This document shows positions 1-64,000 of a stretch of 64,000 bases of DNA, one piece after another. The notes below the pieces were generated by a model. The model did not search any database and was not told where the DNA came from. It worked only from the letters and a program-made list of their open reading frames with translations. Source of the DNA: Haliotis rubra (Eukaryota); the NCBI RefSeq assembly GCF_003918875.1, contig NW_025766976.1, positions 868,001 to 932,000 on the forward strand, written 5' to 3'. The stretch's first letter is position 1. Each line of letters starts with the position of its first letter. The position numbers and the translations under genes were made by a program.

Positions 1-1460
1 GTGACAATGCGTGACAAAGCGCTTTAAAAGAGTTGTGTTTAACACAGGTATGCCACGACGATCCAAGGATCGACATACAGACGCAACCTGTCTCACACCG
101 CACATCATAACAACATCATGGGCACCATATAAAATACTAACGCCGTTGATCTAGCATATTTAAACATTAAATTTGCATAGGCACTGATCTTGTTATATAC
201 ATTCTTTCAGTAGAAGGTGGTTTCCCTGCTATAAGGTATTATTGAAGCACATCACAGTTAACATCATATGCGGATCCAGTGGGTGGGTGCAGGGGTCCCC
301 CCCTTGTACTGAAAGTTTATAAAATGACCCATGAAAACGGGTGAAAATGAAGTGTGCACCCCTCCTTTCTGAAAAAGCTGTATCCGCCCCTGAACATATA
401 TAATTATAACTGGACATCACCTTATTGAGTACTGTTAAAAGTTTAATTTATGTACTCAGTCTTCACGGGCGATACAGATTGTGTACATGTCATTGATATA
501 ACTGTCAACAAATTTGAGACCATCTTAAGATGGCACACAACCAATAACATCGCATATCACCATCTCTAAATTCATGTAAATAAGACGAATAAGGGACGCG
601 TCTTACCTTTTAGTGTCACACGTATATAATATCCACTGGATCTCAGTTTGAGTTAGGTATCCTTAGTCTCTACACTGGGGCCTCGCTAAAGTGTATTTCT
701 CCCGTTGCTAAAGATCCATCTGGGTTCTTAAGCTCGCAGGTTTTACCATCTGTAACTACTGAGAAAGACAGAGCCTGTTTTCAGACACGCAGGCCCAACA
801 CACGGGTAGACGCGGCTGATAGAATCGACTGCAGCAAGGAGATTACAAATCGTTCGGGCGAGACAGCTATCAGATCATCCACTGACTGCTTGGCGTTACG
901 CTCCAGTGGGAGTTGAATAACTTTCTTTTGACGGTTGTGTCCGAGTTGAATTAACCTGGTAATTACGTCAACAGAAAAATGGGGAACAATGCCTTTATAT
1001 GCCGTCACCACACGTAAGGCATTCACTATAAGACCCAACACCATCGCTCAATGTATGTTTCGACAACTGGTCTGGAAGGCGTTGCCTTGAGGGGTAAGCC
1101 AAGGGTTACATCACCGGCCACCCCATTTTCCCCCACTGCTCTGTGTAATGACCATTGGACACACATTTAAACCAAGACAACAAACTCTTACGCAATAGCG
1201 TCTGTAGAATCAAGAATTGCGTAAACACGGGTTTTGTGACATATGATATTTGCTCAACGCCTTGGGTTGTTGTGATATGCTTGTTTCAGAACCTTGTACG
1301 CTTAGCCGGTAATTATATGACGTATTTGAACAAGGGAGGTGTAAAATGGGGACGGGTAGTGCTAATGGAGATTTCAAAACCAGTGTATAGAACAAAGTTG
1401 ATAATCCTATCGCCATGGTATTGATAGCAGAATCGAAATAATTACATGCTATACAATTTA

Positions 1461-1830
1461 TTATTATAGGATATTTATATAGCGCACATATCCACGCAGC
1501 TAGTACATGCTGGTATTGTTCATTGGATGTCAGTCTCAACGGCACATCTTATCATCAATCTCAACTCCCCGGGGAGCATCCAACTCTTGCAGCCACGAGG
1601 CGCACCGAGTTATTGCGGCTTTCTCATCCTTACGAGGTAATTTCCTTGGTATTTCACAAAGTAAATCGATTAGAACAACAGGCCATAAACTCTCGATTTC
1701 ACCGCAAAATACTCGCGCACATGAACCGGAGTGCCCAAGGCAGCATGTCCTTGTGAGGAGTTGCGTAGCATGGAAACACATCATCAACCAAAGATCGGGG
1801 ATCGAATCCAGATTGTTTCTTGTTTTCTAA
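1461..1830 (-). mobile_element. SINE with an L2-type tail (related copy at 47503-47720)
   Basis: About 180 bp shared with 47503-47700; the 3-prime end GATATGTGCGCTATATAAATATCCTATAATAA resembles the L2 tail at 7127-7170. Confidence 0.55.
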
Positions 1831-2109
1831 TCACCACACCGTGCTAACGGGTTTCATCAAAGTGGTTAATGTTGGGGACCTCCCTTGACTAAGGCTTAGT
1901 CTCTGAATATAAATAAATTTGATAGAAACAAATACATGTAATATTATTCATTTTAATTTGGAAAGGAGTCCCACTGAGAAGGAAGATTTAGACCTGAGGA
2001 AATCTAGACTTGCTTCATTTAGAGGTTTAGCATTAATTGTTTGATCGGCATTCTAGAAGTTGGTGACTCAAAAATGAAACATACAAATTCATGGATGACA
2101 ACTTCTTAT

Positions 2110-2440
2110 TTAGTGAGCGACGTTTCGATGTAGATTCTTACATCGTTATCAAGCGTGAATAAAAGCGAATAGAACCAGATGATGAGGGGTATATATACAT
2201 TTTGGAGTCCAATTTGTTGTTGGCGTGGTTCTGGGCACTACGTAGTGTTTTGTAGAGGTCAGGCGACATTGTTGAATTTAGTTTTTGAAGGTGTTGTTCT
2301 ATTTGGCCGAAGTTGATGATTTTCTTTTTGCGATGATGCCTGATCCTTTCAATAATAAGCTTTTTGGAGGCAGTCTGGAGGATGGCTTGAGCGGCTGCTG
2401 AGTTGTGATGATTCCTCATCCTTTAGCAGTGCTGAAGTGC
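2110..2440 (-). mobile_element. Penelope-like retroelement fragment
   Basis: GACGTTTCG..CATCGTTATCAAG terminal motif and ORF 2138..2419 (AILQTASKKLIIERIR), resembling PLE N-termini. Confidence 0.5.
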
Positions 2441-3665
2441 AGGACAGAGGGGAAATAATGCGGTACAGGGACTGTGAGACAGACTAGGGACCTTCCTCAC
2501 TTCGGGCGTTCCCCCCGATACACCGTAATACAGTGGGAAAACTGTTCCAAGCATCGTAAAACCCAAACTCACTCACTCGCAGTTATTCATGATTATTGTG
2601 TGGTAAAACATAGTGCTTTAGATCCATATAGATTAATTAAATAGATATACTGAACAACATTAGAAACGCACCACACTATAAAACACCGACGATGCTCAGA
2701 TATCATAGGTACATTTCAGTCTGACGGGGATATTTTTGTATTATATGGGTGGTGCGTTTCTAATGTTGTTCAGTATATTTATCAGAAGCGCCGACAATGC
2801 ATACAGTAAACTGCATGATGACGTTGCATCTTCGCCGACAGCGACGACAAACGCATACTGTCTCACGTGGCCTGACGCAGATGATTTATGTGGGGTCAAG
2901 TTGTCAACCAAGGCCATCTGTATCAAACTAAAGTTTCACCTGTCAGACCTAAATATTGGTGCTTAGCTGCAAATTACATGCTATGTGCATTACATGTGGT
3001 ACAGGCCACAAATTACATGATTCAACAATACGATAGCTCTGACGCATTCTGTCTACATTCAACATACCGCAACGAAGATAATCACAAACATCCATTTATA
3101 GAGTTCATCTATCTTGTTGCATATGTCACGGATAGGTGCGTAACATGTAACAAACAAACTTGTTCGAGACACAGTTAATAATTAATCTTTTCCGCATTGA
3201 TGACGACGAAGAAGAGGAGGATGATGATCTCACTGCATGAGGGGCGGTGAGTAGCCTTGTGTTTAAAGCGTCCGCTCGTCCATTCCCAACATGGGACGTT
3301 TCACAACGCAAACTCAACGTTGTGACGTGACTTTGCGACAGCGTGAAATTGTTAGCTGGGTTCAGCTTTCTGCGCCTCTGCTCTCCTTCTGTTTAGCCGC
3401 GGTTGGACAGCCTTGTGGTTAAAGCGTCGCTCGTCACGCAGAAGGCCCGGGTTCGATTCCCCACATGGGTTGATATTCTCGCCACTGACGGACAGTGAGT
3501 CATATCTAAAATCCTTCCGCGGTCACGCGACGCTAAAAGCAGGATTTGCAGTCACGAAAACATTTCACAAATTACGTTGCAGCAAATTATGCTGCTGGAC
3601 AGTAAGAGTAAATTATCAATGTAGATGGCGACGGCCCTTACATGTCGGTGTTACATGATGTTGGC

Positions 3666-3959
3666 NNNNNNNNNNNNNNNNNNNNNNNNNNNNNNNNNNN
3701 NNNNNNNNNNNNNNNNNNNNNNNNNNNNNNNNNNNNNNNNNNNNNNNNNNNNNNNNNNNNNNNNNNNNNNNNNNNNNNNNNNNNNNNNNNNNNNNNNNNN
3801 NNNNNNNNNNNNNNNNNNNNNNNNNNNNNNNNNNNNNNNNNNNNNNNNNNNNNNNNNNNNNNNNNNNNNNNNNNNNNNNNNNNNNNNNNNNNNNNNNNNN
3901 NNNNNNNNNNNNNNNNNNNNNNNNNNNNNNNNNNNNNNNNNNNNNNNNNNNNNNNNNNN
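3666..3959. other. Assembly gap
   Basis: Run of N. Confidence 1.
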
Positions 3960-4944
3960 GGTAGCCTAGTGGTTAAAGCGTTGGCTCGTCACGCCGACGG
4001 CCCGGGTTCGATTCCCCACATGGGCACAATGTGTTAAGCCCATTTCTGGTGTCCCCCGCCGTGATATTGCTGGAATATTGCTAAAAGCGGCGTAAAACTA
4101 AACTCAGTCAGTCAGTCTACAACTTCGACGACCATCGTTGTTCGCTAGTCCAGTGAAGACTGACATTTCTCCTTCTACAGATAGATAATGCAATCGACAA
4201 ATATTTGACTCTATGATATCTACACGAAAAGGCATTGTAAATGGAGACATACGTCTGTTATCAAGTTGTCTTCATCACATTCTTCATGCACATAAAAATA
4301 AATTTATGCATGTTTTCTGTACATGTAAACATCATGCTAATGGCCCTCGCCGTCTACAACGCAGTGACCGCGTGTGTTTGTGCAATAAACCCCAACAGTA
4401 CTGTACCAATCCTCTCTGCAACCACGTCTTAGTCTCGTACGACCGTGCGTCATATGTCAAACTTCAGCTTAAGTTTTTAACATAAAGTTTTTGCCCGCTG
4501 CAAGACGAGATCAAACACGGTCACTGCGATACTGGGGCTAGCGTCATGCGGTGACAGGCCACTTAATCCCACAGCTGAGCGGGGAGTGGAGGGGGGAAGG
4601 GGGATACCAGGACTGAGGAATCAGCTGATGCAGAGAGACGGTTCATTTTATTCATACAGACGCCGAAGCAATTATATCCAAGAACCCCATTTATAATATG
4701 TGGCAATTTACAACATGCAGCTTATTGCATTATATTAAGTGAACTTAAGAACTTTTTTTCAGTAAGAAATGTTCAATTCAAAGACTAGATGTTTGTCTAC
4801 GTTCGTTTGCACGCACTGGATGTGGGAGGTATTACAACATGTATTGCTGACATAATGTGAGCAAATTGAGGATCTTCTGCAGGTACAACGTATATGGACA
4901 CTCGTGTTATGATGTGATGTTGTAGGGTACTGTGGATATATGGA

Positions 4945-5230
4945 GGAAAGTTATTGTAAGAGTAGTGTGGGTAGAGGGAGGTTAATGTAAGAGTAGTGTG
5001 GGTAGAGGGAGGTTATTGTAAGAGTAGAGGGAGGTTATTGTAAGAAGTAGTGTGGGTAGAGGGAGGTTAATGTAAGGGTAGTGTGGGTAGAGAGATGTTA
5101 TTGTAAGGGTAGTGTTAGTAGAGGAAGGTTATTGTAAGAGTAGAGTGGGTAGAGGGAGGTTATTGTAAGAGTAGTGTGGGTAAAGGGAGGTTATTGTAAG
5201 TGCAGTGTGAGTAGAGGGAGGTTATTTTAA
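4945..5230. repeat. About 30-bp tandem repeat
   Basis: GGGTAGAGGGAGGTTATTGTAAGAGTAGTGT units. Confidence 0.85.
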
Positions 5231-5854
5231 GTGTAGTTCGGGTACAGGGGTACTGAAAAGTTGAACCCCTCACTCTCCTAGCACCAAGATACAATCGCCC
5301 CTTACTTGCTAATGGCTCTCAGAGACAGGCCTCGCGGCGTTTTGGGGCAGGGCGTTCAAGGGATAGCCCCTAAAGCGCAGTACCAGTTATAGAGAGTAAC
5401 TAAATACCTGGGTCAAAAGGGCATCACAGACGATCTGGATTGATTACATCCACCTCGCTGGTCTGAAAACCCAATGTAAACGACAGTGTTATGCACACGG
5501 ACCCTCTTAACCTTGGTTGTATGTAAAGTGTAACTATATATGGTTCAGTTAACAAATTCTAAAACCAACAAACCGTTGCTGCATATTTAAATACATGACC
5601 TCGATACAACCAGGAAGATAGTAGATGTACACACACTAGACAATATGAGTGTTGTTTTAAACCGTTTGTTGTATTCAAAAGGTATTATCTGGGAGGTCTG
5701 TGTATGATAGAAAGTAGGTCACTGGTTGCCGGAGGGACGCTGATCCAGGTTGTTGGGATCACACGTCACACAATCTGCAAGATTAAACTTGAACTGCGAC
5801 CACCCGTTTTCACAATCGGAAATTATCGAGTCTGGACTGTGTCGGTTTTCTTCC

Positions 5855-6315
5855 CAAACCCCAACACCCCAGTATCCCTGATCTCCTATACCACAATACC
5901 CAATCCCCCAATACCCAAACATCACCAAACTCTACACCCCAATACCCATACAGCTCACTTCTCCTATACCCACAATACCCAATTCCCCTTTACCACAATA
6001 CCCAAACATCCCAAAGACTAGTACTCTACACCCCAATACCCATACAGCTCACTTCTTCTATACCACAATACCCAATTCCCCTACACCACAATACCTTAAC
6101 ATCCCCAAACTCTACACCCCAATACCCACACTGCCCAAATCCCCTACACGACAATTACCATACAGTCCGAAACCCCTATACCACAATACATATACTATCC
6201 TATTCCCCACACCACAATTCCCATATACTCAAGCATCCTAATACCCCTATATCCCAATACCCATACTGCCCAATTCATATGAACCCTTACACCCCAATAT
6301 ACCCACATCCCTACA
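5855..6315. repeat. Degenerate C/A-rich tandem repeat
   Basis: Repeated CCCAATACCCATAC / CCTATACCACAATACC motifs. Confidence 0.75.
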
Positions 6316-6489
6316 CGTAGGTAAAACTTCAAAGGGAGTTCACATTTTGTACCAGCAAAACATTCAAGTAAAGATTAACGTTCATTAATCATTGGACGAT
6401 GGAAAAGCGCAAACAGAAAACCCCCAAAGCAATAACAATCTTATAATCTTTTCGATTTGATCAAAGACATTTTATGTACAAGAATAGTG

Positions 6490-7170
6490 ATTGGCAGTAT
6501 ACGTCCTCTAATTACCACAGAATCTGCTCTTTCCCTTGTCCGTGCTCTAATTCTCAGCAGACTAGATTATTGTAACAGTCTCTATATTGGCCTCCCTGAC
6601 ACTCTACTTGACAGACTACAAAAAGTCCAAAATACAGCCGCCCGCATCGTCAGCCGTACTTCCAAACACAGTCACATTACTCCAGTTCTAAAGCAGCTCC
6701 ACTGGTTACCTGTGAGAGCCAGGATTCAATTCAAGACACTCTGCCTCACATACAAGTCCCTTCACGGCCAGGCTCAACCCTACATTGGAGATCTGATCAA
6801 CCCCTACAGTCCATCGGGCGAACTTCGCTCACAGCAGCAAAACCTTCTGACAGTGCCGAACTACAAACTTAAAACCTTTGGATACAGAACTTTCTCCTAC
6901 ACTTCCCCTGTCTTGTGGAACTCTATCCCATTTGACCTCAAACACTCTGAATCTCTGGACTCTTTTAAAGCAAATCTCAAAACCTACCTCTTTGCTAAAT
7001 ATTATCCTCAATAGCCTTTATTGTTTATGTATTATGCACCTATTCATTGTAGTTTTCTTGCTTTGTATATATAATGTATTTATTTTAAGGTACTTATGTA
7101 GCGCCAAGAGCATGCTTCTGAGCGTGGATATGTCCGCGTTATAAATATGCACTATTATTATTATTATTAA
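6490..7170 (+). mobile_element. 5-prime-truncated L2/CR1-group LINE (RT C-terminus, 3-prime UTR, (TTA)n tail)
   Basis: SRLDYCNSL, LQKVQNTAARIV, HITPVLKQLHWLPV, FKANLKTYLF motifs in ORF 6457..7014. Confidence 0.92.
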
Positions 7171-7316
7171 TAATAAAGGTATTAAAGCTGATCAACCCAC
7201 TGACAGGTGGAGACAAGGGTTGTTAAAGGAATGGCAAAGCATCACCATGGCTTGTATAAATAATGTTGAGTTTATAATGTCACAGAAAGGTCGCTACGGG
7301 GGAATGTAAACACAAA

Positions 7317-7746
7317 GAGTGACTGAGTGAGTTTAGTTTTACGCCGCTTTTAGGAATATTCCAGGAATATCACGGCGGGGGACACCAGAAATGGGCTTCA
7401 CATATTGTACCATATGGGTGAGTGAGTGTGTTTAGTTTTACGCCGCACTCAGCAATATTCCAACTATATGGCGGCGGTCTGTAAATAATCGAGTATGGAC
7501 CAGACAACCCAGTGATCAACAGCATGAACATCGATCTGCGCAATTGGGAACCGATGACATGTGTCAACCAGGTCAGCGAGCCTGACCACCCGATCCCGTT
7601 AGTCGCCTCTTACGACAAGCATGGGTTACTGAACTTGAGATCAATATTCTAACCCGGACCTTCACGGGTCGTACCATATGGGGAATCGAACCCGGGTCTT
7701 CGGAGTGACGAGTGACGCTTTGACCACTAGGCTACCCCACCGCTCC
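7317..7746 (-). mobile_element. tRNA-SINE interrupted by a long SINE (7419-7670)
   Basis: Outer TSD TAAACACAAA (7307-7316 / 7747-7756); inner TSD GTACCATATGGG (7407-7418 / 7671-7682). Confidence 0.88.
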
Positions 7747-8675
7747 TAAACACAAAAAGAAAGCTGAACCCAGCAATCATTTTCACGTTGTCACAAATTT
7801 AACTTTGTGTTTGCGTTGTTGAAACGTTATATTACATCCGTGTCACGTTATTCTGTGGGCTCCCATTTATGTTGTCACAACGTTGTGGCGTGACGTCATT
7901 TTCACGTCGTCACAATGGTATGGGAACGCTGAGTTCGTTGTGCCAACGTTGCATTTCACGTTGTCGTGACGTTGCATTTTACGTTGTGGGAGTGAGTGAG
8001 TGAGTGAATGAGTTTAGCTTTACGCCGCTTTTAGCAATAGTCCAGCAATATCACGGCGGGGGACACCAGAAATGGGCTTCACACATTGTATCCATGTGGG
8101 GAATCGAACCCGGGTCTTCGGCGTGACGAGCGAACTCTTTAACCATGAGCCTACCCCACCGCTCCTTACGTTGTGGGTACGTTATAAAGTACAACAAAAT
8201 GGGCTTCACACATTATTGAACCAGGTTTTCGGAGTATCATGTATAATAGTGTACTTTAGTAAAGTAAAATGAATAAAATGGCTTTTATGGTCATATGTCT
8301 TGGAGCTTTGTTTAGTCGAATATATGTCGATTATATACTAGTATGTATTTCGTATATATATGTGCAGTATGACACAATTAAGAAGTTTACGAATTGCAGG
8401 GCAGGTGGATTGAAAGGTGTGTTCAGCAATATTCCCGTAATGTCACTGCGACCTATAGACATCATTCGTAACTACTCGTGTCATTCCGGCAAGCCGGACG
8501 GCTTCTCGTACCCCTCTCGTGACCATGTTTACGACTGGGTCCTGTCTAAACGCAAACGGTCATTGAGGTGAAAATAGTCTAGTACTATTATCAAGGAAAG
8601 ATAACTCTGAATTTCCAAACATGGCTCCTAGAATATCCTATATATCACGTGGGTAAACAGCAATACAGTCATTCC

Positions 8676-8764
8676 CAGTCTAAGTAAACTTAGCCTCAGT
8701 ATTATTCGTTACCCTACTATACTGAGTTTAACTAATAGTACTGAGACTAAGTTTACTTAGACTG
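8676..8764. mobile_element. 89-bp palindromic micro-MITE with a 9-bp TSD
   Basis: Arms CAGTCTAAGTAAACTTAG / CTAAGTTTACTTAGACTG; AGTCATTCC at 8667-8675 and 8765-8773. Confidence 0.75.
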
Positions 8765-10329
8765 AGTCATTCCCTTTGTAAATATGTTTCAGAGTTTAAA
8801 GCTGTTGATCCTTTAGCTCAAACTTAATGTTTAAATTGTGCTTTGCATAGTTTAGCGAAGTTTCAAAGTCCAACGGTGCCACCATTTTCCATTCGTAACT
8901 ATTCGCCTCTTTCCGTGACACGCCATCCGGCTTGCCAGAATGACACGAGTAGTTACGACTGCGATAGGGATACGAGTCTTGTAGGTCACGAAAAGTGGCG
9001 AATAGTTACGAATACTACAGACATTTGAATCAGATAACCATTGATTCAAGTAAGATTATAATTAAGCAACTTCTTTCGCCTTGGATAACAAGCAGTCAAC
9101 CAAGTTAGTAACTGGGCCCAACAAGACCGCCTGATTCATCTCTTGCGAGTGAGTGAGTGAGTGAGTGAGTGGGTGTGAGTGAGTGAGTGAGCGAGCGAGC
9201 GAGTATGGCTTTTAGCAACATTTCAGCAATATCACGGCGGGGGACACCAGAGGTGGAATGATATCCAGCGGCGTTGAGGGTCCTAAACTTATAACGCATG
9301 TTATATTTGGGATTACACTTTGGAAATCAAGGATGGGACTCAACACAACAAAAGTACTTGAATGAGTACTTTACTAAGACAGTGTAATCCCCAATATAAC
9401 ACGTCATAGGCGGATTTGACCTGAAACTTTCGGTTGAATAGTGGCAAAAGTGTGGGTATTATCAGGACGTTCCTGGGAGAACGTTGTCATAGGCCCTGAT
9501 TTTTGACCACATGATCCTCAAAAAGGAAAGATAGTATAGACAACGTGTGGTAAACCAGTGGTTTATAACATAACTACATGCAGTCACTTTTTAATTCCAC
9601 CAAACATTAATAAGCGAAGGTTACAAAAGAAAGGTATTACTTCGCAATCAGTGTGAACAATTTTAAATATGAATACTAAAATATGTTTGTTTTCCTCATT
9701 TGCTCCTGCTCCTATTTTTTATACCCCCGCAGCATTTCAAAGATGTGGAGATTCTTAAACCACTAAATATGGTTTACGAACGAGGTCACTTACCGAAACC
9801 TTTAATTTGAAGTAGGATCTCACGTGAAATGAGGGTATAGTTGGGATCATTGTCTCCCCAAACAAGGTCCAGAAACGTATTATGTAGTGTAAGTGACAAG
9901 GAATCATATTTTATTTGTTGGCAGTCGTCCTAGCCCTTCGCCAGTGGAGCTTGGATTGCCTCTTGTTAAGGCCTGGTTGTGAACCTGGTTTACTAACTTT
10001 GTGAACCTGTTTAATCGTGACAAGTGTTTTATTATATTCTTTGTACATATAATAATACTGATGAAGTGATCATTGTCGACGTTTGTAATATCATGTGGTG
10101 AAGCACAGCACAGGCAAACTGTAGTGCAAGTAGGGTGCGCAACAGAGAGACAAATTACCAGTCTTACTATATGTGAGGGTGAAGACATACCCTGTACAGT
10201 ACTCCACAGCACGCTTCCTGGTCGGGGCCAGAGCGAATTTGGTTTTAACCCCGCTTTGTACAATGATTCAGTTGCATCACTGTGTGTCTGCTTAATTTGG
10301 GAGCAGAGCCCGAAGTGCTGTAGGTCATA

Positions 10330-10977
10330 CATGTTTTGGCTTTGGTCAAACCCACTATCAAAAGCTATACTCGGGACCTCATGCAAAAACGATGGGACAC
10401 ACAAGTAGGAAGAAATAAACTGTATGAATTGAAACCAACAATTTGTTATACCTACTTGGGTTGTCAGTCAAGACGTGATGAGGTAATTTTACGACGATGT
10501 CGTATTGGCCACAGTCGGTTTACTCATGACTATCTGCTGAAAACGGATGGGGATGGACCCCCCATGTGTGTCTCTTGCGATGAGGTTTTCACCATCAAGC
10601 ATATCCTGCTTGAATGCGTGGACTTATCGTCTGCAAGGGACTCACATTATGATGCAACAAACCTGAAAGATCTGTTCTCCCGCATGAGCGCTCATCTGAT
10701 AGTGAACTACCTGAGGGAAGTTGATCTGTATCATAAATTGTAACTGTGAAATGTGACTATCATAAATTATAACTGTGAAATGTGACTAACAAATTGCCTG
10801 CCTTTAAAGTTAGTGCTATGACTTTTTCTGCTTTTAAATGACAATGTAATGAATATATGTTTTTGAAATAAAACTCATTCCGAGTATGTACTTACAATGT
10901 TTATTAATGCAAACTTGTTCCCGTCACTATATGGCTGGAATAATGCCGATGTGATGCAAAACCCAACTCAACTCAAC
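10330..10977 (+). mobile_element. 5-prime-truncated I-group (Nimb-like) LINE: C-terminal zinc knuckle and 3-prime UTR
   Basis: RCRIGHSRFTHDYLL..C..C....TIKHILLEC in ORF 10336..10743; tail GCTGGAATAATGCCGATGTGATGCAAAACCCAACTCAACTCAAC. Confidence 0.85.
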
Positions 10978-12819
10978 TTTGGCTTTGGTGAAACCAACGA
11001 TCGCCTGTCGGGAGTAAGTGATGGTTTTACGCGGCTTTTAGAACAATCCCAGCAACATCACCACGGGGGGACACCACCAATGGGCTTCAACCATTGTGGG
11101 GAATCGAACCCGGGTCTCCAGCCTGACGAGCAAACGCTTTCACCACTAGGCTACCCAACCAAAGCAAGAAACATCAGCAGGGTGAACAGGGAATAAAAGC
11201 CAGCAATCCTATTTAACACCACGCAAAGCGAATTTCTCTTCACCAAATGAGAAACTGTATACCAGACAAACTAGTGGTTGATGGAATGAGAACCCACTAA
11301 CAACAGCACACAGTATCACGAATAAATACTTGGGGGGGGCAAATTCGGCCATTAATATAAATAACAAGTCTGCATCTACAATGTAAAGTGTAAATATTTC
11401 TATTCAGAAATTGGTCTGCATTACATTTTCATAAAAGGCAAAATGTCACTTAAACAAAATAACAGTCACACATTAATACTGGTCTATTTTATTAGTTTAG
11501 TTCCAATATCTATTTCTTATTCAAATAACATGAAGACAAACAAATACTTATAGCAAAGAGCAGCCAACCCTCCTGTGTAACTAGCTGAAACAACCTGTAA
11601 ACAACAAAGATATGATAACTCTGACAGCTATCTGACACTGTGAGAGCCTTGTTTCAGAGTTACTGGGTGTAACAGTTACTTCCCTTTAGTGCTATGACGT
11701 GAACACATTAGTTACCTCCCTTGTTTTCACAAGTAACACAAGCAATTCATTAATAATGTGTTGACTAGATATCGGTGTTTCTGTTGATACATAGGTAGTA
11801 ACACCTATTATTAACCAACTCAGACATGTGACATGAAAACAGTGAAACTCGACATCAGATAGTGTTCATTGGTCTCATGAGATCATTTTATAGCTTGCAG
11901 AAATATATAACAATCCCCTAAAATGAAATGAAGCAAAAAAAATGATTCGCTTCTGTGTGAATCAGTAGAAAATGAAAAGGCATTCTGAAAATAAGTTGGA
12001 CTAAAGAAAAATTGGGCGACAATTTAAATCATGGCGAAGACTTACAAATATTTTAACGTTATGGCTGAAAACGGGAAAAAAATTCTACAATCTAGTTTTG
12101 ATTACATTACAAGAAGATATAAGAATGATTTCGAAATCATAGAATACCCAATACCAAAGCATGTGTGCAGAGAGAGATTCAGACTACGATCAGCTTTTAA
12201 GTTCATGTCATGTCATGTCATGTCATGTTCACTTCAATGACAATTATAGACAGGCATCTTAAACTTCACTTTATAACATCAAGTCATAATGTCATATAAG
12301 GTTTGAACAATCATAAATTGAAATCCACTCTGACAAAAAGTCAATATTATCTTCATTTATTAAACATTTTAAACCTGATAACTGATGGAGCAGCCTTTGA
12401 AATTGATGGAATCCCTCCAGCCTGAGACAAAACAATTGTACTGAGGACATCAGAAGCCCAGTGATGGTGGTCCTTATTGACTCATGGCATTTGAGCACAA
12501 TTCTGCACCAGTTTCAGTTTTGCTACAAAATGAACGAAATTAAACTGACAAAATATGTGAACATAGAAAATACTTAGAACCGTCTCATTCAAGCCGGACC
12601 AGCTACAAACTGGACTAGTAACAAAAAAAAGAAACAAATTTTTAAGGCTCTAGAGTTACAAAGAATTATTTATCAAATTTGATTCTTGTTGTCTGCTCCC
12701 TGCACACTGTGTCCTCTGCTAATATATATTGACTGTGTCCCTCAACACGGGGTTGACTCCATGGGACTGGAGGTAGGCCAGCCTACATCACATTGAGCAC
12801 TGTACTCCAGTAAGATCTT

Positions 12820-12849
12820 CTACCGCAAGTCCTCTGCAGAGAACATGCC
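12820..12849 (-). CDS. ATP6V1F: ATP6V1F exon 5 (GMFSAEDLR-stop)
   Basis: tttccAG acceptor, TAG stop; conserved C-terminus GMF..EDLR; the spliced product is 122 aa. Confidence 0.95.
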   Translation of the reverse strand, partial: GMFSAEDLR

Positions 12850-14197
12850 CTGGAAAGACAATGTAGTTGCCATATAGACTTATGCATATAGCACAGTTGG
12901 TCACAATACCCTGATAGCAATGTTCGTTGGTCCAACATTGGCCCAACGGACATTGCTATCCGGGTAGGAGTTTATCCACCAGTTTCCCACCTACACCCTG
13001 TGTTACACCTGTGTTGGATTGTTTGTTTGTTGTTTAATGCAGCACTCAGCAATATTTTAGATATATGGAGACAGTTTGTAAGTCAACGAGTCTGCCCCAG
13101 ACAATGAACATCATCAGCATCTATCTACGCAATTGGGATATGATGACATGTGTCAACCAAGTCTGACAGCGTGCCTGACCACTCGATCCCGTTAGTAGCC
13201 TCTTAGGACAAGCATGGGTTGCTGAAGACCAATTCCAACACAGATTTTGACTGGTTCAAGTGTCAGAGGAAAGTTCAAAGAGATTGAGTATGTTCACCAG
13301 AGATTTACCAGATGCCAAATCCTACATTCTATACTTACGCGAATTGGATATGAATGCAGTAAGAATTATTTAAGAATAAATGTTGCTCATTCATAAATTA
13401 TGAACAAATATATATCCATTAAAGAAACACACAATCAAATGTTTCACGACCCAATATCAAAAAGACTTGGGGAACTCCATTTCTAACCATCATTTTTTAT
13501 GAACTACCTCTAAATATGTGCAGTCTTACATCACATCTTGTGAGTACTGTATTCAATTTTAGACATTTCCTATTTCTCAAACTGAGACTCCCTACAATTA
13601 TATCTTTGAGTCCTGGTCCAGGACAGCTCCTGCTCAGGAGTGTTTTCTGACTCGGTGGTTATTTTTGGCAGCATTGTTCTTTTTTGAGGATAGTCCATGA
13701 AACATTTTAGATTAATACATGCATTCAGTGGTATCAGTGTTGATTAATAATGAGTGAGTGAGTGAGTTTGGTTTTACGCCGCTTTTAGCAATATTCCAGC
13801 AATATCACGGCGGGGGACACCAGAAATGAGCTTCACACTAAGTACCCATGTGGGTATTCGAACCCGGGTCTTCGGCGTGACGAACCAACGCTTTAACCAC
13901 AAAGCTACCCCACCGCCCCTGTTGATTAATAAAGAACAGAAGGTTTTCACAGTTGAGTCTGTGATGTTGTCCTTAATTTTATCACCATTCCATCAAGGTC
14001 TATCAGCTTAATGTCTAACTGTCTGGTATTGGTAAGCTGATAAGTAAATAATTGAACATACAACTTTATTGATAACTTGTCCACTGCAATGTTTAGATGT
14101 AGGTTTCAACTGAATAAATATATAAGAATCTACATCAAAGCATTGCCACATGCAATAAACAAGAAAATGGTTTCCATTAAGGACTACTGCTACCCAC

Positions 14198-14320
14198 CTT
14201 GGCACGTCGCAAAATGGAATCTTTTGAAGCATCATATGGTGCATCCTTGCTGGGAATCTCCAGCACAGCAGGAATGGGTTCAAGATGAGAGTCAATCACA
14301 TGACGAATCATCTCCGCAAC
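14198..14320 (-). CDS. ATP6V1F: ATP6V1F exon 4 ([41 protein letters not shown])
   Basis: tttcAG acceptor, GTGGGT donor, 123 nt; signature [21 protein letters not shown]. Confidence 0.97.
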
Positions 14321-14539
14321 CTGAAACACACCCCATGCTCATAAACCATTTATTTATTAAACAATATACTTTATTGTTGTTGCAGTTGAATCCGAGCCAG
14401 GAATTCACAGACTTATCAAAATGTTTTTGTTTGTTTGCTGTTCAACACAACACTCAGCAATATTCCTGCTATATGACGGAGGTCTATAGTTTGTCATAAG
14501 AATGGAACAAGTTCAGTCTGTCAGTTGGTATATTCTGAT

Positions 14540-16190
14540 GTTGTGTTTAGGTCATTTTGTAAGGCTGTATATTCTAATGTGTTGAGGACAGTATAGCAGC
14601 TAGTATATATTCTGTTGTTGTGTTGAGGACAGTTTATCAGGTGGCATATATATGTAGTAATGAGTTGAGGACAGTATAGCAGCTAGTATATATTCTGTTG
14701 TTGTGTTGAGGACAGTTTATCAGGTGGCATATATATGTAGTAATGTGTTGAGGACAGTATAGCAGCTAGTATATATTCTGTTGTTGTGTTGAGGACAGTT
14801 TATCAGGTGGCATATATATGTAGTAATGAGTTGAGGACAGTATAGCAGCTAGTATATATTCTGTTGTTGTGTTGAGGACAGTTTATCAGGTGGCATATAC
14901 ATGTAGTAATGAGTTGAGGGCAGTATAGCAGCTAGTATATATTCTGTTGTTGTGTTGAGGACAGTTTATCAGGTGGCATATACATGTAGTCATGAGTGGT
15001 ATAGCAGCTGGTATATATTCTGTTGTTGTGTTGAGGACAGTTTATCATGTAGTAATTGAGGACAGTATAGCAGCTAGTATATATTCTGTTGTTGTGTTGA
15101 GGACAGTTTATCAGGTGGCATATACATGTAGTAATGAGTTGAGTTGAGGACAGTATAGCAGCTAGTATATATTCTGTTGTTGTGTTGAGGGACAGTTTAT
15201 CAGGTGGCATATACATGTAGTAATGAGTTGAGGACAGTATAGCAGCTAGTATATATTCTGTTGTTGTGTTGAGGACAGTTTATCAGGTGGCATATACATG
15301 TAGTAATGAGTTGAGGACAGTATAGCAGCTGGTATATATTCTGATGTTGTGTTGAGGACAGTTTATCAGGTGGCATATACATGTAGTAATGAGTTGAGGA
15401 CAGTATAGCAGCTAGTATATATTCTGTTGTTGTGTTGAGGACAGTTTATCAGGTGGCATATACATGTAGTAATGAGTTGAGGACAGTATAGCAGCTGGTA
15501 TATATTCTGATGTTGTGTTGAGGACAGTTTATCAGGTGCAGTATATATATATTGTAGTAATGAGTTGAGGACAGTATAGCAGCTAGTATATATTCTGTTG
15601 TTGTGTTGAGGGCAGTTTATCAGGTGGCATATACATGTAGTAATGAGTTGAGGACAGTATAGCAGCTAGTATATATTCTGTTGTTGTGTTGAGGGCAGTT
15701 TATCAGGTGGCATATACATGTAGTAATGAGTTGAGGACAGTATAGCAGCTGGTATATATTCTGATGTTGTGTTGAGGACAGTTTATCAGGTGGCATATAC
15801 ATGTAGTAATGAGTTGAGGACAGTATAGCAGCTAGTATATATTCTATTGTTGTGTTGAGGGCAGTTTATCAGGTGGCATATATATATGTAGTAATGAGTT
15901 GAGGACAGTATAGCAGCTAGTATATATTCTGTTGTTGTGTTGAGGACAGTTTATCAGGTGGCATATACATGTAGTAATGAGTTGAGGACAGTATAGCAGC
16001 TAGTATATTTGCTGTTGTTGTGTTGAGGGCAGTTTATCAGGTGGCATATATATGTAGTAATGAGTTGAGGACAGTATAGCAGCTAGTATATTTTCTGTTG
16101 TTGTGTTGAGGGCAGTTTATCAGGTGGCATATATATATGTAGTAATGAGTTGAGGACAGTATAGCCGCTGGTATATTCTGATGTTGTCTA
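14540..16190. repeat. 83-bp minisatellite (about 19 copies) in ATP6V1F intron 3
   Basis: Unit GTTGAGGACAGTATAGCAGCTAGTATATATTCTGTTGTTGT+GTTGAGGACAGTTTATCAGGTGGCATATACATGTAGTAATGA, a dimer of about 41-bp halves. Confidence 0.95.
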
Positions 16191-16285
16191 AAGAACCGTG
16201 CATGAACTTGTGTATTCTGATGCTGCCATGAGGTTAACAAACACTTTCACTTAAGGATGGTCCTGGGCAGAGTCCCATCACTTAC

Positions 16286-16368
16286 AGTTTGGTTGATGAG
16301 AATGATGGCAATGTCATCCCGCTTCAAGAAAGACCGGAATACATCCTCTATCTCTGTGACACTTGTGT
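16286..16368 (-). CDS. ATP6V1F: ATP6V1F exon 3 (NTSVTEIEDVFRSFLKRDDIAIILINQT)
   Basis: ttcAG acceptor, GTAAGT donor, 83 nt, phase 1 to 0; conserved RDDI.IILINQ motif; overlaps ORF 16247..16507. Confidence 0.96.
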
Positions 16369-16814
16369 CTGAAGTAAAAGCAAAGGTCTGCAGGTTAACC
16401 CAGCATCTCAGATCCATCCTAAACTGAAATATGTTGCGATACTGGTATCCAGATTTCAATACATATTGGATATTATCAGAGCAAAAATGTTTGACAGTAA
16501 ATGGCAATGATTGTATATGTGTTACAGGAAATATGTATAATCAGTAATTATGTATAATGTCTGTTTCACTCAGGAATTATGTATGTTTACTGAAAATTTC
16601 AGTAATTATACATAATTCCTGAAATTTAAGAAACAAAATTATACATATTTACTGAAATCATTTGAATTACTGAAATATTGATATTACTCTTAAAGTCATG
16701 CAGATACGTGTTCTGATACCAAAGGAAGAATACTACAACACCATCAGCGACCTCCAAGAAGCATCCAAGACCTCCAAGAAGACTCTTCATCAGCACTATC
16801 TTCTTAAGAATAAT

Positions 16815-17076
16815 ATCCGGGGTAGAATAGGTCTTCAGCAACCCATGTGCTTGCCATAACAAGGCGACTATCTTGTCGTAAGAGGCGACTAACGGGATCG
16901 GGTGGTCAGTTTCGCTGACTTGGTTGACAAATGTCATCGGTTCCCAATTGCGCAGATCGATGCTCATGCTGTTGATCACTGGATTGTCTGGTCCAGACTC
17001 GATTATTTACAGACCGCCGCCATATAGCTGGAATATTGCTGAGTGCGGCGTAAAACTAAACTCACTCACTCACTCA
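16815..17076 (+). mobile_element. Long (about 260-bp) SINE-like element, no tRNA head, TGTCGTAAGAGGCGACTAA core, (CACT)n tail
   Basis: 12-bp TSD CTTAAGAATAAT (16803-16814 / 17077-17088). Other copies or fragments at about 7419-7670, 13020-13240, 20285-20450, 28810-28940, 37786-38009, 42344-42628, 44815-44940, 51045-51235, 57826-58040. Confidence 0.85.
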
Positions 17077-17757
17077 CTTAAGAATAATGAAGTTCTTCAG
17101 TGTGGTGACATTACAGACTGATAAGAAGACGTCAGCATGAAGAAGCAGTACTTCATTTCCATAGAAGAGACCTATGAAGTTGTCAAACGGGGTCACATTG
17201 CGGACGGGACAAAATGGTTCATGAACTGTCCAAGCAAACATAACCATTGAAGCATTGACCCTCTTTAAGAACTTGTGTGTTGAATGCCAGCGAAAGCATA
17301 AGAGAGCCACAACAAAAGGGACCGTAGTAAAGCCAATCATCTCAAAAGACTTTAACTCCAGAGCACAAGTCGATCTTATCGACATGCAATCCATGACTCA
17401 AGGACAGTTCAAAGTCATCATGGTGTATCCAGACCTTCTGACTAAGTTTTGTGTATTGCGGCCCCTGACTTCTGAACGCACAGCAGAAGTGGCATATCAG
17501 CTTCTTGACATCTTCCTCCTCTTAGGTGCCCCATGCGTTCTTCAAAGTGACAATGGATCTGGATTTACTGCCCAGGTTATTTCTGAGCTGAAGATTATGT
17601 GGCCAGCATTGGTGATGGTACATGGAAAACCAAGACACCCCCAAAGTCAAGGTTCTGTAGAAAGGGCAAATTGTGACATCAAGGATATGCTTGTTGCTTG
17701 GATGGGTGATCCAATGATACAAGTGATAATGATACAAGTGATTGGTCTGTGGGACTA

Positions 17758-19104
17758 CACTCTAAACCACAAGTGTTCATACAGAACAGTGGACGCGTCT
17801 GTGCATGTTCTGAATTGGCACACATAGGCCATATTTAGAACAGGCGTGTTCTGTTTTAGAACACACGTGTTCAAAGTCTGTGAGGTAGGTGTTCTAATTT
17901 CAGAACACAATGTGTTGTTAAAAGACTGTGATTTCGTAAATCAAAAGAATAAAATACTTTTTATCATTAACCTGTTAAGATATTTTCAGACTATGTTGAA
18001 CATTACGCAAGGGGACATTTAAAAAAGGTTTAAAGAAATTGTTAATAATTCCTGTATTTTAACTTTAACCTTTTCTTCCCACGGGAGAATACAAATACAT
18101 GTATTTTGAAGAGGAAAATGATTCCTCATATGTTCTAAATAACTGTGTAAAATCTGGATATATATGGTTAACAATTGATAATAACTGAATAAGCAACTTC
18201 TAAAGTAGAGTATCAGACTGACTGACTGAGTTTAGTTTTACGCCGCTTTTAGCAATATTCCAGCAATATCACGGCGGGGGACACCAGAAATGGGCTTAAC
18301 ACATTGTGCCCATGTGGGGAATCGAACCCGGGTCTTCGCCGTGACGAGCCAACGCTGTAACCACTAGGCTACCCCACCGCCCCTAGAGTATCAGAACGCA
18401 TAGTGTCCCTTTACATTTGACAAAATGAACACATTAAGACTGTAACTGTTCTATAAGGTTTGATATGATATCTGTTCGGGCGGCGTGTGTTCTGATTAGA
18501 ACAGCTGATCTCACTTCAAGAGATGTGTCCTCAAAGTATAAACACTTCGTCAGAGAAATGGGAAGTTATCTCATCCTCTCCCGACCCTGACATATAGGAG
18601 CTCTTTTTTCCAGCGTTTTCTTCAATGATGACTTTAACTGCAGATGTAATAAGATGTGCATGAATGAGTTGTTGCAGTTAAAGCTAGCTTATCCTATACT
18701 CCATTTAGCCATCCGCGGTCTAACAAAACGATAATAACAATAATTTCATATTCAATATAGGTGTTAATAAAGTTTTGAATCATTTCATATGGTTGTTGTT
18801 TTTATTCGTTCATGTTTGGCTGGTGGAAGTTTGAGAACACTAGTGTTCTGAAATGAGGATCAGAACACTCAAAGGGGGTTCTAAATCTGTTACAGCATCC
18901 GAGGCCTCCGGGGGTGTTCTGAATTGAACACATACAGAACACACAAAGAGTGTTCTGAAATCTAGAACACGAGCGTTGTGTAAGTGGAACACTAGTGTTC
19001 TGACGGCAGGACACATAGTGTATAAATCAGAACACGCCGACTGCGTTCTAAATCTGTTACAGGAAGGGTGTTCTCACAGAACTAGAACACTTGGGTTTAG
19101 AATG
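17758..19104. mobile_element. Non-autonomous CACT-ended (EnSpm/CMC-like) element nested in the Ginger transposase
   Basis: Termini CACTCTAAACC / GGTTTAGAATG, TA on both sides, many AGAACAC subterminal repeats; removing it restores the frame DWSVGL-KFVQFQK. Confidence 0.75.
18218..18383 (-). mobile_element. tRNA-derived SINE (about 165 bp), nested copy
   Basis: A box TAGCCTAGTGG, B box GGTTCGATTCC, (CAGT)n tail, 12-bp TSD TAGAGTATCAGA. Confidence 0.9.
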
Positions 19105-20620
19105 TAAAGTTCGTTCAATTTCAGAAGCACTCCAGTCTCCATACCGAAATCAAGCGATCTCCATTTGCGGTGCTGTTAGGGTCTGACGCTCACACTGAAT
19201 TGACATCAACTAGCTTGCCGACTGACATCTTGCACCAGTTGCAGTCAGAAGACGATTTACTTGCTGCCTTAGGCATTTATGCCACTACAGCATTGACAGC
19301 TGAAGCTGCCCAAGGGAATATCTCTGAGGAATCTGGCACTACTGCTGGAAAATGGTCAACAATTGAACCTGATGAGGAGATCATCTCCGAACTGAACACT
19401 ACAGCGTCACATGATGAACCTAAGACTACTGAAGAGAACAGTCAGCCATTTCATCCAACCAAGAAGCCATTCAGCTGCAGAGGAAAAGAGCGTGAGAAGC
19501 TCAAACTGAACAGGTAGAAAGTATGGTACAGAGGAGCATACGTGTTCTCACACCTGTCCAAGTAGGAGATAATGTAGCTGTGTACATTCCCAATGTTGAT
19601 AGAGGCAGAGCTGACCCTCGGAATGTGATGGGTGTTGTGATTGAGTGCAGTGACAGCGAAATGTGTACTACAGCAGTGAGAAGTGGTGTGCTCGATAGGA
19701 AGTATGCTCGTAACCCATCCGACGTGTGTGCTCCGAGACTGTACTCAGCAGATGACTTCAACACAGAGTGTTCACCAACACTCTTACTGTAGTGGACAAG
19801 GTTTCACTAATGCAACTGTGCTGGCTCAAAGCGTTGTCAGACCAATCGCTGCAAGTGTTACAAGGCAAAGGTTCAATTTAGTTCTAGGTGTCACTCAACA
19901 CTCCCAAGTTCACATAAAAATTCACGAACACAATGAAATAAAATTCATGAAAATCAATGTACCTTGTTCCTTAAAATGAAGAGATATCTATGAAAATCTG
20001 ACTGACTTTAGAGTAATATCAATATTTCAGTAATTCAAATGATTTCAGTAAATATGTATAATTTTGTTTCTTAGATTTCAGGAATTATGTATAAGTACTG
20101 AAAATTTCAGTAAACATACATAATTCCTGAGTGAATCAGACAATATACATAATAACTGAAATTTTCAGTAATTATACATATTTACTGATTATACATGTTT
20201 CCTGTAACAGATGCAGATCCTGTTTTCTAAACAAAACATATGGTTCTGATAACATCCTTCTTAAACATAGGTTGGATATTTAGGGTTTGGTTTGTTGTTT
20301 CCGCTGCATTCAGCAAGATTCCAGCTATATGACGGCAGTTTGTAAATAATCAAGTCTGGACCAGACAATCCAGTGATCAACAGCATGAGCATCGATCTAT
20401 GCAATTAGGATACGATGACATGTGTCAACCAAGTCAACGAGTCTGACCATACGACTAGAAATTTGTAGAATGAAAGTGCTCATTCTCTCTCAAAGCAAGA
20501 ATTATTGACATATCCAAGTGACTGCAGTAAGAAAATATTTCATTTAGTGATCTTGATAATGTAAGATTTTTTGTCAGATTACAGTAGCCAGTGAGAGGAT
20601 GGCTCAGTAACATCACTTAC

Positions 20621-20702
20621 TCTTGTCAACAATAAGGAAATTAGGGTGTCTGTGTTTGTTCATTTCCCCAATTCCGCCCAACACAAAACCAGTGCAGGTG
20701 TC
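20621..20702 (-). CDS. ATP6V1F: ATP6V1F exon 2 ([27 protein letters not shown])
   Basis: ttccAG acceptor, GTAAGT donor, 82 nt, phase 0 to 1; conserved DTCTGF.LGGIGE motif. Confidence 0.96.
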
Positions 20703-22043
20703 CTGGAACAGAGATCAAACAGGTGTTAAACACTGGATTCTTTTTAACAGAATTTTATGGAAAATAGTGATTATGACACATGGCCTGTAGACATACACTG
20801 ATGATACAATGACTGTTTTCATAATTTCATCATGTTGGTTGCACCTTTATTTCTGCACTATAACCATAATACTGAGTGATACCTGGTATTAATGTAGAAC
20901 TGTTCATAGTCTGAATTTGGTCCCATATCTCCTATAAAACTTCTTGAACTGTACCAGAAAAAGTAATTTTTCCAATTTATTATTTACATTATATACATGT
21001 AGTGAAAATAATATATTCAAATGTGGTGGCTTGGTCAAGCTGCTTTGTATATCACTGATAACAACCGAGATAGAGGCTGATGCACAAGTTTAAGATATTG
21101 CATTGAACATGTTGAATGAAATTTTATGTTCGCAATGGTCAAAGTTTGTTTTTGTTTAGATTCCCCGTTTTTAATTTAGTATACAACTTACAAGGCACTG
21201 AATTCTCACACTTGTACACAAATGTATATATGTGCAGACAAAAAGTGAATTATGACATATAGGCATACTTTATGAAAATGTTGGTCTCAGCTTGAATAGA
21301 ATAAGGCAATATGGTAAGTTTAAATGGTAACTTAGCAAGTTAGTGGTATTTAATGCATATAATTAAGAAACTAATAACTCAAAACATGCTAAAATACTGG
21401 GGTGTTCTCTTCAGCTTGCCTGTAAAAGGCACTTTGTTTGGAATTCTAGAAACATTCCTTGCAGCAGTATTCCACTAACCATGGTAACTGGCTTCCCTTT
21501 CATTGATCTCTTCTGTCTCTTGTATAATGTATATGTAAGGTAACGGTTCAGGTAGGTTTTCTCTTATGCTATCCATAAGCCAATCTGTCTGCAAGGTGTA
21601 ATCTTCACTTTCCTTTACCCTTTTGAATCTGTGAGACCTAGACATTTTCACAATATGTGAAGCCCATTCCCCTGTGTTCAATGATATTGATATGATATCA
21701 ACATTTTTATTTCGTTTGTTGTTGTTTTTAATTGAGAAACAAGTGAATTGATTTGGCATTCGGGGTTTGTTGGCATATTTTTCATGACAGATGTGCTGAA
21801 GGAAAAATGAATTTAAATTTATTGGTTTTCCCGACAAGGTGACTTTCAACTAGAAATGATTATTGCACTCGTGAACATGATGCGTCAACAACGAAGCGCA
21901 AACAGGATCCGGCATACCATAATCTCTAGGGATATTGCTAGTGTATTTTGAAATTATAAGACCGGGTTATTGTTTTCCTGCACGTGCTCGTAAATCAACA
22001 TGGGTTAGATGACAGGGAAACAAGGACTGGTGTCATGTATTAC

Positions 22044-22094
22044 CTCATCGCCAATGACAGCTATCAGCCGTCCCCTTGCTGCTGATATCGCCAT
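22044..22094 (-). CDS. ATP6V1F: V-type proton ATPase subunit F, coding exon 1 (MAISAARGRLIAVIGDE)
   Basis: ATG at 22094 in aagATGG context; GTAATA donor after 22044; peptide matches the conserved N-terminus of subunit F (LIAVIGDED). Confidence 0.96.
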
Positions 22095-22540
22095 CTTGAA
22101 CAAGTGCAATCATGTGACCAATTGAAATTATGATATACTACTAACCACGAGAGGAGTTCTATTTACAAACTCGTGTTGCCGTCTTCCAATGGCCCAGGTG
22201 AAGTTCTTGTGGCAATAATGATACAAAACCCTACAACAGACCAAACACGCTATGTATTGTATTTCACAAAAACACATAAAAATAAATGAAGTATCAGAGA
22301 AAGTATTTGGCTAACTTGGTCTCACTGACGGCCTGACATGTTTGGAGTTGTAGTTCGGGACATAAGAAATGAACAGTCTCTAATTTCACAATAACTAAGA
22401 CTGATCCTATTTTTCGTGATTAAAGATTCCATTGTTGTCTCTTCTGACACATTTACGTCTCTATATATAATGTTCCTGTTGCAAAAGTTGCAAGGGAACC
22501 TGGCACGGGAATGTGCATGCCCACATTTGTACACAAAAAT

Positions 22541-22704
22541 ATACTCATGGAAACAAATAAGGGAACACCTGAAAGTACAAGAGTTCCTTTATTCTTTTCC
22601 AGGTTTCTTCACAAGCTTTGTATTGCACTTTGGGTGAAATTCTGGAAAAGAATTAACGAACACTTTTACTTTCGTGTGTTCCCTTATTTGTTTCCATGAG
22701 TATA
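22541..22704. mobile_element. Small TA-flanked Tc1-type MITE (a similar small one at about 2648-2777)
   Basis: Inverted ATACTCATGGAAACAAATAAGGGAACAC arms. Confidence 0.65.
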
Positions 22705-22967
22705 GTATCATGCACACCCATTTGTACATATTCATATGGAAGGTTGCATGCACATGGGTAACTACAGACTTTTCAGATGCACTAAACATACATCTATATA
22801 CAGATAACTACAGAGTACATTTAGTACTGCAAGCAGATTTGTGTGTGTGGAATAGGAGCATCTTACACCATAAAAATGGTGACCAATAATCTGGGGGCCA
22901 TTGGCAACAATGTAATGCAAATTTGCTCCAGAGAAACTGATATGTGTCTTGTATAATGATCAATGCA

Positions 22968-23173
22968 GCACAGGCCCTCGTGTCTTTGCGAGGATTAAAG
23001 ATTTTGAAAAAATAAAATAAAATTGAGATGACCCCCGACTCGAAATGCCTCATAGTACAATACATAATGTCATAATGTATTGTACTGTACTGTGAGGCAA
23101 TTCGAGTCGGGGGTCATCTCAAAAAAATATTTTTCTGAATCTTTAATCTTCGCAAAGACACGAGGGCCTGTGC
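22968..23173. repeat. About 205-bp fold-back inverted repeat (MITE-like)
   Basis: About 95-bp arms (GCACAGGCCCTCGTGTCTTTGCGA...) with a short spacer. Confidence 0.8.
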
Positions 23174-25067
23174 ATAGCAGCACAGAATTGAACTAATGAG
23201 TGAAAATATTCATTTGTAACCTTGGTCTGGTGCACATACATATAGATTACTGACACAAAAGTAACTATTATCAGGGACGGTCCAGTGGGAGGGTATCCCC
23301 CTCTCCTACCAGAGACCATATAACCATCTATTATGCGGTCTCTGGTTTTACGTTGAATTTAAAATTGAACTTAGTTATTCTGAGAAAGAAATGATTGAAC
23401 AGTACAAACCACGTACATGTCCATGACCATTTTATAATGTCTGTTTACTCCTCACTGGATACAGGAAACGTCTTTAAGTGGCATTTGGAAGCTGGTAAGA
23501 CGAAGCTTTATGGATGCGACGTTTCGGTGTAGATGCTTATGCCCTTGTCATGACTTGCTTCAAGATGCATACAAATTGTTCTTCTTTGGATACAGATAGT
23601 GGTGGGGACCTCAAATGTGTTGTTGTTATTTTTTTTATGAATTTGAAAACAACGTTTGTTTACAAGTGTATTCATAATGAAGATGCTTCGAACAGGCCAT
23701 AAATTACACCGTGTGAAAACGACTCCAACCTAGCCTGACGAGAGCGGTACGATATTGGCTATAACAGGGCCAGATTTTGGTAAAAAAACATGTCTATATA
23801 ATGATCTATGGAAAGAAATACAATGAACACAAACAATAATGTCGTTTGATTTATACATGATTAAGTACATGATTAGTGATTGAAACGTTTTACATTTTTT
23901 TGTCGAGAGTATTCCTATTTTATTTTACCATGTACCACAATGGATTGTTTCAATCGTCTAATAATAATTGTCGACAAACTGTGTCAGATTGTATTGTATT
24001 GAATTGTATTGTATTGTATTATGTTATCCAATATAATATATATGTCACAAGAGCTATCCGAGTAGTGGTTGGGGAAATAGTCGCAAATATACTCGGAGAA
24101 AATACGCCGGTGTCACAATATTGACAGAAAATGTTTACGCTATCATTTGGTAGTAATACATTTTCCTAAAATTATTCAGCATTAGTGCAAATGTAAAAAT
24201 TCATTTAACGCGAACATGGAAATTCATGAGAATCTAAACTTCCGGCTCCCGGGTGAGGCAGCGATAAAACTAGTTCTTCCATCCTGTTGCGCATACGTCT
24301 TTCAATCACACCACGAAATGCAAACGTTAGCCGAAACATAGTCAGAGGAAGTAAAGACTCGGGGAAAAGAAACGACATCTTCTGTGAAACATTACGTGTC
24401 TAAAATGATAGAAGCTACGGACCATAAAAGGTATTTTCACTTTCAAACATCCTCACAAACGCAGATACGCGTGAATGTCACTCGGGAGGAGATAGGATTG
24501 ACAACATTAACACGAAATATGTTTGCACATCCAGTTTCGTGACGTGTAAAGATTGGTAATATGTTCAATAGACTTGTTTATCAAACCTTTCAAGCACATG
24601 ACGCAGTTATGTCACCTTTTTACACATATAGATAGCACGTCTACTTCTCATCCGTTAATACTGAACTGGTCTTATTAAACATCGCAGAACGAAACTCAAA
24701 AGTGGTTTTGGAGCCGGCTATATCAGCCTATATGACTTTATTTGACATCTGTCATTGCACTTACTCTTGATTTTTCCTTTTTTTTTATTGAAGATGTTGT
24801 CAAGTGTTAAATTGTAGCCTAATTACTGACCATGCATAAGTCTGGAGAAACATACAATGTGAATGATCCCCACTAAAATTTATATACAAAGTGACACCCC
24901 CACCCCCTTTGCATGTCATGTACAAAATCAATGAACCCCATCCCCTTCCCATAATTTCTAAGCATAATTTTAAACATATAATAATTTTATATACAAAATT
25001 GCTGACCCTCCCTTAGTATGTGTACAAAATTGCTGACCCCCCTAGCTCCCCAGAACAAAATGGGTGA

Positions 25068-25210
25068 NNNNNNNNNNNNNNNNNNNNNNNNNNNNNNNNN
25101 NNNNNNNNNNNNNNNNNNNNNNNNNNNNNNNNNNNNNNNNNNNNNNNNNNNNNNNNNNNNNNNNNNNNNNNNNNNNNNNNNNNNNNNNNNNNNNNNNNNN
25201 NNNNNNNNNN
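25068..25210. other. Assembly gap
   Basis: Run of N. Confidence 1.
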
Positions 25211-26963
25211 TTAAAGCAGATCATTGTAAAAGTGCAAGAGAACGGATAGAATCATATGATCTTACTACAATGCCGTCCGGTTATTCCGTGCTCCTAAGCA
25301 CATCGATCGCAACATGGCAACTAATGTCTCTTCTTTTTGTGGTATACATTGCATTATGCCATACGGTTGACCTTACCGGTGTTCTGGCGACATTGCTTGC
25401 TGTCCAGTAATTCTGCGCAGCAACTGATGCGCATAACATCCAGCTGGAGATCCAAAGTATGGAAGTGTAGTAGGGCCAGATTATTTTCAAAAATCACTTC
25501 ATCAATGTAAGGAAGAGTGTTTCATATTAAATCCAATTATGAATAATGAAGAAAAAGGTTTAAAAGTCTGAAGAAAACGAATTTTCATAAAACAGTCAAT
25601 TTATCTGTCAATTACTGTTATTTACTTACCTTTAGTGATTAAAAGTCAGTCCCTTATAGAAATATCCCGATTTCAAGTGTAAATGTGGTAGCAGACGATG
25701 TTTACCTTTGTACGGAAGTTAGCTATTGCAGCTGCGCATAATTACCGGACTCGCTTGTATGCCAGAGCTAAAGTCGGTTGATTAAATGTAGCTCTATTTG
25801 CAATATCCTCTCATCTGTCCTTTAGTTTGGCGCAACTTTAGAGTATGTTTGCCACTATTTATTTCAAAAGATGCTAAGGTGAAGGATAAGGAGGCATGAG
25901 AAATCAGTGAGGAGATACTTGAGATATATGAGATATATCTATTTTATGAGGGTCAGTGGGGTAGCCTAGTGGTTAAAGCGTTTGCTTGTCACACCAAAGA
26001 CCCGGGTTTAATTCCCCACATGGGTACAATGTGTGAAGCCCATTTCTGGTGTCCCCTGCCGTGATATTGCTGGAATATTACTAAAAGCAGCATAAAACTA
26101 AACTCACTGGCTCTATTTCATATCATACTTTATTGGGTATTGGCTGGATTCTATAATCACACCCAAATTTGATATAAGTTTTCCTGTTAGTCGATAATGG
26201 TGACATTGACCCATGAGGGCAGATTTGTGAAATCAACACAATGTTTGAAAAAAGCTGAAGTTTTGGCTTTTTGGACACTTGTTCATATTGTATTTTTGGA
26301 CACTTGTTCATATTGTATTTTTTGGAAACCGTGCAATTTTAGTTCACCCGACTCACCATTTGACCTTATGACGTGGTGAGTATTTCAGGCAGGCTAACTG
26401 TTGTTTATTTTAATAGTTTTGACATCTCAAGATCTGTAAGAGTTTATGGAGCTGAAACTTTGGATAAATGATTTTCTAGGATTTTCTAGGTCTTTCATTA
26501 AATATGGCTTCTTCAAATTATTATGTATTGAATATGTTATCTTTGTCAGTTACCCTGGCATTCACCATTCGTAGTATTCAGAATAACATACTGAACAGTT
26601 TCTTACATATTTTCAAATTTCGTCATTCAGAACATTTAGCTTCACAAGCCCCATTTGTAGTTTTTGTAATTCATTTTCAAAATCTCTCACAAGTACTAAG
26701 TTACTCAAACTTGAATGATCCCAGCCACAGCTTCTCTGAAAGGTAGCAGAAATCTCATTATTTTTAAACATGGCTGCCATTTCTTCTCCATAGCCTCCTA
26801 TTTGTACACTTTGAACATAAGGGTTATGACAAGGACCCATAGACATTTCTGCTGAAGTTTTGACTCATTAACTGATGTTCCAGATGCTGCTGAGGATGGA
26901 CTGGGGTTTTAGCTGAAGCTTAACACAAGAGATAGGAGTTGGAGAAGGTCCTCAAAGCTTTCC

Positions 26964-27880
26964 ATGCCTCTCATAGAAGGGCTGGGTGATGAGGTGACCC
27001 TCATCTTTTGCCTGGTCACGTTCATTGTGGTGCTGCTCATAGCATGGCTGTCCACACACACCAGGGACATACCGTTCTTCAGCCTCATTGTGGTGGAGCT
27101 CACACAGCGGGCGACTCTTCGGAGACAACTTGCGGAAGCAAATCAACAAACACAGGGACACCCAGAGACGCCACAGCTTCAGAATGCTGGCGGAACTCAG
27201 GAAGGAGTAGCTAATGCTGGTCCTGGTGATGCTGCTTCTGATGCTGTGAGTGATGCAATCCCAGTTTCTGAAACTGACAGCCCTACAGTTGAAAGTGATG
27301 ATATACAGAAGGATGCTTCTGTCCAGGATGAAGATGTGGCCAATGTCCACAGTGTGGAAGGCACATCAGAGAGTGGTGTAGAGGACACAGAGCTAGCCAG
27401 AACTAACCAGCTTGGTGACGATAAGGCTGGAGTGGATGATGGCGTAGAGTTTCGAAAGACAGAAGACTCAGCAAATGTGATAGTCGAAGAGATATGCAGG
27501 ACTACCAAATCATCACCAATACTTCAGACATCCAATGTAGATAGTCAAGATGTAAACAATGAATCTTCTGAGGATGCAGACGAAAATACAGCTGCATCTT
27601 CGTCTTCTGCAGAGACAGTTCAGCCTGTTATAGCCTCTACACAAGTGAGGCAGAGACATGTGCCTTTAAGAGAACCACCTTCCCCAACACCCTCTTCCTC
27701 CTCCTCCTCCTGCCCAACCCCCTCCCCCACCACTACTGGTGTGTCAAGTGGAACACATCAGGACTTACTGAACCAGTCCAGTGATAATCAAGGACAGATC
27801 CGGATCAGGTTAAAATACCTGAATGACACCCAGCGACTGGTGTACAGTAACCCAGGAGATACAATCGGCCAGTTCAGAAG
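26964..27880 (+). CDS. TMUB1: Transmembrane and ubiquitin-like domain-containing protein (TMUB1/2-like), first coding exon
   Basis: N-terminus MPLIEGLGDEV plus a hydrophobic helix ending AWLSTH matches TMUB family; long acidic linker; start of the UBL domain (IRLKYLNDTQR...DTIGQFRR); GTGAGG donor at 27881; acceptor at 26882-26883. TMUB1 versus TMUB2 is not resolved. Confidence 0.9.
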
Positions 27881-28484
27881 GTGAGGGCAGTACAACTATG
27901 ACGATATTCAAACTGCATAACTGAGTGTCCAAGTGCTCGGATGTGCCTCAAGTGGCTGCGTGAGACGTGTATACCTTTGGCTAGACAGAAACCTTTGCTA
28001 GTTGTAGTGAATCCTTGCTTGCCTTGATTATGTTTCTAGGTCTGTCAGCAGCTGACATGCTGTGATGTTGTGACTGAAATGTTGTTCAAAAGCTGCCTTC
28101 CACACAACTCACTCAGTCACTAAACATGCTAAAAGGGACTTGCTTCTATAAGAATAGCTTGAGAAGAAGGTTGTTCGGTTGCCAATAACATCGTTATTTT
28201 TAACTGTGTCAGCATTATAATTTTTCCTATGTTAATATTGATCTTGCAAAAGTTAATTGAAACCTGTTTGACATTTTGTAAAGAGGCTGTTCATGATACC
28301 GATGTAAATTTATTCTGCTAGGTTTTTTTTTTTGTTGAAATTTGTTTTGAAAGAAAATGGTCTTTCGTTTAGCATGTTATGGAATGCTTCTTATCTTGCT
28401 TGCAGCTGTGCATTTGTTGCACATACATACTGCATATTTCACTGCTTGGTAGAAATATTAAGTAACATTGGATTTGTGACAGCA

Positions 28485-28717
28485 ACACATGCAGTGTTTG
28501 CCCTAGGCATAAAAATTTAGGAGTAATCATGACACCCTGGTGTCATGAGAGGGGAGTCATGGACATGTTTTGGGGAGTCAAATAAACAGGTTTTCTGCAT
28601 CCATGCATAAAAATTTACGAGTCATTATGACTCCTTGTGTCATGAGAGCGAGTCATGGAAACATTTTTGGGAGTCAGATATGCAGGTTTTCTTCGTCATG
28701 GCAAACACTGCATGTGT
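28485..28717. mobile_element. MITE in the TMUB intron with two internal about 100-bp tandem units
   Basis: Inverted ACACATGCAGTGTTTGCC / GGCAAACACTGCATGTGT ends. Confidence 0.6.
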
Positions 28718-28992
28718 GATCCAAAAGTGCATATGAAAAAATTAAATTCTGATCCTCTTTTCAGGATGCAATCAGGTCAATGTTTAACTTTTGACGATAT
28801 AAAAAAACATATCCCAATTACGTAGATCAATGCTCATGCTGTTGATCACTGGATTGTCTGGTCCAGACTCCATAATTTACAGACTGCCGCCATATAGCTG
28901 GAATATTGCTGAGTGCGGCATTAAGCAACAAACCAACCAATCATTGTAAGGAAGTGTATAACCACATTTAGATATGTATTATTGTTTTGCAG

Positions 28993-29375
28993 AGCACATT
29001 TTTCCACTGAATTAGCAGATAACAAGCTAGTACGTCTAATCTTCAATGGACAAGACATGCGCAATGACCGGAACACCCTACAGGGCTACAACATCACTGA
29101 CAACAGTGTAGTACACTGTCTGGTCACTCAGAACCTTCAGCAGACAGCCCAGCCTCAGATGGACAACGGGGGATGGGGATGCAGCCATTGGCTCCTTCAT
29201 GCTGCCTCTCTTTGCCCTGATACTGGCTTGCATCTGGTACCTGCGTATCACACAGAAGCAATACTTCAATGCTGTGTCCACTCTCTCTCTGGCAGGAGTG
29301 ACGTTTCTCTTTCTTCTAGCCTGTGCTTCAGTGTGGCGGGGAGGTGGGGACAGAGAGCATCAACACATGGATTAG
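28993..29375 (+). CDS. TMUB1: TMUB1/2-like last coding exon (rest of UBL domain and two C-terminal TM helices); apparent +1 frameshift at 29168-29172
   Basis: ttttgcAG acceptor in matching phase; VRLIFNGQ..ITDNSVVHCLV UBL motif. Removing one G from the G5 run gives GDGDAAIGSFMLPLFALILACIWYLRITQKQYFNAVSTLSLAGVTFLFLLACASVWRGGGDREHQHMD-stop, the expected TMUB C-terminus. Confidence 0.88.
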
Positions 29376-30605
29376 ATCCAATAGTGTCAACCCTTACCCT
29401 GGCAGTGGCAAAATGTCTCTCCTTATGGCATTCAAAGGGAGATAACTGTATACAAGTGATTCTTTACTGCACTCGAAAATACTGATATATGTTTCAAGTT
29501 GAAAGTGAGCAGAATGATTAATCAATTTTAGAAATGTTCCAGTTTCATTTCTATTTCAAGTCTCATTGAAATCTGTTTTAAGTGATTGATAATGTTGTCC
29601 TATCATTTGAAAACAACAATATGAAAAACAATAGAAACAAATGATGACTTCAGCTAAGGGACCGTTCATAATTCCGGCCAGGGGGTGATGATGATTTTTA
29701 TGGAAAATCATGTACAATGTGAATAACCACCCCTGAAATTTATGTACAAAGTAAGTGACCCCAAAATTAGGTTGCATAGTCAAGGATTCTATTTTCTTCT
29801 TTATACAATTTATAGTATTACAGTATGGCACTTTGTCATTGAATAATGAAGGAAAACATCTGATGCGAATGAAAGTCTGTGTCCATATTAATTTAAACAA
29901 TAAAGGTAATCACAAAACCTTCATATATGTTCTTTACACAATATACCGGTTCTCAGAAAAATATTACACAATGTATCGTTTGAAAATTGTATTGCGATAT
30001 ACCGATGTGCTGGTAATACTGCAGTCCTATGTTTCACTCTTTACTTAACAATGTTTATTCCTGGTTTTCTTCCAGATATAATAAACTTGTTTTTCAAAAA
30101 GATTGGAAAAACTGAAAACGTTTTTCTCTAACCTAAACACATTTTTAGTAGTCTGCTTTTATCTTTAATAATTTGATGGATGAAAGAATGTATTTGAATC
30201 ATACTGTGCTGGCTGCATTTTGAATATGGCATTAAATTACTTTCATATACTACACAGTGATGTTTTGGGAAACCTTTTGTTGCATTATTCCAAGTGGGGT
30301 AAATGTGTTTGTAAACAGCTAACACTAGTAACAGCTGTATGATACTAACCTCAGCTGAGCACAACTGTATACAGTGAGACCTTGTTTATCCAGACAGTTC
30401 CATTCAGAGGGGCATCAACTGGATTGACAATTTCTGGATTACTTTCTCTGTTCTTAATACCATTCTTATTGGGTAAAAATGTACTTTTTGAAATTTGTAA
30501 TTTAAGAATGTAATATTTGAGATATCCCATTTTCTCTATGGTCAGATTTAAGTCCTTCTCTATCATAGTTTTCATGCTGAAATATATCCTGTACTCCTAA
30601 TCTAA

Positions 30606-30908
30606 GGGACCGTTCATAATTTATGGCTAGGAGAGTGATGATGATTTTAAGGGGTTGATGATTTTAAGGGGGGTCACCCATTTTTTCTGGGAGGGGAAGG
30701 GGTGGTCATCAATTTTGTACACGTAACGGGTCAGCAATTTTGTACATAAAAATATTGTAAAATTATGTTTAAAAGTATGGATGGGGAGGGGGTCATTGAT
30801 TTTGTACATGACATGCAGAGGGGGGTCACTTACTTTGTACATAAATGTTACGGGGGGGGCATTCACATTGTAAATGCTTCTCCATAAAATTCATCATCAC
30901 ACACACAC

Positions 30909-30961
<53 letters not shown>

Positions 30962-30988
30962 CGGCAGCCATACATTATGAACGGTCCC
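30606..30988. mobile_element. Harbinger-type MITE with an internal (CA)n; related pieces at about 24835-25067 and 29655-29765
   Basis: TIR GGGACCGTTCATAAT / ATTATGAACGGTCCC; TAA/TGA flanks. Confidence 0.7.
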
Positions 30989-33045
30989 TGACGATTTAGG
31001 ATGATAGTAATTCTCTTAGCATAGCATACACTTAAACCAGGTACTGGGCTAACATTTTGTCTCTCTTTTCCTGAACCTTATTATTACTGGTGTTTGCTCC
31101 TACCTAGCACCTTCTTTCATGCAAAAGCCCCATATGAAGCTAGCATATATTTTCCTCAGGTTCAGGTTCTGAACTTCAATCTCTCTGGGGCTCATTTTGA
31201 ATTTCAATCAAAATTATATATTTTCACAACTTTTTGTCTGCAGTGCTAGGATCCTGGAAGATTGTGAGATGACTTGATTGAGGGACACATGGCAGATATT
31301 CTGGTGCATACAAATATCAGTTTGTGGTCTATGGTTAAGCTTTCAAACCTTTCATGTATATCCTTCTTTGAGGGGCATTCTTTCATTTATTGTTCAAGCA
31401 AACTGTTTAGGGGCTTATGTACTGGTTGACTTCAACAAATTTCTATCAAAATATGCATCAGAAAATATGTGTCATATTTTGCCCCTTTTTAATCTGTGTG
31501 AAGTTGTGTGAAAGATACTGAGTTCCTGAGGCAAGGGAGGTAACTGACTAACATCCAGGTGATCCTGGACCATAGCAGCCAGTAAAACTGTTAACTCCCT
31601 TGCCTTGGAAGATGTATAGATGTTGCCTAAATTTTCAAGCATGAATTTTTTAATTCCAGTTGATATTAGATCAGTTGGGTTATCAATATAATGTGGTTTT
31701 GGTTGTTTCACTATTTATACTATCACCCCAAAACTCCACCTTCTTGACCTTAGATGTGGGAAATAGAAAGTCCATCCTGAACAAAACTCTGGTCAGCATC
31801 ACAAAAATATTTTCAGTCTTTTCTGTCATTTCTTGATGATCCTTGAATGAAAGCAACGTCACTGAGGTAAAAAGGGCTATGCAGTAGTATTTTAATCTGT
31901 TTGCAGTGTTCCCATGTATCTATGGCAACGGTAACTATAGCAACGGCAGTTTTGAGATGGTGCATGAATACATTGAACATTGTGTAACCAGACATAATAA
32001 TCTGTGTATGATATTGTTGTATAAATGTAAGATTTTGTGTATATTTATCTGGAGCTTGTTGGTTGTCCATCAAGTAATGCCTTGTTAAGAAATAACACGG
32101 ACCCTTAAATTATGTCTTGTTTCAGAGACAATTGGTTATGCTCCAAGGTGGCATAAACTGATTTTCATTTACTAGCTGAACCCATCATTTAAATATACAT
32201 ATTTGTTGACATGCTACTGTTGTTTTGTTTTTTTCTTTGGGCCAGTGTTATTGTATTATAATCATACATGCTCGTAGTTCACCGTCAGAGATCTGCCTTA
32301 CGTCTCCGTCTCCACACACACACACACACCACCCCTAGCTGTTACTGTGAGTGAGTGAGTGAGTGAGTTCGGTTTTACATTGCTCTAAGAAATATCTCAG
32401 CAGTATCACGATGGGAGACACCAGAAATGGGCTTCACATATTTTACCCATGCTGGGGAATCTAACTCGGGTCTTCCGCGTGATGAGCGAACGCTTTAACC
32501 ACTAGGCTACCCCACCGCTTTAACCACTAGGCTACCCCACCGCTTTAACCACTAGGCTACCCCACCGCCCCCTGATACTGTGGTATAACTTGAAAGTTGT
32601 TGAAAGCAACATTTAATCCATCTCATATACTCCCATTTTCTCAAAATATGTAAATTATTTAATAAGAACTCTGTGAAGTGATTGCTGTAGATTGATTTAT
32701 ATATAAGAATTTATACAGTTAAACTTTTGGAGGTGCAGCTGTTCCATAAACGCAAACGTAAATTATTACTTAAGTAAATCCGTTCCTATAAAATCGGGTG
32801 CTGATTGCGACCGTAAGGCGTACCAGATTCCTTTGATGGTGTGATCCCAAACTTGACGTGATTATATTGTTGGCTTGTTGGAACAATACACATGCGCGTG
32901 GTTAACAGCATTGTAACCATGCTAGACTGAAGTTGCCATTTTGGTCTAAGTAAAGTGCTTTGCGTCTAGTATGATTTGGAAATAAATAACAGGAACCCGT
33001 TTCAACGATGCTGAAGTTTACTGGAGATAGCCCATGTCACGTGGT

Positions 33046-33147
33046 CTAAACTCTCTTGGCTCCCTTCTTCCTGTGGAGCCTGGCGACCTTGGCCTTCTTC
33101 CTGTGGACTCTGATTGGCTGCCGGAGATGGAGCTTGGATCTGTGGCC
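33046..33147 (-). CDS. Precursor A exon 3 (GHRSKLHLRQPIRVHRKKAKVARLHRKKGAKRV-stop)
   Basis: cttctcgtttgcccAG acceptor conserved in the paralog; the phase-0 join gives a 105-aa precursor; internal 30-nt repeat. The frame assumes no extra small exon. Confidence 0.7.
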   Translation of the reverse strand, partial: GHRSKLHLRQPIRVHRKKAKVARLHRKKGAKRV

Positions 33148-34143
33148 CTGGGCAAACGAGAAGTGAAGTCTTCATATCAAATCAGGTAAAATTTGTTAAG
33201 TTATAAAACATAACACTAGTTCCTTTAAACATTGCAACTCATGCTTTTAGATTTTGATACGAGTTCCGAATAGATTTACCTTAGTTAAATGTAACTCACC
33301 TTATTTATCTATAGAAACGGAGATAAATGTTGGAATATTAAGATAAACACGCAGAGAAAGCATCTTTTCTCGCCGCTTTTAACAAAATTAAAGTAACATC
33401 AAGAAATGATCTTCACACATTGTTCACATGTGGGGATCAGGGTCTTTGGTTTGACTACTGAACGCTTTAACCACTTGGTTGTCCTTCCTCTTATAAAGAC
33501 ATGCGGAGGTATATGGGCAGGTTTAGTTTAGTTGTCCATTGTATTTTGACATGAAAACATCAATGAAGACATGGCTTCCGATCCCCCTATTATTATACAC
33601 TCCCAGTTATGATAATTGGGTAAGAACGTATATAGTGAGTAGCAATATTCTAGCAATATGGCAACGGGTGACTGCAGAAAGGTGCTTGAAACATTGAATC
33701 TCATAATGTCTACCCCACCATCCCAAGAACATCGGACACTCTTCCTATCCCCTCACTATGTATCCTTGGATAGAACCAGAATATCCATGATTTAGAATGT
33801 ACAACACTACAGCTTGTTCAGCTTGACCTGAGCTACTCTACATATGCATGACCCAGGAGGTCAAATGGCACAAACGGCAGGTCGAGTTAACCTCATTAAA
33901 TAGGGGAGTAGAGAATGTTAACGGCGACCTCGTCTCGGCTGTTCGGACATGTTGACAATGAACTTCACAATAATAGACCCACCCAGTTTTGACACGGTCA
34001 CGCAAAGCATTAGTATTCACTTGATCAGGTCAAACTAAACAAACAAATAGCAAATTTTGATTTCTCTGGGTGACTGGTTTAACCCCAGGAGTTGATCTCA
34101 GTGGTATGTGGATGATTCTGTCAGCAGAGAAGTACGCCTTGTA

Positions 34144-35023
34144 TACTGTAAGCCATTAAAAACGCAATTGGTATTTGTTGTCCTGAAACTCACAAAAGTT
34201 CTATTGAAGATTTTTGCCTGCGATACAGAGGATGTAGGGATAAAAGGCTGTTATTCTGGCCCAGTTCGAGTCCCGGAGCATTCCTCTCACATGAACTTTG
34301 ATACTTAAAACTGAATCTTTGACATTTCTCGTAAACACAACCACATTCATGAAACACGTTGTGCACATGCATTACCTGCACCCAGTCCCTGTAAAAGCAC
34401 AAGGAATTGTGGAACTCTATCACTTTGAGAAAATGCCACACTTGACACAAGACGAAAGGAATCAGGTTATCGGTATGGTCACCGAGGTGCTTCAGATGTG
34501 ATGATTGCCAGGCACTTTAATGTGCATCCATCCACTGTAAGTCGACTCAGACAACGTTTTCGGGCTACCGGAAGTGTTGCTGATCGTCCGCGACCTGGTG
34601 CACCACCTGTGATAACAGCTCGACAAAACCGCAATATCCGAGTTTCACACTTGCGAAATCGGTTCCAAACAGCTGATGATGAGGCAAGGAGGACAATTGG
34701 GACAAGTCAACGTCATTTCAGCGCCCAAAAGGTGCAAGGACGCCTTGCTGCCTTCAACATCCGGTGTCGTCACCCGTACCGTGGTCCAACCTTATTGCAT
34801 CGCCACAGACTTGCCAGACAGCGATGGGCAGCAAATGGGGCCAATCTTGGCAACAGCAAGACGTTGTTGAGTCACTGATGTTGTTGTTGACTGGACATTT
34901 TCAGATGAAATTATTCACAGATGTTCACTTAAAACATATCTGCCAGTTAGGTTTATATATGTTGAAATTGGTGTGAGTAAAGAAAGTATGAATGTCAAAT
35001 TGCGTTTTTAATGGCTTACAGTA
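34144..35023 (+). mobile_element. Internally deleted Tc1/mariner element in intron 2 of precursor gene A
   Basis: TIR TACTGTAAGCCATTAAAAACGCAATT at both ends; paired-like HTH IARHFNVHPSTVSRL, DRPRPGAP (ORF 34498..34878); catalytic domain missing. Confidence 0.88.
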
Positions 35024-35097
35024 TACAAGGCGTACTTCTCTGCTGACAGAATGTCTGTAGTTGTTTTTAGTAAGGAGAAACTCAACGTTTTACAAAC

Positions 35098-35270
35098 CTT
35101 CTTGCCAGCAAGGTACTTTGAAAAATGCTTTGCAATAGATCTTTTTCCAACTGTGCCTCCACCTGTGGGCAAGTCGCCCACGCAGACACATTGCTCCTTT
35201 CCGATGGGGCCTACACACACTCCCTTAGTTGGTGGGCATATCGAACAGTCACAGGCAAGAGCAGAGAACT
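35098..35270 (-). CDS. Precursor A exon 2 (EFSALA/CDCSICPPTKGVCVGPIGKEQCVCVGDLPTGGGTV-GKR-SIAKHFSKYLAGKK)
   Basis: Strong acceptor ttctttttttacAG; 173 nt, phase 1 to 0; GTTTGT donor; ALA signal-peptidase site; 6 Cys; GKR site; indels versus the paralog preserve frame. Confidence 0.85.
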
Positions 35271-36249
35271 CTGTAAAAAAAGAAAATGGCCTCTGGTTAA
35301 CTGATATTCTGATATGAATCCTTACATAATGGTGAGCATTTGCATGTCATATACATGCTTATTACCCATATGGGAAGGAGGACACAGGGTAGTATTTTTC
35401 CTGTAAGTCCCGAGGGAGGTTCGCTTTTTTCTGAACGTTGATTGGCTGTTTCAGAAAATAAAACAGCCAATCAACGCGTATCCCCATATCCATGGGGGGT
35501 TTACTCCCATAACGCAGACCTCCAAAACGCAGACCTCGCAAAATGCAGATACAAAAAGCACACTAATTAATTGGGCCATGCTGGTCATCCCTAATTAATG
35601 AATGGCCCGGTCCACTCCCCTTCCAAAAGGGATTACCGCTATGTTAAGTCACTCAGTAATAGTGCACAACAACAACATTGTCTGAAAACACTGCTCCATT
35701 CTTTAATCTGCTTTTGATACATTTGATGAGTAGAAGCTGTGTTTAGAGGATCAGATAGTTCGACTCCTCCAACGAATCTTATTCAAACATTCAAACCTTA
35801 AAACAATCAACTAACTTCTCCTATGTATAGATTGACATTGCTGTGAGGAAGATTGTGACTGATGAACTAAAAATGATTGTGGGGAAGGTTGTGACTGATG
35901 AAGTAAGAATGATTGTTGTGAGGAAGATTGTGACTGATGAAATGTCGTATAGTGTATAAATGAAATTTCACTTGTAACAACTTTTAAATATTATTGATTA
36001 AATAAATATTGATGAAAGAAAGGAGCACTTGTTACATTGCCAAAGCTCGTTACATGGGTGATACCATTTTTCTTAATCAAGGGTACAGCCTACTAATCCC
36101 AGATGCAACCAACCATAACAAGTGTTGTTTTAACGGGTCTGCGTTTTGGGAGGCTTCCATATGGGGATTCCCAACATCGCGGGTTTCCTTTTTTGCTGTT
36201 TTCATTTTAGCGTTTTTTAAGATCGAAAACTGATATGGGTAATAAACAC

Positions 36250-37004
36250 AACAAGAAGACGAAGTCATCAATATCCCCCGCAACGGCAAAATACTCTTTA
36301 TGAATATGTCTACTAGTTATGATTATGTCAAATGTTTTGGAGTGTATATAGCAAAGTGGAAGGAGAGTATTGAAAGGTTTTTTAAGATCTGCTCCAGAAA
36401 GGAACACTACCACCAAATTCAGTTGAAGCCTAACTTGTTGCCATGGAAATGCACCAAGATGACATCCTCATAGTCACAGCCTAAGTCACGTTTCCACGAA
36501 ACCGCTAAAAATAGAATTCGTATCTGGGTCTAACCATCAAATGGCACATCTATAGACCATGTTTGATATGTGTACCAAGTTTGATATAGCTAGCATGTAT
36601 AGTTTAGGAGATCTGCTCCTAAAAGATGACATCCTCATAGCCACAGCCTAAGTCACGTTTCCATGGAAACCGCAAAAAATATAATTCATATCTGGGTCTA
36701 AACCCCAAAAGGCACATCTATGGATCATGCTTGACATATGTACCAGGTTTGATGAAGCTAGTATGTATAGTTTGGAAGATGTGCTCCGGTCAAGATGATA
36801 TCCTCATAGTCACAGCCTTAAGTCATGCTTCCATTGAAACCGCAAAAAATAAAATACATATCTGGGTCTAAGTTTGGTTAAGTTATCACGAATTGTTTAG
36901 GCGATATGCTTCGGACAAAGTATGACGGACGCACGCACGGAAGCACGGACGGACGGAACTCGTTTCTATATCCCCCGCAACTACCAACTCGTGACGGAGA
37001 ATAA
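36250..37004 (+). mobile_element. Helentron-associated (HINE / pearl-like) non-autonomous element
   Basis: AACAAG start, TATCCCCCGCAAC repeated near both ends, about 165-bp tandem core repeats, (GACG/GCAC)n microsatellite before the 3-prime end. Confidence 0.7.
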
Positions 37005-37559
37005 CACATTATCCTTCCCTCGTTATATTACTTATGTAATTCTCTTGCCAAGGCTCGAGAATTACGCAATTAATATAACTGGGGAAAGATAATCTGTCAT
37101 TCCCCGTCACTCGTTAGTTATTGTCTAAATGTCCAGCGTTTAATTCACAATTCATATATTCGTGGAGTTTTACGCCGCTTTTGACAGTATTCCAGTGAAA
37201 TCACAGCATGTGGAAGGATAGCCCTAAGTGATGCAGGTCTCAGAAGCTCAAAACTTTGGTGAAACCCACAAGCACGGACACGATATCTGGTGTTGACAAA
37301 CTTAGAAACGTAAACTGGTTCGGACCCACAACCATGGGCTTCTGGAGTAGCCAGGAGACGCAGCTCTCCACAGCAAAATGTGGTACCTTTGACGACCAGA
37401 CCACGTGTGTCCATCTTATTATTGGAGTCGGTCATGACAAATATGCCATGGAAAAGTACACAATCTGTTTCCTGATAACTCACAGCATATTATCACATGC
37501 AACTTCATACAACACATAAACTGTAAAATATCGATGATTCGGATGTTCTTTAACTTCAT

Positions 37560-37780
37560 TTGAGGAGCTACTTAAGGAAGCCGTTGGAGCGTTGTCTCAA
37601 TACCGAGTGTAACGTCCACGTAACTCTCCTCCTCATGCCCCCTGTCAGTCTCCTGATCCTCTGGAGGGGCAGTCTACGCCATTCCTCATGTAAAGCAGCT
37701 TCCAATTGGGTCAGGTTCTGTACAGGAGGATCCCTTTGTTGCACACTACGACCGATCATGTCCAAGATATGCTCCAAAGG
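37560..37780 (-). mobile_element. Tc1 transposase C-terminal fragment
   Basis: EHILDMIGR..PVQNLTQLEAALHEEW..I..L..GMRRR (ORF 37568..37777). Confidence 0.8.
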
Positions 37781-38159
37781 TTAAGTGAGTGACTTTAGTT
37801 TTACGCCGCACTTGGCAATATTCCAGCTATATGGCAGTAACTGATCGAGTCTGGACCAGACAATCCAACAGCATGAACATCGATCTACGCAACAGGGATA
37901 CGATGACGTGTCAACCCAGTCAGCGAGCCTGACCACTCGATCGCGTTAGTCGCCGCTTACGACAAGCATTGGTTGCTGAAGATCAATTCTAACCCGGACC
38001 TTCACGGGTTAAGATAAGGGCTCATTCAATCGTGAGATATGTCAGGGGATGAGTTCCTTTGGTATTTGTCAATGATCCTATATGTTGATCCTGCACAGTA
38101 GCTGCAAACTAATTATGTAAGCTTTTAGGTGTAGAACAAGTGAAAAAAGCAAAACGTAC

Positions 38160-38202
38160 CTGCTATTATAAGCACAAGACAGAGGAGAACGAGACACTTC
38201 AT
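38160..38202 (-). CDS. Secreted Cys-rich/cationic peptide precursor A, exon 1 (signal peptide MKCLVLLCLVLIIA)
   Basis: Consensus Kozak gccgccATG; hydrophobic core; GTACGT donor in phase 1; conserved in the paralog at 46557-46599. Confidence 0.85.
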
Positions 38203-38708
38203 GGCGGCACAATGCACAGGTGTGTGACGTGTGTTTGTTCTTGTACAAGTCCGGATTTAAGATAGCCAACTGCAAGCCCACTGATATGCCATGCCACAGT
38301 CTGGTACCACGTGGTCCTGTAGGTGGTGGGCGAATACGTTCCAGAGATTTCGTAAGAATGCGGAAAGACGGATGAGGTGTGTTTGCACTAACACTGAACT
38401 ATCTTATGAAACTAGTACCCCGTGGTCCTGTAGGTGGTGGCCAAGAGTTTTAAAAATTACAGTCACATCCGCAACTTCACCCGTATCGTGTCGGCACAAT
38501 ATACAGCTCTGTTGTGTGTGTTTGCGACGACACTGAACTATCTTATCAAAGTGGAACCATTTAGACCTGTAGAGTGATAGAGTTAAAATTTATCGTCACA
38601 TCGGCAGTATTTGAGCCATATCGTGACGAGAGAACCTTATACAGCAATAAACAAGTATGAAATATATTTAAAGGTTATAAAATCCTGTCGCCAAAGGACA
38701 GTACAACA

Positions 38709-39238
38709 ACTATAGTCTGTTTGCAGTGAAAACTTACCGATGTATTTCACTTTAAACAAAAAAGTAAATCAAATTAAGGGAAATTAAGATTGCGAATCCT
38801 CATAATTTTACCTTGCCAAATGAACATTTAAATCTCAGAAGTTTATTCAACTTAGGATAAAAGTTGTTTAACAAACGATCATAGATTCAAATCGCTATTA
38901 TTGGTTTGTATTACAAGGGGATAAGCGCAGTAGATGGAACAGTGAAACAAATGCACGTGCTGTACGTGATGAGCGTTAACTTAGACCAGCCCTACTTGTT
39001 CTCGGTGTTTCATCTAATGTGCATACCCCCTTGTAATACAAACCAATAATAGCGATTTGAAACTATGATCGTTTGTTAAACAACTTTTATCCTAAGTTGA
39101 ATAAAATTCTGAGATTTAAATGTTCAATTGGCAAGGTAAAATTATGAGGATTTGCAATCTTAATTTCGCTTTAATCGATTTACTTTTTTGTTTACAATGA
39201 AATTCACCGGTACGTTTTCACTGCAAATAGACTATAGT
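38709..39238. repeat. About 530-bp fold-back element upstream of precursor gene A
   Basis: About 210-bp near-perfect inverted arms (38709-38920 / 39026-39238). Confidence 0.85.
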
Positions 39239-40591
39239 ACATCACATTTTATTTAAAACTAGTTAGGGAGCATATAAAATAGTAAACTGTTAAGTGACAA
39301 CACAATATAGAAATAGGGTATAGATCGACAACAATTGAAGGTCAATTACCACGACGAGGGACCATGTTAGGCCTGTACATAGTGGGCGAGGGTTTTATCA
39401 TGACTATGAACACTCACTGCCATTTAGTACTCAAATGTTTTGAATTGGAATAGAAGTAACTGTTCTCGCTATTGGGCCAATCATTTTCGCCCGTTGGCGA
39501 GATATTTTAATAGCGCCAAGAAATAAGTTTAAATAAGTTATAAGCATACTTTCATTCATTTACAACCCCCAAAACATGAATTATGGGCAAAAATAGACCC
39601 ATGGGCGAGGTAGTATAAATTTTACGTTTTCGAAGGAATGTAGTGTTTTTCATCCTTATCATATATTCATTGTAACTGCGTGTTGGATTTTGTCAAATCC
39701 TTTTTAAGAAATTAGCCACAGTGCGGAGAGTTTCTGGATGTTTGGTTTTTCAGTATGAAATTGTGACGTGTTGACGGTATAGGCGGGACAAAAAAGACCA
39801 ACATACAAGAGACTATAGGGACTTTCGGGATCGGGGATGGAAACAACTGCTGACAGAAATATATAATTAGAATTATTTGCAGTGAAGCCAGTGATGTAAA
39901 CGGTGAAATCAACAAGATCAAGTCCCCTATATTCGTGTAAAATAGATAACGGCATAAATTGTGATAAACATCGATGCATTGTAGTAAAACAGCGTGAACC
40001 CAACTGCTTAAAACTGGTCAGAACTGAATTGCGTTATCTATGGCCAACTTGAGAAAGTATTTGGTTTAGACAGGTGTTCCTTACTGTTTGTTACACTGTG
40101 CATTCTTCCGTTTGATAAAACAAGGAGGAATGTACAAAGGAATGCTTGTCCCGGCTGGAACAGACATGCAGCCGCAATTGCTTCAAAACAGGTAAGCGCA
40201 GGTATTGACGCTGCTACACATGATTGGCAACAAGAAGATTAGTGTGGAATTTCAATCTTTACCATGCTCATCTTTTTGTAGGTGTTCCTGAGTCGCTGTT
40301 CAATATCAGCAAATGACATATTTGCTATTTTGGCTCAGGGGCAATCAGTTCCAATGACGACCTTATAGAGGAACCAAAACGATATTAAACAACATATCTA
40401 TGACGTAGGTATAATGACCCTCGGACTGAAGACACCTTTGAAAACGGTGGACGAGGAAAGGACATGACAGGCTGAAAATCTTCAAGACATGGCTCACACC
40501 AACAAAAAACATTCTCGTGTCTCCAGACACTTCACATGAATGTCGGCCTCTTGAAACAAATGTCGAAGGTATTGTTAAAGATTGATATGTA

Positions 40592-42050
40592 TACCAGCCA
40601 CATAAAGAAACTGTGCATTGTCAAAATATTATCCGAGTTGATAAGTACGATAACAATGTCAAAGGTACATATAAACCTTAATGGAGGGATCATGAGACCA
40701 TAACAAGTCGGGAGAATTTCAACTGAAAAGTCAATCACAATGACGTCACGAGTCCACAAGCGGGACAAGGGTCAAACGACCATGTCACAAGCTCAATAAC
40801 GGGTATGTCCACCATCGGCATTGAGAACAGCAGTGCATCGACGACGCATAGAGCCTATCAAACGTGCAAGGAAGGCTTGTGGGATGTCACGCCAAGTTCT
40901 GTTGCAAGGTCAAGGACGTTATCTGGCGGATGAGGAAGACGGCGTAGACGTCGATCCATCTCGTCCCAAACATAAGTCAACGTTTAGGTGTTGCACGAAA
41001 TCCATAGAAACCCTTGCCGTATGAGGGCGGGCATTGTCCTGTTGGAATGTTAACCCAGGGCCATGACGTTGCAGAAAAGGAATTGCCACAGGTTGAAGAA
41101 TCTGATCCCTGCAGCCCACACCAGTTAAGTTGCCCTGAACAATCACCAAAGGAGTTCTTTGGCGTGCTGTTATTCCACCCCAAATCATCACGGAACCACC
41201 ACCCAAGCGATTCCTCTCCAAGACACAGGCCTGTGCATAACGTTCTCCCACGCGTCTATAGGCACGTTGACGTCCATCACTATCGGAAATGTTAAACCTG
41301 GACTCATCTGTAAAAACAACATTTCTCCACCAAAACAAGGGTCTGGGGACATGATTTCGGCACCACATTCGGCGAGCTTGTCGATGACGTTGTGTCAGGA
41401 TAGGCCGTATGGCGGGCCGTCGTGGTCTGATCCCGTGATGACGTAAACGTTGTCGAACTGTGTTGGGGTGGATACGGCGAAGTCCTGGGATGGTTCGGGC
41501 AGTCATCACTGCAGTCTGAAACCTGTGGCGCAGATGGGTCACCCTTATCCATCTGTCCTGTCTTGGCGTTGTTACACGTGGACGTCCAGAACGTGGCCGA
41601 TCGATGACGTCATTTGTGTTCTGGTAGCGTCTCACCAGTGCAGAAATGGTGTTCCGGTGGCAGTGGAAATGTGCAGCCACTTGTCGTTGAGACATTCCCC
41701 CACGGACCATGCCAATGGCCTCATGACGATGTGCAGACGTGGGCCTTGGCATGCTATGCGTTTAAATAGCCGTTTAATTTTTTGAACGAGCGCAAGGGCA
41801 GGGGTTGACCTTTCCAAAGTGACAGTATTGTGTGGCATTCATTTGCTCTGTTTCTCTTTCCCGGAATGCACGTGCAACAACGTATTGCACGTCTCAAGGA
41901 CGAACCCACTGACGTCACAGAACATGGCACGTGCATGCATGTTGGATACATGTCACTAATCTCTGAGTTTAAATCCTTATGTGTCTACACAGGTTTGATA
42001 AATTTAGATTTAAATTTTTTTGTATGCACAGTTTCTGTATGTGCCTAGTA
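40592..42050 (-). mobile_element. Near full-length Tc1/mariner transposon with a small deletion in the catalytic domain
   Basis: TA-flanked TIRs (TACCAGCCACATAAAGAAACTGTGCA / TACTAGGCACATACAGAAACTGTGCA); ORF 40919..41752 with VFTDESRF and FQQDNARPH; the WP..SPDLNPIE motif is missing, and the frameshifted C-terminus ends GGHTRY-stop at 40793. Confidence 0.92.
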
Positions 42051-42968
42051 TATATCAGAATGTATGAAATACGTTTTGACCTGGTGGAGGTATAACACTT
42101 TGCATGATCTCACCGTTCCACATCGCTTTAAACAAACATGTCGAGGTTATTGTTGCAGATTGATTTATATATGTATATCAGAATTTATGAAATGCGTCTT
42201 GACCTTGTGGGGGTATAACACTTTGCATGAAACAAACAAACCGATGTACAGCGGTGAGATTCATGCAACGTGTGCACACGGATTTTGCGTTTATACTTCC
42301 ATATACGCTAAAGACAATTACACTAAGTTCGTAAGTAAATCCTACCCGTAAGATCCGGATTAGAATTGGTCTTCAGCAACCCATGCTTGTCGTAACATGA
42401 GATTGACGGATCGGGTGGTCAGACTCGATGACTTGGTTGACACATGTCATCGGTTCCCAATTGCGTAGATCGATGCTCGTGATGCTGATCACTGGATTGT
42501 CTGGTCGATACTCAATTATTCACCCACTCACTCACTCACTCAGCAGCAACACACCACTGGTCCAGACTCGATTATTTACAGACCGTAGCCATATAGCTAG
42601 CGTCGAACAACAAACTAACCAACCAACTTAAGTAAATCCCAAACTTGACGTGATTATATTTTTGGCTTGTTGGAACAATATACACATGCGCGTGGTAAAC
42701 ATCATTGTATCCATGCTAGACTGAAGTTGCCATTTTGGTCTAAGTAAAGCGCTTTGCGTCTTTTATGATTGGGATTTAGCTTAGGACACCGGAAATGGGT
42801 TTCACACACAGAACCCATGTCGGGAATCGAACACGGGTCTTCGGTGTGACGGGCGAATACTTTAATCACTAGGCTAACCCACCACCCCGCACGCACAAGC
42901 AAAATACTTTGGTTCTTTTATGATTGGTAACAAATAACAGAAACACTTTTCATCGATGCTGAAGTTTA

Positions 42969-43124
42969 CTAGAGATCGTCCATGTCACGTGGTCTAAACT
43001 CTCTTGGCTCCCTTCTTCCTGTGGAGCCTGGCGACCTTGGCCTTTTCCTGTGGAGATTTGTGGGCTTGACCTTCTTCCTGTTGACTCGGAGTGGCTGCCG
43101 GAGATGGGGCTTGGACCCGTGGCC
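42969..43124 (-). CDS. Precursor B exon 3 (GHGSKPHLRQPLRVNRKKVKPTNLHRK..., 1-nt deletion relative to paralog A near 43043-43046)
   Basis: tttcttgtttgcccAG acceptor; three 30-nt repeat units, one of which is 29 nt, so the read-out ends RPRSPGSTGRREPREFRPRDMDDL-stop (119-aa precursor as assembled). Confidence 0.65.
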   Translation of the reverse strand, partial: GHGSKPHLRQPLRVNRKKVKPTNLHRKRPRSPGSTGRREPREFRPRDMDDL

Positions 43125-44200
43125 CTGGGCAAACAAGAAACTGTCGTAGTTACGTCTTCATATCAAATCAGGAAAACATTGTTTTGTTGTAAACAATAAA
43201 ACCAGTAATTTGAAGCTCATCATGCTTTTAGATTTTGATATGAGTTCCGAATAGATTTACCTTAGTTAAATGTAGCTCACCTTATTACTGGAAACGGAGA
43301 TAAATGTTGGAATATTGAGATAAGAAATGTTCAAATCAAGCAGAGTAAATAATATTGTTTTACGCCGCTTTTAGCAAACTTCCAGTAACATCAAGGCTGG
43401 GGCGACCAGAAATGATTGTTCACATGTAGGGATCAGGGTCCTTGGTTTGACTACTGAACGATTCAACCACCTGGATGTCCTACCACATAAACAGACATGC
43501 AGAGGTATGGGCAGGATGTACGTAGGTTTTCCATTGTATCTTGGCTTGACAATATCAATGAAGCGATTGTTTTCGTTCCCCATGTTATAATATACACTTC
43601 CCGGTAATGACAATTGTGTGAGAACATATAGTGAGTGAGTATGTTTTTACGTTGCATTTAGCAAATATTCTAGCAATTTCATGGCGGGTGACTGCAGAAA
43701 TGTGCTCCAAATATTGAAGTCATATATGGGATCAAACCTGGGTCATCGGCGCGTGCTGAACTACTAGGCTAATTCACCTTCCAAGAACTTCGGGCACTGT
43801 TGTAATCCTCTCTTTATGTATTCTTGGCTATAACCAGATTTTTCATAATTTAGAGAGGCGGCAGGGTAGCCAAGTGGCGAAAGCGTCCGCTCGTCACGCT
43901 GAAGACCCAGGTTCGAATCCCTTTACATGGTACAATGCGCCAAGCCCATTCTTGCGTCCCCCGTCGTGATATTGCTTAAATATTGCTAAAAAGCAGCGTA
44001 AAGCTAAAGTCACTCACTCACTCCTAATTCAGTGTGTACAAACAATGGGGAAGTATCAAATTTTGATTTGTCTGTGTCTCTGGTCTAGCCCCAGCCGTTG
44101 ATTTCAAAGTGTTATGTAGATGATTCTGTCAGCAGAGAAAAGTACACTTCATAATCTGTTCATTTGTTTTCAGTTAGGAGAAAAGCAACGTTTCGCAAAC

Positions 44201-44361
44201 CTTTTTGCCAGCTAGATACTTTGAAAGGTGCTTTGCGATAGATCTTACTCCAAGGATCTTATCGTCCACGCAGACACAGAACTTCTGCGACATTCCGCTG
44301 GGGCCTACACACACGCCCCCTGTTGGGCATCCTGAACAGTCACAGGCAAGAGCAGTGAACT
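44201..44361 (-). CDS. Precursor B exon 2 (EFTALA/CDCSGCPTGGVCVGPSGMSQKFCVCVDDKILGVR-SIAKHLSKYLAGKK)
   Basis: ttttcttacAG acceptor, 161 nt, phase 1 to 0, GTTTGC donor; all six Cys are conserved with paralog A. Confidence 0.85.
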
Positions 44362-45027
44362 CTGTAAGAAAATGGCCTCTGGTTAACTAATATTTGCATA
44401 CGAACCCTTCACATAATTTTGAACATATAAGACACTTGCAAGGAGTAAAATTTAATACACCGTTGTTCAGAGCGAATGGAGACCTTTTGCTATGTCATAT
44501 AAATGCATATCCGATGTTCAATTCTTTGGTCACATAACACCACTTTTAACAGTATTGGTGTCAAATCGGGGAATGCTGGAGGAAAGCCCTTTATGATGAA
44601 GGCGGTCACCACGAGGATGGGGAAGATATCTGGTTCTGTCAAATCTATAAACGGAAACTGAATCGAACACACAGTCATAGGCTTCTGGCGTGGCCAAGAG
44701 ACGCAACTCTCCACAGAAGGCGCCTAAGATGACTGAGTCCATCTGTTTCTTGGAGTCGGTCATCACAAATTTACCATGGAAACATACGATCTGTTTCCTG
44801 ACTATACCCATATTTGGTTAACTCTGCATTCAGCAATATTCCAACTATATGGCGTCGGCCTGTAAATAATCGAGTCTGGACCTGACAATCCAGTGATCAA
44901 CATCATGGGCATCGTTCTACGTTACGATGACGTGAGTCAAAGATTACCCATAGTGCATTAGCACATACAACTCGATACATAAACTGTAAACTATCAATGA
45001 ATCGGTGTCCTTTTCACTTCATCCGAG

Positions 45028-45372
45028 GTGATGGTGAGGTGAAATTGGGTTTATCGTCGCGCTGGAGAATATTTCGCTCATATGACGACGTGCATGCGTG
45101 TGTATGTGTATGTGCGCCTGCTTGTACTAGCCCAGACTGAAGCTGGTTTTATAGTGCTACCATGCCGCAGTGAAGCATGAACACCCCATTCAGACACATT
45201 ATACTGACTCCGAGCCGATCAGTCCTTGTTGTACCCATTAATGGCGAGCGCCAGGCAGGGACCAACAAGTACCATATTTTAACGTCTTTTGGTATGACGC
45301 GGTCGGGGATCGAACCCGCGACCTTCCGCTCTCCGGGCGGACGCTCTAACCACTACACCACGGAGGCGGCTC
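45028..45372 (-). mobile_element. Second tRNA-derived SINE family (about 345 bp, V-domain-like middle)
   Basis: A/B boxes GTGGTGTAGTGG / GGTTCGATCCC; 13-bp TSD CACTTCATCCGAG; absent at the matching site of paralog A (near 37555). Confidence 0.8.
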
Positions 45373-45543
45373 CACTTCATCCGAGTAGCATAATGACATA
45401 TATTACGAATATAAAATAATCAGTCCGATAAGCTTCAGGTCACGATCGGGCATTCTAATTATAACACAAGGGGCGATTCACTCAGACGTTATTTTCCCAC
45501 GGCTCTTCTCAAGTTGCTTTGGTGACGTTTTAGCTTTTATCTC

Positions 45544-46063
45544 TAGTCCGTTTGGCTCAAAAGCGGACCGATGAATTGCAATCTAACTCGAAAACTAATA
45601 AACATAAAATACTCAATGAAACACTGATCATAATCAAAACCTCAGACCAACTCTGTGAGGTTTTTGCAGAATTTATGTCCTAAACATACATTAAAATATC
45701 GACACAGTTCACTATTTGTTACGAGGGAGGAGTGCAGAGAAAGGGACAGCCAGGAGCGCGAGAAAGGATGGAGACGGCACAGCACAGGTTAATGAATCAA
45801 TAACGTTGTCGGCACTTGCTTCTCTAACACCTGGCTGTCCCTTTCTCTGCACTCCTACCTCGTTAACAAATAGTGAACCGTGTCAAAATTTTAATGATAG
45901 TTTGTTAAACAACTTTTTTAATTTTAGAACATAAATTCTGCAAACAAATTACAGAGTTGGTCTGATGTTTTGATTATGATCAGCGTTTCATTGAATATTT
46001 TATGTTTATTAGTTTTCGAGTTAGATTGCAATTCATCGGTCCGCTTTTGAGCCAAACGGACTA
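45544..46063. repeat. About 520-bp MITE with long TIRs in intron 1 of precursor gene B
   Basis: TAGTCCGTTTGGCTCAAAAGCGGACCG... arms of more than 100 bp at both ends. Confidence 0.85.
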
Positions 46064-46556
46064 TAATAATGTTTGCATTGTCCATGAGTGTTTCCGTATT
46101 TTAATATACGTCAGCTATTCAAAAGAAACAAACATGTTTTCCACTCGGCAAACCCCTGGCAAAGTTATAATGCAAATTGTATTCCTGTTGCAAAGTTATG
46201 ACACGAAAACACAATCGGTTGAAACTCTCTATATATCATTTCTCCCGTAGCCCTAGTACCAAGGGGTATAATTTGTGCCAAGGAAGGTGCGTCATGGTCT
46301 CTGAAATAAAATAAATTACACCATATCGATTATGGAACCCAAACCTAACCCAACCCTAAACCTAACCCTAACCCGGTAAATATTGAGTTGGCTCAATAGT
46401 GTATGTTTTGTGGTTCCATATGTTGGTCAGTTTCTATCTGGGGTGTTTGACCTGTTGGAGGGCTGCCTCAATGTTGTAGTTTAGGGTTCCTGTATGTTGC
46501 TGCCAGCTGATGATGTGCCGTTTTAGGTGGAGAACAAGTGAAAAGACTAAACGTAC

Positions 46557-46599
46557 CTGCTATTATAAGCACGAGCCCGAGGAGAACGAGACACTTCAT
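46557..46599 (-). CDS. Secreted Cys-rich/cationic peptide precursor B, exon 1 (MKCLVLLGLVLIIA)
   Basis: gccgccATG, GTACGT donor, 43 nt as in paralog A. Confidence 0.85.
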
Positions 46600-47062
46600 G
46601 GCGGCACAATGTACAGGTGTGTGACGTGTGTTTGTCCCGACACTGACCTATCTTATCAAAGTGGAACCAGACCTTTAGATAGTGAGTGAGTACTTTAAAA
46701 GTATGGCCACAACGGCAGGTTTGCACCATATCGTGACTAGTAAATAATTTACAATGAAAATGTATTAAAACCTATCAACTGTAAACACTTCAATAACGAA
46801 CAATGTCCCACATTTTTGAGAAAAAAATATTAGGGAAGATTTTAAGGCATGGATTCAAAAGACCAACATGCCAGAGAATATAGGTACTTACGGTATACGG
46901 GCTTGAGAAAATTGCTGACGAATGGAGACTAAGATAGAATTATTTGCAGTGAACTCAGAGATGTAGCCAGTGAAATTAATGAGATCAATTTTATTGCTTA
47001 TTAGTTGGTGAGTGAATGTAGGTTGAAAACCAAAGAGAATCCCAATATTTGGGTAAAATTCA

Positions 47063-47102
<40 letters not shown>

Positions 47103-50100
47103 GTTATCTCTTATGAAAAGAAATTGAAAAAGTGCAACTAGGCTATTTCGAAATCGGACATTGAATACATTGTCAATGATTAAATACTAACTTGATATAG
47201 CTAACTATAAATAAATCTCAATCTTTTCCATGCTGTGTAATCAATGACCACATTGAGAAAGTATTAAATAAGGACAGGTGTTCGTCACTGTTTGGGGCAG
47301 TGGGGTAGCCTAGTGGTTAAAGCGTTGGTTCGTCACGCCATAGACCCGGGTTCGAATCCCCACATTGGTACGATGTGTGAAGCCCATTTCTGGTGTCCCC
47401 CGCCGTGATGTTGCTGGAATATTGCTAAAAGCGGCGTAAAACCAAACTCAGTCAGTCAGTCATCACTGTCTGTTAATCGGTGCATTCTTCAGTGTGATAA
47501 GTTATTATAGGATATTTATATAGCGCACATATCCATACAATTAGTGCATGTTCAAGGCGCTGGTATTTTTTCCCTCGATCATTGGATGTCAATCTCAGCG
47601 GCACATCGCATTATCAATCTCAACTCCCTGGGGAGTATACAACTCTTGCAGCCACTAGGCGCACCGAGTTATTGTGGCTTTCTCATCCTAACGAGGTACC
47701 CATTCACAGCTGGGTGGACTGGGACACATAGTCACAGTACAAATCACAAATCAAAGGGGAATGTACAAAGACATGCTTTTCCCAACTGGAACCGACCTGA
47801 GTATGCGAATAAGTCAAAATGGGCAACATAAGGAGTATGGACTTTCAACTTTTACCATGCTCCTCTTTTTGGAGGTGTTCCTGAGTCGCTGTTTATTATC
47901 AGCAAATGCCATACGTGCAAGGGACAATTTCTCAACATCAGAAAGGAATGGCTGACGTCAACCTGAGACGTTCTCGTTGATGATGTATCGTCTTCGTGTC
48001 TACAGATAATTCCCGTGACTGTCGGCCTCTTACAACAAATAGTGAACACTTATCCTGGAAAATACATATAGTTACTGTCATTTATTAATTTAACAGATGA
48101 AGATTTCGATATGCCAATGTTACTCATTTTATGTCACGTTATTGATTACAACCAATGAGTGAAAAAGACGACCGTTTAATGCCCATTTCGAGGACTTTCA
48201 AGATAAAAGCAGTCATTGAGTCTATTCATATAGGTGCTATAAACTGCTATAAGGATTGGCTTAAAGTGTAATCAACTACGGCAAAATGTAAAATTAACCT
48301 AAAACAATTTCTTTTGTTCAGATTAAAAGAATTTCCAATTTTAGTGTTATATGGCCAGTTTCGACCACCATCGTGCTATCAGAAACAAACAAATCCAAGT
48401 CATTTCCACCCAAACATGGACCAGCCATTAGAAAACACCAGTTATGAAGACGTACACTGCGCATCTGGAACACATCACACGGATGATGCAGAGCAAACAT
48501 GATAATAAATCTATGGACAATAAGTGAGTGAGTGAGTGAGTATGGCTTTACGCCGCTTTTAGCAATATTCCAGCAATATCACGGCGGGGGACACCAGAAA
48601 TGGGCTTCACACATTGTACCCATGTAGAGAATCGAACCCGGGTCTTCAGCATGTCTACCCCACCGCCCCCTATGGACAATGAAGGATGGAACTACAAAGT
48701 GCCAAGTCATAGTTCAGACAGCACGGATGAACGGCCTAAAACAAAGTCTATTCAAGTACATGTATAGGAAAGTATTTCTTGAGTTATTTCTCGTCGCACA
48801 AAAACACGAAACTGTGTCATCGTACACGAGGTGAATGTTCATAGCTTCCTTTAAGAATATGAATATGTATTTATGGTAATGATTCTTTAAGCAATGACTA
48901 AAATGTTTTCAGTGTCCGGGTTTTGATTTCCAAGTAACTTAGTCACACATACTCACGTTTGTTTCCTTGAACAATTGCAAAGGAATTTATGTATGGATTA
49001 TTACAACTCACACAAATACACTTATTGCAAGTTGCTGCAGGTTTTTATTACAATTCACAAAATAGTTAACTTTATTGCAATTCATTATGAACACTGTAAC
49101 AATGAATGAGTATGGTTTTAATCCGCTTTTAGTAATGTTCCAGCAACATTAAGACGGGGACACCAGAAACCGTTACATATTGTACCTGCGTGGGGAATCG
49201 AACCCGACCCTTCGGCGTGACGAGCGAAAGCTTTACCTTCTTGGCTACCCTCAAGACAGCAACGTCGTAACGAGGTGGGGCGATGGGGTAGCCCAGTGGT
49301 TAAAGCTCCCGCTCGTCACGCCGAAGACCCGGGTTCGATTCCCCACATCGGTACAATGTGTGAAGCCAATTTCTGGTGTTCCCCGCCGTGATATTGCTGG
49401 AATATTTGTAAAAGCGGCGTAAAACCAAACTCACTCACTCACTCATAACGAGGTTGTGTCAACTGACGTGATGGATGGCCGGTAGAGACATTTGTTTTTA
49501 TAAGTTATCACTCTGATGACATCTATTAACAAGTTGCATGGAAATAAGGCAGATTTGGAATTCGAACCAGTTGTTAGCGGATCATGACTCGGCCACGAGT
49601 CACAATTCTTCGCAGCTTAGGTGAAAAAAAGTAATAGAAGTGTAGAAGTGAACCCTTGTGATGACACAGATAAACGCGTACTTTGTTATTGATATTAGGC
49701 TTTCAATGTTACAATCGAACACTTGCTAAGCACCAAGTTAAATCTGTAGTCAGAGGCGTGCTCCTTAGCACATATTGAGTAGTATATATTAATCATTGCA
49801 TAATGAGGCCATTTGCGAAGAGCTGGACACAATGTATGTTCTCAACTGTTAAAAGCTCCCCAGCGAGTTGAAAAGGTAAAATCATTTGTAAATGAGCAAT
49901 GACTTGGGAAAGCTGATTTGAACACGCTAGCATGTTTGGTCATACGCTATGTTGTCAGATATCTAAAGTGTGTAATTTGAATTCTTGTCGTGACGTTGTG
50001 TATGTGTTAGTGATTAGGAAGCACGTGTCTAATGACAGAATATGTTATCTCAGTATGGGAAGTGTGACACATATGACGTCCGTTCTTGTGGTACCCAGTG

Positions 50101-52345
50101 TCTGCTATTGACCTTGCAATGGCACCCTATATGAGTATGATTGTCCTACTATAATATGATAATTTCAGATTTCTTCGACCTTTGTTATCCAACTTGTCAC
50201 TGCAATTAATGCTTTTAAGTCATATTAAATGAAAGACATTTTATGCAATACATACACTGTCTACATATCTAGTCCTTTTCAGCATTTGAGACCTGTATTC
50301 CATGGTCTAGTGGACGGAGCGTCTGTCCAGAGAGTGAAAGGTCGGGGTTTCTAACCCCCACTATCATGCCAAGGATTGTGGATCCCAAAACGAGCTGAAT
50401 TCGACGTTCTAGTGATTTCGACGAATGCTCAGCTCGCGCTATATCGAAGTGCACAAGCAGTTTTATCGGCAGGGCGGATGCCCAGTCAGTTGCCTTTTGT
50501 AACCAAAAATAGCAAGCGAAAATTCAGTAAGATCAGTCGTCTGCTGGTGACAGGCAATATATAATAGGAAGCCACGTGATCACAATACTCCCTCGCAGTG
50601 CGGAGCAAAAGGTATGGCTCATCGTGGAAAGGTTTCGCCGATACGATATCATCAACGCTTTTTTTGCAGGAAACTCTTGATCTTTTTGCGTGAAATAGAT
50701 GAATATGTCCTTTATCCCTCAAGGTTAGTGAAATAAAACTTTAAATGATATTAAAGATAAAAAATACGTTTTTGTCTTACATCGTCGCAAATCCCTGACA
50801 CCGGGCTACTTGTTGTTGCCCTGACTGGCCGTCCTGGTCGGAACGCCGTCGGTGCATTGTATGAGTGGGGTGTGCATGGTCAGAGGGGTAGCACTATAAT
50901 CTGGCTTGATTCCTAAGTGGTACAAGAATAAACATGCACGCTCACGGGTTTCGCTCTCTAAGCGCTCATTAAACCCATTTTACTTCACGACAGCAGTACG
51001 TAATATTGGTACTAGTTAGAGGCTGTCCCATTCCTGTAATTTAGAAGATCAGGGTTAGAATTTGTCACCATACTTGTAAGAGGCAACTAACGGGATCGGG
51101 TGGTCAGACTCGCTTACTTGTCATCGTATCCCAATTGCATAAATTGATGCTCATGTGTTTTGTCATTGGATTGTCTGGTCCAGACTCAATTATTTACATA
51201 CCGCCGCCATATAGCTGAAATATTGTGTGGCGTTAAAGGAGAGTACTAGACAATTACAATAATTTGCTGGGTGAAAGATAAAGTCATCAGAAACTTGTAC
51301 CCAAATTTAAAATGCAAAAATGGTTATTTATGTTTTAAACAGTTCCTGATATCTGAGCTCCGGCCATTATGCATATTCCGCTGGAACTCACGTGACCTTT
51401 CCGCTCGTCACGTCATATGTGACTAGCGTCCGCCATATTGCCAAAGACCAAGTGCTACAGTAATACAGATCGTGTTGTTTCTGTCGTTTTTTGTAAATGG
51501 TACGATGGTATACGGTTGCCTGGGGATGCACAGCATCATCGAACAATGGAAAGAGACACCATTTCTTCCGTTTTCCAAGTAAAAAGACGGATTTAGGTAG
51601 GAGAAATGTTCCGATCATTTTGAGTCGAGCGCATATGAAAGAGACATGCATATATGGGGTATGAATATCCAAATGCTAGGCTGAAGAAGGAATCAGTACC
51701 CACGAGCGTCATTTGTACTATATACATCATTCCATGTTACAACTTACTGTCAGTAGTATTTTTGACATAGATTAAATCAAGTCCTATTTTGATGAAATGG
51801 CATGGTGCCAGTCGAATTGCCCCAGCAAATTTGGTCAAATTGCTTCAGATTTTGGGTCGAATTGGCCCAGAGAGGTAGTCAAATTGCCCCAGTTTATTCA
51901 AAATGATTAAATATATGCTCTAAATGCATAGTTTTTATCTCCCCTTATATTATGTTCTTCATATAAAAGTGTTTACTACTAATGGAACATTTATCAGAAA
52001 TATTACTTCCAAATAACATTTATACGAAGAACGTAATATCAAAGTTGACAAAAACTATGCATTTCATGGTATATACTTAATCATTTTAAATAAATTTTAC
52101 CAAATTAGGATCAATGACCAAATTTGCTGGGGCACTTCGTAGTTGGGGCAGTACGACTGGTACCCATGAGATCAAAATCAAAATCAGTAAGAGATTTCCA
52201 GCCTATGATAAAATCCGTTCTGATTATCTCCGTAACTGTATTACAATCAGAAGTAATAATGCAGCATTTTACAAAATTGTTTCCTCATGCGATGTCTCCA
52301 TTTTAAAAATATTATCACTGTATATCCATCATGCTATTATGTTAA

Positions 52346-54883
52346 AGGTCACATAAACCCTAGGGGGTACAAATACATAAATCACTAACTGGCATCGTTA
52401 TAAATGAAACCCCGTCATTAAAACTACTCATTTCGACCTTTAATTGACTTAAATCGACCTTTTTGACAACAGTGCACAATTCTCACCCGCGAACGAAATT
52501 TCAACCAATCAGAGCGGCGCGCCTCTGTGACGTCATATGAGGAATAGCTTTGAGAGCCGATGCAGAATTCATCTACATTTTAGGCGGTAAATTATCGTGT
52601 TTACAGGCTTGTATAAACCTGAAATCGTGACAATTGTTGTGGAAAATGAAAGCTATATGTTCTCACAATCTACTGTCATTTAATTTTGTCTCCTGCTTTG
52701 CCTAGTTTCCGAGTTACAACTTGTTTTCATAGACGATTCTGTCAAAATCGATTGGTGTCGTTAGGCCCTATTTGTATAATGACTGATCCAAATTGATCCC
52801 ATTTCTGTGTTGTTTTTACCTCGATATTTAATCATGTCATGTAAAATCTGTTTGTATTCTCAAAACAGTGTCGGCCCATAAGTTTTCACATGCAATACAG
52901 CAATTAATACTCCCTCGTTGTAACCCGTGTTAGGTGGTATAAACCTACACATGTTATTTGTCATCATTCACTTGATGGTCAGTTAATGAATTTATAACAG
53001 GTATAATTAGTGGTAACACACTTAGATTACCCGACAAAGGTTCCCAGTTGGCATTTCTTGTGTCTGGAGTAAATATTCAACATTATAAACATCGATCAAA
53101 GGATTAACCGATAACACGCTGATTGATTAATTACTTTTATCTTACACAGCGGAATTGTCAAAAGGTAGTGTTTATGTATGTAGATTTACTAATCTATACT
53201 GAATACACTCTGTCGTGTGGGTGTCTGCGTAAAAACAACGTCCTTCTTTCAAAGGATTAACCGGCAATACATTGATTGATTGCCCATTATTGGCTAACTA
53301 AATTACTGTTTTTAAAGAAAGGCGGACATTATGTAATTAGTTGCCAGGTTGCTATCTTGGGTGACCAATGAGACTATACACCAATACCTGAAAAGATTTA
53401 TCACTTTTTCGTATATTAAACTGTTAAAAGACACATCATTTGGAACAGTTTTGTGGATATTGATGGATACATTCCTCGAACAAGGTAATGGCCTGATATT
53501 GTTCCTATAACTTTAATCTGTTTTAATTTTAATATTTGCATTTTGTTTTTATTCATTTGTCGTAGCATTCAACAGAATCATTGTTTTCGCCGTGAAGTGT
53601 AATGAGACAGACAACATGCACTAGGGTGTGTGTGCGAATTATGATTCACATTGGCAAACTATAAAATGTCTAGATATTACAGTTCTGTTATAAATTCACT
53701 ATAAGTATCAGCAGATCGTCAGCTTTTTATTTAGTTTCAAAATGCATACAAGTGTGATAATAAACTAATTAGGATTATAAGACCCAATATAAAGACGCAC
53801 ATTGACTAGTATCTACATACTGGTGAGTGGACATTAACCATGGGAATGTAGCAAGACATTTATCGCGCAGTATTGTGACTTCGACCCCCACCTCGCTTCC
53901 GTGGAAGAAATCGTTATGTTATAAGTTGTGTCATGCAAAATCCGTTTGGTTATGATTCCAATACATATTTAACAACGAGTAGAAAGTAGTCTTGATTTTC
54001 TAACTTGATGAAAACAAACTATAATCTCATTAATTCTAACAGATTTTTTATTTTTAAAATGGCGGCGCCCTGTCGGGAACATCCGCCAGTCTGAGGATAA
54101 ATGGTATTTAGGTTTGTTTTCACTGAGTTAAAATCAAAACTACTTTCTACTGGTAGTAAAATATGTATTTTATTGATGGCCAATAGGATTTTGCATGACA
54201 TAGCGTATATCATAACAATTTCTCTCGTGGCAGCGAGGTGGGTGTCAATATAATACTACTTACAATATTATTGTTACTTCGACCACAACCTCACTTCCGA
54301 GGAAGAAATCGTTATGTTACAAGTTGTGTCATAGAAAATCTTTATGGTCATCAATCATATGCATATTTTACTACAACTAGTAAGTAGTTTTGATTCTTTA
54401 ACTTCCGTGAAGCGATCTGAACACAAGTAAGATATCGTTTCAGGCTTCCACAACGCTCGCTTCGCACTCACAAACATAACCCATTTAGCACGAACTGCGG
54501 GATCCTGTGGAAATCTGTGCATGGGGACACCATCGCCCGACCCCTAGGAGCAATTGACGACAAAGCAACGATTCGGCATGTCGTCGTTGATGTCGAGAAA
54601 TCATAAAAATGATGAGCGTGCTACACATTTTCTATACAACTAACTGAAAATCGTTCCTCATATGACGTCACTGCAGTGCTCTGGCGACAGAGTTACGTAA
54701 CCTGTCTGTGGTTTCGTTGGCGGGCGAGAGGGAAGCAGGCGACTTTTTGGCCACTTTTAATCGCTCGGTATTAATTAACCACAAGTTTTTAAAGAATAAA
54801 TTTGGTGTTCCGCATAAGACTAACCACAAATCTTTCATATGTAATGGTTAAAAGAGTAACAAAAAACAAAGTTTAGTGGTTCT
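52346..54883. mobile_element. Kolobok-like non-autonomous DNA transposon
   Basis: TTAA on both sides, AG...CT termini with imperfect TIR (AGGTCACATAAAC / GTTTAGTGGTTCT), subterminal inverted GTGACGTCATATGAGGAA at about 52527 and 54654. Confidence 0.65.
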
Positions 54884-55892
54884 TTAAGAAAACAATTGTT
54901 ATCCTCCTAAATGAGAACCTTCCTTGTAACCGCTGTATATGGGCCGGTGGCCTTACATACAAATAGACATATTTTGACCTTTTGACCTTGAGTTCACATG
55001 AGCTTGACAATGTTTCACTATAACGTTCGTTCCGGTTTTGAGCCCTAAATGCTACAGTCTACCCGAAAAAATTACCGAATGCAACGGCAAATCATTAAGA
55101 TACTTGTTACATTCATTGTTTTCCATTTTGTCCAATTTCGGCATCAGACTCGCTATTTATCAGTAGTGTGTGCTCTAAGTTTTTCTGTATTCTCATTGGC
55201 TGACAAGATGTCATTCTAAGGTTATGACCCAGCACCATAACTATTTACATAAGCAAAAACTAGGAAAATATACATTGTCCTGACGAGTATAATAACTTTT
55301 ATAATTCCCCAGTTTTCAGGGAATAACTTATATGTGTCGCTTATATTATCTCTGCTCGACCAGGCTGTTACCCTGTGTGGAGTCTTGATACGTTATTAAT
55401 GAGAACTAGGATCCTAATTGTTTTCAACAAAATAATTCCAGTGCAATTTTTGTAACAGATAATTTCTATTTTTCCCCGTCTGAAGCATAATAATTGTTTT
55501 TTAAAATCCCAGACACCCTGCAGTCACCCATTTGACACAAAAGGAACTGCACTCACATTTCAAATAAATCTTTTCTTAGGGACTGGTCATTTATTTGAAA
55601 GTAATTTCAATTACGATGTCCGAACGTGTAGTACGGGCACTCACCGACTATATCTAAATGATTTACGAATATTTATTGAATCTCGTTCTATTGTTTAACA
55701 CACGGAAGGATTTAGGACATGAAACTCGTAGTTGGGGCGGGCTTGGAAGCGAATATTCATGTTAATACGATACACTCGCTTTCAACGCTTCCGTAACTTA
55801 ACGTTTTCGTGTTAGTATGATGCATAGGTTTTATTTGGGGATGAGGGAGTGAAACAAATCCTGTCTCAATTCAATACGATGTCTTCTGACAG

Positions 55893-55916
55893 TACTACAC
55901 AATGCAACAATGCCAG
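55893..55916 (+). CDS. 24-nt micro-exon (LHNATMP) upstream of the TM exon of a single-pass membrane protein
   Basis: cttctgacAG acceptor, GTAGGT donor, phase 1-1, in frame with the next exon; in-frame ATG at 55910; NAT sequon. Confidence 0.45.
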
Positions 55917-56121
55917 GTAGGTGCACCTTTATATACTTTTTAACCCATTGCCATGGCATTGTTGTAAAGTCATTCTGTCTCAAGAAGTCTGTCCTGGATA
56001 AAGTCTGTGTCTCAAGGGTTATTCTATCGACAGTCTCTGTGTCTCAAGACTATTCTACATAACGTCACTGTGTTTCAATGCTCTTCTGTGGATGACATTC
56101 CGCAACATCTTTCTGTTGCAG

Positions 56122-56212
56122 CAATGGATGTCACCGCCGTAGTTGGTGGATGCAGCACGGGCGTCGCCGTGATGTTGCTGGTTCTGCTTTTGGTTCTTAT
56201 TGTCCTCTGCCG
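56122..56212 (+). CDS. Transmembrane exon (AMDVTAVVGGCSTGVAVMLLVLLLVLIVLCR) of a single-pass receptor or adaptor
   Basis: ttctgttgcAG acceptor, GTAAGA donor, long hydrophobic helix preceded by a VVGG motif. Confidence 0.75.
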
Positions 56213-56763
56213 GTAAGAATGAGTGAGTGAGTGAGTTTAGGTATAACGTCTTTCTGAACAGGGCTTCATTTACATCATTGTCCTTTGTTAAAGCCTAAAG
56301 TGGTGCAACATACTGTTAGTGTATTGTCACCCAGAACACAGGGGCACTGAGCCCAAAGATCATTATCAAGGCACACGTGGGATTCAAATCCGGATCCTGC
56401 ATCAGCTGAGGGAAGTAATGGTGTGATGAGGAAACCTATACCATTAGTTTTTGTCTTGGTTAAAACTGGTAAATGAACTTCTACGTTGGTTCTTTCGTTT
56501 GAAAAGTCCCACAACTTTTGAACTGCACAATCCAGTGATTAATATTAGGAGTAAATATTTAGACTTTCATTGGCATGATAACATATTAATCAACCAAAGT
56601 CTGACCGTCCGATCCACAAACTCGCCTCTTACGACCGGAATAGGTTTTGAGGACCAATTTTACCACCACGTAATTGTTGGTTTAAAGAAACGTGAACATA
56701 GCGATTCCTTTCAAAAGACGTACTTTTTAAAGACAAGTTATCCGGTTGATTTTTGTTTTTCAG

Positions 56764-57088
56764 CAACCGATGTAGATGTTGCACACGACGACAGAGACAA
56801 ACAAAGGACATTGTCGAAGAACAGCCGGCGACAAGAGAAAGTGTCCATGAGTACATGGAACTGTTCAGCGGAGATCACTACGATCACGTCTATCTGCCAC
56901 AACCTTGCCCTGAGGTTGGAACGGACGGCTATCTCACAGCTTCTCCATCTACTGGGTGTGGTCAATATACAATGCGTAGTGACAATCAATACCAAGAAAA
57001 CGAAACAGACAACACAAAAGTTTCGACGCTCGAAAGGAAAGTATGTTTAGAAATCAAGGAACCCCAAACTGTAAATATTTACTTCTAG
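56764..57088 (+). CDS. Cytoplasmic terminal exon with a Cys/basic juxtamembrane segment and Tyr motifs (YMEL, YDHV, YLTA, YTMR, YQEN)
   Basis: ttttgtttttcAG acceptor, phase-compatible with the TM exon; open to TAG at 57086-57088 (ORF 56753..57088). Confidence 0.72.
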
Positions 57089-59204
57089 TTACTCTTGCTG
57101 TGGAACAATGCGGATGTTGGAAGTTCCTGTGCCAAGGTGTCACCATCGACAGTGATTTTATATGTTGTATATACATGTTTTCCAGCAATCATTGATGAAG
57201 ATTGTGCCTGCAGTATGGGAGTTGTGTTTGAATGCTTGTCTTTCGGGAACATTACTTGTCTGCTAGGGGCGGTGGGGGTAGCCTAGTGGTTAAAGCGTTG
57301 GCTCCTCACGCTGAAGACGCGGGTTCGATTCCCCACATGGGTACAATGTGTGAAGCACGTTTCTGGTGTCCCCCGCCGTGATGTTGCTGGAATATTGCTC
57401 AAAGCGGCCTAAAACCAAACTAACTCACTCACTCACTGTCTGCTAAGAAGAAAAATAAAGGTTTAGTTATAATTTCACGTCCTTGGTATTTATAATAATG
57501 AAACGTGTTCATATTATCACACACGGCAACCGAGATAATGTGTTGGTGGAGTTGTAAATAGAGAATGCTAACAAAAACTGTGTGATGGTTGGAAGCCTAG
57601 TGGTTAAACCGTTCGCTTGTCTCGCCGATGAGTCGATTCCCCACATGGGTACAATAAGTGAAGCCCATGTCTGGTGTCCCCGCCGTGATATTGCTGGAAT
57701 ATTGCTAAAAGCGGCGTGAAACTATACACACTCACTTACTACAAAAGCTGAAAACATCTTTTTGATTTGCTATAATTTGAGGGGTGTTTGTGCGGGTTTC
57801 TATATGGTACTACAGGTTGGCTGTAACCCGTGAAGATCCGGGTTAGAATTGATCTTCAGTAACCCATGCATGTGGTAAGAGGCGACTAACGGGATCGGGT
57901 GGTCAGGCTCGCTGACTTGGTTGACACGTGTCATCGATGCTCATGTTGTTGATCACTGGATTGTCTAGTCCAGATTCGATTATTTACAGACTGCCGCCAT
58001 ATAAATGGAATATTACTGTGTGCGGCGTTAAACATAAACAAACAAACAAAAAAACAACAAAACAAAACAAAACAATCTTGGCGCAATCTTTCGTAAAGTC
58101 GAGATATACGTATAATACGGCGAAAGAAGAAACCTCAGGAAGTTCTTTGGTTGTATTAGCCTACAGTTATTCAGATTATATTGGTCATATATGAGTAATG
58201 TGTACATAAATAATATTTGTCATATCTTCTTCCTCGTTCCTCGTTTGTTCATCCCATATGAAGGTCATCCAAATGAAGGTCATAATAAGTATCCACACAA
58301 TACTGCCTCTCAGGTTTTAAGCAAAACAATAAGTTACAGTTTGTAGAGTTATCATTTGGTGTGCATGTTTGAGCTTTCCCTCAGTTCTCATCTTTAAGCA
58401 GAAACCATTGCTACACTTTAACTAGGAGAGAACCCACATATCTTTTATACAATGAATGTATAGTTCTAGAAAATCGCATATGGTTGAAATGCAGATGTCT
58501 CTGTAGCTGGAACAATGTAAACCATAATACTTTTTCGCATCGGTAACTATGAAAGTAAACTGTAAAATAGAAAGTAAAAGATATAGTTATTCACAATGCT
58601 GTAACAGACTATGGACTTTTTAACCAAAAAACCCCAACAATTAGTCATCCTACTTTAACTATTTAAGTATGTCATTTCTGGCAAAATTAGCAATGTTCGA
58701 TTCATATCTTTGTACAGAGTGGCGTAAATCCTTATTTGCCCACCTCCATCCTACCCTACCCTCCCGTCCAATTCCACAACTCCCTGCCCACGCCATGTAC
58801 CGTTCCATACCCTATTCCATCCCACCACTACCTGGGCCACCCGATCCTACCCTCCATTGCTCCACTGATCTAATTATTACATTAGTGCCTAACGCGCACG
58901 AACAGTTATCCGGCAATTAAACAAACTTCCGCATCATGTGATAGCGCAACATGCCAAACTGAACGTCACTGACCTGTACCAAATTATACAACCTTTTGAC
59001 TGGAATCAGGGAAGTAGTTTTATATATTTGAAACTTGAAAGGGGAAGTAGTTTATTTACTTGACACTGGAAATAGTTCATATGAAGTAAATTCACATTAA
59101 TTAACTGTTGTGTTTAATGTGTGTATTCACCATGGCATGTGCTGCTATTATCAGCTTCCCAGATGTTACAAAACCCCAAGTGTACTATGTTATGTGTGAC
59201 TGCA

Positions 59205-61440
59205 ACAGACCATGCTTCCCCCCTTTACATGTGCTAAACAGTATCCAGCAGACCATGCTTCACTTCCTTTACATGTGCTAAACAGTATCCAACAGACCAT
59301 GCTTCCCTCCTTTACATGTGCTAAACAGTATCCAGCAGACCATGCTTCCCTTCCTTTACATGTGCTAAACAGTATCCAGCAGACCATGCTTCCCTTCCTT
59401 TACATGTGCTAAACAGTATCCAACAGACCATGCTTCCCTTCCTTTACATGTGCTAAACAGTATCCAACAGACCATGCTTCCCTCCTTTACATGTGCTAAA
59501 CAGTATCCAACAGACCATGCTTCCCTCCTTTACATGTGCTAAACAGTATCCAACAGACCATGCTTCCCTCCTTTACATGTGCTAAACAGTATCCAACAGA
59601 CCATGCTTCCCTCCTTTACATGTGCTAAACAGTATCCAGCAGACCATGCTTCCCTCCTTTACATGTGCTAAACAGTATCCAACAGACCATGCTTCCCTCC
59701 TTTACATGTGCTAAACAGTATCCAACAGACCATGCTTCCCTGCTTTACACGTGATAAGCAGTATCCAATAGACCATGCTTCCTCCTTTACATGTGCTAAA
59801 CAGTATCCAACAGACCATGCTTCCCTCCTTTACATGTGCTAAACAGTATCCAACAGACCATGCTTCCCTCCTTTACATGTGCTAAACAGTATCCAACAGA
59901 CCATGCTTCCCTCCTTTACATGTGCTAAACAGTATCCAACAGACCATGCTTCCCTCCTTTACATGTGCTAAACAGTATCCAACAGACCATGCTTCCCCTC
60001 CTTTACATGTGCTAAACAGTATCCAACAGACCATGCTTCCCTCCTTTACATGTGCTAAACAGTATCCAACAGACCATGCTTCCCTCCTTTACATGTGCTA
60101 AACAGTATCCAACAGACCATGCTTCACTTACACTTTACACGTGATAAGCAGTATCCAACAGACCATGCGTCACTACTTTACACGTGATAAGCATTATCCA
60201 ACAGACCACGCGTCACTACTTTACACGTGATATGCAGTATCCAACAGACCATGCTTAAACACCTTACACGTGATAAGCAGTATCCAACAGACCATGCGTC
60301 GCTACTTTACACGTGATATGCAGTATCACAAATAGACCATTCGTCACTACTTTACACGTGATATGCAGTATCCAACAGACCACGCTTCACTACTTTACAC
60401 GTGATAAGCAGTATCCAACAGACCATGCTTCCCTACTTTACACGTGATATGCAGTATCCAACAGACCATGCGTCACTACTTTACACGTGATAAGCAGTAT
60501 CCAACAGACCATGCGTCACTACTTTACACGTGATATGCAGTATCCAACAGACCATGCTTCCTACTTTACACGTGATATGCAGTATCCAACAGACCATGCG
60601 TCACTACTTTACACGTGATATGCAGTATCCAACAGACCATGCTTCCCTACTTTACACGTGATAAGCAGTATCCAACAGACCATGCTTCCACTACTTTACA
60701 CGTTACAGGCAGTATCCAACAGACCACGCTTCCCTACTTTACACGTGATAAGCAGTATCCAACAGACCACGCTTCCCTACTTTACACGTGATAAGCAGTA
60801 TCCAACAGACCACTTATCCTACTTTACACGTGATAAGCAGTATCCAACAGATCCCTCTTCCCTACTTTACACGTGATAAGCAGTATCCAACAGATCACTT
60901 ATCCCTACTTTACACGTGTTACAGGCAGTATCAACACAGACCATGCTTGCACACTTTACACGTGATAAGCGGTATCCAACAGATCACTTATCACTACTTT
61001 ACACGTGATAAGCAGTATCCAACAGATCCATGTTACAGGCGGTATCCCAGATCACTTCTACTTTACACGTGATAAGCAGTATCCAACAGATCACTTATCC
61101 CTACTTTACACGTTATAAGCAGTATCCAACAGATCACTTATCCCTACTTTACACGTGATAAGCAGTATCCAACAGACCACTTATCACTACTTTACACGTG
61201 ATAAGCAGTATCCAACAGACCATGCTTACACACCTTACACGTGATAAGCATTATCCAACAGACCACGCGTCACTACTTTACACGTGATAAGCAGTATCAA
61301 ACAGACCATGCTCACACACTTTACACGTGATAAGCAGTATCCAATAGACCATGCTTCCACATTTTGCACGTGATGGACTTTATTTGCCAAACTATGCTTC
61401 CACACTTTGCACGTGACGGACTTTACCTGACAAACTATGC
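59205..61440. repeat. 43-bp minisatellite array (about 50 copies), two sub-types
   Basis: CAGACCATGCTTCCCTCCTTTACATGTGCTAAACAGTATCCAA to about 60120, then CAGACCATGCGTCACTACTTTACACGTGATAAGCAGTATCCAA. Confidence 0.95.
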
Positions 61441-62465
61441 TTTCTGACTCTACGCGTACTAACACACAAATACACATGGAGTTATTTAGCAGCTGTTTCA
61501 TTATGTAACAGTGTTCCACGTATAATATATTGTACAAGTGAATTGTCAGCTAGGGACAGTGGTGTGCTGTGCTTAGACCTTTCATATACTTAGACTGAGC
61601 CCTACAGCCCTATGGCCTTTTCCACTATATTCTGACCTAGGGAGTTAGATAATCTTCTGAAGTGTTTTTTCTTTCTGGGTACAATGTGAAGCCCATTTCT
61701 GATGTAACCCCGCCGTGAAATTATTTGCTGGGATATTGCTAAAAGCGGCGTAAAACTACTCACTCACTCACTCACTATTTCTTTCTTATTTATATAAGGG
61801 GAGTAAACTCTTGTCTCGTATCGCACTTTACATCTCAAGCCACAAGACCAGCAGTTGGGTGTTGCCATTCTTACCTTGGTTACTCAGCTTTGAGGGGCGG
61901 TGGGGTAGTGGTTAAACCGTTCGCTCGTCACCCCAAAGACCTGGGTTCGATTCCCCACATGGGTACAATGTGTGAAGCCCCCGCCATGATATTGCTGGAA
62001 TATTGCAAAAGGCGGCATAAAATTTCGTTCACTCAAGCTCAATTACTCAGCTTTGGAAACTTGACCATTGGAACTAGCAATGAGATGAATATCGCTGTAA
62101 TCACTGTTTTTGAATTAAACTGCCTTGGAATTTGCAATGGCACTCCATTTTGTAGTATCACTGTGATGCCTTTATGGCGATTTGTGTTCATTGTAAACTT
62201 ACTTCCAGAACATAATTGTGAATTACATCCTGTCTCTTTGTCTGTTTCGCAGCTAATTCTATTACGGGCTGATTTCCGGTTAAGGTTTAGTTTTCGCTTG
62301 GGATCGACACGTGCCGTTGGATAACAAATATTACCTGCTCCCCGTTATGAAACTCCAAAAGGATGTGAACTGTAGTACTATAACAACAGTTTCAAACTGA
62401 ATTTCCTCCCATGATATAAAGGACCAAGGCGGTTTGTACTCGACACCGATTTTTTTTTACTGCAG

Positions 62466-62516
62466 GCAAAATGTCCAATAACACCACTGAAGCTAGCACT
62501 CCGGGTTCACCCACAG
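62466..62516 (+). CDS. Possible isolated 51-nt phase 1-1 exon (KMSNNTTEASTPGSPT), Ser/Thr-rich stalk-like
   Basis: Strong acceptor (T)9actgcAG and a GTTAGT donor; N-glycosylation sequons; no partner exons identified. Confidence 0.3.
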
Positions 62517-62973
62517 GTTAGTGGTACTATCTTTCCATTTGCCAGTCATATTATTGTCAAAAGAGATGCCTAGTTTTCTCGGGTGTTTGCATGTCTGAAA
62601 TATCGTAAATCAGGAATATATAACAAATGTTTGTCTCTTGGCTGATAAACCACTATGTACTCAACATGAAACTAACCAAACAAAATACGGCAGTATGTCA
62701 TTTATCGGCTGGAGGGACAGCCTGTGGTTAAAGCGTTCGCTCGTCACACCGAAGACCCGAGTTCGATTCCCCACATGGGTACAATATGAAGCATTAATCG
62801 TTCCCCAACGTTGAAACGTGCTGAAATTCTCTAAGCTGTGATGAATGTTTCTTGTTTGACACACTGGAAGCTGTTTTGATACGCTGAATGATATTATAAT
62901 TTGCTGAATGCATCTGTGATATGTTGTAATACAGTGTTCAATGTTGCTATGCGATATTAAATGTTGTTTAAAG

Positions 62974-63148
62974 CGGGGGCGGTGGGGTAGCCTAGTGGTT
63001 CAAGCGTTGGCTCGTCACGCCGAAGACCCGGGTTCGATTCCCCACATGGGCACAATGTGTAAGCCCATTTCTGGTGTCCCCCGCCGTGATATTGCTGGAA
63101 TATTGCTAAAAGCGGCGTAAAACTAAACTCAGTCAGTCAGTCAGTCAG
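62974..63148 (+). mobile_element. tRNA-derived SINE, representative full-length copy of a family with about 20 copies in the window
   Basis: tRNA-like head with a GTC anticodon-like loop; tail ...GCGGCGTAAAACTAAACTCA(GTCA)n. Other copies near 3960-4115, 7990-8165, 11015-11160, 13750-13919, 25930-26107, 32348-32572, 43855-44022, 47293-47460, 48523-48670, 49100-49445, 57266-57437, 57590-57735, 61893-62030, 63540-63705. Confidence 0.9.
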
Positions 63149-64000
63149 TGTTTGAAGCGTGTAATGTTTGTATTGCAGTATTGAATGTTTAATGGCGTGC
63201 TAAATAGTTTGCCGCGTGAAATTTTATATCAAGTTATATGTTGTTATGTGTTGAATTATATTCTGTTATAATTCATTGAATATTACACTGTATGTTGCTT
63301 TGTATAAAACGTTGTTTTATTGCTGCGGATTATTCTATGCTGTGTTGAATGTTGATAGATTCTGTCTGTATGGTTGTATAGCTTGTCGAATGTTGTTATT
63401 TTGGTTCCAATGTTGTTATGCTGAGTTGAATGTTGTTACCCTATGTTGATTCAACTTGATTGTTGCTATGGTAATTCACAGAAAAACTGCTAACTTCCTT
63501 CTGTCATGTCGCTTCGTATTGCCCACATATATGTGGATGAGTGGTTGAGTGAGTATGGTTTTACGCCGCTTTTAGCAATATTCCAGCAATATCACGGCGG
63601 GGGACACCAGAAATGGGCTTCACACATTGTTCCCATGTAGGGAATCGAACCCGGTCCTTCAGCGTGACGAGCGGGAGCTTTAACCACTGGGTTACCCCAT
63701 CGCCCTACGTGTAGATGAGGTTCGGTTTGATTGGCAACCCTAGGTTGATAATTAGATCCAGACTTACAACACTGTCCCAGTTTCAGACATTCTTCTCGAC
63801 GTGAGCACGCAGTGAATATGAATCTACTAATGACATTAAATTAACCACGTGTATAAGGGCATGCAGGCGTGTCACCAGATGCCGCAAGAAGCCAAATGTG
63901 TTTGACGTTACCCACCTTGGTGATACCCAAGATATGGAGGTGCCAAACAGTTTTGACGTACTGGGCCTCACCTGGCCCCGATTTCTCGAAACAAACTTAA

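Follow-up and report, generated by a model that had tools for sequence, protein, structure and literature searches.

Gene organization at the locus

The 64,000-nucleotide stretch of DNA analysed here (the window) contains two adjacent three-exon genes, A and B, on the minus strand of the genome of the abalone Haliotis rubra, each of which encodes a small secreted protein (Table 1). Splicing reproduced both gene models as they had been predicted, with coding sequences of 318 nt (105 aa) for gene A and 360 nt (119 aa) for gene B. Every intron begins with GT and ends with AG, and the exon phases are identical in the two genes, exon 1 comprising 43 nt and ending in phase 1 and exon 2 ending in phase 0. 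The predicted Kozak starts were likewise found, GCCGCC lying 5' of both ATG codons. The product of gene A is identical to RefSeq XP_046574907.1 (isoform X3 of LOC124282905, 105 aa) and that of gene B to XP_046574904.1 (isoform X1, 119 aa). RefSeq merges both genes into a single "uncharacterized" locus with three isoforms. Given this letter-for-letter match, the genes cannot be called hidden, as the original prediction had it; they are present in the annotation, though uncharacterised. The 1.38-Gb H. rubra genome holds two copies only, A and B. The pair is beyond chance, as judged by the identity with RefSeq, by orthologues with equal exon structure, and by an excess of synonymous over non-synonymous changes.

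Table 1. Positions of the two genes and associated features within the window
Feature	Positions	Strand	Description
Gene A exon 1	38160..38202	-	ATG and 14 signal-peptide codons, phase 1 donor GT; matches the start of XP_046574907.1
Gene A exon 2	35098..35270	-	End of signal peptide, derived six-Cys domain, GKR junction, start of basic tail
Gene A exon 3	33046..33147	-	Polycationic tail, two HRKK repeats, stop; one 30-nt repeat unit fewer than B and orthologues
Gene B exon 1	46557..46599	-	Signal peptide
Gene B exon 2	44201..44361	-	Six-Cys domain of the ancestral type; length 161 nt, matching every orthologue
Gene B exon 3 (this assembly)	42969..43124	-	Frame shifts after ...NLHRK and continues to a later stop
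1-nt deletion site in gene B	43043..43046	-	AAAA, versus AAGAA in gene A and all orthologues
Duplicated segment with gene A	32844..40320	-	Collinear with 42636-47913; introns 72-77% identical
Duplicated segment with gene B	42636..47913	-	Orthologue of the single gene of other species; 3'UTR SINE insertion also present in H. asinina
Tc1/mariner-type transposase remnant	40919..41752	-	Between genes A and B, belongs to neither

In the transposase remnant, HTH_Tnp_Tc3_2 passes the Pfam cut-off and DDE_3 falls just under it (24.8 versus 28.6 bits). In sequencing runs presumed to be RNA, their type having been guessed, reads lay on intronic repeats only and none fell on the exons of either gene. The literature searched contains no mention of the sequence strings or locus identifiers of the family.

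The C-terminus of gene B diverges from that of gene A. Comparison with gene A and all orthologues shows that its last 24 codons lie off the ancestral frame and are the product of a frameshift after the 1-nt deletion. The ancestral-frame stop, TAG, is found at 42994-42996, and in the search of the H. rubra genome a match in a second frame also marks the site. The odd acidic C-terminus of gene B is therefore a consequence of the deletion at 43043-43046 and not a designed feature. RefSeq isoform X2 of LOC124282905 carries an intact B-type tail, and its junction lies within a 10-nt stretch that is common to A and B and lacks canonical splice dinucleotides. This isoform suggests that B transcripts or alleles without the deletion may exist, or that the deletion may be an assembly error.

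Architecture of the encoded proteins

The proteins consist of a 20-aa signal peptide, a six-Cys mini-domain of about 30 aa, one conserved Arg, and a tail of 47-57 aa. The secreted precursor of the original prediction, with its six-Cys module and polycationic tail, is borne out for both A and B. On motif inspection, all five proteins (those of H. rubra and its orthologues) have an M-K start, a 12-residue hydrophobic core and A-L-A before Cys21, and the cysteines begin right after this A-x-A signal-peptidase motif, which is kept in five of five. Their framework is C-x-C-x2-C-x5/6-C-x8/10-C-x-C. The net charge of the domain is about -1 to +1; such a near-neutral peptide is atypical of a Cys-stabilised cationic antimicrobial peptide, and the proposed likeness to that class is not supported. 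The tail, rich in Lys, Arg and His, carries a charge of +18 to +24 with 5-8 His, is made of 10-aa units ending L-H-R-K-K, and lacks acidic residues except for one Glu in H. rufescens.

In the AlphaFold model of the isolated Cys domain, which has a mean pLDDT of 75 (85 over the first 20 residues), residues 10-13 and 22-25 form a hairpin, and the domain is predicted to be a disulfide-braced beta-hairpin. The full-length model gives low confidence to the tail, with a short helix at its start only, and the tail is probably disordered. At the boundary between the two modules the Arg is invariant, and Lys occupies P6 in all B-type proteins, an arrangement that agrees with the monobasic processing-site rule. 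The predicted GKR cleavage and amidation site is present in paralogue A but not in the B-types, which have a single Arg (G-V-R, G-P-R, D-G-R or E-G-R), so that a dibasic G-K-R prohormone boundary is not conserved in the family. The tail may not survive as one peptide, since RKK and [RK]-x-x-R sites abound throughout it.

Orthologues and selection

Single orthologues of 111 aa, with GT-AG introns and exons of 43, 161 and 132 nt, are found in H. rufescens, H. cracherodii and H. asinina at the syntenic position, adjoining a ubiquitin-domain gene. Outside Haliotis, no credible relative turned up in protein collections of 5.8 billion and 15 billion sequences, in Pfam, in the PDB or in fold libraries; the sole outside match, a bacterial protein, was rejected because its cysteines do not align. 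The family is restricted to Haliotis.

The comparison of these genes shows that the B-type is ancestral and gene A the derived copy, that their duplication is older than the split between H. rubra and H. asinina, and that gene A has kept the tail, remodelled the Cys domain and lost one 10-aa tail repeat. The damaged copy differs by species: the A-type copy of H. asinina has decayed to a pseudogene, and in this H. rubra assembly it is gene B that is frameshifted. At least one copy is therefore dispensable.

Far from being hypervariable, the Cys domain shows strong conservation among the B-type orthologues, with dN/dS of 0.11-0.21 and p down to 4e-5. Between H. asinina and H. cracherodii the synonymous excess is significant for both the whole coding sequence (p=6e-6) and the Cys domain (p=4e-5). 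The tail evolves faster among orthologues (dN/dS 0.35-0.6), its composition being kept. Between A and B, it is the tail that is constrained (dN/dS 0.13, p=0.001), whereas the Cys domain shows three indels and a dN/dS of 0.70, which is not significantly below 1 (p=0.57).

Comparison with known peptide families

The claim that the proteins match no known defensin, macin, mytilin or other family was upheld by Pfam, the PDB, a 15-billion-protein HMMER search and fold searches. As in cathelicidin-type precursors, the signal peptide of the Haliotis proteins is followed by a conserved N-terminal module with disulfides and then, beyond a basic cleavage-like site, by a highly cationic C-terminal part that evolves faster. 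However, the Haliotis proteins possess no cathelin domain: their module is about 30 aa with six Cys, in place of the cathelin-like pro-domain (PF00666) with its four conserved Cys, no Pfam family is matched at E up to 10, and the cleavage site is putative, making this an analogy and not homology. The crustacean chimeric antimicrobial peptides (penaeidins, arasins and hyastatin), which may act uncleaved, also join a linear cationic region, in their case Pro/Arg-rich, to a small Cys-rich disulfide domain in one secreted polypeptide. In the Haliotis family, by contrast, the two regions stand in the opposite order, Lys, Arg and His abound in the tail and the Cys framework is different, and sequence and fold searches found no similarity.

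Among molluscan peptides, the molluscidins (hdMolluscidin of Haliotis discus and cgMolluscidin) are linear, Cys-free antibacterial peptides rich in KK/KR dibasic repeats (PMC11767717), whose precursor lacks both a signal peptide and a pro-region (PMC5577615). The Haliotis family shares with them a mollusc (including abalone) origin and a highly dibasic linear stretch, but its signal peptide and six-Cys domain set it apart from them by description. Mussel mytilins and myticins and the CS-alpha-beta defensins are likewise small, secreted, Cys-rich mollusc peptides with three-part precursors. In these, however, a cationic Cys effector is followed by an acidic C-terminal extension, and the charges are inverted in the Haliotis family. 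The CS-alpha-beta pattern (C...C-x3-C...C...C-x-C, with a helix pinned to a sheet) differs from the one found here, Pfam gives no hit at E up to 10, and the domain model, which contains a hairpin only, argues against a defensin framework with its helix. The spacing that had been proposed as a gamma-core occurs only in A (G-V-C-x8-C), while the G-V-C-x10-C of the B-types lies outside the usual range of this loose and non-diagnostic motif, G-x-C-x(3-9)-C within a beta-hairpin.

The top fold matches (uPA ATF, EGF, factor Xa and Notch) are all EGF-like hairpins, and none is significant. The B-type C-x10-C-x-C also equals the Cys3-Cys5 spacing of EGF, and the domain lies next to a basic stretch, a feature known from heparin-binding EGF-type factors. 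An EGF-like domain was nevertheless rejected: Foldseek gave E >= 4.5 with probability <0.1, VIA-align returned nothing at Z >= 2, and Pfam found no EGF. The PROSITE EGF signature has a further Cys 8-14 residues after C-x-C, and here no Cys follows the final C-x-C.

Proposed role and alternatives

We tentatively favour, at somewhat less than an even chance, a Haliotis-restricted secreted two-module protein whose tail would bind polyanions outside the cell, with host defence as its role. The tail would attach electrostatically to polyanionic targets, of which microbial envelopes may be the likeliest, and it is for this reason that defence is preferred. The conserved Cys domain might serve as a folded carrier or pro-domain, and a convertase may free the tail at the conserved Arg, at KR in A and at the monobasic R with P6 Lys in the B-types. 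Host defence is plausible, but the most conserved part is the Cys domain and not the tail, which is atypical for an arms-race effector, and the proposed tail helix has a modest hydrophobic moment of about 0.3. A bolder version, which we consider quite improbable, is that abalones evolved de novo a cathelicidin-like defence precursor, in which an uncharged six-Cys mini-fold without relatives would chaperone and then release a His-rich polycationic repeat peptide at the conserved Arg, the carrier of H. rubra gene A having become a second, amidated bioactive peptide.

The same tail could belong to an extracellular protein that stays uncleaved and has a structural or adhesive function. In such a protein the Cys domain would act as the folded anchor, and the tail, with its Cardin-Weintraub-like X-B-B-B-B-X runs, would either cross-link the sulfated polysaccharides found in mucus or extracellular matrix or bind to shell mineral and acidic matrix. 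We regard this as unlikely, although the composition and repeats of the tail suit generic polyanion binding, composition is kept rather than sequence, conservation does not extend to the dibasic site at the junction, and many proteins of mollusc mantle and mucus secretomes are lineage-restricted and basic. Against it, the invariant boundary Arg with P6 Lys resembles a processing site. With regard to the abalone shell-matrix group (perlinhibin, perlustrin and others), the family strings are absent from the text supplements (28) of the H. laevigata nacre/prismatic shell proteome, a weak negative as the strings are not from that species, and their absence from the text supplements of the H. asinina mantle secretome is also a weak negative. 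Less probable still, the protein would be a prohormone or signalling precursor for several peptides. Convertases cutting at GKK and at each RKK would then yield several short products, among them heptapeptides with L-H at their end, a Cys-rich co-peptide and, from S-I-A-K-H-x-S-K-Y-L-A-G-KK, an 11-mer with an amidated end. Di- and tribasic sites do recur at conserved positions, in H. rubra and H. asinina the short helix is succeeded by G-KK, and gene A has its GKR. Yet the G before KK is not kept in H. rufescens and H. cracherodii (G-H-K-K), and the peptides between the sites differ among species at the tail dN/dS given above; in a neuropeptide precursor it is usually the bioactive peptide that is conserved. 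Furthermore, the family strings are absent from supplements on the ganglia transcriptome and peptidome of H. discus hannai, and no relative extends beyond the one genus.

An equally doubtful reading is that decay has made one H. rubra copy, or both, non-functional, B as a frameshifted pseudogene and A as a relaxed duplicate with its promoter displaced by an insert of about 250 nt. The deletion in B, the dN/dS of 0.70 and three indels of the A Cys domain, the pseudogene in H. asinina and the lack of exonic reads in the runs presumed to be RNA all point in this direction, as does the conserved proximal promoter, of which A shares only about 40 nt directly upstream of the ATG. However, the reading frame of gene A is intact, with all six Cys, every splice site and the Kozak context retained. 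Comparison with B reveals clear purifying selection on the tail of A, and isoform X2 preserves an intact B-type tail.

Significance

Abalones are farmed and are affected by Vibrio and herpesvirus disease, and to our knowledge few of their gene-encoded defence or secreted effector peptides have been described. Orphan secreted genes are numerous in molluscs, and on sequence alone the Haliotis pair is one more such gene. As both parts can be made synthetically, it nonetheless offers a cheap and concrete candidate for testing. The pair also presents a case of paralogue divergence, in which the orthologues keep their Cys domain and differ in the tail, a pattern that the H. rubra duplicate reverses, within a genus-restricted secreted family that joins a previously undescribed Cys framework to an extreme cationic tail.

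An annotated gene pair encoding a secreted, two-module protein

Joining the six exons of genes A and B yields exactly the proteins of the original prediction, with open reading frames of 318 nt (105 aa) for A and 360 nt (119 aa) for B. In both genes the ATG is preceded by GCCGCC, exon 1 is 43 nt long and ends in phase 1, and exon 2 ends in phase 0; each of the four introns has GT-AG ends, with a pyrimidine-rich tract before the AG. The source is an abalone, the blacklip H. rubra, and a mussel origin was rejected on that ground. The gene A product is identical to XP_046574907.1 ("uncharacterized protein LOC124282905 isoform X3"), and that of gene B to XP_046574904.1, isoform X1 of the same locus. 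A and B are a real gene pair and were accurately observed; they had been called hidden, but both are already in the RefSeq annotation, merely uncharacterised. A search of the 1.38-Gb H. rubra assembly with the Cys exon and the tail as queries returned these two copies only.

Coordinates of the features discussed (window positions unless marked L005, the H. asinina locus)
Feature	Position	Strand
Gene A, exons 1, 2, 3	38202-38160, 35270-35098, 33147-33046	-
Gene B, exons 1, 2, 3	46599-46557, 44361-44201, 43124-42969	-
Duplicated segment, A	32844-40320	
Duplicated segment, B	42636-47913	
Insertion upstream of gene A	38238-38486	
Site of the 1-nt deletion (reads AAAA), gene B	43043-43046	
Stop codon of ancestral frame, gene B	42994-42996	
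Region of the isoform X2 junction, with the shared 10-nt TCCACAGGAA	43041-43052 (B), 33090-33101 (A)	
Near-invariant block	33032-33078 (A), 42980-43026 (B), L005 ~18354-18448	
Decayed second copy, H. asinina	L005 14944-18448	
103-nt tandem repeat, H. asinina	L005 14537-14873	
Read-alignment target, gene A	32500-38450	
Segment missing from a DNA contig, gene A intron 2	34145-35049	
Very high-copy repeats	32500-32571, 37784-38009	
Ubiquitin-domain ORF	28982-29485	+
Tc1/mariner remnant ORF	40919-41752	-
Integrase-core (rve) fragment	17255-17827	+

Every member of the family begins with M-K and has a 12-residue hydrophobic core and A-L-A immediately before Cys21. At the mature N-terminus the cysteines are spaced C-x-C-x2-C-x5/6-C-x8/10-C-x-C, a pattern that is near-invariant in the B-type proteins (gene B and its single-copy orthologues in H. 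rufescens, H. cracherodii and H. asinina), and the net charge of this module is -1 to +1. Modelled alone, the Cys domain reaches a mean pLDDT of 75, rising to 85 over its first 20 residues, and residues 10-13 and 22-25 are predicted to pair as a beta-hairpin. The full-length model, with a pLDDT of 54, is poor; in it the tail opens with one short helix and is otherwise unstructured. The tail is 47-57 aa long; 18-24 of these residues are Lys or Arg and 5-8 are His, and Asp and Glu are absent except for one Glu in H. rufescens. It is built on 10-aa units ending L-H-R-K-K, three in the B-types and two in A, and over its residues 1 to 11-12 Ile, Phe, Tyr, Leu and Ala share one helix face, with a modest hydrophobic moment of ~0.3.

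Conservation among abalones

Orthologues of 111 aa are present in H. rufescens, H. cracherodii and H. asinina. Their coding sequences, rebuilt from the loci, are split in all three species into three exons (43, 161 and 132 nt) separated by GT-AG introns, and membership in a larger protein is ruled out, since all orthologues are 111 aa long. Each orthologue sits upstream of an oppositely oriented ubiquitin-domain gene, and the window matches this synteny through an ORF with a ubiquitin match. This ORF is the ubiquitin-domain exon of the syntenic neighbour, which has 414-458 aa in other abalones.

By Nei-Gojobori estimates, dN/dS among the B-type orthologues is 0.11-0.21 for the Cys domain and 0.35-0.61 for the tail; between A and B it is 0.13 for the tail and 0.70 for the Cys domain plus linker. 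The synonymous excess between H. asinina and H. cracherodii is significant both for the whole CDS (p=6e-6) and for the Cys domain (p=4e-5). The gene is real and constrained.

History of the duplication

Genes A and B lie in collinear duplicated segments whose introns are 72-77% identical, and their dS of 0.27 approximates the divergence of H. rubra B from its H. asinina or H. rufescens orthologues. Gene B is the orthologue of the other species' single gene: it has the same 161-nt exon 2, its protein is 84% identical to that of H. asinina, and a SINE insertion in the 3'UTR is common to gene B and the H. asinina orthologue. The duplication is older than the rubra/asinina split, because a second copy, now decayed, lies downstream of the gene in H. 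asinina. In this copy the signal peptide encoded by exon 1 is spoiled, no exon 2 can be detected and exon 3 carries a frameshift; upstream of the copy lies a 103-nt tandem repeat (3.3 copies, 96% matches) whose unit is the duplicated promoter-proximal region and 5'UTR. No second copy was found within 10 kb on either side of the gene in H. rufescens or H. cracherodii.

Of the pair, gene A is the derived member. Three indels, one of them a 5-residue insertion, have altered its Cys domain, and its tail has lost exactly one 30-nt repeat, the rest being tightly conserved relative to B (p=0.001). Some 250 nt are inserted ~40 nt upstream of the gene A ATG, displacing a promoter block (a TATA-like box and the GATA-rich TGATAAGATAG) that B and all the orthologues retain. 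At the other end of the genes, a near-invariant block of ~47-60 nt, synonymous sites included, runs from the last HRKK repeat across the stop codon to ~20 nt into the 3'UTR, where the palindrome CACGTG lies. All six copies in the four species keep it, the H. asinina pseudogene among them (93.7% to A), with dS elsewhere at 0.3-0.8; gene conversion or an RNA/DNA-level element is possible.

A one-nucleotide deletion in gene B

At one site in exon 3, gene B has AAAA in place of the AAGAA found in A and in every orthologue. Beyond it, in the ancestral frame, B matches A at every nucleotide up to and including the stop codon and on into the 3'UTR, and the second-frame tail match was also recovered independently by a genome search with the tail. 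The acidic ending originally ascribed to B is an out-of-frame read-through following this deletion.

RefSeq isoform X2 of LOC124282905 (P0003, 111 aa) is a chimera that joins exons 1-3 of gene B to the intact A-like end of A's exon 3. The sole possible place for its junction is the shared TCCACAGGAA, within which no GT-AG, GC-AG or AT-AC pair is possible, and a canonical splice was rejected on this ground. We infer that isoform X2 rests either on evidence for a B allele without the deletion or on modelling guided by proteins. On both readings the deletion may be an allelic variant or an error of the assembly, and the isoform is probably a work-around for it.

Sequencing reads and repeats around gene A

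Sequencing runs X1-X3 and X5, none of them recorded as RNA, were aligned to 5951 letters covering gene A. Runs X1-X3 gave zero depth on all three exons, with contigs on intronic high-copy repeats only. Run X5, which behaves as DNA, has a depth of ~57x and spans the exons at a divergence of a few per cent; two substitutions in exon 3 are among the differences, and from their positions one is synonymous and the other changes Arg to Lys. No spliced joint appeared across the target in any of these runs, and the data neither show nor exclude transcription. Where Gnomon gives a single locus several isoforms, this usually implies support from transcripts.

One DNA contig of run X5 links position 34144 straight to 35050, which indicates that ~905 bp of repeat-rich intron are absent in another haplotype or individual. 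In the DNA run the summed word depth of the two very high-copy repeats reaches the millions; they are probably tRNA-derived SINEs, as their loose ends resemble a tRNA T-arm (GATTCGAACCCGGG); ARAGORN found no intact tRNA in the window. Between A and B lies a Tc1/mariner remnant, a 277-aa ORF with a Tc3-type HTH above the Pfam cut-off and a DDE_3 transposase just below it. The retroelement integrase-core fragment likewise falls just below its cut-off (32.5 vs 32.6 bits).

A cysteine framework without relatives outside Haliotis

A HMMER search for distant homologues with an exon-2 profile, over 1.84 billion cluster representatives of 15 billion proteins, found none outside Haliotis except P0007, a bacterial GSDH/PA14 protein that was rejected as a relative as the alignment pairs no cysteine. 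Against 5.8 billion proteins, the full-length protein matched in Haliotis only, and the family profile retrieved four Haliotis clusters and nothing else. Neither the exon pieces nor the full proteins matched a Pfam family at E up to 10; no match came from a PDB sequence profile search or a wide VIA-align search, the ESM Atlas gave none by features and none significant by shape, and Foldseek found nothing significant in the PDB for either model. The cysteine framework, not recognised as a known type in the original prediction, matched no known family in the Pfam, PDB, fold and large-scale protein searches. Exact-protein look-ups for transcript contigs matched NCBI genome records only, and six sequence strings of the family and six of its locus or protein ids were not found among 8.4 million full texts.

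All top Foldseek rows were EGF-like hairpins (E 4.5 or more), which constitute a lead rather than a match; the EGF signature does not fit, because no Cys follows the last C-x-C. The C-x-C and C-x-x-C motifs could suggest a metallothionein-like metal cluster, a reading disfavoured because the protein is predicted to enter the secretory pathway. Molluscidins, the abalone one included, are dibasic-repeat peptides (PMC11767717) whose precursors have no signal peptide (PMC5577615), unlike the A/B family, which has one.

Possible function

The family constitutes a conserved, secreted two-module protein confined to abalones. It would act outside the cell, with its polycationic, His-rich tail engaging polyanionic targets. 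Host defence is the role that we tentatively favour. There is a likeness, in layout only, to the logic of cathelicidins and chimeric AMPs, in that a conserved folded module precedes a faster-evolving cationic segment behind a basic site. At that site the Arg following the Cys domain is invariant and is accompanied by Lys at P6 in the B-types, a combination that fits the rule for monobasic convertase sites; G-K-R occurs in A only. The proposal of a cationic-AMP-like Cys peptide with a gamma-core and a GKR-released tail fits paralogue A only, and is not the conserved design of the family.

An uncleaved polyanion-binding protein of mucus, matrix or shell is a rather unlikely alternative. A multi-peptide prohormone is improbable. 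The family's strings were not found in the supplements of the H. laevigata shell proteome, the H. asinina mantle secretome or the H. discus hannai ganglia peptidome. It is similarly improbable that the genes are decaying copies. Host defence remains the favoured, tentative role for what are annotated, uncharacterised, genus-restricted genes with an undescribed cysteine framework.
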